From a virus: a DNA stretch of 64,000 bases. This document shows positions 1 to 64,000 of this stretch, one piece after another. A program made the translations under genes and the position numbers. Within the stretch, counting starts at the first letter, position 1, and every line of letters begins with the position of its first letter. The notes beneath the pieces are model-generated. The model saw only the letters and a list, made by a program, of their open reading frames with translations, searched no databases and was not told where the DNA came from. Location: the IMG/VR virus record IMGVR_UViG_3300045988_076381. One strand, 5' to 3'.

Positions 1-145
1 CTATCATTTAACTTATTTTCTATTTTTAATACACACTTATTTTGAATAGTGCAAATATATTAATAACTTGCAGTCAAAACAAGATTTATATATTTAAATT
101 TAAAAATATAAGAAATAATATGTTTAACGCGTTAAATTATAGAGT

Positions 146-460
146 ATGAAATTTAATCTTAGTAAAATAGACTTTAGTCTATTAAAAGTTCCAGATTTGG
201 ATTTAGAGGAATTTAATAATGTTATAGAGAAGTATTTAGGTAAAGAATCTGCGGAATTTCTTAAAAAGGGCGGGAAAATTTATATTAAGAAAAAGAATCG
301 TGGAAAATTTACAGAGTCTGCTAAAAGAGCTGGACAATCTGTTCAAGAACATGCTAGATCAGTATTAAATGATCCAAATGCTACACCTCTACAAAGGAAA
401 AGAGCTAACTTTGCACGTAATTCTGCTAAATGGAAACATAAAGGAAAAAAGAAGAAGTAG
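146..460 (+). CDS. hypothetical protein, Lys/Arg-rich C-terminus
   Basis: 104-aa ATG ORF with no competing ORF; no family recognised. Confidence 0.5.
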   Translation: MKFNLSKIDFSLLKVPDLDLEEFNNVIEKYLGKESAEFLKKGGKIYIKKKNRGKFTESAKRAGQSVQEHARSVLNDPNATPLQRKRANFARNSAKWKHKGKKKK

Positions 461-796
461 GATTTATATATAATCTTATATTTAAATGATATCTAATACT
501 TCCAATAGCAAAATCCCACCCCTTCCTGTCTGGGCGATATTATTTAAATCTTCTTCCAAACCAGAACTCTTTCTACTAATTCTCAAGAAATTCAATATTT
601 TACATCTAAAGAATCCGTATATAAAGAAATGATTCAATCTAATCCAAAATTTGATGCTGAAGTTGATTTGGATAATATAAAACGAAGGGTTCTTTCATAA
701 GAATTTAATAAAGAGTAGGAATATTATATATAATAAACCTTCAGGAATAATGTCTAATATTATATAATAATATAAAAACAAGTAATATATAAATAA

Positions 797-1243
797 ATGA
801 GCACTGATTATTTAAATGAGGATAAAATAATAGCATTATTAAAAAAGACTCAAGCAATGGTTGCCGGAACAGCCAATGTTTCAAGTGGAACACTACAAAC
901 AATCTTTTATAATCACGAATATATAAATAACGTTACTGCTTCTATAATCTCTAATTCAGATGATAAAGGGATAAGAATAACAGTAGGATATAAAAACTCT
1001 ACTTTAGCTTCTAGATATAAAAATTTATTATGTATAACTCCTTTTCTATCAGAGAATGTAAATGTCTCGGATGAAAATTATCTATCTACAACATTTAAAT
1101 CTGCAATAAGTGGAAGTACTGTCGTCTCTTATTATATATATATTTATGATACAAATAATGGAGCAAATCTTAAACAAGGTAACTATATAAGCTTCTTAAT
1201 TCCTAATATTAATGATTCTAATGAACTATTAAGTAACAACTAA
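797..1243 (+). CDS. hypothetical protein
   Basis: 148-aa ATG ORF; no family recognised. Confidence 0.5.
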   Translation: MSTDYLNEDKIIALLKKTQAMVAGTANVSSGTLQTIFYNHEYINNVTASIISNSDDKGIRITVGYKNSTLASRYKNLLCITPFLSENVNVSDENYLSTTFKSAISGSTVVSYYIYIYDTNNGANLKQGNYISFLIPNINDSNELLSNN

Positions 1244-1256
1244 ATAATATTTAACT

Positions 1257-1481
1257 ATGAAAAATTTTTGGAATAAAGTAAAGGGATTCTTTTATAAAAT
1301 CCTAAATTATAAAGCTGTTAAGGTTATTATCTCAGTTTTATTATCTGCCGGATTAACTTATTTATTTAAATCTGCATTAGTATTTTTCTGCTTCTTAGTA
1401 TTATGGTATTTATTATATATCTTAATAGATAAGTGGGTAAAGAAAAATGACAATGAGGAATTAAATAAATTACATATTTAA
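1257..1481 (+). CDS. small membrane protein
   Basis: 74-aa ORF with two long hydrophobic stretches (VIISVLLSAGLTYLF, VFFCFLVLWYLLYILI). Confidence 0.5.
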   Translation: MKNFWNKVKGFFYKILNYKAVKVIISVLLSAGLTYLFKSALVFFCFLVLWYLLYILIDKWVKKNDNEELNKLHI

Positions 1482-1492
1482 ATTTTATATAT

Positions 1493-1532
1493 AAAAAAAT
1501 ACCCTATAACAATTAAGTTATAGGGTATTTTC
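1493..1532. terminator. bidirectional intrinsic terminator between convergent genes
   Basis: Perfect 10-bp stem accctataac/gttatagggt (1501-1510 / 1517-1526) preceded by an A-run and followed by atttt. It lies between the + gene ending at 1481 and the - gene ending at 1573. Confidence 0.6.
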
Positions 1533-1572
1533 ATTTAACATTATTAACACATAAATAAACACGCAAAGAAGA

Positions 1573-2202
1573 CTACTTGCTTATATTTTCAATCATCTCC
1601 TTAATAAAATTAAGGGATTTAAGATAATCGTCATTTGTTATATATTCTATATCAGAACTTTTTAACATTTCCTTTACCATCTCTCCGAAATTAGAAAATA
1701 ACTCATTTATATCAGGACTAGTACATTTAACCTGATCTATCGGTAATTTATTACTAGCTATAGGTGCTCCGATAGTAATCCCAACTTTAGCATAATCTGG
1801 AATTTTATCTAAATCAGGATTATTTAATTTATTTTCTAACTCATCTAAAGAATCTTCTTCTTCGTTAGGAATTTTATTTAAAGTTCTATCTAATTTCTCA
1901 TCGATAAGATTTAACGATGTCTCTATATCAATTCCATCATAGTCTTCTTCTCTATGGAAGTTATCTAACTTAGATAATATCACTTTAAGTCTATCCTCAA
2001 TCATATCAAAATAATCAGAGAAGCTCTTATTCATTTCTAATAGTTCTCTTAAATTCTTTTTATTCTCACAATCTCCTTCATTAAAATACTGAATAATTTG
2101 AACTAATTTCTCAATTCCGATTTTAGCATTATTCATTACATCCATCATAGAAGCATTTATACATTCTAACTCCTTATCACTAATAAGTTTTTCCATAATC
2201 AT
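1573..2202 (-). CDS. hypothetical acidic protein
   Basis: 209-aa ORF with its own TAtaTTTG box upstream. Confidence 0.55.
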   Translation of the reverse strand: MIMEKLISDKELECINASMMDVMNNAKIGIEKLVQIIQYFNEGDCENKKNLRELLEMNKSFSDYFDMIEDRLKVILSKLDNFHREEDYDGIDIETSLNLIDEKLDRTLNKIPNEEEDSLDELENKLNNPDLDKIPDYAKVGITIGAPIASNKLPIDQVKCTSPDINELFSNFGEMVKEMLKSSDIEYITNDDYLKSLNFIKEMIENISK

Positions 2203-2221
2203 ATTTTTAATTTAACATATA

Positions 2222-2229
2222 CAAATATA
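2222..2229 (-). promoter_or_regulatory. Bacteroidota-type -7 box TAtaTTTG
   Basis: Reverse complement of caaatata, 20 nt upstream of the start at 2202. Confidence 0.5.
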
Positions 2230-2269
2230 CTAAGATTATAGATCTAATCCTAAGATTAAATGTTAAATT

Positions 2270-2509
2270 TTATAAATTAAGATTTTTTCTTAATTCCGGA
2301 ATAATATTATTCAAATCCTTCTTCACAGCCCCTTGTCTATCTAAATACGATAGTTCTGGATATTTAATCTTTCCAAATTCATCTATAAACTCTATTGAAT
2401 CCTGAGATTTAAATTCAGGATCTGATATTATTATTGTTTTTATTTTATTTAAGTTATTCATTACATAACTATACATCACTAATACATTTTGCATTATATT
2501 ACCGTCCAT
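2270..2509 (-). CDS. hypothetical protein
   Basis: 79-aa ATG ORF with its own -7 box. Confidence 0.5.
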   Translation of the reverse strand: MDGNIMQNVLVMYSYVMNNLNKIKTIIISDPEFKSQDSIEFIDEFGKIKYPELSYLDRQGAVKKDLNNIIPELRKNLNL

Positions 2510-2544
2510 ATACTATTTGTTTAACTTTATAAATTATGTCACTA

Positions 2545-2552
2545 CAAAGATA
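2545..2552 (-). promoter_or_regulatory. Bacteroidota-type -7 box TAtcTTTG
   Basis: Reverse complement of caaagata, upstream of the start at 2509. Confidence 0.5.
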
Positions 2553-2618
2553 GTATATCTTTAATATTTAAAGAATGTATATATTATATAACAATAACAT
2601 GTGCAATTTAATTTATAC

Positions 2619-3071
2619 CTAATCAATTGCCCCTCCATTTGCTGGCGGAAGTTTTGGAGAGGTATTAGTTACAATAGTATCTAATTTAGTATTTGCCTGA
2701 ATTAAATTAGTATCTATACTAGAGGTATTCGTATGTATAGAAGTAGTTGTATCCTTTATCTGTCCTAAAGTTTCTTTAACAGGATCTAAATCAACATCAA
2801 TATTAGCTAGAGATGCTAATGCTGTATCTAATTTAGCACTAAATGTAGTAGTTAAATTCTCTATTTTAGTTATTAAATCTTGTATTTTAGTATTTGTCGT
2901 ATCTATCTTAGTATTAGTAGTATTTAATTCATTTACTACTGCTGATAATTTCTCTGTTAATAAAGCTATATTCTCTGTATTAAAATCTCCTACTCCTTCC
3001 TTAATCCCTTGTAAAAGTTGGAGGTATAGCTCATTGTAATTGGTTGTTTTATAAAAATCGTTTACGTTCAT
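2619..3071 (-). CDS. hypothetical coiled-coil protein, Thr/Asn-rich
   Basis: 150-aa ORF with heptad-like repeats (TNTKIDTTNTKIQDLITKIENL). Confidence 0.55.
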   Translation of the reverse strand: MNVNDFYKTTNYNELYLQLLQGIKEGVGDFNTENIALLTEKLSAVVNELNTTNTKIDTTNTKIQDLITKIENLTTTFSAKLDTALASLANIDVDLDPVKETLGQIKDTTTSIHTNTSSIDTNLIQANTKLDTIVTNTSPKLPPANGGAID

Positions 3072-3081
3072 TGTGATATAT

Positions 3082-3291
3082 TTAAATTATAAGTTCTATT
3101 ATTTTAGTATTGTCTGTATTTAAAATTTCTTCATTTTTGCATGGTTGAAGTTTATATGTATAACTCTCCTCTTCTGGAGTATATTTAGGTTCGGAGATTA
3201 TTTTATAATATCGTTGTAGTCCTTCTTTTATATAAAATGATTCTGGAAAAGTTAATGTTATTGGTGTAGATTCAAAAGTTGGATTTTGCAT
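3082..3291 (-). CDS. hypothetical protein
   Basis: 69-aa ATG ORF with a TAccTTTG box upstream. Confidence 0.45.
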   Translation of the reverse strand: MQNPTFESTPITLTFPESFYIKEGLQRYYKIISEPKYTPEEESYTYKLQPCKNEEILNTDNTKIIELII

Positions 3292-3315
3292 AAAAGGATT
3301 GATTGTTATGATTTA

Positions 3316-3323
3316 CAAAGGTA
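3316..3323 (-). promoter_or_regulatory. Bacteroidota-type -7 box TAccTTTG
   Basis: Reverse complement of caaaggta, upstream of the start at 3291. Confidence 0.45.
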
Positions 3324-3353
3324 TGTGGTTTTTGTGAGAAATCCTAAAGAAGA

Positions 3354-4108
3354 TTAAGATTTAATTATATTATCATATTTAACTCCATTCCAATAAGGAT
3401 ATAGATAATAATCATCAAGTTTAGCATTTCCGATTCCTACATATTTTTCAAATTCGTCTAATTCATTTATTGGAGTATTCTTGAAATCATCTATTAAACG
3501 AGTATAAAAATCTAGAATAGTAAAATTATTAAATAATACTGTACTTTCTTTATATCTTTCTACTTTTATAAAACCTAAATCCTCTAACAATTTCTCTCTT
3601 TTAATTAAAATATTTTTAGATTTAATCTTTAAAAGTTTTTGTAATAGAGATTTAGTAATAATTAATTTTGGATTTAAGTTATATTGTTTGAAAAATGAAG
3701 TTAGTAATAAACATATAACTCTAATTTCTATATTTCCAACAGGACTACATACAATATATAAATCACTAAAATTATCGCAGAAAGTATATTCATAAACATA
3801 CTCTCCACTATGAGAGATTACATTTTCTTCTGCTTGTTCTTTTGTTTTATCTTCTTCTTTTTTATCTTCTTTGATTGGGATATAATCTTTAAAGATTGTA
3901 ACAACTTTATCTGAATTAAACCATTCTGGCGATCTATTCTATATTCTTCACATAATTTATGTAAATTAGATTCATCTTTACGACTTCCTTCTTTCGAATC
4001 TAATAATATGGCTGTAGGGTTATGTTGTTTATATTGATCAAATCTATGTTCTAAATTAGTAGTATATCCTATTTTATATAAATTTCCTGATTGAATTAAG
4101 TATATCAT
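3354..4108 (-). pseudogene. T5orf172 (GIY-YIG-superfamily) domain protein, disrupted by a 1-nt frameshift near 3927-3934
   Basis: ORF 3818..4108 carries IYLIQSGNLYKIGYTTNLEHRF...LHKLCEEYRID. The expected EWF end of the domain (SPEWFNSDKVV...) continues in another frame with no start codon and runs uninterrupted into ORF 3354..3590. Confidence 0.6.
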
Positions 4109-4566
4109 TCTATTTCGTATTTAATAATAGTGTTAAATTCTCTACAATTTTTTAATGCTTCTTCAATTTGGTTTGTATTTCCTTTAAAAAAATATCTCGG
4201 ATTTAAATAATAGATTCCTTTATATGTAGGATCTTTAAATATAACATTTTTTTTACATAAGGAAGTTAAACAATTTTTTATTGTTCCTTCTGTAATTCCA
4301 CAATTATTTATTATATCCGCTTTTAATTTCATATTAATAACTATCTGATTTCCATATTCCTTATCTACTTCTTTTATATATTGTGAATTTTTCCATAAAT
4401 ATAAAAGTACTTTATATTCACTCATCGTTTTTATTCCAAGTAATCCTGTTATATCCTCTAAATATACTTGAATAAATTCACTAGATTTAGTTTTCTTTAC
4501 TATTTCAAACTCTTGAAGAGTTTCTCCCGCAAAAGTGTTAGTAATTTCTTCTTTAGTTATATTCAT
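4105..4566 (-). CDS. RepL-like / winged-helix DNA-binding protein (putative)
   Basis: 153-aa ORF. The pattern FIQVYLEDI...YKVLLYLW...GITEGTIKNCLTSLCKKNVI...YYLNPRYFFKG resembles the RepL-type layout, from memory only. Confidence 0.4.
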   Translation of the reverse strand: MNITKEEITNTFAGETLQEFEIVKKTKSSEFIQVYLEDITGLLGIKTMSEYKVLLYLWKNSQYIKEVDKEYGNQIVINMKLKADIINNCGITEGTIKNCLTSLCKKNVIFKDPTYKGIYYLNPRYFFKGNTNQIEEALKNCREFNTIIKYEIE

Positions 4567-4586
4567 AATTATTTAATTTTACATTA

Positions 4587-4594
4587 CAAATATA
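4587..4594 (-). promoter_or_regulatory. Bacteroidota-type -7 box TAtaTTTG
   Basis: Reverse complement of caaatata, 21 nt upstream of the start at 4566. Confidence 0.5.
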
Positions 4595-4642
4595 ATAATA
4601 TAAATTTATATTACCAAATATAAAAGACTGAAATTTTTAATC

Positions 4643-4695
4643 ACTCCCCAAATGACTTATGTCATTCCCCAGATGACTAACCATAATTTGGGGAA
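4643..4695. repeat. three copies of a TCCCCA(A/G)AT motif (two direct, one inverted), operator/iteron-like
   Basis: cactccccaaatgactta, cattccccagatgactaa, then the inverted aatttgggga. They lie just upstream of the promoter of the RepL-like gene. Confidence 0.5.
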
Positions 4696-5063
4696 TTACT
4701 AATTCTCTTGTAACTAGTTGATTGTCAGTATGTTATATAAAATTCTCTTATCTAAAGATTTAACCTCAATCATCTCCGATGATTTCGGATCTACCCCTAC
4801 CCCCTTCAAAGGGGTAAGTTTTTTTGCTTCGCAAAAAATCTTGAGCTGGGAGTCTCTTTATATTTAAAATTTATCTATTATATAAAATTTATATTTAAAT
4901 ACCTCATATATTTAAAATTCCCATATATCTTAAATATTTTATATTTAATACAATCTTCATACCTCATTCCGAAGAAAATTTAAAAATTTTATTTTATTTA
5001 AATCCTAAAATTTCATACTTTTCCTCTTAAGAAATTGTAAAATGGAGGAGAAATTTATTGTAT

Positions 5064-6092
5064 TTATATTAAATCTATATTATTTAAGTTATTATATATA
5101 TTCACAATCCTTTCCTTAAATTCTTTAATAGATAAATTACTCTTCATTACATTAATCTTATCCTCACAAATAACAATATTTCCTTTTATATATCCTTTAT
5201 TAGAATCTATCCTATCCACAGAAGGTCTATAATCTTTTGAAAACGGGATTCCAGAATAATAACATTTCCCCTCTTGTGCTTTGTACATCTCATTTAAATA
5301 TTCTTCTGTAATATCCAATTCCTTTTTTATATTATTTTTATTACTATAATTATATTTTCTATACTCACAATTTCTTTTACATTTATCTAATAACCACTTT
5401 CCTATATTTTCCCATTTCTTTTCTTCCTCTTCATCTCGTGCACACTTACTACATAAGAAATTTCTATGCTTATCAAATTTAGAAGGATCTGTTTCTCCAC
5501 ATTTTATACATAATTTATCAGAGTGTTTATATATAACCCTTTCTTCAGTATTCTCACCTTTTAATAATTTAGAATTAACTTGATATCCTTTAGGTGTTTT
5601 TAAAAGAGTGTACTTAGGATGTGAGATTTTTAAAGTTATATCTTTTGTATTCTTAAGTATTCCAAATAAACCTTCTGTATTAAATTCTTTTAATCTTCTT
5701 GTAATATTATAAATAGTTCCAATAACACAATCTATATTATTATCATCTAAAATTCGTTTTAATTCTCTAGCTGGAATTTTATCATATGATGGTAGAATGT
5801 TATAAAACATTAGAATGAAAGCTTTGTTGTTTAATGTTAGATCTGGATTAGTTAAAAAATCTGGACAAGATAATGATGTATGAATTTTAAATCTTGGAGC
5901 GAAGCCATTGCTGGAACAATCTTCAATATCTCCAGATGAAATTAAATGTTTTGTGGATACTTTTATTACTTCATCACTTATACCGTAAGTAGATAATTGG
6001 GAAGATAAAATACTTGCAATTTCGTCTTCTTCTTTAAATGCATTAAGGATTCTTAATACTACTTCTAATTTAAAATTTTCAATTGTTTTCAT
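5064..6092 (-). CDS. HNH-like nuclease-domain protein with zinc ribbon (putative)
   Basis: 342-aa ORF with CIKCG...CSKC, then a C-terminal GKCYYSGIPF...SVDRIDSNKGYIKGNIVICEDKINVMKSN (DRID...N...K HNH-variant pattern). Confidence 0.4.
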   Translation of the reverse strand: MKTIENFKLEVVLRILNAFKEEDEIASILSSQLSTYGISDEVIKVSTKHLISSGDIEDCSSNGFAPRFKIHTSLSCPDFLTNPDLTLNNKAFILMFYNILPSYDKIPARELKRILDDNNIDCVIGTIYNITRRLKEFNTEGLFGILKNTKDITLKISHPKYTLLKTPKGYQVNSKLLKGENTEERVIYKHSDKLCIKCGETDPSKFDKHRNFLCSKCARDEEEEKKWENIGKWLLDKCKRNCEYRKYNYSNKNNIKKELDITEEYLNEMYKAQEGKCYYSGIPFSKDYRPSVDRIDSNKGYIKGNIVICEDKINVMKSNLSIKEFKERIVNIYNNLNNIDLI

Positions 6093-6118
6093 ATTATGTT
6101 TTTTGTTGTTTAGTTATA

Positions 6119-6126
6119 CAAAGATA
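6119..6126 (-). promoter_or_regulatory. Bacteroidota-type -7 box TAtcTTTG
   Basis: Reverse complement of caaagata, 27 nt upstream of the start at 6092. Confidence 0.5.
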
Positions 6127-6336
6127 GAGTAGATAATCTAAATAAAAAATAATTTTTAAAATTTTTTGTATTTTAAAGTAGATAGGGTTTTTAGTTTTAT
6201 ATTGTTCTATAATAACTAAGCAAAAATAAAAATTTTTTTATAAAAAATTTCTGTAGCTCTGAAAATTTAAGATCTATCACACCCTACACCCCGTGACCAT
6301 CTTTGAATAAAAAACATTAAATAAAACGTAAAGATT

Positions 6337-6762
6337 ATGAAAGGTAGAAGTAAATTTTCACAAGGTCTGTCTAAAGAATTATTAAATTCCCCAGTTATAG
6401 TTCGTAACGCAGAAGGCGGACGTGAAATTGGAGACGTTGTCGACTTAAGTAATGCAACATTTAACCCTGAATATAAGTTCACAACTCAGGATGGACAAGA
6501 ACGTGTTGTTCAAGGTTTTGTTCGTGGAGAGGGAGAAGCACAAACACTGGTTATCTCTTTATCTCAGCTCGTAAACAGAGTCAATGGACTGGATGAGGCA
6601 AAATCGGGGTTAATGAAGCAACTCCGGAAATGCACGACCTTAGGAGAAATCCTAGAGGTTATGGATGATGTTGAAGCTGTCAAAGTCATTGACGTGAAAC
6701 GCGTCCCGAATCGTTTCGTTCCTGGCACAGAAAGAACTCTGTGTCTCTGGGATGAGGCTTAA
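6337..6762 (+). CDS. hypothetical protein in a GC-rich island
   Basis: 141-aa ATG ORF. Codon and GC usage differ visibly from all neighbours. A strong terminator hairpin follows. Confidence 0.6.
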   Translation: MKGRSKFSQGLSKELLNSPVIVRNAEGGREIGDVVDLSNATFNPEYKFTTQDGQERVVQGFVRGEGEAQTLVISLSQLVNRVNGLDEAKSGLMKQLRKCTTLGEILEVMDDVEAVKVIDVKRVPNRFVPGTERTLCLWDEA

Positions 6763-6763
6763 T

Positions 6764-6795
6764 ATAAAGGATAGCTAATGCTATCCTTTATTTAT
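6764..6795 (+). terminator. intrinsic terminator
   Basis: 12-bp stem ataaaggatagc/gctatcctttat, loop taat, then a T-rich tail. Confidence 0.6.
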
Positions 6796-6832
6796 ATTAT
6801 GTATTATTATTAAAAAATTAACACAAGATATC

Positions 6833-7243
6833 ATGAAAAAGATTAAAAATTTAACACAAGAAGATTACAAAGAACTGAGTCAAAAACTTAACTCACTCAA
6901 AAGAGAAAATCTACATCATCCAATGGAGAAATCCTATATAAGAAAGGAATTAGCTAAAATTCTCCCAATTAGAGAAGGATTAATTTTAAAATTCCTGTCT
7001 GAGGTAGGTATTTTAGAAAATACTTCCACAAGAACTGTGGACTGGACTGATGAAAATCCTATTTATGTAGGAAAAGTTAAAAGTGCTCTGGAATTATTTA
7101 GAGAATATAATCTAGAACGTAATATGAGTATTACAGAAGCAAGAAAGCAAAAATCATTCTCTGTTGAGGATGCGATAAAACTATTGCTCGAAACAGGAGA
7201 GTATAAAATATATAAAAGAAAAATCGAATGGGTTGAAATATGA
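6833..7243 (+). CDS. hypothetical protein
   Basis: 136-aa ATG ORF. Confidence 0.5.
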   Translation: MKKIKNLTQEDYKELSQKLNSLKRENLHHPMEKSYIRKELAKILPIREGLILKFLSEVGILENTSTRTVDWTDENPIYVGKVKSALELFREYNLERNMSITEARKQKSFSVEDAIKLLLETGEYKIYKRKIEWVEI

Positions 7244-7254
7244 CCTATTCGATT

Positions 7255-7297
7255 TACCTAGAATGGTTAATGAAGGTTCGTTTCCTTCACTAGGTAC
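7255..7297 (+). other. tRNA-like minihelix (acceptor stem + T-arm only)
   Basis: tacctag...ctaggta is a 7-bp acceptor-like stem. It encloses aatggttaat and a T-arm gaagg-ttcgttt-ccttc. There is no anticodon arm. Confidence 0.3.
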
Positions 7298-7307
7298 TAA
7301 GGGAGTT

Positions 7308-7348
7308 GTGATAATATTTTTTAAGTGATAATATTTTTCAAGTGATTA
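7308..7348. repeat. iteron-like direct repeats (A)GTGAT(A/T)A with 17-nt period
   Basis: gtgataatattttt at 7308 and 7325 and gtgatta at 7342. A further tgtgattc at 7369 lies inside the hairpin tttgtg...cacaaa. Confidence 0.5.
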
Positions 7349-7585
7349 GAAGTGAGAGATGGGATTTTTGTGATTCTAAACCACAAATTTCCCCCTTCTC
7401 ACAGCATTAATCCACAACACCACTAAAAATTTTCTCCATAGTTCGTAAAACCATGGAAAATCCTGTGTTAATGAAAGAGGTGAGACAAGTTCTAATCTTG
7501 AACCCTAATCACCTCTTATTTGCCTCTAGTATCAATAAATATATAAGCTGTCGTGTCTATAATTTATAACTTTAAATTTAAAATT

Positions 7586-7735
7586 ATGGAATCAATATTA
7601 ATTATTTTAACAGTACTTAATGCAGTATGTATAACTGCGTTAATAGTATTATTACAAAACATTAAAAAGACAGCTAGTCCTTGGATGTATAGAATATATC
7701 TATTCTTTACAATATTAGCTCTTCTCTTTTGTTAA
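7586..7735 (+). CDS. small membrane protein
   Basis: ATG-initiated 49-aa part of track ORF 7553..7735; two hydrophobic segments. Confidence 0.4.
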   Translation: MESILIILTVLNAVCITALIVLLQNIKKTASPWMYRIYLFFTILALLFC

Positions 7736-7892
7736 ATAAGAGTTATAATATAAATTACAAGGATTGTTAGATAAAGATCTATGATATATTATCTAGATCA
7801 ACATATTCAGATCGCTAGAAATATGATTATGATATATGTTTAAACATATGATGATAAGTATATAATTATATATCTTATTTAAGGATATGTAA

Positions 7893-7965
7893 GGTCCCAT
7901 AGCGTAAAGGTTAACGCAAAACACTCATAATGTTGAGATTCTAGGTTCAAGTCCTAGTGGGACCA
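7893..7965 (+). tRNA. tRNA-Met (anticodon CAT; could also be a lysidine-dependent Ile2 type)
   Basis: Hand-folded cloverleaf: acceptor ggtccca/tgggacc, D stem gcgt/acgc, anticodon loop ctCATaa, T-arm ctagg-ttcaagt-cctag. Confidence 0.85.
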
Positions 7966-8090
7966 CGATATTGATTTTCAGGATTTCTGAGGTTTAGAAT
8001 TTCTGGATTAATGTTTTTTGTAATTTTTTTCATGATCAGTGTTTAACATTAGCAACATTTAATGAGATGTGATATCTCCTTCCTTATTAA

Positions 8091-8113
8091 GGAGAGTTAA
8101 TACTCTCCTTTTT
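8091..8113 (+). terminator. intrinsic terminator-like hairpin
   Basis: ggagag-ttaata-ctctcc followed by ttttt. It overlaps an alternative hairpin ctcctt...aaggag (8076-8094). Confidence 0.45.
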
Positions 8114-8229
8114 AAATTTGTTTATTATGAGAAAGATAGATATAAAATACATAATGACAATAATAGGAATATTTATATTTCTATTATTATTATCTTCATT
8201 AGAATCAATCATTAATTCTATTTAAATAA

Positions 8230-8303
8230 GAGCGAATATCCAAATTGGTTAAGGGAATAGTCTGCAAAACTATATTGTGAGAGTTCGAATCTCTCTTCGC
8301 TCT
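8230..8303 (+). tRNA. tRNA-Cys (GCA)
   Basis: Acceptor gagcgaa/ttcgctc, anticodon arm atagt-ctGCAaa-actat, T-arm gagag-ttcgaat-ctctc. Confidence 0.85.
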
Positions 8304-8420
8304 CATTAAATATTATATTTAAAAGGTTATATTCGGAAATATATAAGAATGATATCTTTTAAATACTTTAAAATTATATTAATTAAAATAAATAAAAATA
8401 ATCTTTTAAATATAATAATT

Positions 8421-8690
8421 ATGAAGATCGTGATTAATAGATCCGGAATTGGATTAAATCTATCTCTACCAGCTATAGAGTATTTAATTAAATATAAAGT
8501 AATTAAGTCTCCATTAGATATGAGAAATATTAATAGGAGTAGCCCAAGATTGGTAAGATGTATCGAAGTATTAGGAGATAACGCATCTTTAGATATGTTA
8601 GAAACGATAACAGTTAGAGATGATTTTAAATATAAAATCTCTGAAATCCAAATAGGTAACATCCATAGAGAAATTATCCTCATGGAGTAA
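8421..8690 (+). CDS. hypothetical protein
   Basis: ATG-initiated part of track ORF 8349..8690. The antisense ORF 8327..8683 is low-complexity Ile/Leu and is rejected. Confidence 0.4.
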   Translation: MKIVINRSGIGLNLSLPAIEYLIKYKVIKSPLDMRNINRSSPRLVRCIEVLGDNASLDMLETITVRDDFKYKISEIQIGNIHREIILME

Positions 8691-8858
8691 GATATTTACA
8701 TATGTAAATCTAATTAGTGTACAATAATTAGATATTCCAAGCTCTACTGGTTACAGAGTATAAATAAACCTAGATTTTTAGATTTCCAAATTGACCTAAA
8801 ATCTAATATCTTAGGATTAGATATAAAATAAGCGTGGAATACTTATTGTTAAATCAAC

Positions 8859-8928
8859 TTCTTAGTAGTTTAACTGGTGAAAATGTCATATACAGTAGGA
8901 AATATTAGTTCGAATCCAATCTAAGAAG
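8859..8928 (+). tRNA. tRNA-like sequence, probable pseudo-tRNA (anticodon arm not foldable)
   Basis: 7-bp acceptor ttcttag/ctaagaa, D-loop with GG, T-arm attag-ttcgaat-ccaat (one A-C mismatch). I could find no 5-bp anticodon stem. Confidence 0.3.
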
Positions 8929-9088
8929 TGATAAAGAAACTCATATAATTCATATCTTAATATTAACCCGAAAAAAGGGCAACAGTAGGGTTGGGGTGGG
9001 TTCAGTGCCCTTGAGATAGTATCAAAATCAGCAATAATGCAGATGAGCTGTAACCACCCCTTTTATTAATAATTTTGTTTATATTCTA

Positions 9089-9160
9089 TGCGAGATAGTG
9101 TAAAGGTAACATCCTAGGCTCATAACCTAGAGGATGGTGGTTCGAATCCATCTCTCGCTA
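9089..9160 (+). tRNA. tRNA with CAT anticodon (Met, fMet or Ile2 type)
   Basis: Anticodon arm ctagg-ctCATaa-cctag, T-arm ggtgg-ttcgaat-ccatc, acceptor gcgaga/tctcgc with a mismatched 1:72 pair and a short D stem. Confidence 0.7.
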
Positions 9161-9396
9161 CTATATAATAGACTTCAGATATTTAACGCGGAATATAGAA
9201 GTTTGTTATATTTTATAATTATGCATGCTAATTATAAATCCCAACTCATCCTATGTCTAAGGGGAGTATAAATTAAAAGCAGATCCATCTTTTTGAGTTT
9301 GTATTGGTAATGAGAATAACTCTATAACTTAGAAATGTTATAAAACTTTCTTGAATTTAAGATATAAGGTTTGGGAACTTACATCATTAAATTAAC

Positions 9397-9471
9397 TCCT
9401 CAGTAGCTCAGTTGGCTAGAGCAGCGGACCGTTAATCCGTAGGATCGTAGGTTCAAGTCCTACCTGAGGAG
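9397..9471 (+). tRNA. tRNA-Asn (GTT)
   Basis: Acceptor tcctcag/ctgagga, D-arm gctc-agttggctaga-gagc, anticodon arm gcgga-ccGTTaa-tccgt, T-arm gtagg-ttcaagt-cctac. Confidence 0.9.
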
Positions 9472-9915
9472 CATAATAAAGAGTGTAGTACTAGTGTAGG
9501 ACTCAACGTAACTTATAGGTTTTGTATTGTACATATAAATTTAGTCCTATTGGGTGTCGTATAACCCAACTTAGCTATCGAGTACGGTTAATGATAGCAT
9601 TTTTATCGAACTTTCATAAAAATAATTATATGAGAAACAAGCATTATTTCCTAATAGATTAATCTGATAAACCGTATATTGGAGTTGATACACTTATAAT
9701 TGTCTAATGCAGCTTCGTATTATAAGAAGCAAGTCAATATAAGAAATCAGTTCAGAATAATGTATTGTATTCGACGTGGGATTTAAAATTGTATTTATGT
9801 GATAGATGTATAGAGAGAAGATTAAGACGGAAAATATCTGGAGAAGATCTAATTCCAAATGATCCTGTTAATAATTTATATATACAAATATGTCTAGATT
9901 TATAATTTATTAATT

Positions 9916-10299
9916 ATGAAAAAGAGAGAACTCCCAAAAGAAGTAAAGAGATGGATTAAATTTTTTATAAAAACTAATGCTTATTATAATTTTGATTGGG
10001 CATTTATGTTAGATGTAGAAAAAGAGAAATTAACTCAATGTATTAAATTTTTTACTGATAACGGATGTCATATTAATAATTCCAGAATAATTTCGAAGAT
10101 GCAATTGGCTGTGAGATTATTAGATATTGCTAGGGATGAGGATTTAGATTTTAAAGGTTATGTAAATACTAAGAATATAAATAGATTTATTTCTATAGAT
10201 AAATATGATATTGATATTCTCCCAACTCTTCGAACTGAAAAAGCGTGGTATTTATATAATAAATTAAGATATTATTATATGAAAGAATGGTGGGATTAA
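9916..10299 (+). CDS. hypothetical protein
   Basis: 127-aa ATG ORF embedded in the tRNA region. Confidence 0.5.
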   Translation: MKKRELPKEVKRWIKFFIKTNAYYNFDWAFMLDVEKEKLTQCIKFFTDNGCHINNSRIISKMQLAVRLLDIARDEDLDFKGYVNTKNINRFISIDKYDIDILPTLRTEKAWYLYNKLRYYYMKEWWD

Positions 10300-10308
10300 A
10301 TATATTAT

Positions 10309-10394
10309 GCTAGAATGGTGAAATTGACAGACACTCAGGACTTAAAATTCTGTGGATAGTAATATCCGTGTGGGTTTGAATCCCACTTCTAGTA
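10309..10394 (+). tRNA. tRNA-Leu (TAA), long variable arm
   Basis: Acceptor gctagaa/ttctagt, anticodon arm cagga-ctTAAaa-ttctg, variable stem ggata/tatcc, T-arm gtggg-tttgaat-cccac. Confidence 0.85.
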
Positions 10395-10686
10395 CTATCT
10401 AGATGTAGCAAAATCAGTGAAGTTAAATACAGAAATACGCTTCGTAAGAGAACCTGTAGTCCTTAAAGGATAGTGGTGACACTGAGCCAATCTATTTATA
10501 TAGAAGGTGAGATTCCAAAAACTACAATATTTATAGGGAATCAATCATATAAGAAATTATATGAAATCTCTGATAATCTATAGTGCCTTATAGAAAAACA
10601 GGGGATGAAGTTAAGGCACAAACTTCATTGGGATATATTCCCGGCGAAAGAGATTTTATATATCTCTGGATCTGATTATTTAATAG

Positions 10687-10749
10687 TACTTTGTGCATCG
10701 GATGCACTCCGAGGGATGTGAGGTTAAGGTTCGACTCCTTACAAAGTGC
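10687..10749 (+). other. tRNA-like element lacking a D-arm
   Basis: Acceptor-like tactttg/caaagtg, canonical T-arm taagg-ttcgact-cctta, and an internal hairpin tcgga-tgcac-tccga. It is too short for a cloverleaf. Confidence 0.3.
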
Positions 10750-10779
10750 CTAAGTAGTAATTATTTAAATATTCATATT

Positions 10780-11679
10780 ATGGAAATTAGAAATGAGAAT
10801 AAAGTATTTTTTGGAGAGAGTGGTATTACTTCTACTTCTGCTACATATTTATGTAACATTGCTAGGGAGTTATTAAAAGATATAGAATCATCTTTAAATA
10901 ATATCTCCTTCATTACTGAGGAAGTAACACTCTTTGGATCTGAGAATAAGATTAGAACTAAAGAAGGATATAATTTATCCGAACTATCTGATCTAGATTC
11001 TAAACTTACTAAAGCTGCACAACTAAAAGCATTTATAGCATGGATGAGTGAAGGAATCAAAGCAAAAGATGTGGAAAGTGAGAAACTTAGAGAATATACT
11101 TTATCTGATTTTATAAAGGATTTCCCTGAATATGTAGTACAGAGGTCTAAAGATTCTACACTAGATCCTAATTATGGACTTGGGAAATTAGATGTTTCAG
11201 AACGGGTTAAATATCTCTTCTCAGAAGCTTTAACTTCTTCAATTGGGAAATATATTCATAATAATGGTGCTTTAAGAAAAGCTTATAGCGAGCTTTTAAA
11301 TATTGCACATAACAAAGTGAATATAACCACAGAAGCAAAAGATTCTATAGTTGTAGTCACTAATAAAATCCCAAGTGTGGATACTAAAAAAGTAGAAAAG
11401 ATTATGCTTAAATATCAAGATTTACGAAGAGAGAATGAGAAGGTTCTGAACTCTTTGAAATCTAAGATAAAAAGTTATGATCATGAATATCAAATATATC
11501 TTACTCTTGAAGATAAAGCAGCTTCAGAGTCGTATAATGAAAAGATGGAAGTAGTACGTTCAAAATATAATGAATATGTATTAAATAAGAGATCGGAAAT
11601 TGAGAAACTTAAAATCATCATCCCAGATGGTTTAAGGAGTATTTATAACGATCTTCATACCATCTCAAAAGAAAAATAA
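10780..11679 (+). CDS. hypothetical protein (coiled-coil-rich)
   Basis: The first ATG of track ORF 10693..11679 is at 10780. The upstream part of that ORF is the tRNA-like element. Confidence 0.55.
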   Translation: MEIRNENKVFFGESGITSTSATYLCNIARELLKDIESSLNNISFITEEVTLFGSENKIRTKEGYNLSELSDLDSKLTKAAQLKAFIAWMSEGIKAKDVESEKLREYTLSDFIKDFPEYVVQRSKDSTLDPNYGLGKLDVSERVKYLFSEALTSSIGKYIHNNGALRKAYSELLNIAHNKVNITTEAKDSIVVVTNKIPSVDTKKVEKIMLKYQDLRRENEKVLNSLKSKIKSYDHEYQIYLTLEDKAASESYNEKMEVVRSKYNEYVLNKRSEIEKLKIIIPDGLRSIYNDLHTISKEK

Positions 11680-11957
11680 ATAAAGTAGGTAATACTTAAA
11701 TCCATTTGGATGGAGGTATTTTTATATGTATAGATTATATATATAATAAAATTTAGCTAAATAATATAGACGATAATATAAACTATTAATGCGAAAGAAT
11801 CCTCAAAAGATGTTTTTATTTAAATAAATATACTTATTTAAATATAAACTATACTCCTCTTTCTGTCTTAACCTTAGTCCTTGAGAGGATTCTTGCCCTT
11901 GACATATTCTTTGGCTGTATTTATATAATCTATACATAACTATTTTTAATAAACATT

Positions 11958-12028
11958 TGTCCTATAGTATAATGGTAATACATCTGGTTTTGGTCCAGAG
12001 AATTGAGGTTCAAATCCTCGTAGGACAA
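11958..12028 (+). tRNA. tRNA-Gln (TTG)
   Basis: Acceptor tgtccta/taggaca, D-arm gtat-aatggta-atac, anticodon arm tctgg-ttTTGgt-ccaga, T-arm tgagg-ttcaaat-cctcg. Confidence 0.85.
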
Positions 12029-12070
12029 CAATTCTATAATGGGAATTTTTAGATTGATTATTTCTTATAG

Positions 12071-12107
12071 AAAAGTCTGGACAAATTTTGTTTGGACTTT
12101 TCTTTTC
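12071..12107 (+). terminator. terminator-like hairpin after tRNA-Gln
   Basis: aaaagtc...gactttt stem with inner caaa/tttg pairing, followed by cttttc. Confidence 0.45.
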
Positions 12108-12411
12108 ATTCAATAGATATTGAAAAATTCGAAAACATATGATAAATTCTCCAAATAGTTATTTAACTGAATATTATATAAATAAAGTTTTGTTTATATA
12201 ACTCTTTAAAAGACTGTAAAATATTAAAATTTCAAAACTAAACGGATTCTATGGCTTATAAGTAGAATACCCCTTTCTGTCTATTTTATCAAGCCTAGAT
12301 ACTCTAAAACTATTTTTAAGTCAACTTCCAGATATGGTATGTTTGGACTATTATAGATTTTTGGAGTTCTAGGCTTTTTTATTTTCATTTTTCAAACTCG
12401 GATTTTCAAGT

Positions 12412-12765
12412 ATGATTATCGTGAATGTATTAATTAGATATAATGATCTCGTTTTATTATTTAAAAAGAGGCATAAAAATGTTTGGGATTCTCTTGAAGG
12501 TCCATTATTTAGAGCTGAAACAATGGAATCTTGTGCTAGTAGAATAGTGAAAGATTCTATTAATCATAGGTTTAAAAGAGAGAAGTTTATAAGGGTTGAT
12601 AGAGACAATGATTTAGATGGACAGAGATATTTCTATTCTATTACTTTAGATCATATTCCGGAATTTATACAGCTTCCAGAAGATTTAATTTCTTGTAAAT
12701 GGTTTAGTATGCAGGATTTAAAACATGTTAAAATATCTAAGAATTTAAAAGTATTGTTTAATTAA
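12412..12765 (+). CDS. Nudix-fold-like protein with degenerate Nudix box
   Basis: G-x5-E-x7-R spacing (GPLFRAETMESCASRIVKDSIN), but the REx2EE glutamates are replaced. Confidence 0.35.
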   Translation: MIIVNVLIRYNDLVLLFKKRHKNVWDSLEGPLFRAETMESCASRIVKDSINHRFKREKFIRVDRDNDLDGQRYFYSITLDHIPEFIQLPEDLISCKWFSMQDLKHVKISKNLKVLFN

Positions 12766-12776
12766 ATATTATTATT

Positions 12777-12869
12777 ATGGCAGAATATAAAAATGAAGAT
12801 AGTGCTGGAGTAATTGCTTTTGGAGTTATTTTAATAATCTTAACTCTTTTAGGAATAATAAATCCATGA
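12777..12869 (+). CDS. small membrane peptide (30 aa)
   Basis: ATG ORF MAEYKNEDSAGVIAFGVILIILTLLGIINP. Its stop overlaps the next start (ATGA). Confidence 0.35.
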   Translation: MAEYKNEDSAGVIAFGVILIILTLLGIINP

Positions 12870-13339
12870 GAATAACTTCCAGAGAGAGATTTAAGGATTA
12901 TTTTAAATCTACTAAGACTATATATGGGAGAACTGTTAAAGGTACCTCTAATATATTAGATCTTAGAGAGAATAGGGTATTTAAAACAAATGGTAAATTT
13001 GGGGTTAATTGGATGGGATGGATGATATTAAAGTCCTCCGGATTTGGGTATTGGTCTATCTCATCCATGAAACCTCATCCTATTTATTCTATAAAAGAGG
13101 ATGGGGATAAATATGATTTAAATGTGATAAAAGATACCTTAAACAAGAGAAGTACTAAAGATTATCCCAATTTATCTATAAAAGAATTATTCGATATAAT
13201 CTCCCCAGAATTTAATGGAATGGTTTATATAGGAGATGAGCTTGATAGCGATCAATCATTCTTAAATTCTCTTAGATATAAATTAAATCCCAAATTTGAT
13301 TTAAATAGTGTTAAAAGTAAAAAGATGTTTATATATTAA
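12866..13339 (+). CDS. hypothetical protein
   Basis: 157-aa ATG ORF. Confidence 0.55.
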   Translation: MRITSRERFKDYFKSTKTIYGRTVKGTSNILDLRENRVFKTNGKFGVNWMGWMILKSSGFGYWSISSMKPHPIYSIKEDGDKYDLNVIKDTLNKRSTKDYPNLSIKELFDIISPEFNGMVYIGDELDSDQSFLNSLRYKLNPKFDLNSVKSKKMFIY

Positions 13340-13351
13340 AATACACAAAAT

Positions 13352-13702
13352 ATGAATGAAGGAGTTACTAAAGCTACATATTTAAATAGCATCATTTCAA
13401 GTTTATCTGACAAAATTGATACTAGATTTATTTCGGATGGAAAACATACATTTGGGGAATTATACGATTATATAGCATATTTAGAAGCTTTATATTTAAC
13501 TCAGACCAATGTATATAAAGCAGTTAAACGTACCATAAATAATACTACTTTTATAGTAGTAAAATCTCGTGAATTCCCTCAGGGAGATGTAATTCAGACA
13601 AGTAAACTATATCCGATTAAATATATAGATCTATTTGCAGATATTCCAGAGGATAAGGAAATATCTCTAGTTAATATTCCACTCACTGATTTTTATATAT
13701 AA
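13352..13702 (+). CDS. hypothetical protein
   Basis: 116-aa ATG ORF. Confidence 0.55.
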   Translation: MNEGVTKATYLNSIISSLSDKIDTRFISDGKHTFGELYDYIAYLEALYLTQTNVYKAVKRTINNTTFIVVKSREFPQGDVIQTSKLYPIKYIDLFADIPEDKEISLVNIPLTDFYI

Positions 13703-13704
13703 TT

Positions 13705-13944
13705 ATGAGTACAGAAATACTTTCATATAATAAATTCCAAGAGGTTTTAAATCCTTATAAGGAATTTTGTGTGGAGATGTGTGAGGTTTTAGATACTACA
13801 AGAGTTCTTATATCTGAAATATTATCTATCACTCCTCTTAATTTAGAGCTTCCGGATATAAATAGAATTATTGAAGAGAATCAATTAGATTTAGATTTAA
13901 CAACTGAGAAATTATTACTTGAAATTGATAAAATGTTTGTGTAA
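13705..13944 (+). CDS. hypothetical protein
   Basis: 79-aa ATG ORF, tightly tiled. Confidence 0.5.
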   Translation: MSTEILSYNKFQEVLNPYKEFCVEMCEVLDTTRVLISEILSITPLNLELPDINRIIEENQLDLDLTTEKLLLEIDKMFV

Positions 13945-14180
13945 TGGATATTATATATTTAGAATGTGAATGTAATTGCTCTGAACATTTAATTCGCTTC
14001 ATCTCTTATGAAGGGGAAGAGGAGATTTATATAGAATATTATTTAAATCCGGAATTGAGTTTTTGGAAGAGATTGAAAATTGCTATTAAATATTTATTTA
14101 ATAGAAAATGTAAATTCGGAGCATTTGATGAAGTAATTGTAAATAAGGAAAGATTAAAAGATCTTTTAAATAAATTATAA
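13944..14180 (+). CDS. hypothetical Cys-rich small protein
   Basis: 78-aa ORF starting MDIIYLECECNCSEH; 1-nt overlap with the upstream stop. Confidence 0.5.
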   Translation: MDIIYLECECNCSEHLIRFISYEGEEEIYIEYYLNPELSFWKRLKIAIKYLFNRKCKFGAFDEVIVNKERLKDLLNKL

Positions 14181-14184
14181 TAAA

Positions 14185-14355
14185 ATGTATATTATTGTAG
14201 GTTTTATATTATTATTATTGTCATGGGGTATATACTACCATGCTGAGAATTACTGTGAGTTAGAGCTTGGAGAATTTGAAAAGCTTATAGCCATAATACT
14301 AATGATGTTCAGTCTATTGTTAATTCCTATAGCAATATTTCAGAAATTATTATGA
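14185..14355 (+). CDS. small membrane protein (56 aa)
   Basis: ATG ORF below the track cutoff with two hydrophobic segments. Its stop overlaps the start at 14352. Confidence 0.4.
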   Translation: MYIIVGFILLLLSWGIYYHAENYCELELGEFEKLIAIILMMFSLLLIPIAIFQKLL

Positions 14356-15023
14356 TAAATATAGCAGAAATAATAAAAAGATTTCCAGAAAATTTTAAGT
14401 ATTATAACATACTTACTGGAATTTGTACAGTAGAAATACTTGAGAATGATGATATTGAAATTTTTCCAGGAAATATTATACTAAATAAATATGGACAACA
14501 TTCATCTTTTGAAGCTTCTGAATGTATCTTATTTCCTAAAAAAGACTATCGGGATTGGGAGACTTATTTGATTGATTCTGGATATAGAATAAATATCTTT
14601 TCTAGATTGGCAGGATTAGATATATCCAATAGAATGTTTTATTATGAGGGTATTGGAGATTGCAAGATTGAATTGAATTTCGAAAAACATACTATTGAAG
14701 TATATACATCTACTTCACCTGATTGCGTAGATATATTAAATGAATTTGGATTTGGTTACACATTTTTAAAACTTTCTAAATATTCTTCTTATTTAGACTG
14801 GTTGAATATTCCTAAAGAGTTACCACTTGGAGCTTTAGTAGTTGCATCAAATAATAAAACATTTTGGTCAATAGGAACATATGAAGGAAATCAATGTGTA
14901 ACTACAACTTTTCCAAAAAGGATAAGTACAAGATATCAGTATATAGTTCTATATAATTTATTCAATTTAGAAACAGGAGAATTTCCGGAATCTGAAAATT
15001 ATGGATGTGCTAAAAAGGATTAG
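14352..15023 (+). CDS. hypothetical protein
   Basis: 223-aa ATG ORF. Confidence 0.55.
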   Translation: MINIAEIIKRFPENFKYYNILTGICTVEILENDDIEIFPGNIILNKYGQHSSFEASECILFPKKDYRDWETYLIDSGYRINIFSRLAGLDISNRMFYYEGIGDCKIELNFEKHTIEVYTSTSPDCVDILNEFGFGYTFLKLSKYSSYLDWLNIPKELPLGALVVASNNKTFWSIGTYEGNQCVTTTFPKRISTRYQYIVLYNLFNLETGEFPESENYGCAKKD

Positions 15024-15082
15024 AATGAAGTATATTATATTCATTACCGGATATATTATAGCTATATCTGCATTTATTAAAT

Positions 15083-15523
15083 ATGAAATATATAGTTTAT
15101 ACAGATGGATCTTACAGAGCCTCCAGAAAACAAGGAGGATATGCAGTAGTCTTTTATGATTCCGATATGAATCTTATTAAATACGTATTTAAAGGAATTA
15201 AGAATACAACTAATAATCGTTGTGAGTTAATGGGATTTATTTCAGCATTGAAACATCTCCCATTTAACTCCGAAGTTGTTATATATTCTGATTCTGAATA
15301 TGTATTAAATCCGATTAAAAAAGGATGGATTTATAATTGGATAAAGACTAATTTTAAAGATAAAAAGAATGAAGATTTGTGGAGAGAAGTTATTGATTTA
15401 TTACCTCATTATAAATTATCTCTTGAGTGGGTTAAAGGACATGAGGAAGATGAAGGAAATAATTTCGCGGATATGTTAGCTCAACATTCATCAATAATTG
15501 ATTTAAAAGATAATGAAGACTAA
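15083..15523 (+). CDS. rnhA: ribonuclease HI
   Basis: YTDGS...GGYAVV...NNRCELMGFISAL...IYSDSEYV...W...GH.GNNFADMLA shows the RNase H DEDD layout. Confidence 0.85.
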   Translation: MKYIVYTDGSYRASRKQGGYAVVFYDSDMNLIKYVFKGIKNTTNNRCELMGFISALKHLPFNSEVVIYSDSEYVLNPIKKGWIYNWIKTNFKDKKNEDLWREVIDLLPHYKLSLEWVKGHEEDEGNNFADMLAQHSSIIDLKDNED

Positions 15524-15758
15524 AAAGACATTAAACGATTTCTTGATATGGTTAAAGTGTTCTGGTTTATTAACGGTATATTTTGAAACAATCAATAATA
15601 TATCATCTTCCTATAATATAATAAGAAATTTAGATGCAAATAATCCAGATACTTTATTTGATATTATTCCTAAGGATCTAGGACAAGAATCAGTATTACC
15701 GAAAATAGATTGGGATTATATAAAAGCGTTATATACTCATTGGTTATTAGATATTTAA
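15513..15758 (+). CDS. hypothetical protein
   Basis: 81-aa ATG ORF overlapping the rnhA end. Confidence 0.5.
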   Translation: MKTKKTLNDFLIWLKCSGLLTVYFETINNISSSYNIIRNLDANNPDTLFDIIPKDLGQESVLPKIDWDYIKALYTHWLLDI

Positions 15759-15873
15759 TATATGTTTAACTAGATCTAATCTATATCAAAATAAGTAAAA
15801 GGAGTTTTTATTATAAAAATTATAATAATCTGTGTATAGCAGCTGAAATAGAATATTTACTAATTTATTACAT

Positions 15874-16161
15874 ATGATAATAATAGAAAGCGACTTTAAA
15901 ATAGAAGAAGGTTCATCTCCTGCTAGATATGATCTATATCTAAAGAAGATTATAAATAAAGGAAAAAAAGATACCTCCGGAAAGAGTTTAGAGAGAGAGG
16001 ATTGGATATTAGAAGGATATGATATATCAATGCCTACAATCCTCAAAACTCTTTCTCATCATTTAACAGATAAAAAGTTAAACGAATGTTCCTTAAAAGA
16101 ATATATAAAAGCGTATAAAGACACTATTAATCATTTAAATACTATAATAAATGATTGCTGA
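15874..16161 (+). CDS. hypothetical protein
   Basis: 95-aa ATG ORF; preferred over antisense 15786..16046. Confidence 0.5.
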   Translation: MIIIESDFKIEEGSSPARYDLYLKKIINKGKKDTSGKSLEREDWILEGYDISMPTILKTLSHHLTDKKLNECSLKEYIKAYKDTINHLNTIINDC

Positions 16162-16393
16162 AATAAAAGTAATAATCAATAAGGAAGAGCTTGAACAAGC
16201 GGATAAAATGGGAGTATACAAAGAACCAGTCTATACCACTACTCCATTTGGATTTCATCTAGATGATGTAGAATTATTTTACTTAAATGATAATAAGAAT
16301 AAAGAAATAACACTTAGAATAGATAGAGAGTATTTTGTTATTAAATACGATCTTTCTATTTTAAATAAATTAAAACTTAAATTTAATAATTAA
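16151..16393 (+). CDS. hypothetical protein
   Basis: 80-aa ATG ORF. Confidence 0.5.
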   Translation: MIAEIKVIINKEELEQADKMGVYKEPVYTTTPFGFHLDDVELFYLNDNKNKEITLRIDREYFVIKYDLSILNKLKLKFNN

Positions 16394-16698
16394 TGAAAAG
16401 TTGGTATGTATATATTGTAGATTTTAATTCTACTAAATTAGAGCAGTATGATGTAATGCCTTATTTCTTAGGAAGTGCAAGACAGCAGAAATTTGAATCT
16501 TCTGATTTAGAAGAGTGTAAAAAATTTATAAAGAAAGAAGGTATGTATATGTTTTGGGCTAGATGTGAGTGGGAAATTCTAATTTCTCCTTGGCCTTCTG
16601 TAAAAGATAAATACTTTAAAATAGATGTCTGGGATCAGATAAATATGAATTTAGATGTTTTTGCAACTGTATTTATTGAAAATTTAAATAATAAATAA
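16393..16698 (+). CDS. hypothetical protein
   Basis: 101-aa ATG ORF. Confidence 0.5.
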   Translation: MKSWYVYIVDFNSTKLEQYDVMPYFLGSARQQKFESSDLEECKKFIKKEGMYMFWARCEWEILISPWPSVKDKYFKIDVWDQINMNLDVFATVFIENLNNK

Positions 16699-16699
16699 A

Positions 16700-17050
16700 A
16701 TGAAAGAAATAATACAATATATAGAAGATGTTTTTACTGATAATAATGGGTGTCAACGAAAATTTATTATCTGTGCTGTAACCATCTCAAACTCATCTGG
16801 AAAATTTACTCGTTTCGGGATTTCTGTAGCAAGAAAGGAGGATATGGCTAAATATTCTTTAGAGTTAGGAAAGAGGATAGCATACGGAAAGGCTTGTAAA
16901 CGTCCTTTTATATTTGTTGAATGTAACAGAATAGAAGGAATGAATCAAGAAATTTGCAATACTTATTTAAAAACATTTGCTAAGTATTTTAAAGAAGATC
17001 CCTCATTTGCTCTTAAATGGTTTAAATCTCCACGTAATAATAAAAAATAA
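16700..17050 (+). CDS. hypothetical protein
   Basis: 116-aa ATG ORF. Confidence 0.5.
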   Translation: MKEIIQYIEDVFTDNNGCQRKFIICAVTISNSSGKFTRFGISVARKEDMAKYSLELGKRIAYGKACKRPFIFVECNRIEGMNQEICNTYLKTFAKYFKEDPSFALKWFKSPRNNKK

Positions 17051-17343
17051 TGTCTCGAATTTTTAAGAAGAATAATTCTTATATATATCCTACAGAAGAA
17101 TTTATTTATGAAGTTTTATTATATAAACGAGAAGGTAATATTATCTCAATTCAAGATAGTAAAACTTTAAAATCTAAGACATATATTCCGGAAAAGACAA
17201 TAGCTCCTAAAAAGTCTAATACATTTACGTATATGGATTTAATAGGAGCTCCAGAAAAATGGTTATATGATAATGGATATATTGAAACTGATTCGGAGGA
17301 ATTAGTAAAAAAGAAATTTAGGAAAAATAAAAGTAATATTTAG
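17050..17343 (+). CDS. hypothetical protein
   Basis: 97-aa ATG ORF. Confidence 0.5.
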   Translation: MSRIFKKNNSYIYPTEEFIYEVLLYKREGNIISIQDSKTLKSKTYIPEKTIAPKKSNTFTYMDLIGAPEKWLYDNGYIETDSEELVKKKFRKNKSNI

Positions 17344-17370
17344 TATTAATAATTATAAATAAAATATCTT

Positions 17371-17703
17371 ATGGAAAGTTATTATAATCTCGGAATCGTT
17401 AAAATGACAACTGGAGAATCAAGTAGAGGATTAATTCTTAAAAGAGAACTTTCTTTGGATGAATGTAAGTATATTCTTTCTGAAATATTTGGAATTAAAT
17501 TATACACACGTGAAGATTTTGATGATGAAGAAGAATATCAAGAGCAAATGGATAAGTATAAAGATACTATAAACGCTTGGCTTAAGGGAGACCGTGACGA
17601 TCAATATATATTAGATTCTTATATGAGTTATTTGGTGAATAGCCTAGGGATAATGAATATGGTTTTAATCATTGATTATTTGAAAAAATTATCAGTTATT
17701 TAA
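17371..17703 (+). CDS. hypothetical acidic protein
   Basis: 110-aa ATG ORF with an Asp/Glu-rich centre. Confidence 0.5.
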   Translation: MESYYNLGIVKMTTGESSRGLILKRELSLDECKYILSEIFGIKLYTREDFDDEEEYQEQMDKYKDTINAWLKGDRDDQYILDSYMSYLVNSLGIMNMVLIIDYLKKLSVI

Positions 17704-17873
17704 AAGTTAAAAAGAAAAAGATTCTAAAGGAAATTACTTATGTTTACTACACCTTGTTTTATCGGAAAATACTTCAGAACTTCGCAAGAAGTTAGAGGAA
17801 TTGGATACTATCTCCACCATCTGAAAAGAAACTTTATGAACAATAGTAGAAGAATTAATTTCACATTTTAAAC

Positions 17874-18152
17874 ATGAAAACAAAACTTCTTAAGAAACTT
17901 AGAAGAAAAGTAAAGAATGACATTAAATATAGCTATATAGATGACTTAGTATATTTATGTGATTCAAACCTTGAAATTTATCTTACTTTAAAATATCCAG
18001 AATTTATAAAAACATCTGATAAATATCTATATAAAGTATTAAAAGAACATAGAATAGAGAGAATACTAGAATATATTAAAGAACTTAGAAAGAATAAAAA
18101 TTTTAAGAAGTCTAATATGGAGAATAGAATTAATTATATAAATAACTTATGA
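17874..18152 (+). CDS. hypothetical protein (paralogue of 19380..19673)
   Basis: Shared N-terminus MKxKLLKxLRxK. Confidence 0.5.
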   Translation: MKTKLLKKLRRKVKNDIKYSYIDDLVYLCDSNLEIYLTLKYPEFIKTSDKYLYKVLKEHRIERILEYIKELRKNKNFKKSNMENRINYINNL

Positions 18153-18622
18153 AAAATATAACTATTGAAGTTCAGATAATTGTAAATTAATTAAAGAAGA
18201 CGATACAACTTTTAAAGTAATTACAGAAAGAGAACCTAAAACTTGGAAAGATTTTTGTGATATTGTACCAGTTATAAATGAATATTATATAGATCAATTT
18301 TCAAACGTGCGTTCGATAAGCTCTGGTAAAAGAGATCCTATGTATGATAGAAATTTATGTGCAACCAGAGAAGAAGCAGAAGCTATTGTAGCCCTTATTC
18401 AACTAAGAAGATTAAAAGTTGAATGGGATAAATATGAGAAAAAATATTTGTTCAAAAGGTATTTTTAAATACTATATTATATGGGACTACGGCAATAGTT
18501 GTTTAACTATAGGTGAAGGACTTTCAAACCATCTCTTGGAATTTAACTCTAGAGATAGTGCCTCAGAATTTATAACTTGTTCCAGTTATTTACTTGAAAA
18601 AGCTAAATTATTTTTACATTAA
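18149..18622 (+). pseudogene. decayed paralogue of 27905..28375 (two frameshifts)
   Basis: Three frames together spell MKNITIEV / DNCKLIKEDDTTFKVITEREPKTWKDFC...EEAEAIVALIQLRRLK / KYYIIWDYG...EFITCSSYLLEKAKLF. This is colinear with MKTVTIEIPDDSELIKEGNIYKICQVIPKTWEEFC...VEAEATLALTQLIRLRK... Confidence 0.55.
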
Positions 18623-18627
18623 TTTCA

Positions 18628-18987
18628 ATGAAGCAAGAATTAAAAGATAAGGAAGTAATATTATGTGCAGCTATTCACTATGATAATGGATTAGAATATC
18701 CACATCAATCCATTTACGGAGTTAAAACTGGATTTGTTTTATGTGGATATAGACATCTAAATATTATCGGAATACTTCCTACTAATATCTATTTTAAAAA
18801 GACTAATGAAAATAGTGTACAGGTAGCATGGAACGAAAATTGTCCAAAGCATGAAAGTTATCAAGGATTTCTTACTTCTACTGGTAGATTTGTTGGTAGA
18901 AGAGAAGCAGCACAAATAGCGTTACACTCAGGACAAATTAAAGAGTTAAAATTTGGAATTGAATTATATAGTGAAGATTTATATTAA
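18628..18987 (+). CDS. hypothetical protein
   Basis: 119-aa ATG ORF. Confidence 0.55.
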   Translation: MKQELKDKEVILCAAIHYDNGLEYPHQSIYGVKTGFVLCGYRHLNIIGILPTNIYFKKTNENSVQVAWNENCPKHESYQGFLTSTGRFVGRREAAQIALHSGQIKELKFGIELYSEDLY

Positions 18988-18999
18988 TTAAAATATGTT

Positions 19000-19266
19000 A
19001 TGCCACTTATTATTGTTGTTAGTTTTATTATTATAGGTGTATATGTAATAATAAATATAATTGATGAAGAGTTTGATTTAAAAGATTATATCTATTTTAT
19101 CCTAATTACACTCGGAATATTTTTGGGAGGTATAATTGAAGACTACAAACAAGAATCTCAAAACAGTTCTAAATCTAAAATAGACTACACAAAAAATTCA
19201 GAAGTATTAAATAGTATAGATACTCTAGTTACATACAGAGATAGTGTTCTCCTTATATTTAAATAA
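19000..19266 (+). CDS. membrane protein
   Basis: 88-aa ORF with two N-terminal hydrophobic helices. Confidence 0.5.
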   Translation: MPLIIVVSFIIIGVYVIINIIDEEFDLKDYIYFILITLGIFLGGIIEDYKQESQNSSKSKIDYTKNSEVLNSIDTLVTYRDSVLLIFK

Positions 19267-19379
19267 AGCATATTTATGGCTACAAGGATCTTTAATATGG
19301 AAGGATAATGGAAAGGTTTCTATTGTAGATCTATCTCTCATTCTAGAATATCTAAAGGGAATAATATTATCTGAATAAT

Positions 19380-19673
19380 ATGAAAGTAAAACTGTTAAAA
19401 AGACTAAGAAAAAAATCTATTAAAAATATTTATATACGTCCTCCGAAATTTCCTTGGGAATCTTATAAAATTATCACTCCTATACAAGATGATGTAGTAG
19501 TAATATATTTTTATACTCTAAAAGATATAAAAATCAGTGAAAGAATGCTTATAAATAAAAGGAGGGAGTATGTCTTAGATATAATTTATTCCATGCGATC
19601 ACAATTTAATAAAATTATAGCTAAGAAATATTTTACTAAGGAATTAAATAGAATTAATAAATTAATACCCTAA
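19380..19673 (+). CDS. hypothetical protein (paralogue of 17874..18152)
   Basis: 97-aa ATG ORF with the shared N-terminal motif. Confidence 0.5.
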   Translation: MKVKLLKRLRKKSIKNIYIRPPKFPWESYKIITPIQDDVVVIYFYTLKDIKISERMLINKRREYVLDIIYSMRSQFNKIIAKKYFTKELNRINKLIP

Positions 19674-19677
19674 ATTT

Positions 19678-19902
19678 ATGTGGATAGCGAGAGAAGAAAA
19701 TGATGATTTATATTTATTTAGATATAAACCTTATAAATCTGTACGTCATTGGGTTGCTGATGAACAAGATCCGTCTAAATATCGTTTTAGAATAGATAGA
19801 GAATTATTCCCAGAAATTACTTTTTATAATAGTCCCAAAGAAGTTATTCTTCAGCTTAAGGAGAAAATAACTAAAGTATCAATATTAAACCAGACTATAT
19901 GA
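19678..19902 (+). CDS. hypothetical protein
   Basis: 74-aa ATG ORF. Confidence 0.5.
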   Translation: MWIAREENDDLYLFRYKPYKSVRHWVADEQDPSKYRFRIDRELFPEITFYNSPKEVILQLKEKITKVSILNQTI

Positions 19903-20486
19903 GAAAAATAGGAATATTCTTAGGAAACTTTGATCCTCCTACTATATGTCATCAAAATATAATTAGGAATATTGTAAATTATAATTTCTTAGATGAAATC
20001 TTTATTGTTCCTAAATATAGAAGTGTTAAAGAATCATATTCCACACTTTTTACAGATAGAGTAACTATGTGTAAGAGAGCGTTTAAACCATTTAAAAAGG
20101 TTACTATATCTAATATGGAAAGTTTAATAGCTTCTACAGATATGAAAACCTATAGAGAAGGGGTTCCATCTTGGAAGACTATTGAATTCTTTAAGAATAT
20201 AAAAGATATTGAATTATATATAATAACTACATTCCCTGGATATTCCAAAATTCCTAATTGGGATAAGGGTGAGGAGATATTAAAGGATAATAAATTTATT
20301 GTTCTTTGTGAAACTAAAGATTTAGGGAAATTATCTGAAGATATTATTAGTATACCTTTATATGATCATATCAATATTACATCTAATAAAATTCGGAATT
20401 ATATAAGATTAGATTCTAATCCGTTTCCCTTAGTTCAGAAAGATGTACTTGATTATATTTACAAACATAATCTTTATATAGGATGA
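19899..20486 (+). CDS. nicotinamide/nicotinate mononucleotide adenylyltransferase (NMNAT/NadD-like)
   Basis: N-terminal GNFDPPTICH fits the G-x-F-x-P-x-(T/H)-x-x-H motif, and C-terminal NITSNKIR fits ISSTxxR. Both are hallmarks of this nucleotidyltransferase family. Confidence 0.75.
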   Translation: MRKIGIFLGNFDPPTICHQNIIRNIVNYNFLDEIFIVPKYRSVKESYSTLFTDRVTMCKRAFKPFKKVTISNMESLIASTDMKTYREGVPSWKTIEFFKNIKDIELYIITTFPGYSKIPNWDKGEEILKDNKFIVLCETKDLGKLSEDIISIPLYDHINITSNKIRNYIRLDSNPFPLVQKDVLDYIYKHNLYIG

Positions 20487-20851
20487 GATATTATATTACA
20501 GGACATCGAGATTTATCTAAAGAGGAGTTTAGTAAAATTTATATTCCGGAAATAGATAGAATTATTCAGGAAGATTCTAATGCAGTATTCTTAGTTGGAG
20601 TATGTGAAGGTGTTGATTTATATACTATACAGTATTTAAATAAATACTCTATTCCAGTTCAAGTATACGGTCCGAATTTGGATATTAAAAATGATCTTAT
20701 AAGATTACATTTATATCCAAGTTATGAAAAATCTGCTTTAGAGATGATTAAAAATTCAGATAAAACTATCGGATTTATTAAACCTGGTAGAGAAAATTCT
20801 AGTTTTACTGCTCTAAATGTTTTAAAAAGGTATATAATAAACAAATCTTAA
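20483..20851 (+). CDS. SLOG/YpsA(DUF1273)-like Rossmannoid protein (putative)
   Basis: MRYYITGHRD...FLVGVCEGVDLYTIQYL resembles the ITGxR...G-x-x-G-x-D layout. There is a 4-nt ATGA overlap with the NMNAT gene. Confidence 0.4.
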   Translation: MRYYITGHRDLSKEEFSKIYIPEIDRIIQEDSNAVFLVGVCEGVDLYTIQYLNKYSIPVQVYGPNLDIKNDLIRLHLYPSYEKSALEMIKNSDKTIGFIKPGRENSSFTALNVLKRYIINKS

Positions 20852-20862
20852 ACTTAAATAAT

Positions 20863-21272
20863 ATGAATAGAAAAGAAAGAACTATCTCCGAAAATATGGA
20901 GAAATTAATGATAGACCAAATCTCAAGAGAATTATATAATCATAATGTATATAGAACATATGCGAATTACTATTATGTAAGAGGATTGTTTAAATTACAT
21001 CTTTATTATGAGATGAGATCTAACGAGGAATATAATCATCATCAATGGATTGTTGATAGATTATATAGAGCCGGAGTTGATTTTAATTATCCAGAAGTAC
21101 CAGCTATTAAATCTAATCATGTTATATTAAAGCCAGAAGATAGTTTTCAGAAAGTAGTAGATTTAGAGATTGAAACTACTATGTATATAAATAAAATGAT
21201 AGAAACTGCGAAAGAGGAGAAGGATTGGCAGACGGAGGGATGGTTAAAGAGGACGTTAAATGAAGAGCAGAT
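20863..21272 (+). CDS. ferritin-like protein, exon 1 of 2
   Basis: Four-helix ferritin pattern (QISRELYNHNVYRTYANYY...SNEEYNHHQWIVDRL...DLEIETTMYINKMIETA...). The ORF runs into intron sequence after LNEEQ. Confidence 0.7.
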
Positions 21273-21464
21273 AAACTTTTGTCTGAAAGTATGGTAACAT
21301 ACAGGTGAATAGATCAAAATCGATGAAGTCTAATTTAGATAATATCGAGGTAAGTATGAATTTAAAGGATTCATACCACTGTAACGCGTAGGTGTTGAAA
21401 CTATTAATTATTTATAAATTATATTTTTGCAGAAGAGATAATTGTTTTTATCGTGGAAGAATAT

Positions 21465-21472
21465 TAACTTTG
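21465..21472 (+). promoter_or_regulatory. -7 box TAacTTTG inside the intron, upstream of the endonuclease gene
   Basis: Matches TAnnTTTG, 31 nt upstream of ATG 21503. Confidence 0.4.
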
Positions 21473-21502
21473 TATTTATTACATTTTAATATTTAAATTC
21501 TT

Positions 21503-22270
21503 ATGGATAAAAACAGAAAACTAGAATTTGAGGGAAAGATATTTCCTACGAATAATTGTGGCGAGCTAAAAATCATCGAATATAATGGAGCAACTAATGT
21601 AGTGGTGGAGTTTATTACTACTAAAACTATACATTCTACCACTATGAATAACATCAAGAAAGGATCAGTATCCGATCCTATGTATCCAACAGTATATGGA
21701 ATAGGATATATGGGTATAGGAGAGTATAAAAGTAGGACTGGGACTAGTCCTCAAACAACTTGCTATAAACGATGGAAAGAAATTCTTAATCGATGCTATA
21801 ATCCTAAATGTTCTGCTTATAAATTTTATGGAGGAAATGGAGCAATTATATGTGAAGAATGGAAAAATTTCCAAAATTTTGCATCTTGGTGGTATTCTAA
21901 CTTTCCAAATTGGGAAGGAATTAAAATTGCTATAGATAAAGATTTATTATGTAAGGGAAATAAGGAATATTGTCCTGAATACTGCTGCTTTTTACCTCAA
22001 GAAATAAACGAAGCTCTTACTTTAAGAAAAAAGGAAAGAGGGGATTATCCAGTTGGAGTACGGTTAAAAGAAGGAAAAATTATTGCTCAAATTAATTACA
22101 TGGGAAATAAAAAACATTTAGGAACATTTTCCACTGTTGAAGATGCTTTTGCAAAATATAAAATAGAAAAGGAAAAGTGTATGAAAGAATATGCTGATAA
22201 ATACAAAAATATACTTTCGGAGAGAGTGTATCAAGCATTATATAACTACACTATAAATATAGATGATTAA
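21503..22270 (+). CDS. intron-encoded AP2-domain homing-endonuclease-like protein
   Basis: C-terminal GVRLKEGKIIAQINYMGNKKHLGTFSTVEDAFAKYK is an AP2-like DNA-binding motif. The ORF lies wholly inside the intron. Confidence 0.55.
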   Translation: MDKNRKLEFEGKIFPTNNCGELKIIEYNGATNVVVEFITTKTIHSTTMNNIKKGSVSDPMYPTVYGIGYMGIGEYKSRTGTSPQTTCYKRWKEILNRCYNPKCSAYKFYGGNGAIICEEWKNFQNFASWWYSNFPNWEGIKIAIDKDLLCKGNKEYCPEYCCFLPQEINEALTLRKKERGDYPVGVRLKEGKIIAQINYMGNKKHLGTFSTVEDAFAKYKIEKEKCMKEYADKYKNILSERVYQALYNYTINIDD

Positions 22271-22441
22271 TAGAATAAAATATACCCAAGAGTGATCTAC
22301 TCCTACAGGTAATGCTGAGGATGAAAATGTACGCTGAACCGTCTGATGATTAAATCAGAATATCTTTATTTACATCTTCAATAAAGTAAGGAGGAGACTC
22401 CCGGAAGTAAGAGATAAAAAACTCTTACGATAACAAAATTG

Positions 22442-22604
22442 GGAAGAAGAAGATGTTAGCCGAATAATCCTAACAATGTCTGAGGAAGATACTGACTGGC
22501 AGACTAAGGAAGATACTATTCTATCATATTATAATGGATTGAATAGAGTAATAGAAGGAGATAGAGATATTATTGACAATAACTCTTTTCTTAAACAAAG
22601 ATAA
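22442..22604 (+). CDS. ferritin-like protein, exon 2 of 2
   Basis: In-frame continuation (M)EEEDVSRIILTMSEEDTDW...FLKQR, stop at 22602-22604. Confidence 0.65.
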
Positions 22605-22623
22605 TAATTTAATATAATAACTT

Positions 22624-23268
22624 ATGTTAGTTCTAGATAATATTAATTCAGTCTCGGATGTAATTACAAATTCCTCATCGGAATTATTTGTAATAAACGA
22701 TAAAAATACTACATTAGACCATCTTAAGAATATAATCAATCCTATATTAGATGGTTATTATGAACCATTTGTATTTAATTTAGATACGTTTAGAAAATGG
22801 GTAGAAAGTTCCGAAGAGGATAATTCTACGGATATAGACGCATGTTTTCAGACTATATACGACTGGTTCATTGATTTAGAGTGTCCTAGTGGTTTAACTT
22901 ACTATATTAGGGATACTCTTTATAAGTTACGGTTAGAGGACTATATTAAATTAGAAAATAGTCTACTTAAAGAATTATACGCGGAATTAATTAAAAAGTA
23001 TGATACTAATTATTCCTCATATAAAGAAATTGAAGCTTTTCTTCAAACATATGATGAAGACAAAATAAACAAAATCATAGACTATTTGCTAAATACAAAT
23101 TTCGAATATGACATTCGAAAATTAAATGGAAAGATTATTCTCCTTTCCGAGGAGGAGAATTCCATTTCATGTAGTAGAAAATTTAACCGCTCAGAATTTG
23201 CGGAAGATTCTGATGTATTTCAATGGCTTGAGCATAATTTTAATATTACATATTATCATTTAGGATGA
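22624..23268 (+). CDS. hypothetical protein, SD(I/V)ITNSSSE-motif family member 1
   Basis: N-terminal NSVSDVITNSSSELFVI. Confidence 0.6.
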   Translation: MLVLDNINSVSDVITNSSSELFVINDKNTTLDHLKNIINPILDGYYEPFVFNLDTFRKWVESSEEDNSTDIDACFQTIYDWFIDLECPSGLTYYIRDTLYKLRLEDYIKLENSLLKELYAELIKKYDTNYSSYKEIEAFLQTYDEDKINKIIDYLLNTNFEYDIRKLNGKIILLSEEENSISCSRKFNRSEFAEDSDVFQWLEHNFNITYYHLG

Positions 23269-23690
23269 GATTTAAAATACATTCAATATCAGATATTATA
23301 ACAAACAGTAGTTCAGAAGTATTTCTTGTTTCTAAAGATAGTGAGATAAAGAATATAAAAGGATTGCAAGAGAAACTGAATTTAGGAGACGTATCTGATT
23401 TACTAAAGTTTATACATACTTATAGTTGGGGTATAGATAAAGACTATAATTATGGAGATTTATGTATAACACTTGATCATATACGTGATATAACTAATGC
23501 TTTCAGTAACTACTTCAATGATAGTGACTGGGATGATAATATCTCAAAAATAGGTATATTACGTGATGAGATGTACAAAGTATTTGCTGAGAGTTTTAAA
23601 GATATAGTAGCTATAGTAATAGATAATGGCTATTATTATGAATTTATTGCAAATAATCCAAATTTAAAATATGAAAACTTTCCATATTAA
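23265..23690 (+). CDS. hypothetical protein, SD(I/V)ITNSSSE-motif family member 2
   Basis: N-terminal KIHSISDIITNSSSEVFLV; ATGA overlap with member 1. Confidence 0.6.
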   Translation: MRFKIHSISDIITNSSSEVFLVSKDSEIKNIKGLQEKLNLGDVSDLLKFIHTYSWGIDKDYNYGDLCITLDHIRDITNAFSNYFNDSDWDDNISKIGILRDEMYKVFAESFKDIVAIVIDNGYYYEFIANNPNLKYENFPY

Positions 23691-23979
23691 AATTCATTCT
23701 ATTTCAGATATTATTACTAATAGTAGTTCCGAGACCTTTTGTTTTATTTATAGTGAAGATATATCTAAAGTATTAAAAGTATTATCTCCTTATTTTGGGA
23801 ACTATGATGTTTTTGATGAATGTTGTGCACAAATATATGGTCCTTTTCAAGAAGGTATAGAGGATCCTTATATTGAAATTAGATGTTCCGAAGATTATAG
23901 ACCTTCGTTACTAGAAGAAGGATTAAGATATGTATTAGATAAAAATAATATTGATTATACAATATCAAAAGAAGAATAA
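23671..23979 (+). CDS. hypothetical protein, SD(I/V)ITNSSSE-motif family member 3
   Basis: N-terminal KIHSISDIITNSSSETFCFI; 20-nt overlap with member 2. Confidence 0.6.
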   Translation: MKTFHIKIHSISDIITNSSSETFCFIYSEDISKVLKVLSPYFGNYDVFDECCAQIYGPFQEGIEDPYIEIRCSEDYRPSLLEEGLRYVLDKNNIDYTISKEE

Positions 23980-24271
23980 AAAATATCTTTATATATGGAG
24001 TCAATAATAGAGTTCCAATAATTTTTGTATTTGATTCTAAATACTATAATGAAACTACTATAAGTAATATATTAAATAAACTATTAGAGCCTGAGGGAAG
24101 ATCATACGAAGATTTCTTTAGAAAGATCCAACCGGCTATTGAAGTAACAACATGCTGCAATCCTAAAGACTTAGTAGTACTAACTTATGAGATACCCTAT
24201 TGGATGAGACTTTATTTAGAGAATTTACATAATGTAAAAGGTTATAGTTGTTTAACTTTATAAATTAAGAG

Positions 24272-24739
24272 ATGAAAGATTTTAAACACTTTGGAGTTAG
24301 GTTTAAAGGTATAAGTAGTTGTAATTATACCGCAATATGGAGTAATTTAATTACAATACGTCTTGGAGATAAAGAGATTAAAGAACTTCCAGCAGATAAA
24401 GCTGAGTTTTATGACGTTTCATTAGGAGATAAATGTGTTACTGGGAAATGTAATTTCTGCTTAGTACCAGAAACACATATACTTACTAATGAGGGTGATA
24501 AATATATAACAGACATAAAAACAGAAGACTTAGTGTTTTCTTACAATGAGTGTAGTGGAGATATTGAGTTAAAAAAAGTAGACCAAGTATTTGAAAGAGT
24601 ATATGAAGGAGAACTTATTGAAGTGGTTACAGAAATCGGAACTTTAAGACTGACTCCGAATCATAAAATATATACTAGAAATAGAGGATGGATTGCAGCG
24701 TGTAATCTACAAGTGTCAGACGAATTGTTAGAATTTTAA
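24272..24739 (+). CDS. radical-SAM-like protein N-terminal fragment fused to the N-terminal half of a split intein
   Basis: 62 aa of host sequence end in DKCVTGKCNF. Intein block A follows (CLVPETHILT), then block B (TPNHKIY), then a stop. Confidence 0.75.
   Translation: MKDFKHFGVRFKGISSCNYTAIWSNLITIRLGDKEIKELPADKAEFYDVSLGDKCVTGKCNFCLVPETHILTNEGDKYITDIKTEDLVFSYNECSGDIELKKVDQVFERVYEGELIEVVTEIGTLRLTPNHKIYTRNRGWIAACNLQVSDELLEF
24458..24736 (+). mobile_element. split intein, N-terminal half (about 93 aa)
   Basis: Starts at Cys63 (CLVPETHILTNEGD...) and contains TxxH. Several stop codons follow in every frame before the next ORF. Confidence 0.7.
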
Positions 24740-24773
24740 TATCCGAAAAGTTGGAAGTATTAAAATAGATTAT

Positions 24774-24781
24774 TATTTTTG
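24774..24781 (+). promoter_or_regulatory. -7 box TAttTTTG upstream of the free-standing HNH gene
   Basis: Matches TAnnTTTG, 31 nt upstream of ATG 24812. Confidence 0.4.
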
Positions 24782-24811
24782 TATATAAAATAATAACTAA
24801 TTTTAATACTT

Positions 24812-25933
24812 ATGAAAACATGTAAATATTGTGGATGTGATATATCCCACCTAAGAGCTAATGCTACCACTTGTGGATCGAGAGAATGTATAAATGCGTA
24901 TAGAAGAGAACGTAAATCCAAACCTAAGGAGCCAAGAACTTGCGAAATTTGTGGAACGTCTATAGACGATCTTCCTGGACAAAGGAGAATTTGTAAAAAT
25001 CCAGAATGTGAAGCGGAGCAAAAAAGAAGAAAATATGCACAGGCCTTAAAAGAAAAAATATGTAAAAAATGTGGAGATACTTTCCTTGGCACTTCTAAAC
25101 AAACCTGTTGTGAAAACTGTAGAAAACATAAAGATATAACATTTAAAGTTATAGAACAGAAAGTAGTTTGTGAAGATTGTGGAGCCTTACTAAGGACCGA
25201 AAGTAAAAAAGTTAATGGAAAAACTAAGGAGATTATAGCAAAAGGAATGTGTGATGATTGTAAACAAAAACATAGAGAGAAACTTAGTTTACAAATGAAA
25301 GAACATAATCCTATGTTTGATCCTGAGATAGTTAAAAAAACTTCGGAGACAAGACGATATAAGTATCTACAAAAATGTGAAGAAGAAGAAAGGCTTCCTT
25401 ATGTAAGAAAAGGATGTAAAGGTGAAACTAGGGAAGAAATGATTCAAAGAATGAAAGAACACAATCCTATGTTTGATCCTGAAACTAGAGCAAAGGTCAG
25501 CAAAACTCTTAAAGAAAAAATTTTATCTGGAGAAATTATTTATGCTAAAGGTCCAGAACATCATTTGTGGAAAGGTAATAGAAATTTTAATAAGGCAGTA
25601 CGTATAGAATTAAGAAAATGGGTTAAAGAACAAATGGAAAAGGTTCATTATATATGCCAAAAATGTGGGAAAACACGCACCGAATTACATGTACACCATT
25701 TACATCCATTAAGGGATATAATTTTGGATACTTTAAATAAAAATAATTTAACTATCATAGATATAAATAGTATGGAGGGTTCAGAACAATATTTTGATAT
25801 AATTAAACAAATAATTGAATATCATTATCAACATAATGATATCGGAATTGTTGTTTGTCCCCAATGTCATAATGAACTAGATAGTTATTATAAAAGAAAA
25901 ACTCATGAAAATAGTAAGTATAAAGAAAGTTAA
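24812..25933 (+). CDS. free-standing HNH homing endonuclease with zinc ribbons and NUMOD3-like repeats
   Basis: Many CxxC pairs, the duplicated motif MKEHNPMFDPE(I/T)..K.S.T, and C-terminal HVHHLHPL...VVCPQCHNELD (HNH). Confidence 0.75.
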   Translation: MKTCKYCGCDISHLRANATTCGSRECINAYRRERKSKPKEPRTCEICGTSIDDLPGQRRICKNPECEAEQKRRKYAQALKEKICKKCGDTFLGTSKQTCCENCRKHKDITFKVIEQKVVCEDCGALLRTESKKVNGKTKEIIAKGMCDDCKQKHREKLSLQMKEHNPMFDPEIVKKTSETRRYKYLQKCEEEERLPYVRKGCKGETREEMIQRMKEHNPMFDPETRAKVSKTLKEKILSGEIIYAKGPEHHLWKGNRNFNKAVRIELRKWVKEQMEKVHYICQKCGKTRTELHVHHLHPLRDIILDTLNKNNLTIIDINSMEGSEQYFDIIKQIIEYHYQHNDIGIVVCPQCHNELDSYYKRKTHENSKYKES

Positions 25934-26009
25934 TTATAATGGAAAGGTATATAATATTGGAGTGAGAGATAATAATAATTATTTTGCATCTAATATTTTA
26001 GTACATAAC
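25905..26009 (+). mobile_element. split intein, C-terminal half (35 aa)
   Basis: MKIVSIKKVNYNGKVYNIGVRDNNNYFASNILVHN ends in the canonical HN, followed by the +1 Cys. Confidence 0.7.
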
Positions 26010-26786
26010 TGCTATGTATCTTCTAATCCAAATGGGGAGTATTATACTAATGTATGTGAAACATGGAAGAAGTTTATTGCTACATTTGCTCCAGATAAGA
26101 AAGAAAAGAATATCACTATCACAGAAAAACCCTTTCAAATAGCGATTGGATCTGAAGGCTCTGCGGACGAGTCGCCGGAGTTCTGTGATTTCTTGGAAAC
26201 TGTATATAATACTGGAGTAGTTCCTAATTATACTACTAACGGAGTAATTCTATCATATTATGATAAGCCTGGAACAGAATATTATGACTTGGCGAATAAA
26301 ATCCTTAAATATACTCACGATTATGTAGCAGGAGTTGCTGTCTCGTTTGGAAACAAATCTCTCCGATCTTATGCAGAAAATGCTATAAAAGGATTATTAG
26401 AAAAAGGAGATTGTCATATTAATATTCATCATATAATATCTGATAAAGCCTCTGTACAAGACTTTATAGATAGTTGGTATAATTACTCAGACGATATAAA
26501 ATATCATGTCCTATTGCCTCTAATGCCCTCTGGAAGGTCTACTAAAGGATTAGAACCAGGAGTATGGGAAATTCTAGAAAAAGCGATTAAAGATTTAAAT
26601 ATTACAAATGTTGCCTTTGGAGCTCATTTTTATAAATATCTAACAGATTCATCAATTAAAGCTTGGATATATCCTCCCGAAAGTTTAAGTAAGAATATGA
26701 TTCTTAAAAATGGGAAAGTTATTATTACTCCAAGCTCCTTTGATTTAACTCCTATTAAAACATTTGATTTTAATGAGAAAATATAA
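25905..26786 (+). CDS. split-intein C-terminal half fused to the radical-SAM-like protein C-terminal fragment
   Basis: After the 35-aa intein half comes CYVSSNPNG...QIAIGSEG...PNYTTNG. The joined exteins give CVTGKCNFC (C-x4-C-x2-C). Confidence 0.7.
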   Translation: MKIVSIKKVNYNGKVYNIGVRDNNNYFASNILVHNCYVSSNPNGEYYTNVCETWKKFIATFAPDKKEKNITITEKPFQIAIGSEGSADESPEFCDFLETVYNTGVVPNYTTNGVILSYYDKPGTEYYDLANKILKYTHDYVAGVAVSFGNKSLRSYAENAIKGLLEKGDCHINIHHIISDKASVQDFIDSWYNYSDDIKYHVLLPLMPSGRSTKGLEPGVWEILEKAIKDLNITNVAFGAHFYKYLTDSSIKAWIYPPESLSKNMILKNGKVIITPSSFDLTPIKTFDFNEKI

Positions 26787-27093
26787 AAAGAAAAAGAACA
26801 GGTATAGACCAAATAAGGTCTATCCTGTTAAGGATATGCTAATAATAATGGTGAATGAGGAATTAAGACCTTACAATAAAACAGTAGATGATATAAAGGG
26901 TATTGAAGAATGGTATAATTTATATACTTTTAACACTAAATCTCAAGAAGAAGTTTGGAAAGATTATTGTAATAAATTAATTCGTAGACATTTAACTCCT
27001 TGGTATATAGATAAAAAACATGCGAGAATACAGCTCAGTTGGGTAGCACTACAAGTTGGATTATATCCGAAATATTTAAAATATGAAAATTAG
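26773..27093 (+). CDS. hypothetical protein
   Basis: First ATG of track ORF 26764..27093. Confidence 0.45.
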   Translation: MRKYKKKKNRYRPNKVYPVKDMLIIMVNEELRPYNKTVDDIKGIEEWYNLYTFNTKSQEEVWKDYCNKLIRRHLTPWYIDKKHARIQLSWVALQVGLYPKYLKYEN

Positions 27094-27877
27094 AGTAATA
27101 GGAGATCTTCATGGTAGAGATTGGTGGAAGAGAAAAGTTGAAACTGGAGATTCTGATTTAAATATTTTCTTAGGGGATTATGTTGATTCTTATATTGTTT
27201 CTGATGAAGGAATAATAAATAATTTATTAGATATAATTGAATTTAAGAAAGCATATGAGGATAAAGTAATATTATTATTGGGCAATCATGAATTTAATTA
27301 TATTTCTCCTTATATAGGTTATTGTTCTGGATATAGATATAGTATATCTGATAAACTCCAAGATATTTACAGAACCAATCTGCACTTATTTAAATTAAAT
27401 TACAATATTAAGATATATAATCCAGAAACGGAAAAGATAGATAGAACTTACTGGTTTTCTCATGCCGGAATTACAAGTAAATGGTTATCTTTTTATGGAC
27501 AAATATTTAATAATATTGAGAATGAAAAAGATATAGCTTTTAATCATTTATACTATCCTAATCTCTGCGAAAAGATAAATTTATCTATAGATTCTTATAG
27601 ATATTTATCTCAAGTAATGTCTATATCTATGTGTAGAGGTGGTAGTAATTTCTATGGTGGACCATTATGGTCAGATATGTTAGAATCTAAAAGAGATTTT
27701 CTTAAGTATGATCCAGAAATTCCTTTATATGATGCTCCTGTAATACAATACGTAGGACATACCACAGTAAATCCAGAAGAACAAACAGTTTTCAGAGATA
27801 AAGACTCAAGAAGTGAAATTCATTATTGTGATTTTGGAAATAGTGCAGAATATAATGATATTATAATCGAAGTATGA
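27083..27877 (+). CDS. PPP-family (lambda-like) Ser/Thr protein phosphatase / metallophosphoesterase
   Basis: GDLHGR, GDYVDS and GNHE motifs in canonical order. Confidence 0.8.
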   Translation: MKIRVIGDLHGRDWWKRKVETGDSDLNIFLGDYVDSYIVSDEGIINNLLDIIEFKKAYEDKVILLLGNHEFNYISPYIGYCSGYRYSISDKLQDIYRTNLHLFKLNYNIKIYNPETEKIDRTYWFSHAGITSKWLSFYGQIFNNIENEKDIAFNHLYYPNLCEKINLSIDSYRYLSQVMSISMCRGGSNFYGGPLWSDMLESKRDFLKYDPEIPLYDAPVIQYVGHTTVNPEEQTVFRDKDSRSEIHYCDFGNSAEYNDIIIEV

Positions 27878-27904
27878 AGAATATTTATGTAAATAAAAAT
27901 AATT

Positions 27905-28375
27905 ATGAAAACAGTAACTATTGAAATTCCTGATGATTCAGAACTTATAAAAGAAGGAAATATCTATAAAATTTGTCAGGTAATACCTAAAACTTGGGAA
28001 GAATTTTGTAATAGAACACCTATTAGACGGGAGTATTTTATAGGTTATGATTCAAAAATAAATTTAAGAGAGAATAAAGGCAGAGCTTTTTGTGGGGATA
28101 GAAATTTATATGCATCAGAAGTAGAAGCAGAAGCCACATTAGCTCTTACTCAACTGATAAGGTTACGAAAAGCTTGGGTAGGTGAATGGGATCCAGAGAA
28201 AGCATGCGCGAATATTTATTATATCCAAAGTACGATAGATGGAGAATTAACAGTATCATTTATATCACGTTATGTATACCGTCATACTCTTACGTTCCCA
28301 TCTAAAAGTATGACAACGCAATTTATAGAATGCTTTAGAGATTTATTAAATAGAGCCAATAGATTTTTAGCATGA
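27905..28375 (+). CDS. hypothetical protein (intact paralogue of pseudogene 18149..18622)
   Basis: 156-aa ATG ORF. Confidence 0.55.
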   Translation: MKTVTIEIPDDSELIKEGNIYKICQVIPKTWEEFCNRTPIRREYFIGYDSKINLRENKGRAFCGDRNLYASEVEAEATLALTQLIRLRKAWVGEWDPEKACANIYYIQSTIDGELTVSFISRYVYRHTLTFPSKSMTTQFIECFRDLLNRANRFLA

Positions 28376-28800
28376 GAGATCAGGTTTTATCAATAGATCA
28401 AATGAAACATCTAAAAGACTTAGATATTGATACTAGCGAAGCTACTTTATATTGGACACGTCGTTGTCATGGATGTAAAATTGACGACGATTCTACAGGA
28501 GAGTGGTTTCTTAGTCTACAGAAAGAGTTTCAGGTAATTGGATTTATATCTTATGAAGTGATTCCAACTTTTACCCTCCAAGATTTATTGAATGTTATCC
28601 CTCCCAGGGTATCCTCTAGATCAAATGAAGTATTTTCTCTTAGAATAGAAAGATGTATAGATGAGTGGGGAGTATACTACAGGACTATTGAGGATAGTGA
28701 CGGAAGTAAACTTTTCGCTCCAATTTATGGGGATACGTTACTAGAAGCTGTTTATGAAACGCTTTGTTATCTTGCTGAAAATAATTTACTTAAAAAATAG
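28372..28800 (+). CDS. hypothetical protein
   Basis: 142-aa ATG ORF with ATGA overlap. Confidence 0.55.
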   Translation: MRDQVLSIDQMKHLKDLDIDTSEATLYWTRRCHGCKIDDDSTGEWFLSLQKEFQVIGFISYEVIPTFTLQDLLNVIPPRVSSRSNEVFSLRIERCIDEWGVYYRTIEDSDGSKLFAPIYGDTLLEAVYETLCYLAENNLLKK

Positions 28801-28894
28801 AAATTATGATGAATAAGGACTGATAATATGGGATATATTGAAGACTATATAAAAGGAGGCTATGATAAAGTAATTCTCAGAAGCCGTCTCCTAT

Positions 28895-29155
28895 GTGAAA
28901 GATAATATCAATTGCCCATTTGATAAAATATCCGGATATCCAGAGTATGCAGATACTAAGGAACACTCCGGATATGTATACGTTGAAAAATATACATTAC
29001 ACGGAGATACTTACTATGTAGCAAAAGGACGATCCAATCTCTCCTTAAAAAGAGAAGGTGATAATAGCGAAGATAATTTTCATTGCCTTGTTGATAAAAA
29101 GACAGTATTTAAGCACTGCCATTTCGACTATTTCTACAAATTTATTATCAAATAA
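28895..29155 (+). CDS. hypothetical protein (GTG start, uncertain)
   Basis: 86-aa ORF with no in-frame ATG near the 5' end. Confidence 0.35.
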   Translation: MKDNINCPFDKISGYPEYADTKEHSGYVYVEKYTLHGDTYYVAKGRSNLSLKREGDNSEDNFHCLVDKKTVFKHCHFDYFYKFIIK

Positions 29156-29215
29156 AACATATTAATGACGAAAACAAGAATTTGAACAATTAAAAAACCA
29201 CTAAATATAATTGAG

Positions 29216-29968
29216 ATGAAAAAAGTAAACAAACCAGTTAAAGCATATAAAGGATTTAACAAGCATATGCAATGTACGCTCAATGGGAAAATTTTCCAGT
29301 ACGAAATTGGTAAGGAATATAAAGAAGATAAGGCTGATTTATGTCATTGCGGTTTTCATGCTTACGAGAACCCTCTTGACGTTCTGAGTTATTATAATAA
29401 CATTGATGACAAATTCTGCGAAGTAGAATTAGATAAAATTGATCCAAATAGAAATAAAGATTCGAAAATATGCGGAAAGAAAATAAAGATTGGTATTGAA
29501 ATAGGATTCTTAGGCTTATTTAAAGCGGGAATTGAATGGATTAAAAATAAAACAATATTTACAAAAGAAGATTTTAAAAAATTACCTTCCAGTTATAATG
29601 CTAAGATCAGTTCTTCTGATTATAATGCTAGGATCGGTTCTTTTAGTGATTACGCTCGGATCGGTTCTTCCGGTGAATACGCTCAGATCGGTTCTTCCGG
29701 TGATGGTACTAAGATAGGCTCCTCCGGTAATGGTGCTAAAATCAGTTCTTCTGGTGATGATTGTGTCATAATGTGCGCTGGTATTAATTCATCAGCTAAA
29801 GCAAAAATAGGGTCATGGATTACTCTTGCAGAATGGAAGTATTCAGAAGAAAAACAAAGAGATATCCCATTTTCAGTTGTAACAAAACAAGTAGATGGAA
29901 TTGAGATAAAAGAAGATGTGTACTATACCTTACAAGATGGTAAATTTAAAGAATCAAAACAACACTAA
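29216..29968 (+). CDS. hypothetical protein with an internal 9-aa tandem repeat (beta-solenoid-like)
   Basis: N-terminal KAYKGFNKHMQC...CHCGFHAYENPLDVLSYY, then six xxAxIGSSGxx units. Confidence 0.6.
   Translation: MKKVNKPVKAYKGFNKHMQCTLNGKIFQYEIGKEYKEDKADLCHCGFHAYENPLDVLSYYNNIDDKFCEVELDKIDPNRNKDSKICGKKIKIGIEIGFLGLFKAGIEWIKNKTIFTKEDFKKLPSSYNAKISSSDYNARIGSFSDYARIGSSGEYAQIGSSGDGTKIGSSGNGAKISSSGDDCVIMCAGINSSAKAKIGSWITLAEWKYSEEKQRDIPFSVVTKQVDGIEIKEDVYYTLQDGKFKESKQH
29594..29758 (+). repeat. six tandem 27/30-nt coding repeats
   Basis: Units start at 29594, 29621, 29651, 29678, 29705 and 29732 (for example tacgctcGgatcggttcttccggtgaA / tacgctcAgatcggttcttccggtgaT). Confidence 0.85.
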
Positions 29969-30284
29969 TACCAGACAAAAAGCAAGAATCCGATGAAGTT
30001 GTAAGTATCCATCGGTTCGACATGCTTTCCAGGTATGTGAAAATGATATCATGAACAGGAAGATAAATACATTTAAATGTCTTGTAAACGGCGATATTTC
30101 TTTATCTTGGAATGAGAATAATATTCTTAACTTATAATACTGATAAAAATTTAAAAAAATTGGAGAAATGTATACAGTAAATTTATGTAGATGTCCTTAT
30201 TGTGGATCTTACCACTATGAATTAACAGGTTTTACATTCAGGGCTAATTATAATTACTTTTATTATACTTATATGTAAAGGAGC

Positions 30285-30485
30285 ATGAATAAGTATAATT
30301 TTTTATTGCGTGCAATTTGTTTGTTTCTACTTAGTTACATCTTTGGGGTTTTGGTTTATGGTTATATACACAAAGAAACACCATCCGCTATTGACGTATA
30401 TCGTGGAAGAACGGAATTAGAAATAACTATGATTATTAGAGACTCTACTATAGTTAGTAGAGATAGTATTGTAGTATTTAAATAA
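30285..30485 (+). CDS. small membrane protein
   Basis: 66-aa ORF with an N-terminal hydrophobic helix. Confidence 0.45.
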   Translation: MNKYNFLLRAICLFLLSYIFGVLVYGYIHKETPSAIDVYRGRTELEITMIIRDSTIVSRDSIVVFK

Positions 30486-30492
30486 AACTTTT

Positions 30493-30963
30493 ATGAATGA
30501 TATTGATTATTTAAGGTTGTTCGAAAGCCTTCCTCACTGTGATAGTATGTGTAATATCGTAGAAGATTGGGGTTATGCGCCCAATCTTTATTACTTTGAT
30601 CAGGAATGGCATGTTAGTTGGATCGACAGTGCCGAAGGAGATTGCTTGTGTGATTTTGTAGGAAAATCTCCGGAAGAAGCTATCATTAACGCTCACAGAA
30701 GTATTATTATTACAGATAACTCTATAAAATTCTATAATATATTAATACCAAAAGATGAAAATAACTTAGTAAATGATATTTGGAATACTGAAGAGGAATT
30801 ACCAGAATATCATAAATTACTCTTATGTTTACATAAGAAAGGTAAATTTCTAGCTATATTACAAGAAAATCATTACTTATTCACCGTTCCTGGAAGTCTT
30901 ATATATCATTTTGAGGATATTATAAAATGGGCATATGCTGATGAAATTTTTCCTAAAATATAA
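30493..30963 (+). CDS. hypothetical protein
   Basis: 156-aa ATG ORF. Confidence 0.55.
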   Translation: MNDIDYLRLFESLPHCDSMCNIVEDWGYAPNLYYFDQEWHVSWIDSAEGDCLCDFVGKSPEEAIINAHRSIIITDNSIKFYNILIPKDENNLVNDIWNTEEELPEYHKLLLCLHKKGKFLAILQENHYLFTVPGSLIYHFEDIIKWAYADEIFPKI

Positions 30964-30967
30964 ATCT

Positions 30968-31360
30968 ATGGGTAGAAATATAATTAAAAAGATTTTCTCT
31001 ACTCCTAAATCTCCCAAACCATTAATATATAAAAATATTAAAAATTATATAAAAGAAAAACGTAATTCCAAACACCATTCACAAAAAGAAATATATAACA
31101 TATTAATAAAAGCAAAAGAAGCATACTTAGATTGTATAGAACATAATGGTGTATTAATGGGAATGTGTTATTATATACGAAGTATTCCAGAAGTACTTTA
31201 TTATATCCCAATTGCAGAACAGATTCCAAAATTTAATGAAAAGTTTTTACTTGGAATTTCTGATATACTAATTGGATATTGGTGGCCGCGTACTGATACA
31301 GAATCTAGAATCAAAGCATTTGATAAATTAATTGATTATTATAATCCAAAAGGAGTATAA
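30968..31360 (+). CDS. hypothetical protein, YWW(P/D)-RIKAFDKLI family (short member)
   Basis: ATG at 30968 avoids overlap with the upstream gene. C-terminal GYWWPRTDTESRIKAFDKLIDYY. Confidence 0.55.
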   Translation: MGRNIIKKIFSTPKSPKPLIYKNIKNYIKEKRNSKHHSQKEIYNILIKAKEAYLDCIEHNGVLMGMCYYIRSIPEVLYYIPIAEQIPKFNEKFLLGISDILIGYWWPRTDTESRIKAFDKLIDYYNPKGV

Positions 31361-31389
31361 TAATATAGAAGTAATAATTTATATAAAAT

Positions 31390-31608
31390 ATGTTAAGTAC
31401 ACATGAAATATACAAACTATTTAGATTGCTCTTATCATCGTACAAATGAAGATGATTAGGATATGATGAAGAAACAGAAATATATTGTTATCTATCAGAT
31501 AGATATGTAGGGGTAACAAAGATACGATGGTTAGAGAATGGCTATAGTTATATTAATACTCCTAGTGATTATCCTCTAGGAGATATAAATAAAATTAATG
31601 AAAATTAA
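31390..31608 (+). pseudogene. small ORF interrupted by two in-frame TGA codons (31447, 31453)
   Basis: A single frame reads MLSTHEIYKLFRLLLSSYK*R*LGYDEETEIYCYLSDRYVGVTKIRWLENGYSY.... It loosely resembles the N-terminus of 30493..30963. Confidence 0.4.
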
Positions 31609-31610
31609 AT

Positions 31611-32012
31611 ATGAAGAAACAAGAAAATAATAAATATAAACCATTCAATCTCGAAGAAGCTAAAGCCGGAAGACCTGTTTGTACAAGAAATGGACAAGAA
31701 GTAAGAATTATTTGCTTTGATGCTAAATCAGAGAATTATCCTATAGTAGCTTTAGTTAAAGAAGGATATTCCACACAGGAATATTTATGTGCTTATACCA
31801 ATGAAGGCAAAGTTTGTCGTAACGGTCTTATGCATACCTTAGATCTTGTAATGCCTTTAAAAAAGAAAACAGGATGGATTAATATATATCATGTAGATGG
31901 TGAAGATACTGTATCAGGCATAAAATGTATTTATACAACAGAGAAAGATGCCAGAACAAATGCGATAATAAGCGAAGCTGTTGACACTATCCAGATAGAG
32001 TGGTATGAATAA
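31611..32012 (+). CDS. hypothetical protein
   Basis: 133-aa ATG ORF. Confidence 0.55.
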   Translation: MKKQENNKYKPFNLEEAKAGRPVCTRNGQEVRIICFDAKSENYPIVALVKEGYSTQEYLCAYTNEGKVCRNGLMHTLDLVMPLKKKTGWINIYHVDGEDTVSGIKCIYTTEKDARTNAIISEAVDTIQIEWYE

Positions 32013-32023
32013 AATTAAATATT

Positions 32024-32722
32024 ATGAGTGAACTTAAGGATCGATTATTAAAGCAATTAGAGACAGACTATTCAGAGGATGCCAGAAACTGTCTTAAAAT
32101 ATATGAAACCATTAAAAAGTTAAATGGAGGGAGTATCCCTAGTGATCAATGGATGGTATTATCCAGAGTTCAACATTTAGGAACCCATATAGATCCTACG
32201 AGAGTTTATTCCCCTTCTGAAATAGGTTACATATTCCTAAAAGGATTAGAAAAAGATAACGAGATGAAAGTATTATCAATAACAGAAGTAGAGGCTAGGA
32301 TGATTTATTCAAGTATATCCGGAGAATTTAAGAAAAAGCTTGAAGATATCTTCGGAATAGAGAGACTTACATTGAGTTTCCAGGACCTGGTGAAGACCTA
32401 TGAGGATGCATGTGAAATCACAGGATCAGTTCCTGATATAGAATATGATGACAGGTCTGAATTGGCACGTTTAAAACTGATACAGATCTATAAGGCCTCT
32501 AATATATTGAATGATAATTGGAAGCTTACCCCTCTTGGTACTCAATGTGCATTTTACCCGTCTTTTATGTGGAAGGAAGGTAAACTTGTATGCGGTGATA
32601 TATGTCATACTTTATACGGTGTCTCCTATGATCCTAAATTATGTTGCGGAAAAGAAGATGATGCTTTTTACATAGGAACTCATTTTATTGATCTATATAG
32701 GGATTACTTATTACTAGAGTAA
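32024..32722 (+). CDS. hypothetical protein
   Basis: 232-aa ATG ORF. Confidence 0.55.
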   Translation: MSELKDRLLKQLETDYSEDARNCLKIYETIKKLNGGSIPSDQWMVLSRVQHLGTHIDPTRVYSPSEIGYIFLKGLEKDNEMKVLSITEVEARMIYSSISGEFKKKLEDIFGIERLTLSFQDLVKTYEDACEITGSVPDIEYDDRSELARLKLIQIYKASNILNDNWKLTPLGTQCAFYPSFMWKEGKLVCGDICHTLYGVSYDPKLCCGKEDDAFYIGTHFIDLYRDYLLLE

Positions 32723-32723
32723 A

Positions 32724-32900
32724 ATGGAAATACAGGAAATAAAAATTGATGGGATAACGTATATAGAGAACGAGGACTCAAGAGTATGTAATGATTGTGC
32801 TCTTAAAGATAAAGAAGAATGCTATATCCTTATACAGGGAGATGAAGTCACACTCTGTAATCTATTCTCAGGACATGTACTTAAAATAAAGGAGGATTAA
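32724..32900 (+). CDS. small Cys-containing protein (58 aa)
   Basis: ATG ORF just below the track cutoff; fills the gap exactly. Confidence 0.4.
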   Translation: MEIQEIKIDGITYIENEDSRVCNDCALKDKEECYILIQGDEVTLCNLFSGHVLKIKED

Positions 32901-32902
32901 CT

Positions 32903-33235
32903 ATGTTTCCAATTAATTTTATAATAGCTTTTACAATAATTGTTTTATTTCTTGTTTTTGCTGCTCAAGAACTTCGTGATAGAGATATTAATTCCTATAA
33001 CAAGTATAAAGTTTTAGAGAATGAAAACGGATGTTATGTTGTTAAATATGTAAAATATTATCTCTACGGATTTATTCCTATGTGGAGATGGCTTAAGAAG
33101 AAATGTCCTATTAGCTTGGATGAAGAGGTTGTCGAATTTCAACATAAAGAATTAGCACATAATATTATGTTAGACTACTACGAATTGGCTCGCCATGATT
33201 ATAATATAACTAAGATCAAAAATAAAACACTTTAA
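32903..33235 (+). CDS. membrane-anchored hypothetical protein
   Basis: 110-aa ORF with an N-terminal hydrophobic helix. Confidence 0.5.
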   Translation: MFPINFIIAFTIIVLFLVFAAQELRDRDINSYNKYKVLENENGCYVVKYVKYYLYGFIPMWRWLKKKCPISLDEEVVEFQHKELAHNIMLDYYELARHDYNITKIKNKTL

Positions 33236-33238
33236 CAA

Positions 33239-33481
33239 ATGACAGAAGAACAAATTAGAGATTATAAAATAGCAGCAAGAACAAAAATTGCTCTCTTAAA
33301 CAAACACTCTATAGTTACGGAAAATTTAGACATGGATGGTATATTTACTTCTAATATACTTGATAATTGTAGCAGTTTATCTTATAAGTGTTATACAACG
33401 TATACAGAATTACAAAAAGAAGTTGATGATGCTTTTAAAAAAGCTATTGAAAGAATCACTAATATTATATCTGAAATATAA
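33239..33481 (+). CDS. hypothetical protein
   Basis: 80-aa ATG ORF. Confidence 0.5.
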   Translation: MTEEQIRDYKIAARTKIALLNKHSIVTENLDMDGIFTSNILDNCSSLSYKCYTTYTELQKEVDDAFKKAIERITNIISEI

Positions 33482-33483
33482 AT

Positions 33484-34296
33484 ATGGAAAGTTTACTATA
33501 TTATTCTATTAAATTAATATACGGCTTCTTATATAAAGAGCCTTTAAATTCTATAAAGACATTAGAATTTTTTGATTCACATATAACTAAATCACTATCA
33601 GAAATTAAAGATTTTGATAAATATGCTATGGATTTATGTATTAGAAATCTAATAATATATATGTATAATCCAACTAGTTTATATACAATAGACTGGATAA
33701 ATAATATCGTCCGCTATATACGACATGTAATGGATAATACTGATATCTTAAATATTTTATATAATACAAATAAATCATCAGACTATGATATTTTAGAATC
33801 AAGTTTTCAAGCTAGTTATGAAGATTATATAGATATAACATTACCAGATTCTCAAAAATATGCAATATTTTCTCTATCCGGATTAGGAATAGATAGTGAT
33901 ACATATAACAAATACACTTATAATGAAAAATTTTCGGAATTATTACAAAGAGTGGTATATAGAAGAATTATAAAAATTGATAGACCACAGAAAATTACAT
34001 TAGTAGACATTTTAAAAGATGCAAAAGAACTATATTTAAAAAGTATTAATAATAATATTGAAGTAGGAATGTGTGATTGTATCAAAACTGCTCTAGAATG
34101 TAATCCATTACTTCATATAGGTAGAGGACTTGGTAATTCTTTAGATATAGAACCTCTTTCAATGATTCCGGAGTTTAATCCTGATCATTTTGGAATAAGC
34201 AAAAGATATGATCATTATTGGTGGCCAATAGACGATTATCATTCAAGGATAAAGGCTTTTGATAAATTAATATCTGAATATAGATTAAATAAATAA
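33484..34296 (+). CDS. hypothetical protein, YWW(P/D)-RIKAFDKLI family
   Basis: C-terminal HYWWPIDDYHSRIKAFDKLISEY. Confidence 0.55.
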   Translation: MESLLYYSIKLIYGFLYKEPLNSIKTLEFFDSHITKSLSEIKDFDKYAMDLCIRNLIIYMYNPTSLYTIDWINNIVRYIRHVMDNTDILNILYNTNKSSDYDILESSFQASYEDYIDITLPDSQKYAIFSLSGLGIDSDTYNKYTYNEKFSELLQRVVYRRIIKIDRPQKITLVDILKDAKELYLKSINNNIEVGMCDCIKTALECNPLLHIGRGLGNSLDIEPLSMIPEFNPDHFGISKRYDHYWWPIDDYHSRIKAFDKLISEYRLNK

Positions 34297-34316
34297 CTAA
34301 ATTAGTATTTAAAGAG

Positions 34317-35135
34317 ATGTTACCTATATTATACCAAATTAGATATATTCATAACGTTTGTATGAAATTTCTAAAGGAAGTAAACTTTGATGAGGCTGTA
34401 GATATGTACATAGATGAACGTACTAGATCCACTTGTTTAATTGAAAGAATTAGACTAAATAATTTTCGGAATCTTTTAATGGAAGGTGTAGAAAACTCTA
34501 CAGATTTAAAGGTTTTTTCAAGAAATTGTGTAAAATTTCTTACTAAAGCTTTTAGTAGCTCTGATATAATAGAAGCTTTTACTCATTGTAATGTAAATGG
34601 ATCGTGGGAGGAATTTGAGTATAGTTATAGGATTTGGTATTCGAATATATTAGGATATAATGTTGTAAATCCTGATATATATAATCTTAATTATATACTA
34701 CAAGGAGGAGAGGGGCTTAAAAATTCCTGGAAAGATAATTCCTGTAATTTTAATCTACTGCTCACTTATATAAACAGATATAATCATGAACCTCCTAACT
34801 ATTATCCAAACGAACTAAAAATATCTATTCTAAAAGATGCTAAACGTATTATAAAATTAAAAAGTATATCAGGGTTATGTTTAGCTCTTAAGGCATCTTT
34901 TCAATGTCAACCAAAATTTTACTATCATAATGGTATAAAAGAAATACCAAATCTATCTACAGCATTACAATATTATTTTCCAGAGTTTAATAAGGATAGA
35001 TTTGCTCCGTATTGTACTGATTATAATGGTTACTGGTGGGATCCTGATGATAAAACTTCAAGAATGGAGGTATTATCTACATTAATAGATATATATGAAA
35101 GAAAACTAAATGATGAAAACCCTTTATCATGTTGA
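34317..35135 (+). CDS. hypothetical protein, YWW(P/D)-RIKAFDKLI family (divergent)
   Basis: C-terminal GYWWDPDDKTSRMEVLSTLIDIY. Confidence 0.55.
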   Translation: MLPILYQIRYIHNVCMKFLKEVNFDEAVDMYIDERTRSTCLIERIRLNNFRNLLMEGVENSTDLKVFSRNCVKFLTKAFSSSDIIEAFTHCNVNGSWEEFEYSYRIWYSNILGYNVVNPDIYNLNYILQGGEGLKNSWKDNSCNFNLLLTYINRYNHEPPNYYPNELKISILKDAKRIIKLKSISGLCLALKASFQCQPKFYYHNGIKEIPNLSTALQYYFPEFNKDRFAPYCTDYNGYWWDPDDKTSRMEVLSTLIDIYERKLNDENPLSC

Positions 35136-35180
35136 ATAAGTTTTTATTAGAACACATGAAGGAAAATAACTTATACTTTA

Positions 35181-35190
35181 GGGGGGGGGG
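35181..35190. repeat. G10 homopolymer tract
   Basis: Ten consecutive G in an AT-rich intergenic region, 86 nt upstream of ATG 35276. Confidence 0.95.
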
Positions 35191-35275
35191 ATTTAAGTAA
35201 AAATATAAGATCTCCAGCTATAGAATAATAAATATTGTAACTAAATTAATTATAAACCTTAAATTTATTATATCT

Positions 35276-35596
35276 ATGGCAAAAGAATTTATAACAGAAA
35301 ATGATATATCAAGTGCATTTACACAAGTAAATTCCTCAGACGGGTGTGTTATATTACCTGGAGGTATATGTTTTCAATGGGGAAGTGTAGTTGCTAATAG
35401 TGGTTCTAGGGAAGTAACTGTAAGTTTTAGTAAAACTTTATCTGCTATATATCAAGCATATGTTAGTGTACAACATTATGTAAGCGAGGGAGGTTATATA
35501 GCATATGTAAGAGGATTCTCTACTACAAATTTAACATTATATAAATATGGGTCCACTGCAAATACACTTAGATGGTTTGTTGTGGGGAGAGTTTAA
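35276..35596 (+). CDS. tail-fibre-tip-like (gp53-like C-terminal domain) protein, stand-alone
   Basis: VILPGGICFQWGSVVANSGSREVTVSFSKTLSAIYQAYVS resembles the LPxGxxxQWG...V.F domain found at tail-fibre C-termini, from memory. Confidence 0.45.
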   Translation: MAKEFITENDISSAFTQVNSSDGCVILPGGICFQWGSVVANSGSREVTVSFSKTLSAIYQAYVSVQHYVSEGGYIAYVRGFSTTNLTLYKYGSTANTLRWFVVGRV

Positions 35597-35680
35597 TATT
35601 ATTTAAATAAAACGTATAAAAACTAATTATTCTAATAATTATTTAAATTCTTATTTATAAATGAAAGGATAAAATCTCTA

Positions 35681-36046
35681 GTGTATAATAAAAATATCTA
35701 TGCACATCCTACTCCTATAACAGCAAGGGTAGAAGTAGTTGAGAAAGAAGAAGGATTATACAGTACGTATATATTTAAAGATTTAGATCTGGAAAATGAA
35801 TATTATATGATAACTAAATATCCAAATTGGAATCAAGGTCCTATAAATATCGGGGATATTGGATATGTTACTTATTATATAATAATCGCAGGAGTATCTA
35901 AATGGTATATTAATTCTGGAGAAAATGTAAAAGAAGTATATACTCCATATAATTATACTCATTTAGCTCTTGTTAAATTTATTAAAGATAATTCTAATAT
36001 AATTAAAAAAGATAAAGATAATAAACTTAAAATAAAAATTATTTAA
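35681..36046 (+). CDS. hypothetical protein (GTG start)
   Basis: 121-aa ORF. Confidence 0.4.
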   Translation: MYNKNIYAHPTPITARVEVVEKEEGLYSTYIFKDLDLENEYYMITKYPNWNQGPINIGDIGYVTYYIIIAGVSKWYINSGENVKEVYTPYNYTHLALVKFIKDNSNIIKKDKDNKLKIKII

Positions 36047-36058
36047 ACACATAAAGTT

Positions 36059-36919
36059 ATGACATTATTAAAAGAAAGACTATTAGAAGCACAAGAAAGA
36101 AAAGAGAATGATATTAAAAACTTTACATGGTTATATCCGAAAGATAGAGATAATGGAAATGTTCAGAATGAGGTTAAATTAGTCTCTTGTACTGAGGAAC
36201 AACTTAAAGGGTTCTATTCCCATTGTAATAAAATGTTATATAATGATTCCAAGGAGAATCCCGGAAGAGTTAATGTGTTAAAAATAATTCAGGACCAAAT
36301 TACAAAGATTGGAGTCGAGTTAATGCTTCGAGATTTCGAAGCTAAGAATGAGAATTTCGATAGATTCTCTTTCGCATTATCTATCGATGAATTCTTGGAA
36401 AAGAATAAAGATGTAGATCCCAAAGTTGCTACAATTAAGAACTTTATTAAAGTAGCTAGGAAATATGAAGATTTAACTTTACATTCTGTATATGAAGGAT
36501 GTATTGGGAAGTTGGGATTGTTTGAGAATCCTCATATCACTAAATCTTTTATTCTTAGAATGGGGCTATGGATGAGTAAAATGGCTGGAGATCATAAGAA
36601 ATTAAAAGAGTGGGCTGAATTAAATAAATTATCCAGCTTAAATCCTATGGATAAAGTATATAAATATTTAAGACTTAAAGAACATGATAAATTAAGATCT
36701 AATCCAACCGGATTAACTTTATCCCAGATAAAAGGGATGTTAGAAATTACTAACCATCCTAAAAAGTATAGTGAATTAACTACAGAACAGCTAACAACTC
36801 TTAGATATAGGGTATTATTAGACTTAAGAACTAGTGTAAGAAGTCATATCTCAAGATGGGAAACTTTAAAGCATCAGATTGAATTGGTTGCTGAATCCAA
36901 AGGATTTAAATTGCTTTAA
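36059..36919 (+). CDS. hypothetical protein
   Basis: 286-aa ATG ORF immediately upstream of the polymerase. Confidence 0.55.
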   Translation: MTLLKERLLEAQERKENDIKNFTWLYPKDRDNGNVQNEVKLVSCTEEQLKGFYSHCNKMLYNDSKENPGRVNVLKIIQDQITKIGVELMLRDFEAKNENFDRFSFALSIDEFLEKNKDVDPKVATIKNFIKVARKYEDLTLHSVYEGCIGKLGLFENPHITKSFILRMGLWMSKMAGDHKKLKEWAELNKLSSLNPMDKVYKYLRLKEHDKLRSNPTGLTLSQIKGMLEITNHPKKYSELTTEQLTTLRYRVLLDLRTSVRSHISRWETLKHQIELVAESKGFKLL

Positions 36920-36920
36920 A

Positions 36921-38852
36921 ATGGATTATGAAGTATACGATATAGAATGTTTATCAAATCTATTTACATATACTGGTTACGATTTAAATTCTAAAGAATA
37001 TTTTCAATTTGTAATACATGATTCTAAAAATGATTATGAGTTATTATATAATCATCTAAAAGGAAGAAAATTAGTTCAAATTGGATTTAATAATGAAGGA
37101 TATGATTATCCTGTAATACATCATTTATTAAATCATTATGATGAATATGTAACTAAATCTGGACATCTTCTCTCTCAATGTATTTATCAAAAATCTCAAG
37201 AAGTAATTATGATGGAATTTTCTGAGATTGCAGATAGAAATAAATTTATTCAACAAATAGATTTATATAAAATACATCATCTAAATAACAAAGCTCGAAT
37301 TTGTTCTCTCAAACAACTAGAGGTTTATATGCGAATGAGAAATGTAGAGGAAATGCCATTTAATCATACTCATTGGTGTTCAGAAGAGGATATTAAATCT
37401 ATTCTTTTATATAATCTTAATGATGTAAAAGCTACTACTTTATTCTTTTTTATGACAATTGGAAAAACTGATAATCCAATATATAAAGGAAAGGATAAAA
37501 TATCATTGAGATTAAATTTAAATAAAAAATATAAATTAGGATGTTTAAATTTCCCAGATGTTAAAATCGGAGAACAACTTATTCTTAAATTATATTGTGA
37601 TAAAACTGGATCTAGAAAATGGGATATAAAACAATTAAAATCTCCTAGAAATAGTATTAATTTAAAAGAATGTGTTCCGAAATGGGTAGCATTTAAAACT
37701 AAGGAATTTAATCAATTGTTAAATAAGATTAATTCTACGGTTATATCTAATACTAAAGGGGAATTTAATGAAAGTGTTATATTTCATAATATTAAAATGG
37801 AATATGGTACCGGAGGTTTACATTCTAATGCTGATCCCGGAATTTATAAATCTAACGATGAATGGATTATATATGATCAAGATGTTGGATCGCTATACCC
37901 CTCTTTAGCTGTTACATTAGGATTATATCCCGAACATTTAGGTAAAATCTTTACTGAAATTTATAATGAGATAGTAAGTACTAGATTAAAAGAAAAAAAG
38001 AAACCTAAAAAAGAAAGAGATATGGTTATTATGGAAGGATTCAAACTTGCTGCTAATGGAATTTACGGTAAGTCTGGAGAAGAGTCCTCTTTCTTATATG
38101 ATCCTTTATATACAATGAAAACAACAATTGCTGGACAATTATTTTTATCAATGTTTACTGAAAAATTAGTAAATGCTTGTCCAGAAATTAAATTTATACA
38201 ACATAATACTGATGGACTTACGTATTTAGTTAAAAGGTCACATTTATCTTTAGTTAAAGAAGTAACTAAAGAAATGGAAGACTTAACTGGATTATATATA
38301 GAAGATAATATGTACAATCTCTTAGTAATGAGGGATGTAAACAGTTACTTGGCTAGATACGAATCTGGAGATGTTAAATATAAAGGAATATTTGAAATAG
38401 ATTCCGAATGTTATAAAAATCCTTCGATGAGAATTGTACCTTTAGCTTTATCTAATTATTTCCTTAATAATATTCCAGTATCAGAAACTATATATAATCA
38501 TAAAGATATATTTGATTTTTGTATGTTACATAAATCAAATTCAAATTTTACAAGTTTTATGAGAAACGGAGAAGATATTATTAAATTAGATAGAATTACT
38601 AGATATTATATATCTAATAAAGGGTATGAATTAATAAAAATAAAATCTAATGGTAAAGATTTAAATTTATCTAAATTTAATCAAGGAGAAAATAGAATTA
38701 ATGTCGGATACAGAACTACATTATTTAATAAATATATAGAACTTCCTATTGATAAATATGATATAAATTATAAATTTTATATTAGAGAATGTAATAAAAT
38801 TATAGATATAATAGAACCAAAACAAATGGTATTTGATTTTTGGAAATTATAA
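36921..38852 (+). CDS. family B DNA polymerase with 3'-5' exonuclease domain
   Basis: ExoI YDIECL, ExoII NNEGYDYPV, ExoIII YNLNDVKAT, motif A DVGSLYPS, motif B KLAANGIYGKSG, motif C HNTDGL. The ATG at 36921 follows the upstream stop. Confidence 0.9.
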   Translation: MDYEVYDIECLSNLFTYTGYDLNSKEYFQFVIHDSKNDYELLYNHLKGRKLVQIGFNNEGYDYPVIHHLLNHYDEYVTKSGHLLSQCIYQKSQEVIMMEFSEIADRNKFIQQIDLYKIHHLNNKARICSLKQLEVYMRMRNVEEMPFNHTHWCSEEDIKSILLYNLNDVKATTLFFFMTIGKTDNPIYKGKDKISLRLNLNKKYKLGCLNFPDVKIGEQLILKLYCDKTGSRKWDIKQLKSPRNSINLKECVPKWVAFKTKEFNQLLNKINSTVISNTKGEFNESVIFHNIKMEYGTGGLHSNADPGIYKSNDEWIIYDQDVGSLYPSLAVTLGLYPEHLGKIFTEIYNEIVSTRLKEKKKPKKERDMVIMEGFKLAANGIYGKSGEESSFLYDPLYTMKTTIAGQLFLSMFTEKLVNACPEIKFIQHNTDGLTYLVKRSHLSLVKEVTKEMEDLTGLYIEDNMYNLLVMRDVNSYLARYESGDVKYKGIFEIDSECYKNPSMRIVPLALSNYFLNNIPVSETIYNHKDIFDFCMLHKSNSNFTSFMRNGEDIIKLDRITRYYISNKGYELIKIKSNGKDLNLSKFNQGENRINVGYRTTLFNKYIELPIDKYDINYKFYIRECNKIIDIIEPKQMVFDFWKL

Positions 38853-38860
38853 ATATTTGT

Positions 38861-39067
38861 ATGGTAACCAACGAAGAATTATCTCTTAAACTTGATCAAG
38901 TTCTTAGAAATCAGGAGGAATTAAAAACAATAGGATTAGTAACAATCCAAATTCTAAATAAATTTATAGAACATGAGAAAGGTCCAGAAGATTTTATCAG
39001 AAATATAATAGCTAATATAGCTGGAGATGAAATAGAATGGAATAGAAGAGGACAGTATATAAAATAA
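38861..39067 (+). CDS. hypothetical protein
   Basis: First ATG of track ORF 38840..39067. Confidence 0.45.
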   Translation: MVTNEELSLKLDQVLRNQEELKTIGLVTIQILNKFIEHEKGPEDFIRNIIANIAGDEIEWNRRGQYIK

Positions 39068-39073
39068 GTTAAT

Positions 39074-39325
39074 ATGATAGAGTTAAAAATACTTCCAAAA
39101 TTTTATGATGATATTATATATAAGGATAAGAGATTCGAAGTAAGAAATATTATAGATAGAACATTTAAACTCGGAGATCTAATTCTTTTAAGAGAATATT
39201 ACAAAGGAGAATATACTGATCGAGAATGTATTATAAAGATTATATATATTCTAAAAGATCCTGAATATTGTAAAGAAAATACATGTATCTTTGGATTTGA
39301 ATTAATTACCACTAATCACATATAA
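39074..39325 (+). CDS. ASCH/DUF3850-like PUA-fold protein
   Basis: KDKRFEVRNIIDRTFKLGDLILLREY pattern. Confidence 0.5.
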   Translation: MIELKILPKFYDDIIYKDKRFEVRNIIDRTFKLGDLILLREYYKGEYTDRECIIKIIYILKDPEYCKENTCIFGFELITTNHI

Positions 39326-40506
39326 TGAAAAAAGAAGATAGAATAAAAGAGTTAATAGAACTCTGGAGAAAAAATAATGGGAGAGGTAGAATAATTCTCC
39401 CTAATCAATTTGGGAAACAATTATTATTATCTAAAGTATTAGAGATTTTTTTAGATAAAAATCCTTCTTCTGAGGTATTTATTATAACTCAAAACTATTC
39501 TTCTTCTTATCAATGGAATATGTGGTTATATACTCAGAAGTTACATAATAAATGTAAAGCTTATAGTATTTCTTATATATTAAGTAATTTATCTACCTTT
39601 ACTAAATTCCCATTCTTGATAATTGATGATGTAACTAATGAGAAAAGTTTATACAGTATTTTAAAGATTCCTTATAAATTCTTATTATCTATAACTTCTT
39701 TTTACGATTTAAATTATTTAAAATCTCTTCCAATTGTTGGAGAAATTACTAAAGAGGAAGCAATATCTAATAAATGGATTAATAATTATAAAGAGTATAA
39801 AGTTATTATAAATGTAGATGATTTAGATTTATATAAAGAGCATGATCAGAAATTCTATAAATATATGAAATTATTTAACTATGATCTTACTCTAGCAATG
39901 AATTGTTTATCATCTAAAAAAGTAAGAGAGGAATTTAGTAAATTAAAAAATTGTAAAATCGAATTAGTTAATGCTTGTACTTTTGGAATTTATAGAGAGC
40001 TTAAATGGAGAAAAGATTTCGTATTTTTTCATCCGAAGAAAAGAGAATTAACTGAAAAGATTTTAGAATATAATAAATTTAAAAGAGTAATTATATTCTC
40101 TCCAACTATAGAAGAATCATATAAATATGGGGATATTCAGTATAATAGTAAATTATCTGATAAACAGAAATTTGAAGCACTAAAGTATATTAGATTTCCA
40201 AATCCGATATTAGTATCTGCTGTAAATGATATCTCTCATGAGATAAATGCACAATTTGATGTGGAGATTATTACATGTAATAATTCATCTAATATATTGA
40301 AAGAAAATAGATTAAAGTTAATAAAAGATGAGGGTAAAATTTTCACATTCGTCATCAAAAATACTATGGAAGAGGCTTGGTATAAATTAAGTACTTTAGA
40401 TAATGATTATATAACAATTACTGAAAAAATGCTACAAAGAGTTTTAGATGGTGAAGAAATTCTCGAAGAAAGAATAGAAGGACCAGAAATGATTTTTAAT
40501 TATTAA
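39325..40506 (+). CDS. putative SF2 helicase-like protein (degenerate motifs)
   Basis: LPNQFGKQ (P-loop-like) and LIIDDV (Walker-B-like) in a replication-module context. Confidence 0.35.
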   Translation: MKKEDRIKELIELWRKNNGRGRIILPNQFGKQLLLSKVLEIFLDKNPSSEVFIITQNYSSSYQWNMWLYTQKLHNKCKAYSISYILSNLSTFTKFPFLIIDDVTNEKSLYSILKIPYKFLLSITSFYDLNYLKSLPIVGEITKEEAISNKWINNYKEYKVIINVDDLDLYKEHDQKFYKYMKLFNYDLTLAMNCLSSKKVREEFSKLKNCKIELVNACTFGIYRELKWRKDFVFFHPKKRELTEKILEYNKFKRVIIFSPTIEESYKYGDIQYNSKLSDKQKFEALKYIRFPNPILVSAVNDISHEINAQFDVEIITCNNSSNILKENRLKLIKDEGKIFTFVIKNTMEEAWYKLSTLDNDYITITEKMLQRVLDGEEILEERIEGPEMIFNY

Positions 40507-40508
40507 TT

Positions 40509-40901
40509 ATGGAAGATTTATCCCCAAAAGTAGTATTAAAGAATTTATTGAGATTAGATCCTCATAAATTCTCATTGGAAGATGATGGTGAGAGATTTGT
40601 ATTAAAAACATCTTCTTCTGATATTACAAAGTATATTATTAGTTTTTATAAAAAGACTAATGTAATCTTTTTTACAATCTCTAAAAATGTACAGACTTTT
40701 AGTTACATGATTATAGAACAGGATATTGCAAAAAAGATACGTACTTTGATAGATACTATAGAACTAAGTGTCTTAGCTACTAGTTTATGTGAAATACTTG
40801 ATATTCTCGATGAAAATGACAAAGCGGAAGAATCATCCACGAAAATATGTGAGGCATGTGGATTTCCTATAGATGTAACTACATATACTAAAAATGGATG
40901 A
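40509..40901 (+). CDS. hypothetical protein
   Basis: 130-aa ATG ORF. Confidence 0.5.
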   Translation: MEDLSPKVVLKNLLRLDPHKFSLEDDGERFVLKTSSSDITKYIISFYKKTNVIFFTISKNVQTFSYMIIEQDIAKKIRTLIDTIELSVLATSLCEILDILDENDKAEESSTKICEACGFPIDVTTYTKNG

Positions 40902-40939
40902 GTACGTACTAGATGTAAAAATTGTAAAATTTAAATATT

Positions 40940-41203
40940 ATGCCATATTATAAAATATTAATGAATGTACCATGTACACAAGTTAAAGAAATTGAAGTAT
41001 ATGCCGAATCAAAAGATGAGATTAAGGAGCTTTTCAAATATGATATGTGTATAGATAGAGATCCTAAACAAGGAGAATTTGGGGATATTGCATATTATAA
41101 TTGTATAGAAGATCTTGTAGAGATATCTACTACCGTAGATACATACTATGATGAACCAGTTATATATGAGGATCTTGAATCTATAACAGAAATTTCAGAT
41201 TGA
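40940..41203 (+). CDS. hypothetical protein (tandem paralogue A)
   Basis: MPYYKILMNVPC...VYAESKDEIKELF. Confidence 0.5.
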   Translation: MPYYKILMNVPCTQVKEIEVYAESKDEIKELFKYDMCIDRDPKQGEFGDIAYYNCIEDLVEISTTVDTYYDEPVIYEDLESITEISD

Positions 41204-41206
41204 TTT

Positions 41207-41458
41207 ATGCCATATTACGATATATCGTTAACCATTCCTTGTGATGTAAAAGTCTCAACTACTGTGTATGCAGAGTCCGAAGAAGAAATTAAATGTTTCA
41301 TAAATAAGGGCTATATAAATAGAAATGCTACAAATATAATTGAAGATATTGGTAACTTTTATAATGCTTATGATTTAGTTGAGCTTGCTAATATAGTTGA
41401 TATAGAACCAAACGCAATTGGAGAACAATATATAGATCTTATAGAAGAATTAAACTAA
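41207..41458 (+). CDS. hypothetical protein (tandem paralogue B)
   Basis: MPYYDISLTIPC...VYAESEEEIKCFI. Confidence 0.5.
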   Translation: MPYYDISLTIPCDVKVSTTVYAESEEEIKCFINKGYINRNATNIIEDIGNFYNAYDLVELANIVDIEPNAIGEQYIDLIEELN

Positions 41459-41505
41459 CACTATTCCATTCACGTAACATCTAATAAACTAGAATTAACC
41501 GTGCT

Positions 41506-41540
41506 TGTTTGTGTTATATTGTATAACAATATAAACAAAC
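41506..41540. promoter_or_regulatory. imperfect 14-bp inverted repeat upstream of the replication genes
   Basis: gtttgtGttatattg - tataa - caatataaacaaac (one bulged base). Confidence 0.4.
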
Positions 41541-41544
41541 ATTA

Positions 41545-42201
41545 ATGGAAAAAATCTCAATCTCATTAGATCGTGAATTAGATCTAATGACACAATATAA
41601 TCTATCAGCCGAGGAATGGTGGATTATACAATTATTATTTCTCGCTCAATATCCTGAGGGAAGGATAGATCCTTTAGAACGATATAGTAAAATTATAGGT
41701 GGATTTAAATATGATATAATTGAATCTCTCCAATCTAAAGGAGTATTAAAAAAGATGAATATTAAAAAAGGAGATCATTTTGAGATAGATGATTTACAGT
41801 TTAATTATGTAAAAGGTGAAGATAAGAAAACATATCCATTAGATATTCCATTCACTGCTAATTTTATTAAGTCTTATTTAAAACATTCTGGGGAATTAGG
41901 GAAGGAATTGTTCCTAGAATACCCAAGTTTTATATACATTAATAATTCTCCTGTAAATGCTCGTAGTATAACGACTGGGAATCATTTCGGATCTATGGAA
42001 GATTTCTTTTTCTTTTACGGAAAGACTATAAAATGGAATCCAACATTACATAGAGAAATAATTGACCTGCTACAATGGGGAAAAGAAAATGATATGATAA
42101 AAATGGGGATTTCTACATTCGTTATTAACCAATCATGGATTGCTTTAAAAGAGGCTAGGGATAAGGGTATGGGATCGGTGGATATAAATACTCTTATATG
42201 A
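41545..42201 (+). CDS. hypothetical protein (possible replication organiser by position only)
   Basis: 218-aa ORF with ATGA overlap with the helicase gene. Confidence 0.5.
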   Translation: MEKISISLDRELDLMTQYNLSAEEWWIIQLLFLAQYPEGRIDPLERYSKIIGGFKYDIIESLQSKGVLKKMNIKKGDHFEIDDLQFNYVKGEDKKTYPLDIPFTANFIKSYLKHSGELGKELFLEYPSFIYINNSPVNARSITTGNHFGSMEDFFFFYGKTIKWNPTLHREIIDLLQWGKENDMIKMGISTFVINQSWIALKEARDKGMGSVDINTLI

Positions 42202-42344
42202 ATTTAATTGATTCTTTTTATCAAAAAGTAGAAGAAGGGAAGAAAGGGAATAATATGGGTATACCATCCGGATTTCCTAAATTGGATAAGTATATATATG
42301 GTATACAAAGAAGGTTTATGAGCACAGTTATTGCCGATTCGGGT
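42198..42344 (+). CDS. DnaB-like SF4 replicative helicase, exon 1 of 2
   Basis: Ends ...VIADSG, the first half of the Walker A motif. Confidence 0.75.
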
Positions 42345-42657
42345 AAATTAAGTGCCCCTATTTAATACAAATAAATAGAAAACCATTTGAATTGCTAGGA
42401 ACTCGCGAAGATTTAGTAACTAAAACATCAGAAGAAATTCTAAATGTAAATGTTAAAAATACTAAATTATGTGATAATTAGCAGCTAAGCTCCTAAGGAT
42501 GTAATCTATGGAGAAAGTTCAACGACTATCTCGAAAGAGAGTAGGGCTAAGTAGCTCGAAGCGGATGGTATAATATTTTAATATTATAATGAAATAGTCT
42601 AATCTTACACGAAAGTGTAAGAGTATATATGGAAACGATATATACGTAATATAATTG
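42345..42657 (+). mobile_element. group I intron (family A), ORF-less
   Basis: gttcaacgacta at 42517 (classical R element), gaaatagtc at 42591 (S-like), gccc 11 nt in can pair with exonic gggU, and a terminal G. Removal gives ADSG-AGKSS. Confidence 0.75.
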
Positions 42658-43638
42658 GCAGGTAAGAGTTCTGTGGCCATATTCATGTATATCTATAAAC
42701 CTTTAGTTTATTCCTTAGAACATCCAGAGATACCTGTAAATATTCTCGCATTAAGCTTTGAAATGTCAAAAGAAGTACTTCTCGCTAAACTTCTCTCTCT
42801 TTATATCCTTGATAAATATCATATTGATATTAGTTATTCTGAAATATTCTCATTAGATAAACCTGTTTCAAACGATAAACTTAAATACATCTACGATGCT
42901 AGGGATTGGTTAACTAAAGTAGATGATAAATTAACCATCTACGATACTCCTTTAAATTCCACTGGAGTATATAATATCCTCAGAGCATGGGCTGGATATT
43001 TTGGGAAGTTTGAAACAGACGATAATGGTGAGAGGTATATAAAGAATGATAGAAATCAATATTTAATAGCAGTATTAGACCATTGTAAGTTATTAAAGAA
43101 TAATGGTTCCGGAATTAAGCATGAAATAGATGAAACAGCTAAACATTTTATTTATTACCGTAATCTGTGTGATATGACAATATGCGCTGTTCAACAAGCT
43201 AATAGACAATTTAAATCTATGGATAGAAGAAATTCCGAACATAATTATCTCGAATTACAAGATGCTCAGGATACTGCGGACATGACACAAGCATCAGAAA
43301 TTGTTATTGGTGTCTATCATCCATTCAGAGAGAAGAAGGCTAAGTGTGAAGGGTTTGATATTAAGAAATTACGAGATAACTTTAGGTTGATCCAATTGCT
43401 TAAAGGACGATTTGGACAGTCTGATGTTGTTGAGGGTTGTATTTTCCAAGGAAGTATAGGATATTTTAAAGAATTAGATCCTCCCGAAGATGGAAAGAGA
43501 TTTGATTACGGTAGAGTTCTGAGAATGGATTATTTATTCGAAGAATTTGATAATCAACAAAAGAAAAAAGAAGAGTTAGATAGAGTTATTAAAGAAGATG
43601 AAGAAGATGAAGTACTTGAATTTAATTTTAATGTATAA
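42658..43638 (+). CDS. DnaB-like SF4 replicative helicase, exon 2 of 2
   Basis: AGKSS (Walker A), SFEMS (H1a), AVLDHCKLL (H2), QQANRQ (H3). Confidence 0.8.
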   Translation, partial: AGKSSVAIFMYIYKPLVYSLEHPEIPVNILALSFEMSKEVLLAKLLSLYILDKYHIDISYSEIFSLDKPVSNDKLKYIYDARDWLTKVDDKLTIYDTPLNSTGVYNILRAWAGYFGKFETDDNGERYIKNDRNQYLIAVLDHCKLLKNNGSGIKHEIDETAKHFIYYRNLCDMTICAVQQANRQFKSMDRRNSEHNYLELQDAQDTADMTQASEIVIGVYHPFREKKAKCEGFDIKKLRDNFRLIQLLKGRFGQSDVVEGCIFQGSIGYFKELDPPEDGKRFDYGRVLRMDYLFEEFDNQQKKKEELDRVIKEDEEDEVLEFNFNV

Positions 43639-43725
43639 ATGGCTATAGTATTACCAACAAGTAAAATACAACCAACAGAAACTGAACCTAGGGTATTAGT
43701 TATATTCTCGAAGCCAAAGAGTGGT
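43639..43725 (+). CDS. Sak4/AAA_24-like ATPase, exon 1 of 2
   Basis: MAIVLPTS...RVLVIFSKPKSG ends in the middle of the Walker A motif. Confidence 0.7.
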
Positions 43726-43765
43726 AAATTTTATTAAAATATTTGGATAAGTAAAATTTTATGGA

Positions 43766-43773
43766 TATCTTTG
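43766..43773 (+). promoter_or_regulatory. -7 box TAtcTTTG, with TTTG 20 nt upstream, inside the intron
   Basis: TTTG at 43742-43745 and TAtcTTTG at 43766, 29 nt upstream of ATG 43802. Confidence 0.5.
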
Positions 43774-43801
43774 TAATTATTATTAATACAAATATATAAT
43801 T

Positions 43802-45025
43802 ATGAAGAATAAAATTTTACAACTAAGTAAGAATTGTAATAGTCTAGAAATAGCTAGAATACTATCATTATCTCTAAATGAAGTAGAAAAAGTTTTAATT
43901 GATGAATATTTTCAAAAGAAATGGAAGATATCTAAAAAGGATCTTGAAGAATTAGCTGCAAGAATCTATAATGAATCTCCAACTCTACTATCAGATGAAT
44001 TTAATATATCAGAAGTAACATTAAAAAAATATTTAGCAGATTGCAAATTGTTTAATACTAAGAAAAATGTTATCTATGTTCAAAAATCAGAGGAAGAAAT
44101 TGAAAAATTAGTTCCGGATATAGTTTTAGATTATAATAACCAATTATCTATTGCACAATTAATGGTTAAATATAAGTTATCTAAAGATAAAGTTAAAGAA
44201 ATTTTACATAATAATGAAATTTCAACCGGAAAAGTGACCTGTAATGAACATATATTTGATATAATTGATTCGGAAGAAAAGGCATATTGGCTAGGGTTCC
44301 TATATGCAGATGGAGCAGTGGGGAGTGCTGATAATACTATTGAATTAGCATTAAAACTTTTGGATTGTAAACATCTATATAAATTCAAAACTTTTATAGA
44401 AGCCAAAAGGGATATAAAAATAGAAACTAGTAAAGTTAAAAGATGCAGATTCTCTGTAAGTAGTAAACATTTAAAGTCACAACTTATTAAATTAGGTTGT
44501 ACTCCTCAAAAGTCCTTAACTCTTAAATTTCCAACTAAAGAACAAGTTCCAGATGACTATATCATTCCATTTATAAGAGGGTATTATGATGGAGATGGAA
44601 TATTAACATATAGTTGTTCTACCACTGGTAGAACAGTTTTAGCTACTGGTATGTTGGGAACTGAAAATTTTTTAACTGGAGTTTTAAGTAAGTTTAAGTA
44701 TCCATTACATTCTATTTTGCGTTTAGCTAGTTTGGAAGGATCAAGCGAATGTAAACAAGTAAATTGGTCAAAAACTGATTCTGAGGAGTTTTTAAATACT
44801 ATTTACAAAGATGCTACAATTTTTTTGGATAGAAAATATTTACGATACAAATATTTTAAAGACAATGGATTTGCCGTCCAAAAAAGTAATTTTTTGGATA
44901 ATGACAGAGCAATATCGGAAGAGTCTAAACAATGGATTAATCAGTATTTTAGTATAGATATTGATTCCTTATTGCATGATAATTCCGAGATAAATATAGA
45001 AAGTAACGATTCTATATCATCGTAA
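43802..45025 (+). CDS. intron-encoded LAGLIDADG homing endonuclease (double-motif)
   Basis: YWLGFLYADGAV and FIRGYYDGDGIL. The stop codon lies inside the conserved intron block tcgTAAcgcg. Confidence 0.85.
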   Translation: MKNKILQLSKNCNSLEIARILSLSLNEVEKVLIDEYFQKKWKISKKDLEELAARIYNESPTLLSDEFNISEVTLKKYLADCKLFNTKKNVIYVQKSEEEIEKLVPDIVLDYNNQLSIAQLMVKYKLSKDKVKEILHNNEISTGKVTCNEHIFDIIDSEEKAYWLGFLYADGAVGSADNTIELALKLLDCKHLYKFKTFIEAKRDIKIETSKVKRCRFSVSSKHLKSQLIKLGCTPQKSLTLKFPTKEQVPDDYIIPFIRGYYDGDGILTYSCSTTGRTVLATGMLGTENFLTGVLSKFKYPLHSILRLASLEGSSECKQVNWSKTDSEEFLNTIYKDATIFLDRKYLRYKYFKDNGFAVQKSNFLDNDRAISEESKQWINQYFSIDIDSLLHDNSEINIESNDSISS

Positions 45026-45203
45026 CGCGTAGGTGTTGAAACTGTATTTATTTAAATACAGAATAAAATATACCCAAGAGTGCTCTGCTCCTATTTAATA
45101 GGATGAAAAAGTACGCTAAACTGGATCAGAAATAACTGATCGATAATCAATGAGGGAAACCTCCAGAACTAAAAGATAAAAAGCTTTTAGGATAATATAA
45201 TTG

Positions 45204-45995
45204 AAATCAACGGCTTTAAGCCTATTAGATAATAACTTAATACTAGATACAGAAAAGGGAACAGCGTATATTGAAGCATTAAAAGTAGATATTTCTTCAG
45301 TTAAAGATATATTAGAAGTATGTAAACAAGTTAAGGCAGCAGGATATCCTTATAAATATATAACTCTAGATACTTTAACTTCTTTAGAGGAAATTCTACA
45401 ACCGTATGCTTTAAATCTATGGAAGAAATCTAACGCATATAATCCAGAAAAGAATCCAGAACAACTAAAAGTAACTGATGTATATAGTTTACCTTTTGGG
45501 TTAGGCCAAAAGTATATGAGAGATTCATATTTAGCAGTAATCGGATTATTACAACAAGTATGTAAAAGAATTATTCTAGTATGTCATTCAAAAGATGCGA
45601 AAATAAATGAAAATGAATTAACTATAAAAGATATTGATTTAGCTGGAAAATTATCTGATATTATTGCATCTAGATATGATGGAGCTGGATATTTATATAG
45701 GGATATAAATGATAATACTATTATTACTTTTGATATAAAACAGCTTGCAGCAGAATGTAAATGTAGAGTTCCTAGATTAGATGGTAAGAAGTTTGTATTA
45801 ATCGAGAATCGAAATGGGGAATTAATACCTCATTGGGATCGTATTTATTCTTCCGAACCTTATAGTGGAGAAGATGTAGTTACTACTCCCCAGATTAATG
45901 TTACAGATATTTTAGATAAGGAAGATCAATCTGAAAATTCTAACATATCTGAAGAGGAATCTGAAGTAGATAAACTTTCAAATATAGAATTATAA
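45204..45995 (+). CDS. Sak4/AAA_24-like ATPase, exon 2 of 2
   Basis: KSTALSLLDNNLILDTEKG...ITLDTLTSLEE...; acidic C-terminus. Confidence 0.7.
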   Translation, partial: KSTALSLLDNNLILDTEKGTAYIEALKVDISSVKDILEVCKQVKAAGYPYKYITLDTLTSLEEILQPYALNLWKKSNAYNPEKNPEQLKVTDVYSLPFGLGQKYMRDSYLAVIGLLQQVCKRIILVCHSKDAKINENELTIKDIDLAGKLSDIIASRYDGAGYLYRDINDNTIITFDIKQLAAECKCRVPRLDGKKFVLIENRNGELIPHWDRIYSSEPYSGEDVVTTPQINVTDILDKEDQSENSNISEEESEVDKLSNIEL

Positions 45996-45996
45996 A

Positions 45997-46683
45997 ATGG
46001 AAATAGAACTTAATCTTATAGTTACTCTATCGGATAATTTAAAAGTTACTGGAGTTAGAATTAATAAACCATCCGACTCTTTTGAAGAAGCAGCTTCTAA
46101 AACTATTGCTGTAGTAACTCCTAAAAGATCTAAATCTAAAAAAGATCAGGATACAATAGTTCTGGAAGATAATAAACTAGTATTAACTCAGAAGTTATTA
46201 GATATAATTAATGCTGAACCAGGAGATAGATTACTAGTCTCTTTTAAAGAAGAGAATGGTATTTACTTTCCAGTAATTGCTAAATCAGAAGTTTTTGCGG
46301 ATCCAGAATCTGGAAATAAATTAACTAAAAGTCTTACTCTTTCTTATAGAGGAAAACAGAGAGAACAGTTATTAATCTATGGTACAAAATTTAGATTCGA
46401 GGAAACTTCCGAAAATTCTAAAACATGTAAATTAATTGGAGATAAAGAAGTTAAAGCAGATGATAAAGTTATTAAATCTAATAAAGATATTGTAACTTTT
46501 GATTCTAACGAATCAGAAGATGATACAAAGAAAACTTATACAAGGGAATTAAAAACTCCTTTTGAAGTTACTTTGGAAGATGAGGGAGATTATGAGATTC
46601 CGACAGATCTTAAAAATTTAGATTTAGAGGGATTAGAAGAAATAAATCTAGATGATGAAACACTTTTTAATTTAACTAATTAA
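45997..46683 (+). CDS. hypothetical protein
   Basis: 228-aa ATG ORF. Confidence 0.55.
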   Translation: MEIELNLIVTLSDNLKVTGVRINKPSDSFEEAASKTIAVVTPKRSKSKKDQDTIVLEDNKLVLTQKLLDIINAEPGDRLLVSFKEENGIYFPVIAKSEVFADPESGNKLTKSLTLSYRGKQREQLLIYGTKFRFEETSENSKTCKLIGDKEVKADDKVIKSNKDIVTFDSNESEDDTKKTYTRELKTPFEVTLEDEGDYEIPTDLKNLDLEGLEEINLDDETLFNLTN

Positions 46684-46697
46684 TTTATTTAAACATT

Positions 46698-47423
46698 ATG
46701 GCACTAAATTTTGGAGCAGATTTTAACAACGCAGGAGAACACACATTAGCTAAAGGAAGTTATTTACAAGGTGATAAAATTCATATTGTTAAATTAAAAG
46801 AAGCGAAAGCTGATAGACAAAAATTAAAAGATGGAAGGGAAGTAGATACTATCAACGTAGTATTTGAGGATGAAAATGGAGCAACTTTTGAAGATAGAAC
46901 CTTTGAATTAACACAAGACTCTATTGAAAGAAAAACATTCGGATGGGGAACTTCTGCGTCTATGTATGATTCCGCAGTATTAAAGTTCCGGTGTTATATT
47001 GAACACTTCGCACCTAAATATAATGAAAAACTAATTAAAGGAGAAGTAAAACTTGAAATGAAGAGCTGGAAACAATTCCGGGATTCGATGGTTGCAATTC
47101 TCCAAGCTGTTATTAAACAAAAGACTCCTGTATGGTGTAAACTTAAATTAATTAAGAATAGCTCAGGATTTGCCAGTCTTCCTTTCTTTGCAGCAGTAGA
47201 TAAAGAAGGAAATGCGTATGTAAACAATAACTTTATCGGCAATGTAGAAATTTTGAAACAACAAGATAGAGATATTGCATTTACTGCTTCTGAAATCAAG
47301 AAGATTAAAGCTAGAGAAGAAGCTGCTTCTGGAACTGCTACTTCCACAGAAGAATTAATTTCTTCTAATCCGGAGGAAATTTCGGATATTAATATGGAAG
47401 ATTTTGAAAATATGACTCTGTAA
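46698..47423 (+). CDS. putative ssDNA-binding protein
   Basis: Position between the ATPase and primase genes, and an acidic C-terminal tail EEISDINMEDFENMTL; no motif-level proof. Confidence 0.35.
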   Translation: MALNFGADFNNAGEHTLAKGSYLQGDKIHIVKLKEAKADRQKLKDGREVDTINVVFEDENGATFEDRTFELTQDSIERKTFGWGTSASMYDSAVLKFRCYIEHFAPKYNEKLIKGEVKLEMKSWKQFRDSMVAILQAVIKQKTPVWCKLKLIKNSSGFASLPFFAAVDKEGNAYVNNNFIGNVEILKQQDRDIAFTASEIKKIKAREEAASGTATSTEELISSNPEEISDINMEDFENMTL

Positions 47424-48481
47424 TGGGAGTTAACCTCAGTAAAGTAGATGTTTCTAGTCCTTTAATAGCTGATTACGATTCCGTGTTCTCTGAGAAGTTA
47501 ACTCAAGAATTATTACTTAGATATAATTCAGAAGAAACTTATATGGAACATTATTTGGGAATTCCAGTTAAAAAAGGATTATTTAAATCCCCACTTAGAA
47601 AAGATAATACTCCTACATGTGCATTTTTTAGAGATAGTGCAGGAAGATTGGTATTTAAAGATTTTAGGGGCGATTTTTATGGAAATTTTATTGAGGTAGT
47701 TAAGTATAAATATAATGTTTCTTATTCTAAAGCGTTAGCAATTATTGCTAATGACTTTGGGATAAGAAAAAATATTAACTTTCCAGTTAATAAATCTTGT
47801 ATAAAAGAATATACTAATTCGAAATTTGAAAAAACAGAGGGATCTATTATTAAAGTTAAAATTAAGGATTTTACGGAAGAGGAATTAAAATGGTGGGGAA
47901 AATTTGGAATAAGTCTAAATACTTTAAAGAAATTCTTTGTGTTCTCCCTAGAACTAGTGTATTTAAATAATGAAATATTCTCATTTAGCACCTCTAAAAA
48001 GTTTCAGTTTGGGTATTACTATCCCACTAAGGATAAAGAGAAGCAATTGTGGAAAATTTACTACCCGATGAATAAAAAATATCGCTTCATAACTAATTAT
48101 AAGAAAAGTATAATTCAAGGTATTCATAACATGCCGAAGAATGGAGAATATTTAGTAATAACTAAATCCCTTAAAGATGTTATGTGTTTATATGAACTTG
48201 GAATACCCGCAATTGCACCTAATTCAGAAAATCAGTTTGTGAGTGATGTTTTATATTCTAAATTAAAAGAAAGATTTAAGAAAATATTCTTGTTTTATGA
48301 TTCTGATTTAGCTGGGATTAGTAATATGAATAAAATTAGAAAGAAATTTTCTGATATACTTCCTATATATATTCCGAGGAGATATAAGGCTAAAGATATA
48401 TCAGATTTTTATTCTAAATATGGAAGTTTAAAAACTTTCGACTTAATAGAAAATACGAAAAGGTTATATTTAAATGGATAA
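47423..48481 (+). CDS. DNA primase (TOPRIM domain)
   Basis: LVITKSLKDVMCLYELGIPAIAPNSE and FYDSDLAG (DxD) in the C-terminal half, with a primase-like N-terminal region. Confidence 0.65.
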   Translation: MGVNLSKVDVSSPLIADYDSVFSEKLTQELLLRYNSEETYMEHYLGIPVKKGLFKSPLRKDNTPTCAFFRDSAGRLVFKDFRGDFYGNFIEVVKYKYNVSYSKALAIIANDFGIRKNINFPVNKSCIKEYTNSKFEKTEGSIIKVKIKDFTEEELKWWGKFGISLNTLKKFFVFSLELVYLNNEIFSFSTSKKFQFGYYYPTKDKEKQLWKIYYPMNKKYRFITNYKKSIIQGIHNMPKNGEYLVITKSLKDVMCLYELGIPAIAPNSENQFVSDVLYSKLKERFKKIFLFYDSDLAGISNMNKIRKKFSDILPIYIPRRYKAKDISDFYSKYGSLKTFDLIENTKRLYLNG

Positions 48482-48668
48482 AGTACAAAAAATAGAATTA
48501 GAAGAATGTATAGTTGATATAGATGCTGCTTTACATAGTATTTCTAATTTTAGAAACAAATATCATGATAGTGTTTTTAATACCTTAGAGATAATACATT
48601 GTCTTGACCTAATAAAAATATATACTAATTCTTTAAAACATCTCCTAAAAAATTCAGTAGAAGAATAA
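48474..48668 (+). CDS. hypothetical protein
   Basis: 64-aa ATG ORF. Confidence 0.45.
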   Translation: MDKVQKIELEECIVDIDAALHSISNFRNKYHDSVFNTLEIIHCLDLIKIYTNSLKHLLKNSVEE

Positions 48669-48706
48669 CAAATATTTAATACATAGAGAAAGATTTAAAG
48701 TAATTT

Positions 48707-49210
48707 ATGAAAGATTTAAAAATCATCTGTGATATAGATGGAATAGTTGCAGATTTTATGGGACATTATAAAAAATGGTTTAATGTAGATACATATCCAT
48801 CTAGATTACAAGAGTATGCAATATTAAAAAACGTATACAATTTAAGGAATAATAAGAAATTTTGGACAACCGTTCCTAAATTAAGAGATATTAATTTCCC
48901 TATAGTTGCTTATTGTACTAAAAGAATTAATTCTAAATCATATACTAGGGAATGGATAATTAAAAATAATCTTCCTGATAAACCTATTTATCAAATGGTA
49001 TGTTACTCTGGAAATAAATCTAGATTGATCAAGGGGAAGTGTGATGTATTTATTGAAGACTCTATAACTAATTTTATAGAGTGTAATAAATCAGGAGTGT
49101 TTACATTATTACTGACTACTCCAGAGAATAAATATTACGATACCTCTCTTAGAATCGATTCATTAAATTACCTAGATATTATAAATAAATATAATGAATA
49201 TAATTATTAA
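48707..49210 (+). CDS. 5'(3')-deoxyribonucleotidase (HAD superfamily, NT5C-like)
   Basis: N-terminal ICDIDGIVADF matches D-x-D-G-(V/I)-x-A-D-F. Confidence 0.7.
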   Translation: MKDLKIICDIDGIVADFMGHYKKWFNVDTYPSRLQEYAILKNVYNLRNNKKFWTTVPKLRDINFPIVAYCTKRINSKSYTREWIIKNNLPDKPIYQMVCYSGNKSRLIKGKCDVFIEDSITNFIECNKSGVFTLLLTTPENKYYDTSLRIDSLNYLDIINKYNEYNY

Positions 49211-49213
49211 ATT

Positions 49214-49666
49214 ATGGAACTCTCGCAATTAGAATTGGAACAATTAGAAGTTAATGAATTATTTAAACAATTAGCCACCTTTAATTGTAATCTTGGATGG
49301 TTATTATATGATATCTCTAAAACTAAATATAGATTTAATAATCAAAATTATTTAAATATTGCATACGGATTAGATCAATCTACAATAGTGCGATATAAAT
49401 CTCCTACAGAGTATGTAGATATAATGAATTTATTTAACAGAAATTTATTTAGGAATATTATATTCGAATACTTAGATAATTATTTTGGAGAAAATTTTAG
49501 AAAATTTAAAAATATAGAAGTAATTCCAGAAGGTCAGGCATATATTCATATTACTGTTCAGAATGAAGAATGTGAAAATAATATTAAAAAGGCTTTAAAA
49601 GAAGTACTTCCAGATTATTTTGATTACATTTTTATAGAAATTGTAGAGTATAATGAATATAATTAA
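49214..49666 (+). CDS. hypothetical protein
   Basis: 150-aa ATG ORF. Confidence 0.5.
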   Translation: MELSQLELEQLEVNELFKQLATFNCNLGWLLYDISKTKYRFNNQNYLNIAYGLDQSTIVRYKSPTEYVDIMNLFNRNLFRNIIFEYLDNYFGENFRKFKNIEVIPEGQAYIHITVQNEECENNIKKALKEVLPDYFDYIFIEIVEYNEYN

Positions 49667-50105
49667 ATATAAATCAGAATATAAAACCTTTGTAAATGAT
49701 GCTATTTTATCGTATTTAAATAGTTATATCACAGATAGCGAAGAAAAAGGATTTTTAAGTCTCATACATTATATTGCAAAAAATTATAGGTCTAAACTAC
49801 AAGATATTAAATACTATATTAGAGAAGCATTTATAAATTATTCTCCAAATGGATTGGATAATATACTTAAATGTATATTTAGTGAAATGATTAAAGATAT
49901 AATGGATAAAAAGATTTATAATACATGTAATGTATATAACAACATATCCTTTAATGCCCAATATATTAACTCAGAATTAAAATTATTCGTAGAACATGGT
50001 ACTTATATAGATTATCATGAAGCAAAACAATTCTGTTCTGAACTAAAACGACTCTTCCCAGATATTAATATATATAATACCATAAATAGAATAATTGAAG
50101 AATAA
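49653..50105 (+). CDS. hypothetical protein (tandem paralogue A)
   Basis: KGFLSLIHYIAKNYRSKLQDIKYYI. Confidence 0.55.
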   Translation: MNIIKYKSEYKTFVNDAILSYLNSYITDSEEKGFLSLIHYIAKNYRSKLQDIKYYIREAFINYSPNGLDNILKCIFSEMIKDIMDKKIYNTCNVYNNISFNAQYINSELKLFVEHGTYIDYHEAKQFCSELKRLFPDINIYNTINRIIEE

Positions 50106-50145
50106 AAGAAATATTTTAATTAAATTACATAATTGTAATAAAAAT

Positions 50146-50586
50146 ATGCTTATATATAAAGAAGAATATAAAGATGATTTCGATGATAATATCCTAAGAT
50201 GTTTAACTTGTATCCAAACTAATAATGAGGTAAAGGGATTTTTATGTCTTATTCATTATTTAAAGGAACGATATAGAAGCAACTTATTTAATATCAAATA
50301 TTATATATTGAATAACTTTAAACCAACTGCAATTGAAGAAGCCTTAGGAAAAATATATGAAAATACATTTATTGAAATAATTAAAGATTTATTAGATAAT
50401 AAATTTAATGAAATTTGCGATTTTGTAGACTATTTTATTCTATATACTAATTCCAAGTTTGAATTATTTATAGAATTTTATACGGATACAAGATTAATAG
50501 AAGGGAAGGAGTTTTTCGATAATTTAAAACAACTTATTCCTGATATTACTATACATAGAACTGTGAATGGAGAACTTCGGGACTGA
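50146..50586 (+). CDS. hypothetical protein (tandem paralogue B)
   Basis: KGFLCLIHYLKERYRSNLFNIKYYI. The ATG at 50146 aligns with the paralogue A start. Confidence 0.55.
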   Translation: MLIYKEEYKDDFDDNILRCLTCIQTNNEVKGFLCLIHYLKERYRSNLFNIKYYILNNFKPTAIEEALGKIYENTFIEIIKDLLDNKFNEICDFVDYFILYTNSKFELFIEFYTDTRLIEGKEFFDNLKQLIPDITIHRTVNGELRD

Positions 50587-51361
50587 TTTAATATCTAGAG
50601 AAGTATTATCTAAATTTAAGATAAAAATATTATCAATAAATAGTTTAGATATAACTGATGAAGTATATTTTTCTGATAAATATTCTAATTATATATCTAA
50701 TTCTAAATTAAAACTGATAAATCCTAATGAAGGAGGATCATTTAAAACATATTTAGAAGGATTAAAATCTAAATCTACTGGATCTCTGGATTTAGGATCA
50801 GCAGTTCATGAGTTAGTTCTACAAAATGAATCATTTGAATTAAATTCTTATATCAAACCATCTGGTAAAATTGGGAAAGTTATAGAGGTTGTATTTAAAT
50901 ATAGAAATAAGGGATATTCCATATTAAATGCAATTCGAAAAGCTTCCGAAGAAGTTTCTTATTACATATCTCAATTAACTGATACAAGAATATCTAATAT
51001 AATCTCATCTGGATTTAAATATTATCTTTATTTATATAAAAATAAAGATATTAAATATGATAAAGAACAAATAATCTTGGATGAAAAATCTAGGGAAACT
51101 TGTATAAAATGTGTAGATTCTATTAGAAGAAATTCTGATGCAATGAATCTCCTTTCCCCAGATGAATTTTCATTAGATCAGTATTTAAATAAGAATGAGG
51201 ATACTATAGTGATGGAAATAGTAGTAACCTTCCCTAACAGTACTTCCGATCCAAATGCAGAAGAAGTAAGTATTTTGTTAAAGTTAAAAGCTAAGATAGA
51301 TAATTGGAATTTAAATATAGATGAGGGTTTATTAAATCTAAATGATTTAAAAACTACAGGT
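50567..51361 (+). CDS. PD-(D/E)XK (RecB/Cas4-like) exonuclease, exon 1 of 2
   Basis: GSAVHE...; ends LNLNDLKTTG (D...K catalytic region). Confidence 0.65.
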
Positions 51362-52636
51362 AAGTAAAATTTTTTTATTGTATTTTATTTGTTTTATTTC
51401 ATTAAATGTATTTAATTTGTATATTATTAAATTATACAATAAAAATACATTTATGAATAATCTAAATCAAGCTATTAGTGATTACGAACATTTATTTATA
51501 GGAATTTGTGAATTAAGTAAAAAATATAAAATTCCTAATAAAGAAATTAGAAAAGCGTTAGAAGATAAAGGATATTATTTAGGAAAAGGAGTATCTCCAA
51601 AAAGTGTTGTGCATATTAAACTTGCAGTAGAGGAATATAAAAATATTCTTAATGCTGGTGAAGAACCTAATATTCATCAACTGGCATTAAAGTATGATAT
51701 TTCCGATACGTCTATAAAAGACAATTTAATTAGATTAAATCTTCCTGTTGTAAGATACCCTAAAAAAATCCATTTTGATGAACATGTCTTTGATGTTATA
51801 GATACTGAAGAAAAAGCATATTGGCTAGGATTTTTAACTGCTGATGGGTATATTTATAGTAGAGATAATACATTTGGAATTAGTCTAGCTAGTATAGATA
51901 AGCATCATGTAGAAAAATATGCCACATTTCTTAAATGTCCTCAACATGTTAAATTTAAGAATAACGAATATGCTGGAATATATAGATGTGATTTAGGAAA
52001 CGCTCATGTAAAGCAAGTATTACAAAAATATGGATTTACTGCTTCTAAATCTTTTGACTGTACCTTTTTAAAAGACCAGTTTTTTGCAAATTCCGATTTA
52101 ATAAGACATTATATTAGAGGATATTTTGATGGAGATGGCTGTGTCAGTTATAAAAAAAAGTATAGAAAAACAATTAATGCCACTATTTATATTCCGATAG
52201 TTTCTATAGTTGGAACAGAAGCTTTTTTACAAGAATTAAGAAATAAATCAAATTTAATTTGTCTTTTTCAGTCACAACAAAATCTATGGAATTTATATGG
52301 ATCTGGAAAAAAGGCAAAAGATTTTCTTTATTACATTTATAATAACGCTACTATTTATTTAGATAGAAAATACAATATTTATAGAAATTATATTGCCCCA
52401 CACTTAGAGAAATCAAGTGTTCCGCAGTGGCCAATATCGGTGGATACTGAAATGTAAATACCGAGATAAATTCAGAGATTACGAAAGGCTCTGAATCATC
52501 GTAACGCGTAGAAGGTGAATAAATATAATCCTTCCAAGAGTGGCTGCCACCTTAAAGGGTGAAAATGTACGCTGAACTATATCGAATAACAAGATATAGA
52601 AATAAAGGATAAAAAGCCTTTATGATAACAAAATTG
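51362..52636 (+). mobile_element. group I intron (family B) carrying a LAGLIDADG endonuclease gene
   Basis: Blocks gtaacgcgtag (52501), ccaagagtg (52534), aaaatgtacgctgaac and the 3' end gataacaaaattg. Removal gives DLKTTG-KPWYLFPG. Confidence 0.75.
51453..52457 (+). CDS. intron-encoded LAGLIDADG homing endonuclease
   Basis: YWLGFLTADGYI and YIRGYFDGDGCV; the first ATG of track ORF 51378..52457 is at 51453. Confidence 0.85.
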   Translation: MNNLNQAISDYEHLFIGICELSKKYKIPNKEIRKALEDKGYYLGKGVSPKSVVHIKLAVEEYKNILNAGEEPNIHQLALKYDISDTSIKDNLIRLNLPVVRYPKKIHFDEHVFDVIDTEEKAYWLGFLTADGYIYSRDNTFGISLASIDKHHVEKYATFLKCPQHVKFKNNEYAGIYRCDLGNAHVKQVLQKYGFTASKSFDCTFLKDQFFANSDLIRHYIRGYFDGDGCVSYKKKYRKTINATIYIPIVSIVGTEAFLQELRNKSNLICLFQSQQNLWNLYGSGKKAKDFLYYIYNNATIYLDRKYNIYRNYIAPHLEKSSVPQWPISVDTEM

Positions 52637-52948
52637 AAACCATGGTATTTATTCCCAGGATCTATAGTAAAAGAAACAGGAGAATTTGTTGAAGGTTCCT
52701 TTCAACATTATCATTACTATCGCCAATTATCTATGTATTTCTGGATGCTCAAGCAATATCTAACTTCGGAAGGATATAAATTAAACAAATCTTATTTAAA
52801 TATAATCTCTGTACAAACTATTCCTAATTATTCTACAGTAGTATTTAGAATCCCAAATAAATGGTTTGTTAAAGGATTGAAGGAATTTAAAACCTTACTA
52901 TCATACGCTGCTTATGCTGAATATAATAAAGAAAAAATATTATCATGA
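52637..52948 (+). CDS. PD-(D/E)XK exonuclease, exon 2 of 2
   Basis: KPWYLFPG...HYYRQLSMYFWML (QxxxY motif of RecB-family nucleases). Confidence 0.65.
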   Translation, partial: KPWYLFPGSIVKETGEFVEGSFQHYHYYRQLSMYFWMLKQYLTSEGYKLNKSYLNIISVQTIPNYSTVVFRIPNKWFVKGLKEFKTLLSYAAYAEYNKEKILS

Positions 52949-53352
52949 TCCCATATAGAGATGATGTTTTAATATCAGAACAAATAGTGCAAGATTTAGT
53001 TAATCAGTTTAATAACTTAACTCAAGAAGAAAAAGAAAGATTTTTTAAAAAGGTTTTATGTATTGGTTCTCTAGCTGTAGACTCTTTAGATGCTGTTACA
53101 GCTTTAATATCTATACTTATTGCTGTATATAGAAAATATGCTGAGAAGCATCCGGATGTTTCTATAGAGAAGTTTACTAAAGCATTTTTAAAGGATACTA
53201 TATCTGCCTATGATGATTCATGGATGGAGAATTTTTTACCTTTATGTAAAGCTATCACAGATTGTAAAAAAGTAAATCTATGTGGAGCAAAGAATCTTGA
53301 GGAATGTAAATCTAAGATAAATAATGTATTAGATAAATTACTTCCATTTTAA
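52945..53352 (+). CDS. hypothetical protein
   Basis: 135-aa ATG ORF with ATGA overlap. Confidence 0.5.
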   Translation: MIPYRDDVLISEQIVQDLVNQFNNLTQEEKERFFKKVLCIGSLAVDSLDAVTALISILIAVYRKYAEKHPDVSIEKFTKAFLKDTISAYDDSWMENFLPLCKAITDCKKVNLCGAKNLEECKSKINNVLDKLLPF

Positions 53353-53426
53353 TATAGGAGTATCACTACTTTAGATAAAAACAATACCTCACTAGAAATT
53401 ATTAATAAATTTTTAGTGATTACTAT

Positions 53427-53457
53427 TTTGATAACATTAAAAATCCCCTTATCTTTG
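53427..53457 (+). promoter_or_regulatory. Bacteroidota-type promoter (-33 TTTG, -7 TAtcTTTG)
   Basis: TTTG at 53427-53430 and TAtcTTTG at 53450-53457 with a 19-nt spacer; 66 nt upstream of ATG 53523. Confidence 0.6.
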
Positions 53458-53522
53458 TACTATCAAATTGAGGGAAAATATAACAACTTAAATATTTATT
53501 AACCTATAAAAATTTTAGAATT

Positions 53523-54101
53523 ATGGCAAAATTGTTTATGACCAATGTAAAAGGATTTAGTAAAGAAGAAGCAATGTGTGAACTTCCGTTAGAAATTAAT
53601 CAAAATGCAACTGCGAAATGGCGTGCTGCTGGAGAACCTACTTTTGGTTCAGATGATTTCCGAGCATTCGCTGAGAACTTCATCAGCAACAAACATATGA
53701 TTACTGGAGCTGGTGCTTATATTCAGAAAACTTCTCCTGTAGCTGATACTCGTACGAAACCTTATAAAATTGTAAACTTCAAGAAAGAAGGTAAGACTAA
53801 ATGGGAAACCGTATATAATGTTTGTGAAGCAGAATTTAACTTAGATAAAGAAGGTAAATTTAAATCAATTGAATCAATTGGTATGCCTGTAGATCAATCT
53901 GCTGTTAATAAGGCTGATGCCGAACGTAAAATGCGTGAATTGATTGCTCAAAATAAACGTAATTATGTAGTAAGAAAGACTAAAGAAGTTGTTGAGGATG
54001 AAGCTTCTAAGAACGGAGAAATCTTGTGTGCAGGTGTTTATACTCCGTCAATTACTACTAAACAAGGAGAATTTTATGTATTTGGATTAGTTAAAGAATA
54101 A
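53523..54101 (+). CDS. hypothetical protein, probably highly expressed
   Basis: 192-aa ORF that looks GC-richer than its neighbours, forming its own promoter-to-terminator unit. Confidence 0.6.
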   Translation: MAKLFMTNVKGFSKEEAMCELPLEINQNATAKWRAAGEPTFGSDDFRAFAENFISNKHMITGAGAYIQKTSPVADTRTKPYKIVNFKKEGKTKWETVYNVCEAEFNLDKEGKFKSIESIGMPVDQSAVNKADAERKMRELIAQNKRNYVVRKTKEVVEDEASKNGEILCAGVYTPSITTKQGEFYVFGLVKE

Positions 54102-54145
54102 TCTTAAATATAATAAAATATTTATATAAATATATAATCAATCAG

Positions 54146-54182
54146 AAGGGTGTAATATTAATTTATTACACCCTTTATTTTT
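54146..54182 (+). terminator. intrinsic terminator
   Basis: 12-bp stem aagggtgtaata/tattacaccctt followed by tattttt. Confidence 0.7.
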
Positions 54183-54237
54183 AAAAACATAACAGTAATA
54201 ATTTTAACAGTGTTGCTACTTAAAGCCGTGATTAAAT

Positions 54238-55395
54238 ATGAAACTAGAATTATCTAAATCGATCTTAGAATCCATCTCAAGTAGAGTAAATAACGATATT
54301 TTTACATTTGATGATGTAGAAAGTGAATATAAATTCGATAATATTCAAGAAAAGTTATATAATAGATTATATAAAAACTATCAGGATTTAACTCCACCAC
54401 AATTTGATTTAGATACATTTAGATTCACATATAAAATACTTTGTCAAAACTCTGGAGTGAAGAAGACTCCTCAGAAACAATTAAATAAAGTTAAGGATAG
54501 AAAAATTGTATATGATGCTACTACTGATGAATCTTTCGAAAGTAGAATTGTTGGTTCATCTGTAAGAGATGAAGAAGGTAAAGTAATACATTATGAATTT
54601 AGAATCCTTATTAGAGATAAAGAATCTTTTGAAGGTACTCTCACATTATCTGAAATGCAGGATATTTATGTTGGATATTCTAATAGAGGATATAATTTAT
54701 CAGCTAGGAAATTGTCTGAGAAATTCCCACAATATGATTTGATTCAATTAAAGAAGATTTTAAGAGCATTTCAGATTACTAAAGATTGTTACCCTTTTGC
54801 TCCACATATTGCAGAAAGTAAGAGTAAAGAGGAATTAGAAAGGATGTTATTAGATTTAAAATTACATTCTGCTTCTAAGAACGCTGATAGAGATGAGATA
54901 CAAGATAAGAATAAATATATCTTAGAATTAACTAAGGAACTTAACAAGTATAGGGATAAAGAAACATTCGTTAAGGATTTACTTAGAATTCCTGTTAAAT
55001 ATAATACTCCTATAACGCCTTTATATTCCGATGCTAATGAATATACTAATACGTTAGTTATATTCTTATCTGATATGCATATTGGAGCTTATAATCCTAA
55101 ATATGGATTTATACAATTGGAAGATTATAATAAAGAAGAAATTAGTAGGAGATTAGATAAAGTATATAATTTTATTATTAATAAATTATTTGATAATTTA
55201 ATTATCTGTAATTTAGGAGATAGTGTAGATTCTTATAAAGGTGAAACTGTTAGAGGTCATGAATTACCTACTACTATTACTCCAAAAGAACAATCTAAGA
55301 TGTATTTAGATGTTATGTTAGAGTTCTTTAATAAATTACTTGATTATGTAGAAAATTCTCATATTAAATATATTTGTATTGGAGATTCAAATCAT
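54238..55395 (+). CDS. Mre11/SbcD-like metallophosphoesterase, exon 1 of 3
   Basis: FLSDMHIG (motif I), NLGDSVD (II); ends IGDSNH (III minus the final Asp). Confidence 0.7.
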
Positions 55396-55697
55396 TGATT
55401 GTATTTAAATACAATTTGTGCTAATAATAAGAAATTATTATTCGAAACTAGGTTAACTGCTGGGACGCCTGAGATGGTAATCAGCAACCAAGCTACAGAT
55501 TTAAATTCTGTAGAAGGCTCATCGACTATTCCTGAAATGGAAGTAGAATCAAGCGATTCGAAATGCCTAGCCCTTAGCATTATATCTAACACAGATATAG
55601 ATGAAGGTGAAGATATAGTCAGTTCTCATATTAATAAGGAAGTATGAGGAGGTTTTATTAACCCGTATAAGAGTAGCGAACTTATATGAACACGAAG
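55396..55697 (+). mobile_element. group I intron (family A), ORF-less
   Basis: aagatatagtc at 55610 is an exact match to the S element and tcatcgacta at 55519 is R-like. A P1 hairpin places U55395 opposite G55418. The intron ends in G. Removal gives GDSNH-DGDW. Confidence 0.7.
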
Positions 55698-55835
55698 GAC
55701 GGTGACTGGGGATGGCTAAATAATATTGTTCTTGCCTCTAAATTAGAGCAATTAAATATAGAATCTTATATTTCCGATCTTCCAATTGATAAATTTGATG
55801 TTGGAAATAATTCTATACTATTCATGCATGGTGAT
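55698..55835 (+). CDS. Mre11/SbcD-like metallophosphoesterase, exon 2 of 3
   Basis: DGDWGWLNNIV...NNSILFMHGD; 138 nt, in frame with both neighbours. Confidence 0.65.
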
Positions 55836-56405
55836 ATATTTTTCATATTTTTAATATAATTATTTGGGTTCCATAGAAATAATTTATATTTGTTAAATAA
55901 TAATATATTTAATAAATAAAGATCATTCTAAAATGCTCCTTTCCTTATTAGGAACAGAAGATTTTTAAATTCTATACAAGATGTATTTTCTACTAAGTAC
56001 ACTTTGGAATATAATCATAATGATAAGAATTCTAAAACTAGAGTACTAGAAATAGCTTGTAGACCAGGGCTTAACATTTTACATAAATTATATTCACACT
56101 CAAAAATATATTTAAAAAGAAAATATGAAAGATATTTAGAATATTGCCGTCTATATGAGGAATCATATAGAGAATTAGAAACCAATAACGGGGAAGGCTG
56201 TGATGTCAATCCCGTGATAAGTACAGAAAGTAAAGAGTCTGTGCCATCGTAACGCGTAGAACTTGAACCTCGAAAGAGAATAAAATAGTTCCAAGAGTGG
56301 TTTCTACCCCAACACTTTTATAAGTAGTGGGTAAAAAGGTACGCTGGACTATAGCAAAAAGAAGCTATAGAAGTTAGGATAAAAAGCCTAACGATAACAA
56401 AATCG
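55836..56405 (+). mobile_element. group I intron (family B) with a decayed LAGLIDADG gene
   Basis: Blocks gtaacgcgtag (56249), ccaagagtg (56291), aaaaggtacgctggac and the 3' end gataacaaaatcg. Removal gives FMHGD-KDSDSQFKG. Confidence 0.7.
55933..56252 (+). pseudogene. remnant of a LAGLIDADG homing endonuclease gene
   Basis: Fragments LLGTEDF and ...IYLKRKYERYLEY...SVPS-stop are colinear with the C-terminal third of 43802..45025 (MLGTENFL...IFLDRKYLRYKYF...SISS-stop). Both LAGLIDADG motifs are missing and the frame is broken. Confidence 0.6.
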
Positions 56406-56702
56406 AAAGATAGCGATTCCCAGTTTAAAGGAATGCCTCTTACATTGAATGATAGAACAATAAATTGGGTAAATGATTATATTTATGATTCTGGATTAAA
56501 ATTTAAAGACAATCTCTATGTAGTAAAAGGAGATTTACATCAATATGCTATAACAGAATCCAGAAGGTTTCAATATATTTCTGTTCCAAGTTTATATGGA
56601 TCTTCTAATTATATAGCTGCTAATTTTGGGAAGACTAAATGGGGAGTAGGTTTTATGGAAGTATTTAATGACCATGTAACAACTGGAGTAATTAAGGAGT
56701 AA
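56406..56702 (+). CDS. Mre11/SbcD-like metallophosphoesterase, exon 3 of 3
   Basis: KDSDSQFKGMPL...VVKGDLHQYA (GxH motif). Confidence 0.65.
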   Translation, partial: KDSDSQFKGMPLTLNDRTINWVNDYIYDSGLKFKDNLYVVKGDLHQYAITESRRFQYISVPSLYGSSNYIAANFGKTKWGVGFMEVFNDHVTTGVIKE

Positions 56703-57223
56703 TGAAAGGATTTCTTGCAACATTCAGTACAAGAGAATATATTAATATAGATAATATTCAGAAAATAGATACTTATTGTTATAATAATTATAATCTTACT
56801 TCAATATTATCATTTAGAAAATGTAAAGTTAATGAAGATATTGTTTTAGATTGTGGTGTAGATGGATTTTATATAGAATGCTCTCCAGAATTACGTAAGT
56901 TATTTTTAGATACTAAAATGTCTCTTAAAGAATTTTTAGATATCCTTAAATTAGCAACGACTCTAGACGATTATGAGTTATTTATTTGTTGTTTATATTA
57001 TTTTAATAATCCTAGAAGGATAGTAGATCTTGAAGATGGATTAAAATATTTTTTACAGGAGTGTAATTCTAATTCTGATTATATAGATATCTATAAAGAT
57101 ATATATGGAACTTATATAGAAAGTATTCCTCTATATCCATTCTATATAAATTTTAAAGATTTTATTGAAAATAATTACTTAGCTATTAACTTTAATAATA
57201 CGGAATATATATTCGAAAAATAA
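56702..57223 (+). CDS. hypothetical protein (paralogue family, member 1)
   Basis: LKEFLDILKLATTLDDYELFICCLYYFNNP. Confidence 0.55.
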   Translation: MKGFLATFSTREYINIDNIQKIDTYCYNNYNLTSILSFRKCKVNEDIVLDCGVDGFYIECSPELRKLFLDTKMSLKEFLDILKLATTLDDYELFICCLYYFNNPRRIVDLEDGLKYFLQECNSNSDYIDIYKDIYGTYIESIPLYPFYINFKDFIENNYLAINFNNTEYIFEK

Positions 57224-57237
57224 ATACAATAAACACA

Positions 57238-57783
57238 ATGAATGCATTTATATTTTTATCAGAGGATTCTTCTAAAACTCCTATATTATATTTAGATAAT
57301 CCTCAGGAAGTTCGTGAATTTTGTAAGAAAAATGATATCGATTTAAATAGTTATACTGATGCAAATTGGGATCTTACTTATGCTATTGAGGATTCTGATT
57401 ATTCTGTATGTATATCTGATATAACTTCTAAGGAATTTAGAAACTTTTTAAAAGATTACTGCATGAATCTTTGGGATGTAGTAGATTTTATTACATTATC
57501 TAAAAAACTTAATGAATTTGATTTATATATCAGTATTTTATATTATAGTGAGGATTTTATAGAAAATATACTTGAAGAATACCCAAAAGCTCTTAAACGA
57601 TTTATAGGAGCTCTAGAGCTAAATCATAGTACAGAGAGTATTAAAGCTTTAGTAGACCTAGTTTTTAAAGAGAACATAAATACAGATTGTATAAATTATA
57701 TAAATGTAGATGATATATTAAATGATTTGGATATAGTAGAAACTGAAAATTTAAGTTATTTATTTAATCCAAATATACAGTAA
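57238..57783 (+). CDS. hypothetical protein (paralogue family, member 2)
   Basis: LWDVVDFITLSKKLNEFDLYISILYYSEDF. Confidence 0.55.
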   Translation: MNAFIFLSEDSSKTPILYLDNPQEVREFCKKNDIDLNSYTDANWDLTYAIEDSDYSVCISDITSKEFRNFLKDYCMNLWDVVDFITLSKKLNEFDLYISILYYSEDFIENILEEYPKALKRFIGALELNHSTESIKALVDLVFKENINTDCINYINVDDILNDLDIVETENLSYLFNPNIQ

Positions 57784-57787
57784 TTAA

Positions 57788-58345
57788 ATAATAATAAAGG
57801 GATTTATATATAATAGAAATGAGGGAATTGAACATCCTCTAATTTATCTCAATGATGATAACTTTTTTGAGTTTTGCAATAATAATCATATAGATACATC
57901 TTTTAAATTTGAAGAGTGTAAAGATACTTACAAAGGGATAATTTATAATATTCCAAATACACAGTTTTCTGTATGTTTGAATATCGCAGAAAAAGACCTA
58001 AAATACTTAATAATGGATGATTTAACTCCACTTGGTGTTGATATTAAGGAATTAAGAAATATTGTTATTTTTTACAATGATTGTTGGGGAGAAGATGTAG
58101 CTGCATTTATTCTATATCGTGTCCTTGGATGTATAACAAGCCTAGATACAGAAGATTTAGATTATTGTCTAGAACAATATGTAGGAAAAGTATGTGATGA
58201 GGATTATTTTACATTGTTCACAAAGCAACTTAATATAGTTATCGATCCTCTATTAGAGGACTATGTAGATTATAGAAGTTATATTATAGAACACTTTACA
58301 CTAGCAGAATATAAAGATGATATATATGTTTTTAACCTTTATTAA
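57788..58345 (+). CDS. hypothetical protein (paralogue family, member 3), start codon unresolved
   Basis: The open frame from 57788 is homologous to the N-terminus of member 2 but has no ATG, GTG or TTG before TTG 57977. Confidence 0.4.
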   Translation: MIIKGFIYNRNEGIEHPLIYLNDDNFFEFCNNNHIDTSFKFEECKDTYKGIIYNIPNTQFSVCLNIAEKDLKYLIMDDLTPLGVDIKELRNIVIFYNDCWGEDVAAFILYRVLGCITSLDTEDLDYCLEQYVGKVCDEDYFTLFTKQLNIVIDPLLEDYVDYRSYIIEHFTLAEYKDDIYVFNLY

Positions 58346-58384
58346 CATTTAAACTCAGATTTATTTTTATAATTAAATTAGTAT

Positions 58385-59146
58385 ATGGAAGTAACATTAG
58401 AACAATTACTAAAAGGAAAAGCAACACAAATAGGAAAGAAAGAATTCTATTCTACTAAGGATTATATAGATCCCTTTCTTCAATCTATGAGTAAATTTAC
58501 AGATGAATTTATCTGTAAAGTAAAAGAACCAAAACAAATTAGTATTGGTGAAGAGAAAGATGTAATGTATAATAGGGTTTATATTCAAGCAGTTTTACCT
58601 AAAAACTATTGGGAGTATGAAGATCATCAGCAAGTAATATCTTTAATTTATGGATTAGATTGTAAAGTCCCAGTAGTAAAAATTTTTAGAGGAGGGATTA
58701 ATATGGCGTGTTTAAATCTTTGTGTGTTTAATGCTACATATTTAAATACACAAGTATTAGAGCCACAAAAGATGTATGATATTTCTCCCATTAAAAACCT
58801 AATGAATTTAACAGATGATTTAGGAGTTAAGATTAAAAAATTAAAGAATACATTTATATCTAGAGATAAAGTAGATATGACTAATACTCTGGGCAAATGG
58901 GTAGATTTTTGTATTAAATCTGAGTATAAAAGTGATTTCGGAAAAGCTAAATTATCCCCAACTACTGCAATATCTGCATATAAAAATTTAGTTTTAAATC
59001 CCGACTCAGAGTATTATATTCCGGAAGATGAGGAAGTTTCGTTATTTACCGCATATAACGCATTTACTGAATTATTAAGGGATGATAAAGATGTTGTCAA
59101 TCCTTTTGAAAAGAATTTACTTTTAAATAATTTATTTGAAATTTAA
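58385..59146 (+). CDS. DUF3871/DUF932-like protein (putative)
   Basis: RGGINMACLNLCVFN resembles the GFxNmVCxNLC core of that family, from memory. Confidence 0.4.
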   Translation: MEVTLEQLLKGKATQIGKKEFYSTKDYIDPFLQSMSKFTDEFICKVKEPKQISIGEEKDVMYNRVYIQAVLPKNYWEYEDHQQVISLIYGLDCKVPVVKIFRGGINMACLNLCVFNATYLNTQVLEPQKMYDISPIKNLMNLTDDLGVKIKKLKNTFISRDKVDMTNTLGKWVDFCIKSEYKSDFGKAKLSPTTAISAYKNLVLNPDSEYYIPEDEEVSLFTAYNAFTELLRDDKDVVNPFEKNLLLNNLFEI

Positions 59147-59147
59147 T

Positions 59148-59741
59148 ATGTACAATGATCAATCTAATGCTTTAGGAGAATTTATTTTTCAATCTAAATA
59201 TGCTAGATATAATTCTAATCTGAAAAGGAAAGAGACCTTTGAGGAATCTGTAGATAGAATATTACAGATGCATTTAAAACATCTTAAAGATAAATATCCA
59301 GAAGTATTAAATAATGCAGAATTTAATAATGATTTATTAGAAGCTTTTGAGGAGTATAAAAATAAAAATGTTTATGGATCTCAGAGAGCTTTGCAATTCG
59401 GAGGCGATCCTATTTTAAGAAAGAATGAAAAAATCTTCAATTGTTCATATACGTATATAGATAGTCTAGAAAGATTTGAGCAAATTGAGTATTTACTGTT
59501 ATGTGGTTGTGGAGTGGGGTGTTCTGTTGAATATAAACACGTAAATATTCTTCCCATGATGCCTGAAAGACTTAATAGCTCGGTTGAAGAATATGTAATC
59601 GGGGACAGTATTGAAAGTTGGAGTTTAGCTATTGGTAGATTAGTTCAATATTATTTTAATTCTAACGTAACTTATCCTAAGTTTGATTATTCTAAAATTA
59701 GACCTAGTGGAAGTTTAATATCAGGCGGATTTTTGGCACCT
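59148..59741 (+). CDS. ribonucleotide reductase large (catalytic) subunit, exon 1 of 3
   Basis: LLCGCGVGCSV...YSKIRPSGSLISGGFLAP. The ATG at 59148 follows the upstream stop. Confidence 0.8.
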
Positions 59742-60573
59742 AAAATGTCTGGGATTTAATAAAGCGATTTATTATCTAAACTTTCTTAATTGCTGGGAAC
59801 TCCTAAAGCATTTTCTTACTAATTATTAATTTTAAATACTATAGTGACAATGGAAAATGATGTTACAATGGACAATCAGCAGAATTTATCTCTCTTCACT
59901 CCGGTAAAAGGTTATGAAGATTATTATTTAATTAACGAAGATGGAGATGTTTATTCTATTAGAAGTAAGAGATTACTAACTTCTCATTATAAGCATCGAT
60001 ATTGGCAATATGAATTTAATGTAAACGGAAAGGTTACTTATCCACAAAAACATAGATTAGTGGCTTTAACATTTATTCCTAATCCGGACAATAAGCCGTA
60101 TGTGAATCATATTGATGGTAATAGAAATAATAATTATGTATCTAACTTAGAATGGTGTACAGCTAAAGAAAATACGGCTCACGCTAGAAGAGTTGGATTA
60201 ATAACCGATGATGAATATGTAGAATATACTTTATTAAATTCTAATAAAGAGGTATTATACTCTGCTTTCGGATATAAGAAATTTTTACAAAAGACAGGAA
60301 TGTCTGATGGTGTTTTATATAGAAGTAAAAATACAAATAAACCAATAAGTAGAAGGAAATTTAAAGGATGTTATGTTTATGTAAACAGACAGCCTAAAGG
60401 ACGTAAAGAGATATAGATTTTCAACGACTATCCCGAAGGGAGTACATTACAAGCTAATGGTAATGGAAACAGAAAGCATCTCTCGTAGATGTTGATATAG
60501 TCTGATCTTATATGAAAATATAAGCAGTTCATAAGAGAACGCAGTAATTCTTGCGAGATTACTGGAACACTTG
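59742..60573 (+). mobile_element. group I intron (family A) carrying a NUMOD4-HNH endonuclease gene
   Basis: ttcaacgacta at 60420 (R), gatatagtc at 60494 (S), agcagttcataagagaacg near the 3' end, and a terminal G. Removal gives GGFLAP-GPNGL. Confidence 0.8.
59850..60416 (+). CDS. intron-encoded HNH homing endonuclease (NUMOD4 + HNH_3 type)
   Basis: GYEDYYLINEDGDVYS (NUMOD4) and VNHIDGNRNNNYVSNLEWCTAKENTAHA (HNH). Confidence 0.85.
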   Translation: MENDVTMDNQQNLSLFTPVKGYEDYYLINEDGDVYSIRSKRLLTSHYKHRYWQYEFNVNGKVTYPQKHRLVALTFIPNPDNKPYVNHIDGNRNNNYVSNLEWCTAKENTAHARRVGLITDDEYVEYTLLNSNKEVLYSAFGYKKFLQKTGMSDGVLYRSKNTNKPISRRKFKGCYVYVNRQPKGRKEI

Positions 60574-61338
60574 GGACCAAATGGTTTAAGAAATGCTCTA
60601 AATAAAATAGATTCTTTACTAGATAATGTTCATAAAACTACTAGAAAACTCTCTCCACTTAACTGTGCTGATATATTATCACACTGTGCAGACAGTGTAC
60701 TTTCGGGTGGTGTGCGCAGGTCTGCTTTAGCTATATTATTCTCTCCTAATGATGAGGAGATGTATAATTCTAAAGTAGGTAATTGGTTTTATGATAATCC
60801 TCAACGTGGAAGATATAATGCTTCTGTTGCTTTGGAGAGAAGTGATGATAATAAAGAAGTATTTAATAAAATCTTTGAATCTACTAAAGAATATGGAGAA
60901 CCTGGGTTTTTCTTTAGGTCTGATTCTGGTATAGGTTGTAATCCATGCTTCGAGATTGGTTTTAAACCCGTACTAGAAATACAGAAACCTGATGGAGTAT
61001 CTAAACAAACCGGGATACAGTTTTGTAATTTGATCTCTATCTCAGGTAAAGAATCTACAACAGAAGAAAAATTCTATAAACAATGTAAAGCAGCTGCTAC
61101 TATTGGAACAATTCAAGCTACATATAATTCTTTCCCTTTCTTGGGTGAAGTAACAGAGCAATTAGCTAAGAATGATCCATTAATTGGAGTATCTATTAGC
61201 GGGATTATGATGAATCCTGATATATTATTAAATGAAAATATTCTGCGTAAAGGAGCTGAGATTATTAAAGAACAAAATAGCAAAATAGCTAACTTACTAA
61301 GAATTAATCCTGCATCTAGGACTACTTGTATTAAGCCT
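60574..61338 (+). CDS. ribonucleotide reductase large subunit, exon 2 of 3
   Basis: GPNGL...LSGGVRRSA...EYGEPGFFF...CNPCFEI...FCNLISI...TTCIKP. Confidence 0.8.
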
Positions 61339-61607
61339 AAAATATTGGGCATTTAAATAGTAATATTTAAATATAAACACCGTGAATTGCTGGAATGGTT
61401 TATTTCTATATAAACCTAATCAGCAGCCAAGTTAAATCGGGTTCAACGACTATCTAGAAATAGAGTACAGTGTAAGCTAATGACACTGGAAGCGCGGTGC
61501 TCCTATTATTTAAATAGGATGATGATATAGTCTAATCTATATGGTGACATATAGCAGTTCATAAGAGAACGTATATAAGAGTTGCGTCTTATATAGAATA
61601 TATAATG
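61339..61607 (+). mobile_element. group I intron (family A), ORF-less
   Basis: gttcaacgacta at 61441 (R), gatatagtc at 61524 (S), and the same agcagttcataagagaacg block as the first RNR intron. Removal gives TTCIKP-DGNISTL. Confidence 0.8.
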
Positions 61608-62705
61608 GATGGAAATATAAGTACCTTAACTGGAAACACTCCCGGATGTCATGGTCAACATGCGAAAAGATATATCCGGAGAGTTCAGGTTAATAAAGAA
61701 GAAGAAGCAGGTAAAGTATACGCTAAATATAATCCTAAAGCAGTAGTAGAATCTGTTTGGTCTAATAATCATACTGATAATTGTATTATGTTCGCAATAG
61801 AATCGGATGATAACGTTAAAACCAAATCGGAATTACTAGGAATTAAACAATTAGAAGTAATTAAATTACTATATAACAACTGGATTCTTCCAGGAATGGT
61901 AGATCCTACTAATCCTGTATGTAATAATGTATCTAATACTGTTATAGTTCCAAATCAAGATTGGCATAGAGTAAAAGATTGGGTATGGAATAATAAAAAC
62001 TTTATTGCTGGAGTATCATTTATTCCTTCAACTGGAGACATTACTTTTACACAACCTCCATACTCAGAAGTATTTATCCCAGAAGAATTAGTGGAAATGT
62101 ATGGGGACGGAGTAATATTTGCCTCAGGTCTAATCGTAGATGCAGAAAAAACTTTCGGGAATTTGTGGAAAGCTTGTGATACATTTAATTATAAAGGGGA
62201 GAAACTATATTCTACTGTTGAAGATGCTAAAGAATTTATTAAAGAACTTAATGTAGCAGAAGATCCCTCTTATTTAAATAAACCTCATTCTGAATGGGTA
62301 AAAGCTAATTCAATTCAATATAATAATTGGGTTAAAGTATTATCCATATTGGGATATACAGAAGAATTCATAGATGAAATTTTAGATTCTGATATAGAAA
62401 TTCCAATTGCAGAAATTCAGAAGTATTTAGATAAAACAGCATTTACTAATATAAAAAATCTAAATACTAAAAGAGATATAATGCGGAGAATGAAGAAGTT
62501 CGGAGATACATATTTCGGAGAAGATTATAGTACTATGATTGAAGCTCTTAAATATGTACAATTATATCATGATTGGTGTGATATAACTAGAAACTATACT
62601 CCTATCGATTGGACTACAGTTAAATGGAAAAAAGTATTAATTGATGCAGATACAACAGGAGCTCAGGCTTGTTCTGGAGGACAATGTGATATAACTAAAA
62701 TATAA
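61608..62705 (+). CDS. ribonucleotide reductase large subunit, exon 3 of 3
   Basis: DGNISTLTGNTPGCHG... and the C-terminal redox pair CSGGQC; class I versus class II not resolvable by eye. Confidence 0.8.
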   Translation, partial: DGNISTLTGNTPGCHGQHAKRYIRRVQVNKEEEAGKVYAKYNPKAVVESVWSNNHTDNCIMFAIESDDNVKTKSELLGIKQLEVIKLLYNNWILPGMVDPTNPVCNNVSNTVIVPNQDWHRVKDWVWNNKNFIAGVSFIPSTGDITFTQPPYSEVFIPEELVEMYGDGVIFASGLIVDAEKTFGNLWKACDTFNYKGEKLYSTVEDAKEFIKELNVAEDPSYLNKPHSEWVKANSIQYNNWVKVLSILGYTEEFIDEILDSDIEIPIAEIQKYLDKTAFTNIKNLNTKRDIMRRMKKFGDTYFGEDYSTMIEALKYVQLYHDWCDITRNYTPIDWTTVKWKKVLIDADTTGAQACSGGQCDITKI

Positions 62706-62712
62706 TAAGTAT

Positions 62713-62907
62713 ATGAAATATAGAATTACTTATACAGTATCTTGTGATTCTACATTTTATGTAGATATCGATGCAGATAATGAAAAAAAAGCAATAGATA
62801 AATTTAGTTCCGGATACTGGGATTACGATGAAGAAATACTTATAGACTCTTCTTGTTTAGATCCAGAAATAGAAAATATTCAAGTAATAAATGGGGAGGA
62901 TGTTTGA
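62713..62907 (+). CDS. hypothetical protein
   Basis: 64-aa ATG ORF. Confidence 0.45.
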   Translation: MKYRITYTVSCDSTFYVDIDADNEKKAIDKFSSGYWDYDEEILIDSSCLDPEIENIQVINGEDV

Positions 62908-63098
62908 TGAAATATACTATTCACAATTTAAGCAACGGATTGTACTGGGACGATACCTGTGAACTATTTAGAACTGGAGGATTAGTTCCATTATATAATA
63001 CAGAAGATGAAGCTAAAAATGTTATAATTAAAAAAGAATTGAAAGAATGTGAAGTACTTCCAGTTTTATTAATTCCAAATCCTGACGATAATGATTAA
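62907..63098 (+). CDS. hypothetical protein
   Basis: The ATG at 62907 overlaps the upstream stop (TGATGA). The longer track start at 62853 is rejected. Confidence 0.45.
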   Translation: MKYTIHNLSNGLYWDDTCELFRTGGLVPLYNTEDEAKNVIIKKELKECEVLPVLLIPNPDDND

Positions 63099-63276
63099 AT
63101 CTTTTTATGCTATATATAATCCTAAATTATCTAATTATTACAATCCTATAACAAAAGAGTTTGGAGTGTATAATACTAACGCTATTTATAATAAAGATAC
63201 TGCTCTTAAATATATAGATCAAGATGGACTAAAAGGTTGTGAGTTAAAGATTATATATAAATATTTTAAATCATGA
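63091..63276 (+). CDS. hypothetical protein
   Basis: 61-aa ATG ORF. Confidence 0.45.
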   Translation: MIKSFYAIYNPKLSNYYNPITKEFGVYNTNAIYNKDTALKYIDQDGLKGCELKIIYKYFKS

Positions 63277-63572
63277 TATTAAATTTTATATATAATAGTC
63301 TGGAATCTGATATCGATCCTTTCGATATTCTTCCTCCTGATAATGATATAGAGAATTTAAATATAAATTATTATGATATATCATATACTAAGGATAAGAA
63401 AAAGGGAAGAGCTATATTAAATAAATATGCTGCTAGAGAACTTCCAGTATTTGAATTAACAGACGACGACGGGAATTATTTATATTTTTCTTATGCAGAA
63501 AGTAGATTGTATAAATTAACCAAAGAATTTATTATATCTAAAGTAAAAGAATACGAACATAATAAAGAATAA
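63273..63572 (+). CDS. hypothetical protein
   Basis: 99-aa ATG ORF. Confidence 0.5.
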   Translation: MILNFIYNSLESDIDPFDILPPDNDIENLNINYYDISYTKDKKKGRAILNKYAARELPVFELTDDDGNYLYFSYAESRLYKLTKEFIISKVKEYEHNKE

Positions 63573-63585
63573 ATATATTTTATCT

Positions 63586-63840
63586 ATGTTAGCAGAAGAT
63601 CTCAAAATTGGAGATATTATACTTGTAGAAGGAGGAAGTAGTAATTATAATATAGAAATTTTGGATATATCATCACCTAATATTAAATATAGATATACTG
63701 ATTTACCTAAAACTAATAATTGGGCAGACTTTTCTACGTTTAATAAAACTTTTAAAATACTTGAAATATTAAAAGAAGGAGATGGAAAAAGAAAAGGAAA
63801 TAAAACTATAACAGTATCAAAGAAATCTAAGAAAAAATGA
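63586..63840 (+). CDS. hypothetical protein, Lys-rich C-terminus
   Basis: 84-aa ATG ORF. Confidence 0.5.
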   Translation: MLAEDLKIGDIILVEGGSSNYNIEILDISSPNIKYRYTDLPKTNNWADFSTFNKTFKILEILKEGDGKRKGNKTITVSKKSKKK

Positions 63841-64000
63841 AAGTAAAAATATATAATAAATCTAATAACGAACTACCTAAATATAAAACATCTGGGGCAG
63901 CAGGGATGGACGCAAGGGCTAGCTTTAGTAATATTGATCCAAAAGATTTAATTAAATATGGTCCTGTTGTATATACTTTAGATGCGGAAACAAAAAAAAT
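63837..64000 (+). CDS. dut: dUTPase, 5' partial (runs off the window)
   Basis: MKVKIYNKSNNELPKYKTSGAAGMDARA matches dUTPase motifs 1-2 (LPxYxTxGxAGxDL). Confidence 0.8.
   Translation, partial: MKVKIYNKSNNELPKYKTSGAAGMDARASFSNIDPKDLIKYGPVVYTLDAETKK

What the first reader, a model, noticed from the sequence alone, without database searches (positions are those of the whole stretch)
42198..45995. Adjacent helicase and ATPase genes both split inside Walker A, by introns of different families
The helicase P-loop is cut as IADSG|AGKSS by an ORF-less family A intron. The neighbouring AAA_24-like ATPase P-loop is cut as KPKSG|KSTAL by a LAGLIDADG-bearing family B intron.

Both cuts follow the codon GGT, and both introns begin AAATT. 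Two unrelated ribozymes thus target the same protein motif in back-to-back genes. This suggests repeated selection of the P-loop DNA sequence as a homing site. Alternatively it reflects ectopic homing driven by short sequence similarity (GGT|AAA...).
Basis: partly seen in the sequence, partly recalled or inferred. Interest (0 to 1): 0.65.

Follow-up and report, generated by a model that had tools for sequence, protein, structure and literature searches.

The report
Two mobile introns split neighbouring P-loops
In a large crAss-like gut phage, the replicative helicase gene and the ATPase gene next to it are each interrupted, inside the ATP-binding P-loop codons, by a different mobile self-splicing group I intron; this is an ordinary though clear example of selfish introns settling in the most conserved parts of essential genes.

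Summary
The DnaB-like helicase is split IADSG|AGKSS by a 313-nt ORF-less insert (42345-42657). The AAA_24/Sak4-like ATPase is split KPKSG|KSTAL by a 1478-nt insert (43726-45203) that carries a LAGLIDADG gene.

Twenty-three near-identical phage contigs show each insert present or absent independently. The empty sites confirm these boundaries, with one caveat. The I2 junction alone is ambiguous by 4 nt, and the terminal-G rule resolves it.

Both inserts are group I introns:
- **I1:** scores 83 bits on Rfam RF00028 when searched alone. Relatives carry a longer version with a GIY-YIG endonuclease gene.
- **I2:** belongs to a widespread phage family that RF00028 misses. Its group I helix topology is supported by covariation in 78 sequences.

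The shared GGT and AAATT are not informative. Intron-less ATPase alleles read GGG. The cuts lie at different positions of Walker A (two residues before GK versus between G and K).

P-loop targeting looks real. Relatives of I2 sit at the G|K junction of at least five ATPase families, including crAss-like helicases. Transfer between these two genes is not supported.

Dense introns in crAss-like phages and P-loop inteins are already published. This is a new member of a known kind. Splicing and endonuclease activity are inferred, not shown.

The parts
42198..42344 (+). DnaB-like helicase exon 1 (49 codons, ends ...IADSG, last codon GGT)
   Evidence: ORF and translation. Pfam DnaB_C spans the junction. 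It is contiguous with exon 2 in 11 intron-less relatives.
42345..42657 (+). I1: ORF-less group I intron (family A, IA2-like). The guide GCCC is at 42354-57. Helices: P2 42358-78; P3 42383-89/42562-68; P4 42393-97/42479-83; P6 42490-42517; P7 GACUA 42524-28/UAGUC 42595-99; P7.1 42529-40; P8 42569-88; P9 42604-21; P9.1 42624-44. It ends in G at 42657.
   Evidence: RF00028 scores 83.1 bits, E 6e-22, over the full model when searched alone. The MFE fold recovers P1, P2, P3, P4, P8, P9 and P9.1, z = -3.8. The core is conserved with three other family A introns of the window. Empty sites give exact ends.
42399..42481 (+). Stretch of I1 (P5 extension) identical to the 3' end of the GIY-YIG endonuclease ORF carried by the 1194-nt version of this intron in relatives L004 and L017
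   Evidence: L004 ORF 4910-5824 hits Pfam GIY-YIG at 8.9e-8. Coordinates.
42658..43638 (+). Helicase exon 2 (starts AGKSS...). The H4 motif LIQLL|KGRFG at 43401|43402 is an empty third intron site here.
   Evidence: The third site is filled in L016-L023.
43639..43725 (+). AAA_24 / Sak4-like ATPase exon 1 (29 codons, ends ...KPKSG, last codon GGT)
   Evidence: The last 7 nt differ from all intron-less alleles by synonymous changes.
43726..45203 (+). I2: group I intron of family B, with its endonuclease gene in the P1 loop. It ends in G at 45203.
   Evidence: Present at 99.9-100% identity in L012 and L013, and absent from the other 21 related loci. Structure evidence is given under the core entry below.
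43802..45025 (+). Double-motif LAGLIDADG homing endonuclease gene (407 aa; motifs YWLGFLYADGAV and IRGYYDGDGIL). Its last ~40 codons overlap the guide sequence and P2-P6, and its stop codon lies in J6/7.
   Evidence: PHROG 4645 'endonuclease' at 4e-52. It is 33% identical (4e-39) to the ORF of the window's intron at 51362-52636, which hits Pfam LAGLIDADG_3 at 9.6e-11. Its own Pfam hit is sub-threshold (0.032).
44868..45203 (+). I2 ribozyme core. The P10/P1-extension strand GAUUU is at 44868-72 and the guide GCCGU at 44873-77. Helices: P2 44878-97; P3 44905-10/45082-87; P4 44915-20/44983-88; P5 44923-25/44978-80; P6 44994-45017; P7 45025-31/45112-17; P7.1 45032-74; P8 45089-45103; P9 45121-66; P9.1 45170-89.
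   Evidence: The hand-derived structure was tested on 78 non-redundant family members. 83.5% of cells are paired against at most 42.5% when partners are slid. The covariation score is 0.42 against at most 0.11, with 0 of 500 shuffles as high. RF00028 does not match it.
45204..45995 (+). ATPase exon 2 (starts KSTALSLL...)
   Evidence: A diagnostic synonymous change lies at +6.

Best explanation
Two independent mobile group I introns occupy the Walker A codons of two neighbouring replication genes of a large, intron-rich crAss-like phage.

**RNA level (inferred)**
- Each intron should fold into the group I core, and its guide pairs with the last exon bases. In I1, GCCC pairs with GGGU. In I2, GCCGU pairs with GUGGU.
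- In I2, GAUUU pairs first with the intron start AAAUU and later with the exon 2 start AAAUC (P10).
- Guanosine-initiated splicing then rejoins the exons. This would restore ...ADSGAGKSS... and ...KPKSGKST....

**DNA level (inferred from population data)**
- The introns spread by endonuclease-driven homing during co-infection.
- I2 encodes a LAGLIDADG enzyme.
- I1 is a derivative of an intron that encodes a GIY-YIG enzyme and has lost that gene.
- Repair copies the intron plus a few flanking bases. This explains the tight cluster of synonymous differences around the I2 site.

**Why the P-loop (inferred)**
- Its DNA is conserved across phages and cannot easily mutate to escape.
- For family B, the ribozyme's own guide needs GGU|AAR, which is the codon pair of the Walker A G-K.
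For: **Shown by sequence**
- The boundaries are exact, with U before the 5' splice site, a terminal G, and phase 0.
- Empty and filled alleles occur in 97-100% identical genomes. I1, I2 and a third helicase intron assort independently.
- I1 meets the Rfam group I threshold.
- The family B topology P3-P4-P5-P6-P7-P7.1-P3'-P8-P7'-P9 is supported by covariation.
- Intact endonuclease genes are present.

**Evidence for homing**
- I2 is 99.9-100% identical in the window and in L012/L013, while their ATPase exon 2 is only 92.8% identical.
- Five positions are fixed differences between all intron-bearing and all intron-less alleles. They lie at -6, -5, -4, 0 and +6 (0 = last exon 1 base) and include a TCC to AGT serine switch.

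**Evidence for P-loop targeting**
- Family B introns sit at G|K[ST] in several other loci:
  - L026: GESGRG|KTT
  - L041 and L086: GTKGTG|KTV
  - L046: GAAGIG|KTS
  - L047: AAA_24, with exon 2 starting at HMM position 15
  - L083: SF2 helicase
  - MT835492: FASSGIG|KSS, and an SF2 helicase G|KSR
  - cr6_1: GISGSG|KSS

**Published context**
- Dense introns in crAss-like phages, including in ATP_43b, are reported in PMC7886860.
- Inteins in the P-loops of DnaB, MCM and RFC are reported in PMC4760082.
Against: - No RNA data were available, so splicing is inferred.
- RF00028 does not recognise I2 or 20 other family B loci.
- The P1 helices are short, with 4-5 exon base pairs.
- I2's endonuclease misses Pfam's LAGLIDADG threshold and has no relative in the PDB by sequence.
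- I1 has no endonuclease of its own, so its current mobility is uncertain.
- The intron-linked exon tract is short. It could reflect selection for P1 pairing or for resistance to cleavage rather than co-conversion.
- The survey of family B sites used one exact DNA pattern capped at 120 hits. The proportions are therefore not unbiased.
Confidence: 0.85

Rival explanations
1. One intron seeded the other. This would be ectopic homing or reverse splicing between the two adjacent genes, guided by the short shared sequence GGT|AAA. It is the first reader's alternative.
For: - Both junctions read GGT|AAATT, and both introns end AATATAATTG (the decamer occurs 5 times against 1.7 expected).
- Both guides contain GCC.
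Against: - The ribozyme cores differ. P7 is GACUA/UAGUC in I1 and GCGUA/UACGC in I2, and RF00028 hits one but not the other.
- The endonuclease families differ.
- Intron-less ATPase alleles read GGG|AAA.
- The cut positions are offset by two codons.
- GGTAAATT occurs at chance frequency.
- The A/U-rich tail ending AAU(U)G is also seen in other family A and family B introns of the window.
Confidence: 0.04
2. Coincidence. The phage is so full of introns that two happen to fall in Walker A, with no preference for that motif.
For: The window holds at least eight introns, in RNR-like, phosphoesterase, nuclease, ferritin-like, helicase and ATPase genes. Most family B members sit in other kinds of site.
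Against: - Walker A is about 8 of 375 and 8 of 292 codons. Uniform insertion would give about 6e-4 for both.
- The same G|K junction is occupied in at least five ATPase families and in three crAss-like helicase lineages.
- The other window introns also sit in catalytic motifs: GDSNH|D, FMHG|K and DLKTTG|K.
Confidence: 0.07
3. The introns are kept because they regulate replication genes. Splicing at the ATP-binding site would act as a conditional switch, as proposed for P-loop inteins.
For: Only by analogy with the intein literature (PMC4760082). Both interrupted genes belong to the replication module.
Against: Each intron is absent from many otherwise near-identical genomes. They are therefore dispensable and behave as selfish, recently mobile elements.
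Confidence: 0.04

Closest known systems
Phage group I introns of the IA2 type with GIY-YIG endonucleases (T4 td/I-TevI, Staphylococcus Twort/K-like introns)
   Same: - I1 matches RF00028 over its full length, with P7.1/P7.2 inserts.
- It has blastn similarity to Staphylococcus, Vibrio, Enterococcus and crAss-like phage introns.
- Its long form carries a GIY-YIG gene.
   Different: - The endonuclease gene lies in the P1 loop and reads through P2-P5.
- The window copy has lost it.
- The host site is the helicase Walker A.
Introns of crAss-like phages described by Yutin et al. 2021 (PMC7886860)
   Same: - The phage group is the same: tblastn hits to Crassvirales, related contigs of 130-167 kb, and many introns.
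[quoted passage not shown]
   Different: - Those introns were found through endonuclease domains only.
- ORF-less introns, ribozyme families, exact sites in Walker A and population polymorphism were not described there.
Inteins in the P-loops of DnaB, MCM, RFC and other ATPases (Novikova et al. 2016, PMC4760082)
   Same: - Homing elements occupy the ATP-binding P-loop of replicative helicases and other ATPases.
- DnaB inteins use the P-loop and motif H4. These are the two motifs where this phage lineage's helicase carries introns.
   Different: Inteins splice at the protein level, whereas these elements are RNA introns. The exact residues differ.
Family B-like introns in published phage genomes (Bacillus phage AR9/PBS1, crAss-like cr6_1)
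   Same: - The core sequence is similar.
- The AR9 topoisomerase II CDS is annotated as a join of three pieces around such a match.
- The cr6_1 helicase is split GISGSG|KSS by a family B intron with an endonuclease.
   Different: - In cr6_1 the pieces are annotated as separate genes rather than as an intron.
- I2's endonuclease was found in only two IMG/VR contigs.

Membership tests
Group I intron (I1) | Scores above the curated threshold of the Rfam RF00028 covariance model | tested here: met
   83.1 bits against a gathering score of 50, E 6.4e-22, model 1-253, when 42335-42665 is searched alone. It was missed in the wider searches.
Group I intron (I1) | U before the 5' splice site paired to a guide G (P1), a terminal G, and a P3-P9 core with the P7 pseudoknot | tested here: met
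   GGGU|A with guide GCCC. The intron ends ...AAUUG. P3, P4, P8 and P9 appear in the MFE fold. GACUA/UAGUC is invariant among four family A introns.
Group I intron (I1 and I2) | Precise removal restores an intact gene, as shown by intron-less alleles | tested here: met
   There are 11 empty helicase sites and 20 empty ATPase sites with exons abutting at the predicted bases. For I2 the junction is ambiguous by 4 nt (AAAT), which the terminal-G rule resolves.
Group I intron (I2, family B) | Scores above the threshold of RF00028 | tested here: not met
   No RF00028 match at E up to 10, even for the core alone. There was none in 20 other family B loci at E up to 0.01.
Group I intron (I2, family B) | Group I helix order (P3-P4-P5-P6-P7-P3'-P8-P7'-P9) supported by compensatory changes | tested here: met
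   - Across 78 sequences, 83.5% of cells are paired against at most 42.5% for slid controls.
- 60 of 74 pairs show double changes.
- The long-range P3 is 85% paired, P6 96% and P7.1 98%.
- P7 is invariant, and P8 is only 49% paired because of alignment problems.
Group I intron (both) | Guanosine-dependent self-splicing | not testable with these tools
   No RNA or biochemical data are available.
LAGLIDADG homing endonuclease (I2 ORF) | Match to a curated LAGLIDADG profile, and two LAGLIDADG motifs with acidic residues | tested here: inconclusive
   - Its own Pfam LAGLIDADG_3 hit is E 0.032, 14.9 bits against a cut-off of 22.5.
- It is homologous (4e-39) to a window paralogue that passes at 9.6e-11.
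- Both motifs are visible in the sequence.
- PHROG 4645 'endonuclease' matches at 4e-52.
GIY-YIG homing endonuclease (ORF of long I1 in L004/L017) | Match to Pfam GIY-YIG above the cut-off | tested here: met
   8.9e-8, 32.8 bits against a cut-off of 22.6.
DnaB-like replicative helicase / AAA_24 ATPase (host genes) | Profile match across the splice junction, and a Walker A at the cut | tested here: met
   DnaB_C at 4e-10 and AAA_24 at 1e-17. PHROG 19 and PHROG 124 match. The alignment to G40P places the cut in ARPS|MGKT.
Mobile (homing) intron | Presence/absence polymorphism among close relatives, with the intron more conserved than its flanks and flank changes linked to the intron | tested here: met
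   Endonuclease cleavage itself was not testable.

The most novel reading that the evidence does not exclude
Family B is a widespread phage group I ribozyme family that the Rfam group I model does not detect. It contains a lineage, usually with LAGLIDADG genes and the guide GCCGU, that is specialised for the G|K junction of Walker A. This lineage has hopped between at least five non-homologous P-loop NTPase families (AAA_24, AAA, AAA_5-like, SF2 helicase, DnaB-like helicase). The hopping would be possible because the ribozyme's own P1/P10 pairing needs GGU|AAR. It would be an RNA-level counterpart of the P-loop inteins.
Probability: 0.5. Interest if true: 0.55.

Novelty: new member of a known kind. 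Interest (0 to 1): 0.35.

Why it matters
- **Annotation:** both genes would be miscalled as fragments. ORF-less I1 would be missed by endonuclease-based intron screens, and family B introns by Rfam-based ones.
- **Population data:** the near-identical relatives give natural filled and empty sites for two homing systems, ready for cleavage and splicing assays.
- **Wider question:** the recurrence of one intron family at the Walker A G|K junction of unrelated ATPases could explain why homing elements, introns and inteins alike, collect in P-loops. That motif offers a conserved DNA target that also fits the ribozyme's guide.

Tried and rejected
- **Rfam on the whole window and on 42000-45500:** no hit in either insert. 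For I1 this was a filter loss, corrected by the narrow search.
- **Megablast of the region against GenBank phages:** no match.
- **PDB sequence search with the I2 ORF:** nothing.
- **First by-eye P1 for I2:** I tried pairing the exon with UCUUUG near the 5' end. I dropped it once the guide GCCGU was found just upstream of P2, at the 3' end of the ORF.
- **First reading of the window intron near 21296:** I read it as following GGT. That was wrong. GUAUG-GUAA-CAUAC is its P2, and the 5' splice site is after CAGAU at 21268.
- **Search for relatives of I2's endonuclease in IMG/VR:** it returned only the two contigs already known, so the donor lineage was not identified.
- **Regex search for the 5' exons of L047, L083, L129 and L069:** it failed. 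Those P-loop assignments rest on exon 2 and profile alignment only.
- **Not run:** covariance-model building, structure prediction and the large protein searches. They would not have changed the verdict.


Full report
**What is there**

The window is 27.5% G+C. tblastn of the two spliced proteins finds only Crassvirales and unclassified gut phages, at 27-39% identity.

The helicase reading frame runs 42198-42344 and resumes at 42658. The ATPase frame runs 43639-43725 and resumes at 45204.

Joined at these points, the products match Pfam DnaB_C (4e-10, residues 21-316) and AAA_24 (1e-17, residues 18-199). They also match PHROG 'DnaB-like replicative helicase' and 'Sak4-like ssDNA annealing protein'.

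The helicase ADSGAGKS aligns with ARPSMGKT, the Walker A of the SPP1 G40P helicase. I1 therefore cuts two residues before the invariant GK. I2 cuts between G and K. The motif is the same, but the position is not.

**Empty sites**

A protein-guided scan of IMG/VR returned 23 loci with 94-100% identical helicases, on contigs of up to 167 kb.

| Element | Present | Absent |
|---|---|---|
| I1, 313 nt | 9 loci | 11 loci, exons abutting GATTCGGGT\|GCAGGTAAGAGT |
| I1, 1194-nt form | L004, L017 | (same 11 loci) |
| I2 | L012, L013 (both lack I1) | the other 21 loci |
| Third helicase intron at LIQLL\|KGRFG (motif H4) | L016-L023 | the window and the remaining loci |

L023 is truncated, so its I1 state is unknown.

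The three elements assort independently among genomes whose exons are 97-100% identical. This fixes the intron ends and shows recent gain or loss.

**I1 is a group I intron**

The whole-window and 3.5-kb Rfam searches missed I1. Searched alone, it scores 83.1 bits on RF00028 over the full model. The earlier misses were filter losses caused by an 80-nt insertion in P5.

The MFE fold recovers P1 (GGGU/GCCC), P2, the long-range P3, P4, P8, P9 and P9.1, with z = -3.8. The P7 strands GACUA/UAGUC are invariant among four family A introns of the window.

The long form in L004 carries a 304-aa GIY-YIG gene (Pfam 8.9e-8). The gene lies in the P1 loop and reads through P2-P5. The window's P5 extension (42399-42481) is that gene's 3' end.

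**I2 is a group I intron of a family Rfam does not see**

RF00028 gives nothing for I2, even for the core alone. It also gives nothing for 20 related loci.

Four copies in the window share the motifs CATCGTAACGCGTAG, CCAAGAGTG and GTACGCTGAAC. Seventy-eight non-redundant sequences were aligned.

A structure derived by hand from I2 has the group I order P2-P3-P4-P5-P6-P7-P7.1-P3'-P8-P7'-P9-P9.1. On that alignment:
- 83.5% of cells are paired, against at most 42.5% with slid partners.
- The covariation score is 0.42, against at most 0.11.
- None of 500 shuffles reaches the observed values.
- 60 of 74 pairs show changes on both sides.
- P3 is 85% paired, P6 96% and P7.1 98%.
- P8 aligns poorly, at 49%.

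The structure was derived from one row of this alignment, which favours it somewhat against the slid controls.

The guide GCCGU (44873-77) pairs with the exon end GUGGU. The adjacent GAUUU pairs with the intron start AAAUU and, alternatively, with the exon 2 start AAAUC (P10). That accounts for the intron beginning AAATT.

The ORF lies in the P1 loop and runs through the guide and P2-P6. It stops in J6/7.

**The endonuclease**

The 407-aa ORF matches PHROG 4645 'endonuclease' at 4e-52. It misses Pfam's LAGLIDADG cut-off (0.032) and has no PDB relative by sequence.

It is 33% identical (4e-39) to the ORF of the window's intron at 51362-52636, which passes LAGLIDADG_3 at 9.6e-11. Both LAGLIDADG motifs are present in the sequence.

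**Signs of homing**

I2 is 99.9-100% identical in the window and in L012/L013, while their exon 2 is only 92.8% identical.

All intron-bearing alleles differ from all intron-less ones at -6, -5, -4, 0 and +6, where 0 is the last exon 1 base. CCAAAATCCGGG|AAATCT becomes CCAAAGAGTGGT|AAATCA, and every change is synonymous. Beyond +19 the intron-bearing alleles differ from each other.

The TCC to AGT serine switch cannot arise through single synonymous steps. This fits co-conversion from a diverged donor. The G to T change at position 0 is required for the U·G pair in P1.

GGT is therefore a property of the intron-bearing allele, not of the target.

**Is the P-loop a real target?**

Family B introns lie at G|K[ST] in several other genes:
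- **AAA_24:** L026 (GESGRG|KTT); L047 (exon 2 starts at HMM position 15, as in the window); L063.
- **Classical AAA:** L041 and L086 (GTKGTG|KTV); L048.
- **AAA_5-like:** L046 (GAAGIG|KTS); L129.
- **SF2 helicases:** L083; also L069, at G|YGKT.

In MT835492.1 the DnaB-like helicase is split FASSGIG|KSS by an ORF-less family B intron. The SF2 helicase 2 kb upstream is split G|KSR.

In the RefSeq crAss-like phage cr6_1, the helicase is split GISGSG|KSS by a family B intron with an endonuclease. The pieces are annotated as separate genes.

In a neighbour-joining tree of the cores, a clade with the guide GCCGU holds nine P-loop sites from four ATPase families. These are interleaved with HG|K and TTG|K sites. 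The tree is rough, and the sample is biased by the search pattern.

Uniform insertion would put both window introns in Walker A with a probability of about 6e-4.

**What is not meaningful**

GGTAAATT occurs 6 times in the window against 5.2 expected. The shared 3' decamer AATATAATTG occurs 5 times against 1.7 expected. A/U-rich tails ending AAU(U)G also occur in other introns of both families.

The two empty sites have no extended similarity.

**Comparison with the literature**

Yutin et al. 2021 (PMC7886860) reported crAss-like genomes of 145-192 kb with up to 14 introns. [quoted passage not shown] Those introns were found through endonuclease domains.

Novikova et al. 2016 (PMC4760082) showed inteins in the P-loop and H4 motif of DnaB, and in the P-loops of MCM and RFC.

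AR9's topoisomerase II is annotated as a three-piece join around a family B-like match.

Searches for group I introns in Walker A or the P-loop found no paper describing this in the held library.

**Verdict**

The elements are two ordinary, independently mobile group I introns in a phage group known to be full of them.

The preference for the P-loop is supported. Transfer between the two genes is not.

Splicing and cleavage remain inferred.

Noticed in passing
window 43401|43402; loci L016-L023: There is a third polymorphic intron site in the same helicase, at motif H4 (LIQLL|KGRFG). Close relatives carry inserts of 310, 375 or about 1390 nt there, with a family B-like 3' end. The site is empty in the window. 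The cultured crAss-like phage 'Rudgehvirus jaberico' (OQ198719) also has its helicase split near ...RLKLL| by an intron with a GIY endonuclease. P-loop and H4 are the motifs where DnaB inteins insert.
   Followed up: partly
window 21269-22441: A family B intron lies in a ferritin-like gene, with a 255-aa ORF (21503-22270, no Pfam hit) in the P7.1 loop. Its 5' splice site is after CAGAU (21268), not after the GGT at 21295. GUAUG-GUAA-CAUAC is its P2.
   Followed up: partly
window 51362-52636: A family B intron with a LAGLIDADG gene (Pfam 9.6e-11) splits a nuclease-like gene at DLKTTG|KPW. The 359-aa ORF at 51378-52457 is the endonuclease, not an exon.
   Followed up: partly
window 55396-55697 and 55833-56405: Two introns lie in one metallophosphoesterase-like gene. 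A family A-like intron is at GDSNH|D, and a family B intron with a decayed ORF is at FMHG|KDS. Both sites are in catalytic motifs.
   Followed up: no
window about 60370-60573 and 61339-61607: Two family A introns lie in a ribonucleotide-reductase-like gene. The second is the only intron in the window found by the default Rfam search (101.7 bits). The first reaches only 22 bits.
   Followed up: no
window 42648-42657 and 45194-45203: I1 and I2 end in the same decamer, AATATAATTG. I2 departs from its family's consensus (GATAACAAAATTG) towards I1 at two positions. This may be chance or a shared 3'-end constraint, and it remains unexplained.
   Followed up: partly
window 42335-42665 against the whole window: The Rfam group I model found I1 only when the search was restricted to the intron itself. 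Default and 3.5-kb searches missed an 83-bit match, so negative Rfam scans of A/T-rich phage DNA are unreliable for introns with large insertions.
   Followed up: yes
L146 (MT835492.1) 1-3100; L150 (NC_055894.1) 1423-3428: Two other crAss-like phages have the DnaB-like helicase split at G|K of Walker A by family B introns. MT835492.1 also has a P-loop intron in the neighbouring SF2 helicase. So a pair of P-loop introns in adjacent genes recurs with a different gene pair.
   Followed up: partly
window 7893-12028: The default Rfam scan called seven tRNA genes in this stretch, which is typical of large crAss-like phages.
   Followed up: no
loci L014 and L020, helicase junction: Two intron-less helicase alleles read GGC|GC instead of GGT|GC, with further synonymous changes upstream. 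Without the U they could not form the P1 wobble pair, so they may be alleles refractory to a functional I1.
   Followed up: no

Follow-up and report, generated by a model that had tools for sequence, protein, structure and literature searches.

Positions 54238-56702 of the window, the 64-kb stretch of viral DNA analysed here, most probably hold a single calcineurin-like metallophosphoesterase gene composed of three exons and two independent group I introns, a reading to which we assign a probability of about 0.9. The gene is placed in the replication-recombination module of an AT-rich uncultured gut phage, the relatives of which have genomes of about 160-170 kb, with related contigs of 160-190 kb. 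Many group I introns that bear LAGLIDADG or HNH ORFs are inserted in core replication genes, at least seven of them in the window. Judged from their sequences, the two introns of the phosphoesterase gene are probably still able to splice but no longer able to home, because the endonuclease gene has been lost from intron 1 and has decayed in intron 2.

Three exons encode one metallophosphoesterase

Exon 1 (54238..55395, + strand) is an ORF of 386 codons that ends in U55395 and encodes the N-terminal domain, motif I (SDMH), motif II (LGDSVD) and the start of motif III (GDSNH). Exon 2 (55698..55832, + strand; 135 nt, 45 codons) encodes DGDWGW...FMHG, which supplies the end of motif III and the motif IV histidine, H430. 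Exon 3 (56406..56702, + strand; 98 codons and a stop) encodes KDSDSQFKG...GDLHQY... and contains motif V (GDxH). Joined in frame, the three ORF pieces (54238-55395, 55698-5583x and 56406-56702) yield a 529-aa protein that matches PHROG exonuclease families in one uninterrupted stretch spanning both junctions. Related PHROGs are the phage 'DNA repair exonuclease' families 284, 704 and 22398, with matches at E=5e-25 and 1.5e-23. More than 100 full-length intron-less homologues are colinear with the spliced protein and run through both junctions instead of encoding the pieces as separate proteins. Together with the empty-site DNA described below, these matches uphold the sequence-only reading, which had assigned the three pieces to one phosphoesterase gene.

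Alignment of the spliced protein with 16 homologues reveals the metal-binding motifs DxH / GDxxD / GNH(D/E) / H / GxxH, with residues D279, H281, G327, D328, D331, N385, H386, H430, G473, D474 and H476 invariant. The spliced protein scores 16.2 bits with Pfam PF00149 (Metallophos), below the curated cut-off of 21.5; only 2 of the 16 homologues reach E<0.01 with this profile, and a sequence-profile search of the PDB with the phosphoesterase returned no relative. The family was therefore assigned by fold comparison. The AlphaFold model of the spliced protein has an overall pLDDT of 71.8, rising to 80-90 in the core strands. Its predicted fold is that of a metallophosphoesterase: Foldseek yielded 110 PDB matches at E<=1e-3, and the best of them (probability 1.00, E down to 1.4e-8) are all metallophosphoesterases (GpdQ, Rv0805, Mre11, PolD DP1). 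The fold matches and the invariant motifs DxH, GDxxD, GNHD, H and GDxH are shared with the Mre11/SbcD-type enzymes, and the phage protein is predicted to be a calcineurin-like metallophosphoesterase of this type. It differs from them in having an extra N-terminal extension of ~270 aa, a putative domain. For annotation purposes, the three ORF fragments should be merged into one 529-aa metallophosphoesterase with corrected junctions.

Both introns are inserted inside metallophosphoesterase motifs that are invariant (GxxNH|D and H430-G|K), in agreement with the earlier claim that two metal-binding motifs of one enzyme are occupied. The empty site of intron 1 reads CAT|GAC in the related contigs L002 and L005, and that of intron 2 reads CATGGT|AAAGAC, without GAT, in L128; the empty-site sequences at the two positions are ...TTCATGCATGGTAAAGACAGTGAT... 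and ...GATTCAAATCATGACGGTGACTGG.... The intron-less homologues all read HG-KD, and the extra D is absent. The L128 empty allele, the HG-KD of the homologues and a U.G pair at U55832 in P1 thus place the 5' splice site of intron 2 at 55832|55833. Splicing would join ...AATCAT|GACGGT... and ...CATGGT|AAAGAT... to give the 529-aa enzyme, the implied spliced junctions being GATTCAAATCAT|GACGGTGACTGG and TTCATGCATGGT|AAAGATAGCGAT. Skipping of exon 2 would keep the frame and was rejected since invariant residues would be lost. The introns had been described as twins, which is apt insofar as they are neighbours; however, they do not form a twintron, since a conserved 135-nt exon lies between them and is contiguous with its flanks in intron-less alleles. 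Exon 1 and exon 3 are 97.8% and 97.0% identical to L002, respectively, whereas exon 2 is a divergent patch, with identities of 84.6% to L002, 86.8% to L067 and 92.6% to L005. The 10 nt differences between exon 2 and its L005 counterpart change only 2 residues.

Intron 1

Intron 1 (55396..55697, + strand) is a 302-nt group I intron without an ORF, which starts with an in-frame UGA and has its terminal G at 55697. P1 is formed by CAU|UGAUUGU... paired with ACAAUUUGUG (55411-55420), and P2 by 55423-55430 paired with 55435-55442. Judged by eye, P2 covaries between the window and L127/L128. Rfam RF00028 matches 55401-55640 over the full model (1-253) with 67 bits (gathering score 50) and E=1.5e-16. 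Homologous introns occupy this site in L127, L128 and L067; that of L128 carries an intact 292-aa LAGLIDADG ORF and those of L127 and L067 are ORF-less. The absence of an ORF and the empty site in L002 and L005 confirm the proposal of an ORF-less 'family A' intron at GDSNH|D.

Intron 2 is a group I intron of a second family

Intron 2 (55833..56405, + strand; 573 nt), termed 'family B', is by sequence covariation a genuine group I intron that is invisible to Rfam. A scan of 55300-56500 at E<=10 gave no RF00028 match to intron 2 and only two chance lncRNA matches, a miss that is attributed to the subgroup coverage of the model and not to absence of the fold. The intron has a TAACGCGTAG...CCAAGAGTG...GTACGCT core in common with three other copies in the window. 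At least 120 stretches were matched in a family-B scan of IMG/VR, with ~64 unique matches containing the TAACGCGTAG core among those listed; the matches that lack this core are chance matches in coding sequence. Family-B introns occur in crAss-like phages, Lak megaphages and phages of Staphylococcus, Mammaliicoccus and Bacillus. One family-B copy of the window sits at 21.3 kb.

Covariation in the intron 2 core was assessed with an alignment of 26 family members (A3). Paired cells amount to 96.4%, compared with 35-44% in slid controls, and compensatory (both-side) changes occur in 26 of the 41 pairs; 0/500 shuffles reach the observed values. The covariation-tested model comprises helices P3, P4, P5, P6, P7, P7.1, P8, P9 and P9.1, including the P3/P7 pseudoknot. 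P3 is 100% paired, with five of its six pairs covarying, and P7, invariant across the 26 aligned members, is without covariation support. An unconstrained fold of the minimal copy in L005 recovers P1-P9.1 except for the pseudoknotted P7 (z=-3.6). The earlier assignment of the two introns to different families holds. An arrangement with GCGUA/UACGC as P3 and CAAGAGUG as the 5' strand of P7 was rejected; the true P3 partner, upstream of AAAAUCGG, covaries.

The ribozyme body spans 56142..56405 (+ strand), with positions mapped from alignment A3. The IGS (56142-48) is followed by P2 (56151-58 with 56163-70), P3 (56178-83 with 56299-304), P4 (56188-93 with 56210-15), P5 (56196-98 with 56205-07) and P6 (56216-18 with 56246-48, plus P6a). 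J6/7 (56249-53) leads into P7 (56254-58 with 56340-44), P7.1 (56259-63 with 56287-91, plus P7.1a), P8 (56305-09 with 56329-33), P9 (56349-55 with 56364-70) and P9.1 (56374-78 with 56387-91). The 5' strand of P1 (55830..55836, + strand), GGU|GAUA, pairs with UAUUGCC at 56142-56148, with U55832 in a U.G wobble. The copy at 43726 shows a compensatory change, GGU|AAAU with AUUUGCC, and the ORF-less introns of L038 and L088 have GGU|AAUA...UAUUGCC with the two strands just 9-14 nt apart. The junction defined by P1 agrees with the empty-site DNA, and the terminal guanosine, G56405, precedes AAAGAT at a position fixed by the L128 empty allele. P1 evidence was limited to cases in which P1 falls on a junction that protein or empty-site comparison had established independently. 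An automated P1 search ('GGT + IGS complement') was set aside; it matched half of the family-B copies, and with wobble pairs the chance rate is ~1 per 1.8 kb.

In architecture, intron 2, which has a helix between P7 and P3', is like the introns of subgroup IA; the subgroup architecture used for this likeness is reportedly due to Michel and Westhof. Common to intron 2 and the subgroup IA phage introns (T4 td/nrdB/sunY, Twort orf142, SPO1) are a 5' splice-site U paired to a P1 G, a terminal G, the P3/P7 pseudoknot, the extra helix (P7.1/P7.1a) between P7 and P3', and insertion in conserved catalytic motifs of DNA-metabolism genes. Unlike these introns, family B has GCGUA/UACGC and not GACUA/UAGUC as P7, lacks an RF00028 match, and bears its endonuclease ORF in the P1 loop, overlapping the IGS through J6/7. 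The ORFs of the T4 introns are looped out of P6a or P9.1.

Intron 2 contains a decayed endonuclease gene

A LAGLIDADG gene remnant occupies 55918..56252 (+ strand) of intron 2 and represents the final ~111 codons of a 351-codon gene; the deletion is joined at ~55917-55920, and the UAA stop at 56250-56252 lies within J6/7. Intron 2 of L002, a 97-99% identical relative, carries the intact 351-aa LAGLIDADG ORF with both motifs, which passes Pfam LAGLIDADG_1 with 26.1 bits (cut-off 23.1). BLAST and alignment of the window with this intact gene revealed one ~733-nt deletion, with short microhomology, through which the ATG and the two motifs (YWLGFIFADGYI, FIRGYIDGDGCI) are lost, and a frameshift produced by a 1-nt loss in the T-run 55962-55966 (T6->T5), giving LLGTEDF*. 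Only 2 differences are found in the 492 nt shared by the two introns. Residues 284-379 of the product of 43802..45025 align colinearly with LLGTEDF* and ...IYLKRKYERYLEY... (E=9e-5), and the remnant matches PHROG 4645 'endonuclease' at its C terminus (positions 234-305 out of 308). Both earlier observations on this gene, that its C-terminal fragments are colinear with 43802..45025 and that its frame is broken with both LAGLIDADG motifs missing, are borne out by these alignments. Lacking both motifs and the start codon and broken in frame, the window copy does not qualify as a LAGLIDADG homing endonuclease and by its sequence is a pseudogene of a family member. Its exact deletion junction is absent from all other contigs fetched.

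Positions 56142-56252 serve two functions, as ribozyme and as the final 37 codons of the endonuclease frame; these ~37 codons are also the IGS, P2, P3, P4, P5 and P6. The last ~111 nt of the gene are retained because the same nucleotides make up the ribozyme's 5' half, and this 3' end is thus no random relic. True debris, still undeleted, is confined to the ~225 nt that precede the ribozyme part (55918-56141).

Once transcribed, both introns would fold and self-excise through guanosine-initiated two-step transesterification. Both stem from lineages with a LAGLIDADG gene in the P1 loop reading on into the ribozyme. In this genome the endonuclease gene of intron 1 has been lost entirely, and that of intron 2 has lost its first two thirds, including both motifs, by the single ~733-nt deletion, with the 1-nt frameshift arising before or after it.

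Allelic states in related phages

Six related contigs display different combinations of states at the two sites (intron 1/intron 2: none/none, -/full, -/minimal, full/-, empty/full and empty/TGA-interrupted, where 'full' and 'empty' introns are those with and without an ORF). L129 has neither intron, and both introns are present in L127 and L067. L002 lacks intron 1 and has intron 2 with the intact 351-aa ORF, whereas L128 has intron 1 with the intact 292-aa ORF and lacks intron 2. L005 lacks intron 1 and has a minimal intron 2 of ~280 nt, the smallest derivative, which ends exactly at the P1 hairpin. Two contigs carry this type, L005 with a length of 161.5 kb and L006. Variants that have either one intron or both turn up in many samples, with 599 members in the P0001 cluster alone. 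The intron-less allele, which the earlier reading suggested seeking in related phages, is thus found in close relatives at both positions.

Goddard and Burt are said to have described, in 1999, the homing-endonuclease life cycle as invasion, fixation, degeneration and loss. All stages are seen at this one gene in near-identical genomes. The locus is a clean but ordinary case of the known invasion-decay-loss cycle of selfish elements, and it leaves the current understanding of group I introns unchanged; the claim that the window holds stages of this cycle is strengthened by the states of L002, L005, L128, L127, L067 and L129. Together with its relatives, the locus forms a natural series in compact form, comprising gain of the endonuclease, its point inactivation, its partial deletion, a minimal ribozyme and an empty site. 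The extension of an endonuclease ORF 3' end into the ribozyme core has been termed 'core creep' (Edgell, Chalamcharla and Belfort 2011, PMC3073962). The ORF of intron 2 likewise extends into the core, but at ~37 codons, which cover the entire 5' half of the core, the overlap is of unusual length and sets a floor to deletion: where the ORF overlaps the ribozyme, decay halts at the ribozyme boundary. A broader interpretation is offered tentatively, at somewhat less than even odds. Family B may be a distinct phage group I lineage unseen by Rfam, with the P1 loop harbouring an endonuclease gene whose last ~37 codons serve as the entire ribozyme 5' half (IGS through J6/7), and in which decay would be mechanically forced to stop at the IGS; the six states in 85-99% identical gut phages may then represent a natural, datable homing series, including exon co-conversion, at one gene.

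Alternative explanations

Intron 2 could be structurally a group I intron with splicing crippled by the deletion, through maturase loss or L1 misfolding, in which case the phosphoesterase would be non-functional in this strain. Some LAGLIDADG proteins serve as maturases, the exact deletion of the window is unseen in the other contigs fetched, and the ~305-nt insert in L1 could in principle slow folding. However, the ribozyme part hardly differs from its L002 counterpart, still smaller derivatives exist in L005 and L006, and family members without an ORF are common, L038 and L088 among them; the existence of ORF-less and minimal copies argues that splicing is independent of the protein, and crippled splicing is considered improbable. 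A chimeric metagenome assembly of co-occurring strains could account for both the decayed copy and the divergence of exon 2 (84.6-92.6% identical to relatives, between flanks 97-98% identical to L002), and no other contig contains the same deletion junction. Against it, a microhomology deletion and a homopolymer indel are typical of real mutation, homing introns are expected to co-convert the exon sequence that flanks them, and the independent contig L067 has intron 1 and its flanks in one contiguous piece at 97-98% identity, so that a chimera is highly improbable.

Even less credence is given to a dead or split gene, in which the intervening sequences would be retained and the pieces would be a pseudogene or separate small proteins. 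Splicing is here read from the DNA, and start codons are available at ATG 55686, 12 nt upstream of exon 2, and at ATG 56433 inside exon 3. Yet the catalytic motifs are distributed over all three pieces, the exons are in frame and conserved (as seen for exon 2 versus L005), both intervening sequences contain complete ribozyme cores, and one- or two-intron variants recur in many samples. Least probable of all are the boundaries of the sequence-only reading, which extended exon 2 to 138 nt (55698-55835), with an intron 2 junction CATGGTGAT|AAAGAT and a product reading FMHGD|KDSD. U55835 is likewise a U, the frame is preserved, and ORF callers give ...HGD before the intron read-in (P0001, P0002); but the L128 empty allele contains no GAT, the extra residue is missing from all intron-less homologues, and within P1 it is U55832 that is matched to the G of UAUUGCC, the partner of U55835 being an A. 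The cut is therefore moved 3 nt upstream, from FMHGD|K to FMHG|K, and exon 2 is shortened to 135 nt. One gene with three exons and two group I introns remains the preferred reading.

Detection of the introns and phage context

RF00028 misses intron 2 fully. Intron 1 and the intron at 42335 were also missed by a whole-window Rfam scan (gathering score) and by a 24-kb scan (E-value); for intron 1 the whole-window loss is due to the speed filters. Dense group I introns with LAGLIDADG endonucleases have been described in crAss-like gut phages of the Zeta group (145-192 kb), where the introns were identified through protein domains (Yutin et al. 2021, PMC7886860). Such domain-based detection would miss copies that are ORF-less or decayed, as the two described here are, and counts of gut-phage introns based on RF00028 or endonuclease domains are therefore underestimates. 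The phage has in common with the Zeta group its gut metagenome origin, the size of its relatives and its intron density, a circumstantial likeness. Neither the phosphoesterase nor the DNA polymerase has a close relative among GenBank phages, tblastn giving distant matches only. Megablast of the locus against the same phages found no relative and matched only the intron core in crAss-like phage cr6_1, which carries a family-B relative annotated as 'intron-encoded endonuclease'.

One gene in three exons

The ORF listing of the window (27.5% G+C) contains three reading frames on the + strand: 54238..55398, which ends ...GDSNH*, a short ORF at 55698-55835 and a downstream ORF at 56433..56702. Joining of 54238-55395, 55698-55832 and 56406-56702 yields 529 codons in frame. 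Two PHROG families, 22398 (E=5e-25) and 284 ('exonuclease', E=1.5e-23), match the joined protein, each in one stretch (residues ~195-518) that runs across both junctions. A search among 5.8 billion proteins found 225 homologues, and those of ~490-540 aa (39-62% identity) are uninterrupted and colinear through ...CIGESNHDGDWGW... and ...LHGKDxxxQFK.... The nearest protein clusters stop precisely at the junctions, with proteins ending at GDSNH (intron 1 junction) in P0003 and P0008, and at FMHGD plus a few intron-encoded residues in P0001 and P0002. The single-stretch PHROG matches and the colinear intron-less homologues bear out the sequence-only reading that the three ORF pieces belong together, and indicate that the phosphoesterase locus (54238-56702) is one gene. 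From sequence, we infer that both introns are spliced.

The 5' splice site of intron 2 had been placed at 55835|55836, giving a 138-nt exon 2 and the junction FMHGD|K. Three independent lines give 55832|55833 instead. The empty site in L128, a contig from a related phage, reads TTCATGCATGGT|AAAGACAGTGAT. All intron-less homologues contain HG-KD, and a junction at 55835|55836 inserts an extra D that is absent from every one of them. Finally, P1 of intron 2 forms with UAUUGCC (56142-56148) by the pairs G55830-C, G55831-C, U55832.G, G.U, A-U, U-A and A-U; in the related copy at 43726, where the junction SKPKSG|KST (P-loop) is set by the protein, P1 is GGU|AAAU with AUUUGCC. Exon 2 is therefore 135 nt long. 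The earlier observation is confirmed with a 3-nt correction, and its interpretation is supported and refined.

The encoded enzyme

Sixteen full-length homologues share the invariant residues D279-x-H281, G327-D328-x-x-D331, N385-H386, H430 and G473-D474-x-H476, which are the metal-binding motifs of calcineurin-like metallophosphoesterases. The joined protein scores 16.2 bits against Pfam PF00149, below the cut-off of 21.5, only 2 of the 16 homologues reach E<0.01 against this family, and a profile search of the PDB found no relative. Support for the phosphoesterase family at the sequence level is weak. An AlphaFold model built from the homologue alignment has a mean pLDDT of 71.8 (core strands 80-91), and Foldseek returned 110 PDB matches at E<=1e-3, the best of which are all metallophosphoesterases (GpdQ, Rv0805, Mre11, PolD DP1 exonuclease, Vps29, YfcE). 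Intron 1 is inserted within motif III (GxxNH|D) and intron 2 immediately 3' of the motif IV histidine (H430-G|K). Residues 1-270 (54238-55050) form a conserved N-terminal region with a long helix at residues 197-248 and invariants that include Y119, Y147, G151, F178, K182, P189 and H190; these ~270 residues gave no family match.

Intron 1

Intron 1 (55396-55697, +) scores 67 bits (E=1.5e-16) against RF00028, whose gathering score is 50, over the full model length at 55401-55640 when the scan is limited to 55300-56500. Its ends are set by the empty alleles of the related contigs L002 and L005, ...AA(C/T)CAT|GA(C/T)GGTGAC..., and the match and boundaries agree with the original description of an ORF-less intron cutting GDSNH|D. 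In P1, CAU|UGAUUGU... pairs with ACAAUUUGUG and U55395 faces G55418. The P2 strands AAUAAUAA/UUAUUAUU become, by eye, GAUAGUAA/UUACUAUU in L128 and in L127, another related contig. The L128 copy is 1068 nt long and its P1 loop holds an intact 292-aa ORF that passes Pfam LAGLIDADG_3 (34.9 bits vs 22.5). The window ORF 55399..55647 (82 codons, itself meaningless) is in the same frame as the C-terminus (...FCADSKKLLFETRLTAGTPEMVISNQ...) of the L128 ORF, so the window intron is a derivative from which the ORF has been wholly lost.

A whole-window Rfam scan at the gathering score and a 24-kb scan by E-value reported neither 55401-55640 nor a second intron at 42335-42621 (83 bits); both RF00028 matches are seen only when the scanned stretch is <=1.2 kb. 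The misses look like a speed-filter effect in very AT-rich sequence, and such losses matter to any intron census.

Intron 2 belongs to a separate group I family

Intron 2 (55833-56405) has no Rfam match, even at E<=10. BLAST identifies three paralogues within the window (~21.3-22.44 kb, 43726-45203 and 51362-52636), which together with intron 2 are called family B. The pattern CCAAGAGTGN{15,45}GTACGCT matches at least 120 IMG/VR stretches, and the full conserved core is present in about 64 unique copies among the matches listed. The exon ends ...GGU and is followed by 4 intron nucleotides and the L1 loop, 5 nt in ORF-less copies and >1 kb with an ORF. Then come the IGS (NNUUGCC), P2, the P3 5' strand, J3/4 (AAAA), P4, J4/5, P5, P6 with P6a, J6/7 (GUAAC), P7 (GCGUA), P7.1 with P7.1a, CCAAGAGU, the P3 3' strand, P8, J8/7 (GAAAAUG), P7' (UACGC), P9, P9.1 (loop AUAAAAAG) and GAUAACAAAAYYG | exon. 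With its helix between P7 and P3', the family resembles subgroup IA, for which such a helix is the hallmark.

Covariation was evaluated on 26 diverse copies aligned with MAFFT, with the structure string fixed before counting. Standard pairs occupy 96.4% of 1021 cells, vs 34.7-43.7% with the 3' partners slid by 1-3 columns; both-sided changes occur in 26 of 41 pairs; covariation scores are 0.538 for the proposed pairing and 0.05-0.11 for the slid ones, and none of 500 shuffles matched any observed measure. Pairing in P3 is complete (100%), 5 of its 6 pairs covary, and its crossing of P7 is the group I pseudoknot. P7 itself is invariant, and its pairing is therefore neither backed nor contradicted by covariation. 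When the 280-nt L005 copy is folded without constraints, the minimum-free-energy structure recovers P1, P2, P3, P4, P5, P6/6a, P7.1/7.1a, P8, P9 and P9.1 (z=-3.6). Comparative analysis thus identifies intron 2 as a group I intron too. Unannotated family-B ribozymes of ~70% identity occur in phages of Staphylococcus, Mammaliicoccus and Bacillus, in the crAss-like phages cr6_1 and cr118_1, and in a Lak megaphage.

The endonuclease gene remnant

The 163.9-kb contig L002, which shares 97.8% identity with the window over exon 1 and 97.0% over exon 3, has no intron 1; its 1310-nt intron 2 carries an intact 351-aa ORF that passes Pfam LAGLIDADG_1 and contains YWLGFIFADGYI and FIRGYIDGDGCI. The window intron 2 is the L002 intron less ~733 nt (L002 ~5387-6118), with the deletion junction at ~55917-55920 on 2-3 nt of microhomology; in addition, the T6 run (55962-55966) is short by one T, resulting in LLGTEDF*. 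Elsewhere the two introns differ at just 2 positions in 492 nt, and the decay is therefore recent. The remnant aligns with the C-terminus of PHROG 4645 and, as first read, is colinear with ORF 43802..45025, aligning with residues 284-379 of that paralogue.

The IGS (56142-48), P2, P3, P4, P5, P6 and J6/7 all lie within the endonuclease reading frame, which is why the 3' end of the gene survives. The frame stops at UAA (56250-52), the same UAA that forms part of J6/7 (GUAAC), and this accounts for the conserved stop context noticed earlier. In L005, the smallest derivative, the deletion takes up the whole interval from the P1 5' strand to the IGS and goes no further, and the dispensable debris in the window intron is 55918-56141 only. 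This overlap is an extensive case of 'core creep', the sharing of sequence between ORF and ribozyme core (Edgell et al. 2011, PMC3073962). The locus is a well-documented further example of an already known type of element.

Intron states in related phages

The stages of the homing cycle, which the sequence-only reading took from different introns of the window, are seen in relatives at this one gene, and empty alleles exist for each site. Both sites are empty in L129 (60% aa identity). Site 1 is also empty in L002 and L005, which at site 2 carry an intron with an intact endonuclease gene and a minimal intron, respectively. L128 has an intron with an intact endonuclease gene at site 1 and none at site 2. 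L127, L067 (166.9 kb) and the window have an ORF-less intron 1 (97.7% identical between L067 and the window); at site 2, L127 has an intron with an endonuclease gene in which the contig ends, L067 a full-length intron whose endonuclease gene contains one in-frame TGA, and the window the remnant. The L067 gene (IMGVR_UViG_3300045988_060497, 2159-3217) is full length apart from a single TGG->TGA change at Trp codon 142, either a nonsense-inactivated decay stage or an indication that TGA is read through. Some crAss-like groups are reported to recode stop codons.

Exon 2 (55698-55832) stands out as divergent, sharing 84.6% identity with L002, 86.8% with L067 and 92.6% with L005. Around it, identity to L002 is 97-98% in exons 1 and 3 and 99.6% in the 490 nt at the 3' end of intron 2. 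Together with 55833-55916, the divergent patch resembles a tract of recombination or co-conversion lying between the two homing sites; a chimeric assembly is a possible but less likely source.

Genomic context and other introns

The gene sits in a replication-recombination block with a family-A DNA polymerase, DnaB-like helicase, Sak4-like ATPase, primase, exonuclease VIII-like nuclease and ribonucleotide reductase, several of which are also interrupted. Yutin et al. 2021 (PMC7886860) described dense group I introns in crAss-like gut phages of the Zeta group, whose genomes measure 145-192 kb. The contigs related to the window are 160-190 kb long. A cluster of 6-7 tRNA genes at 7893-12029 (Met x2, Cys, Asn, Leu-UAA, Gln-UUG; one more, 8859-8928, seen by Rfam only) includes no suppressor tRNA.

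The fourth family-B intron lies at ~21291-22441, and because the frame meets a stop at 21295 its 5' splice site is limited to about 21290|21291. Its endonuclease gene (21503..22270; PHROG 953 'HNH endonuclease', E=1e-60) is of another kind and sits in the P7.1 loop, not L1; the family-B ribozyme was thus invaded independently by two endonuclease families. At 43726-45203, the Walker A motif (SKPKSG|KST) of the Sak4-like ATPase is split by a copy whose 407-aa LAGLIDADG ORF (43802..45025) is intact. ORF-less relatives occupy a similar site in other phages (contigs L038 and L088), and in cr6_1 the ATPase halves are annotated as separate genes on either side of an 'intron-encoded endonuclease'. The gene interrupted at 51362-52636 encodes an exonuclease VIII / DUF3799-like nuclease (exon 1, 50567..51361); the copy there has an intact 334-aa LAGLIDADG ORF (51453..52457; Pfam LAGLIDADG_3, 42 bits), and L002 and L005 have the nuclease gene in one piece (369 aa). 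RF00028 introns occur at 42335-42621 in the DnaB-like helicase region and at 61329-61554 (101.7 bits), the latter just upstream of a ribonucleotide-reductase-like ORF, as is a sub-threshold match at 60368-60524 (22 bits). The 64-kb window contains at least seven group I introns, and probably eight.
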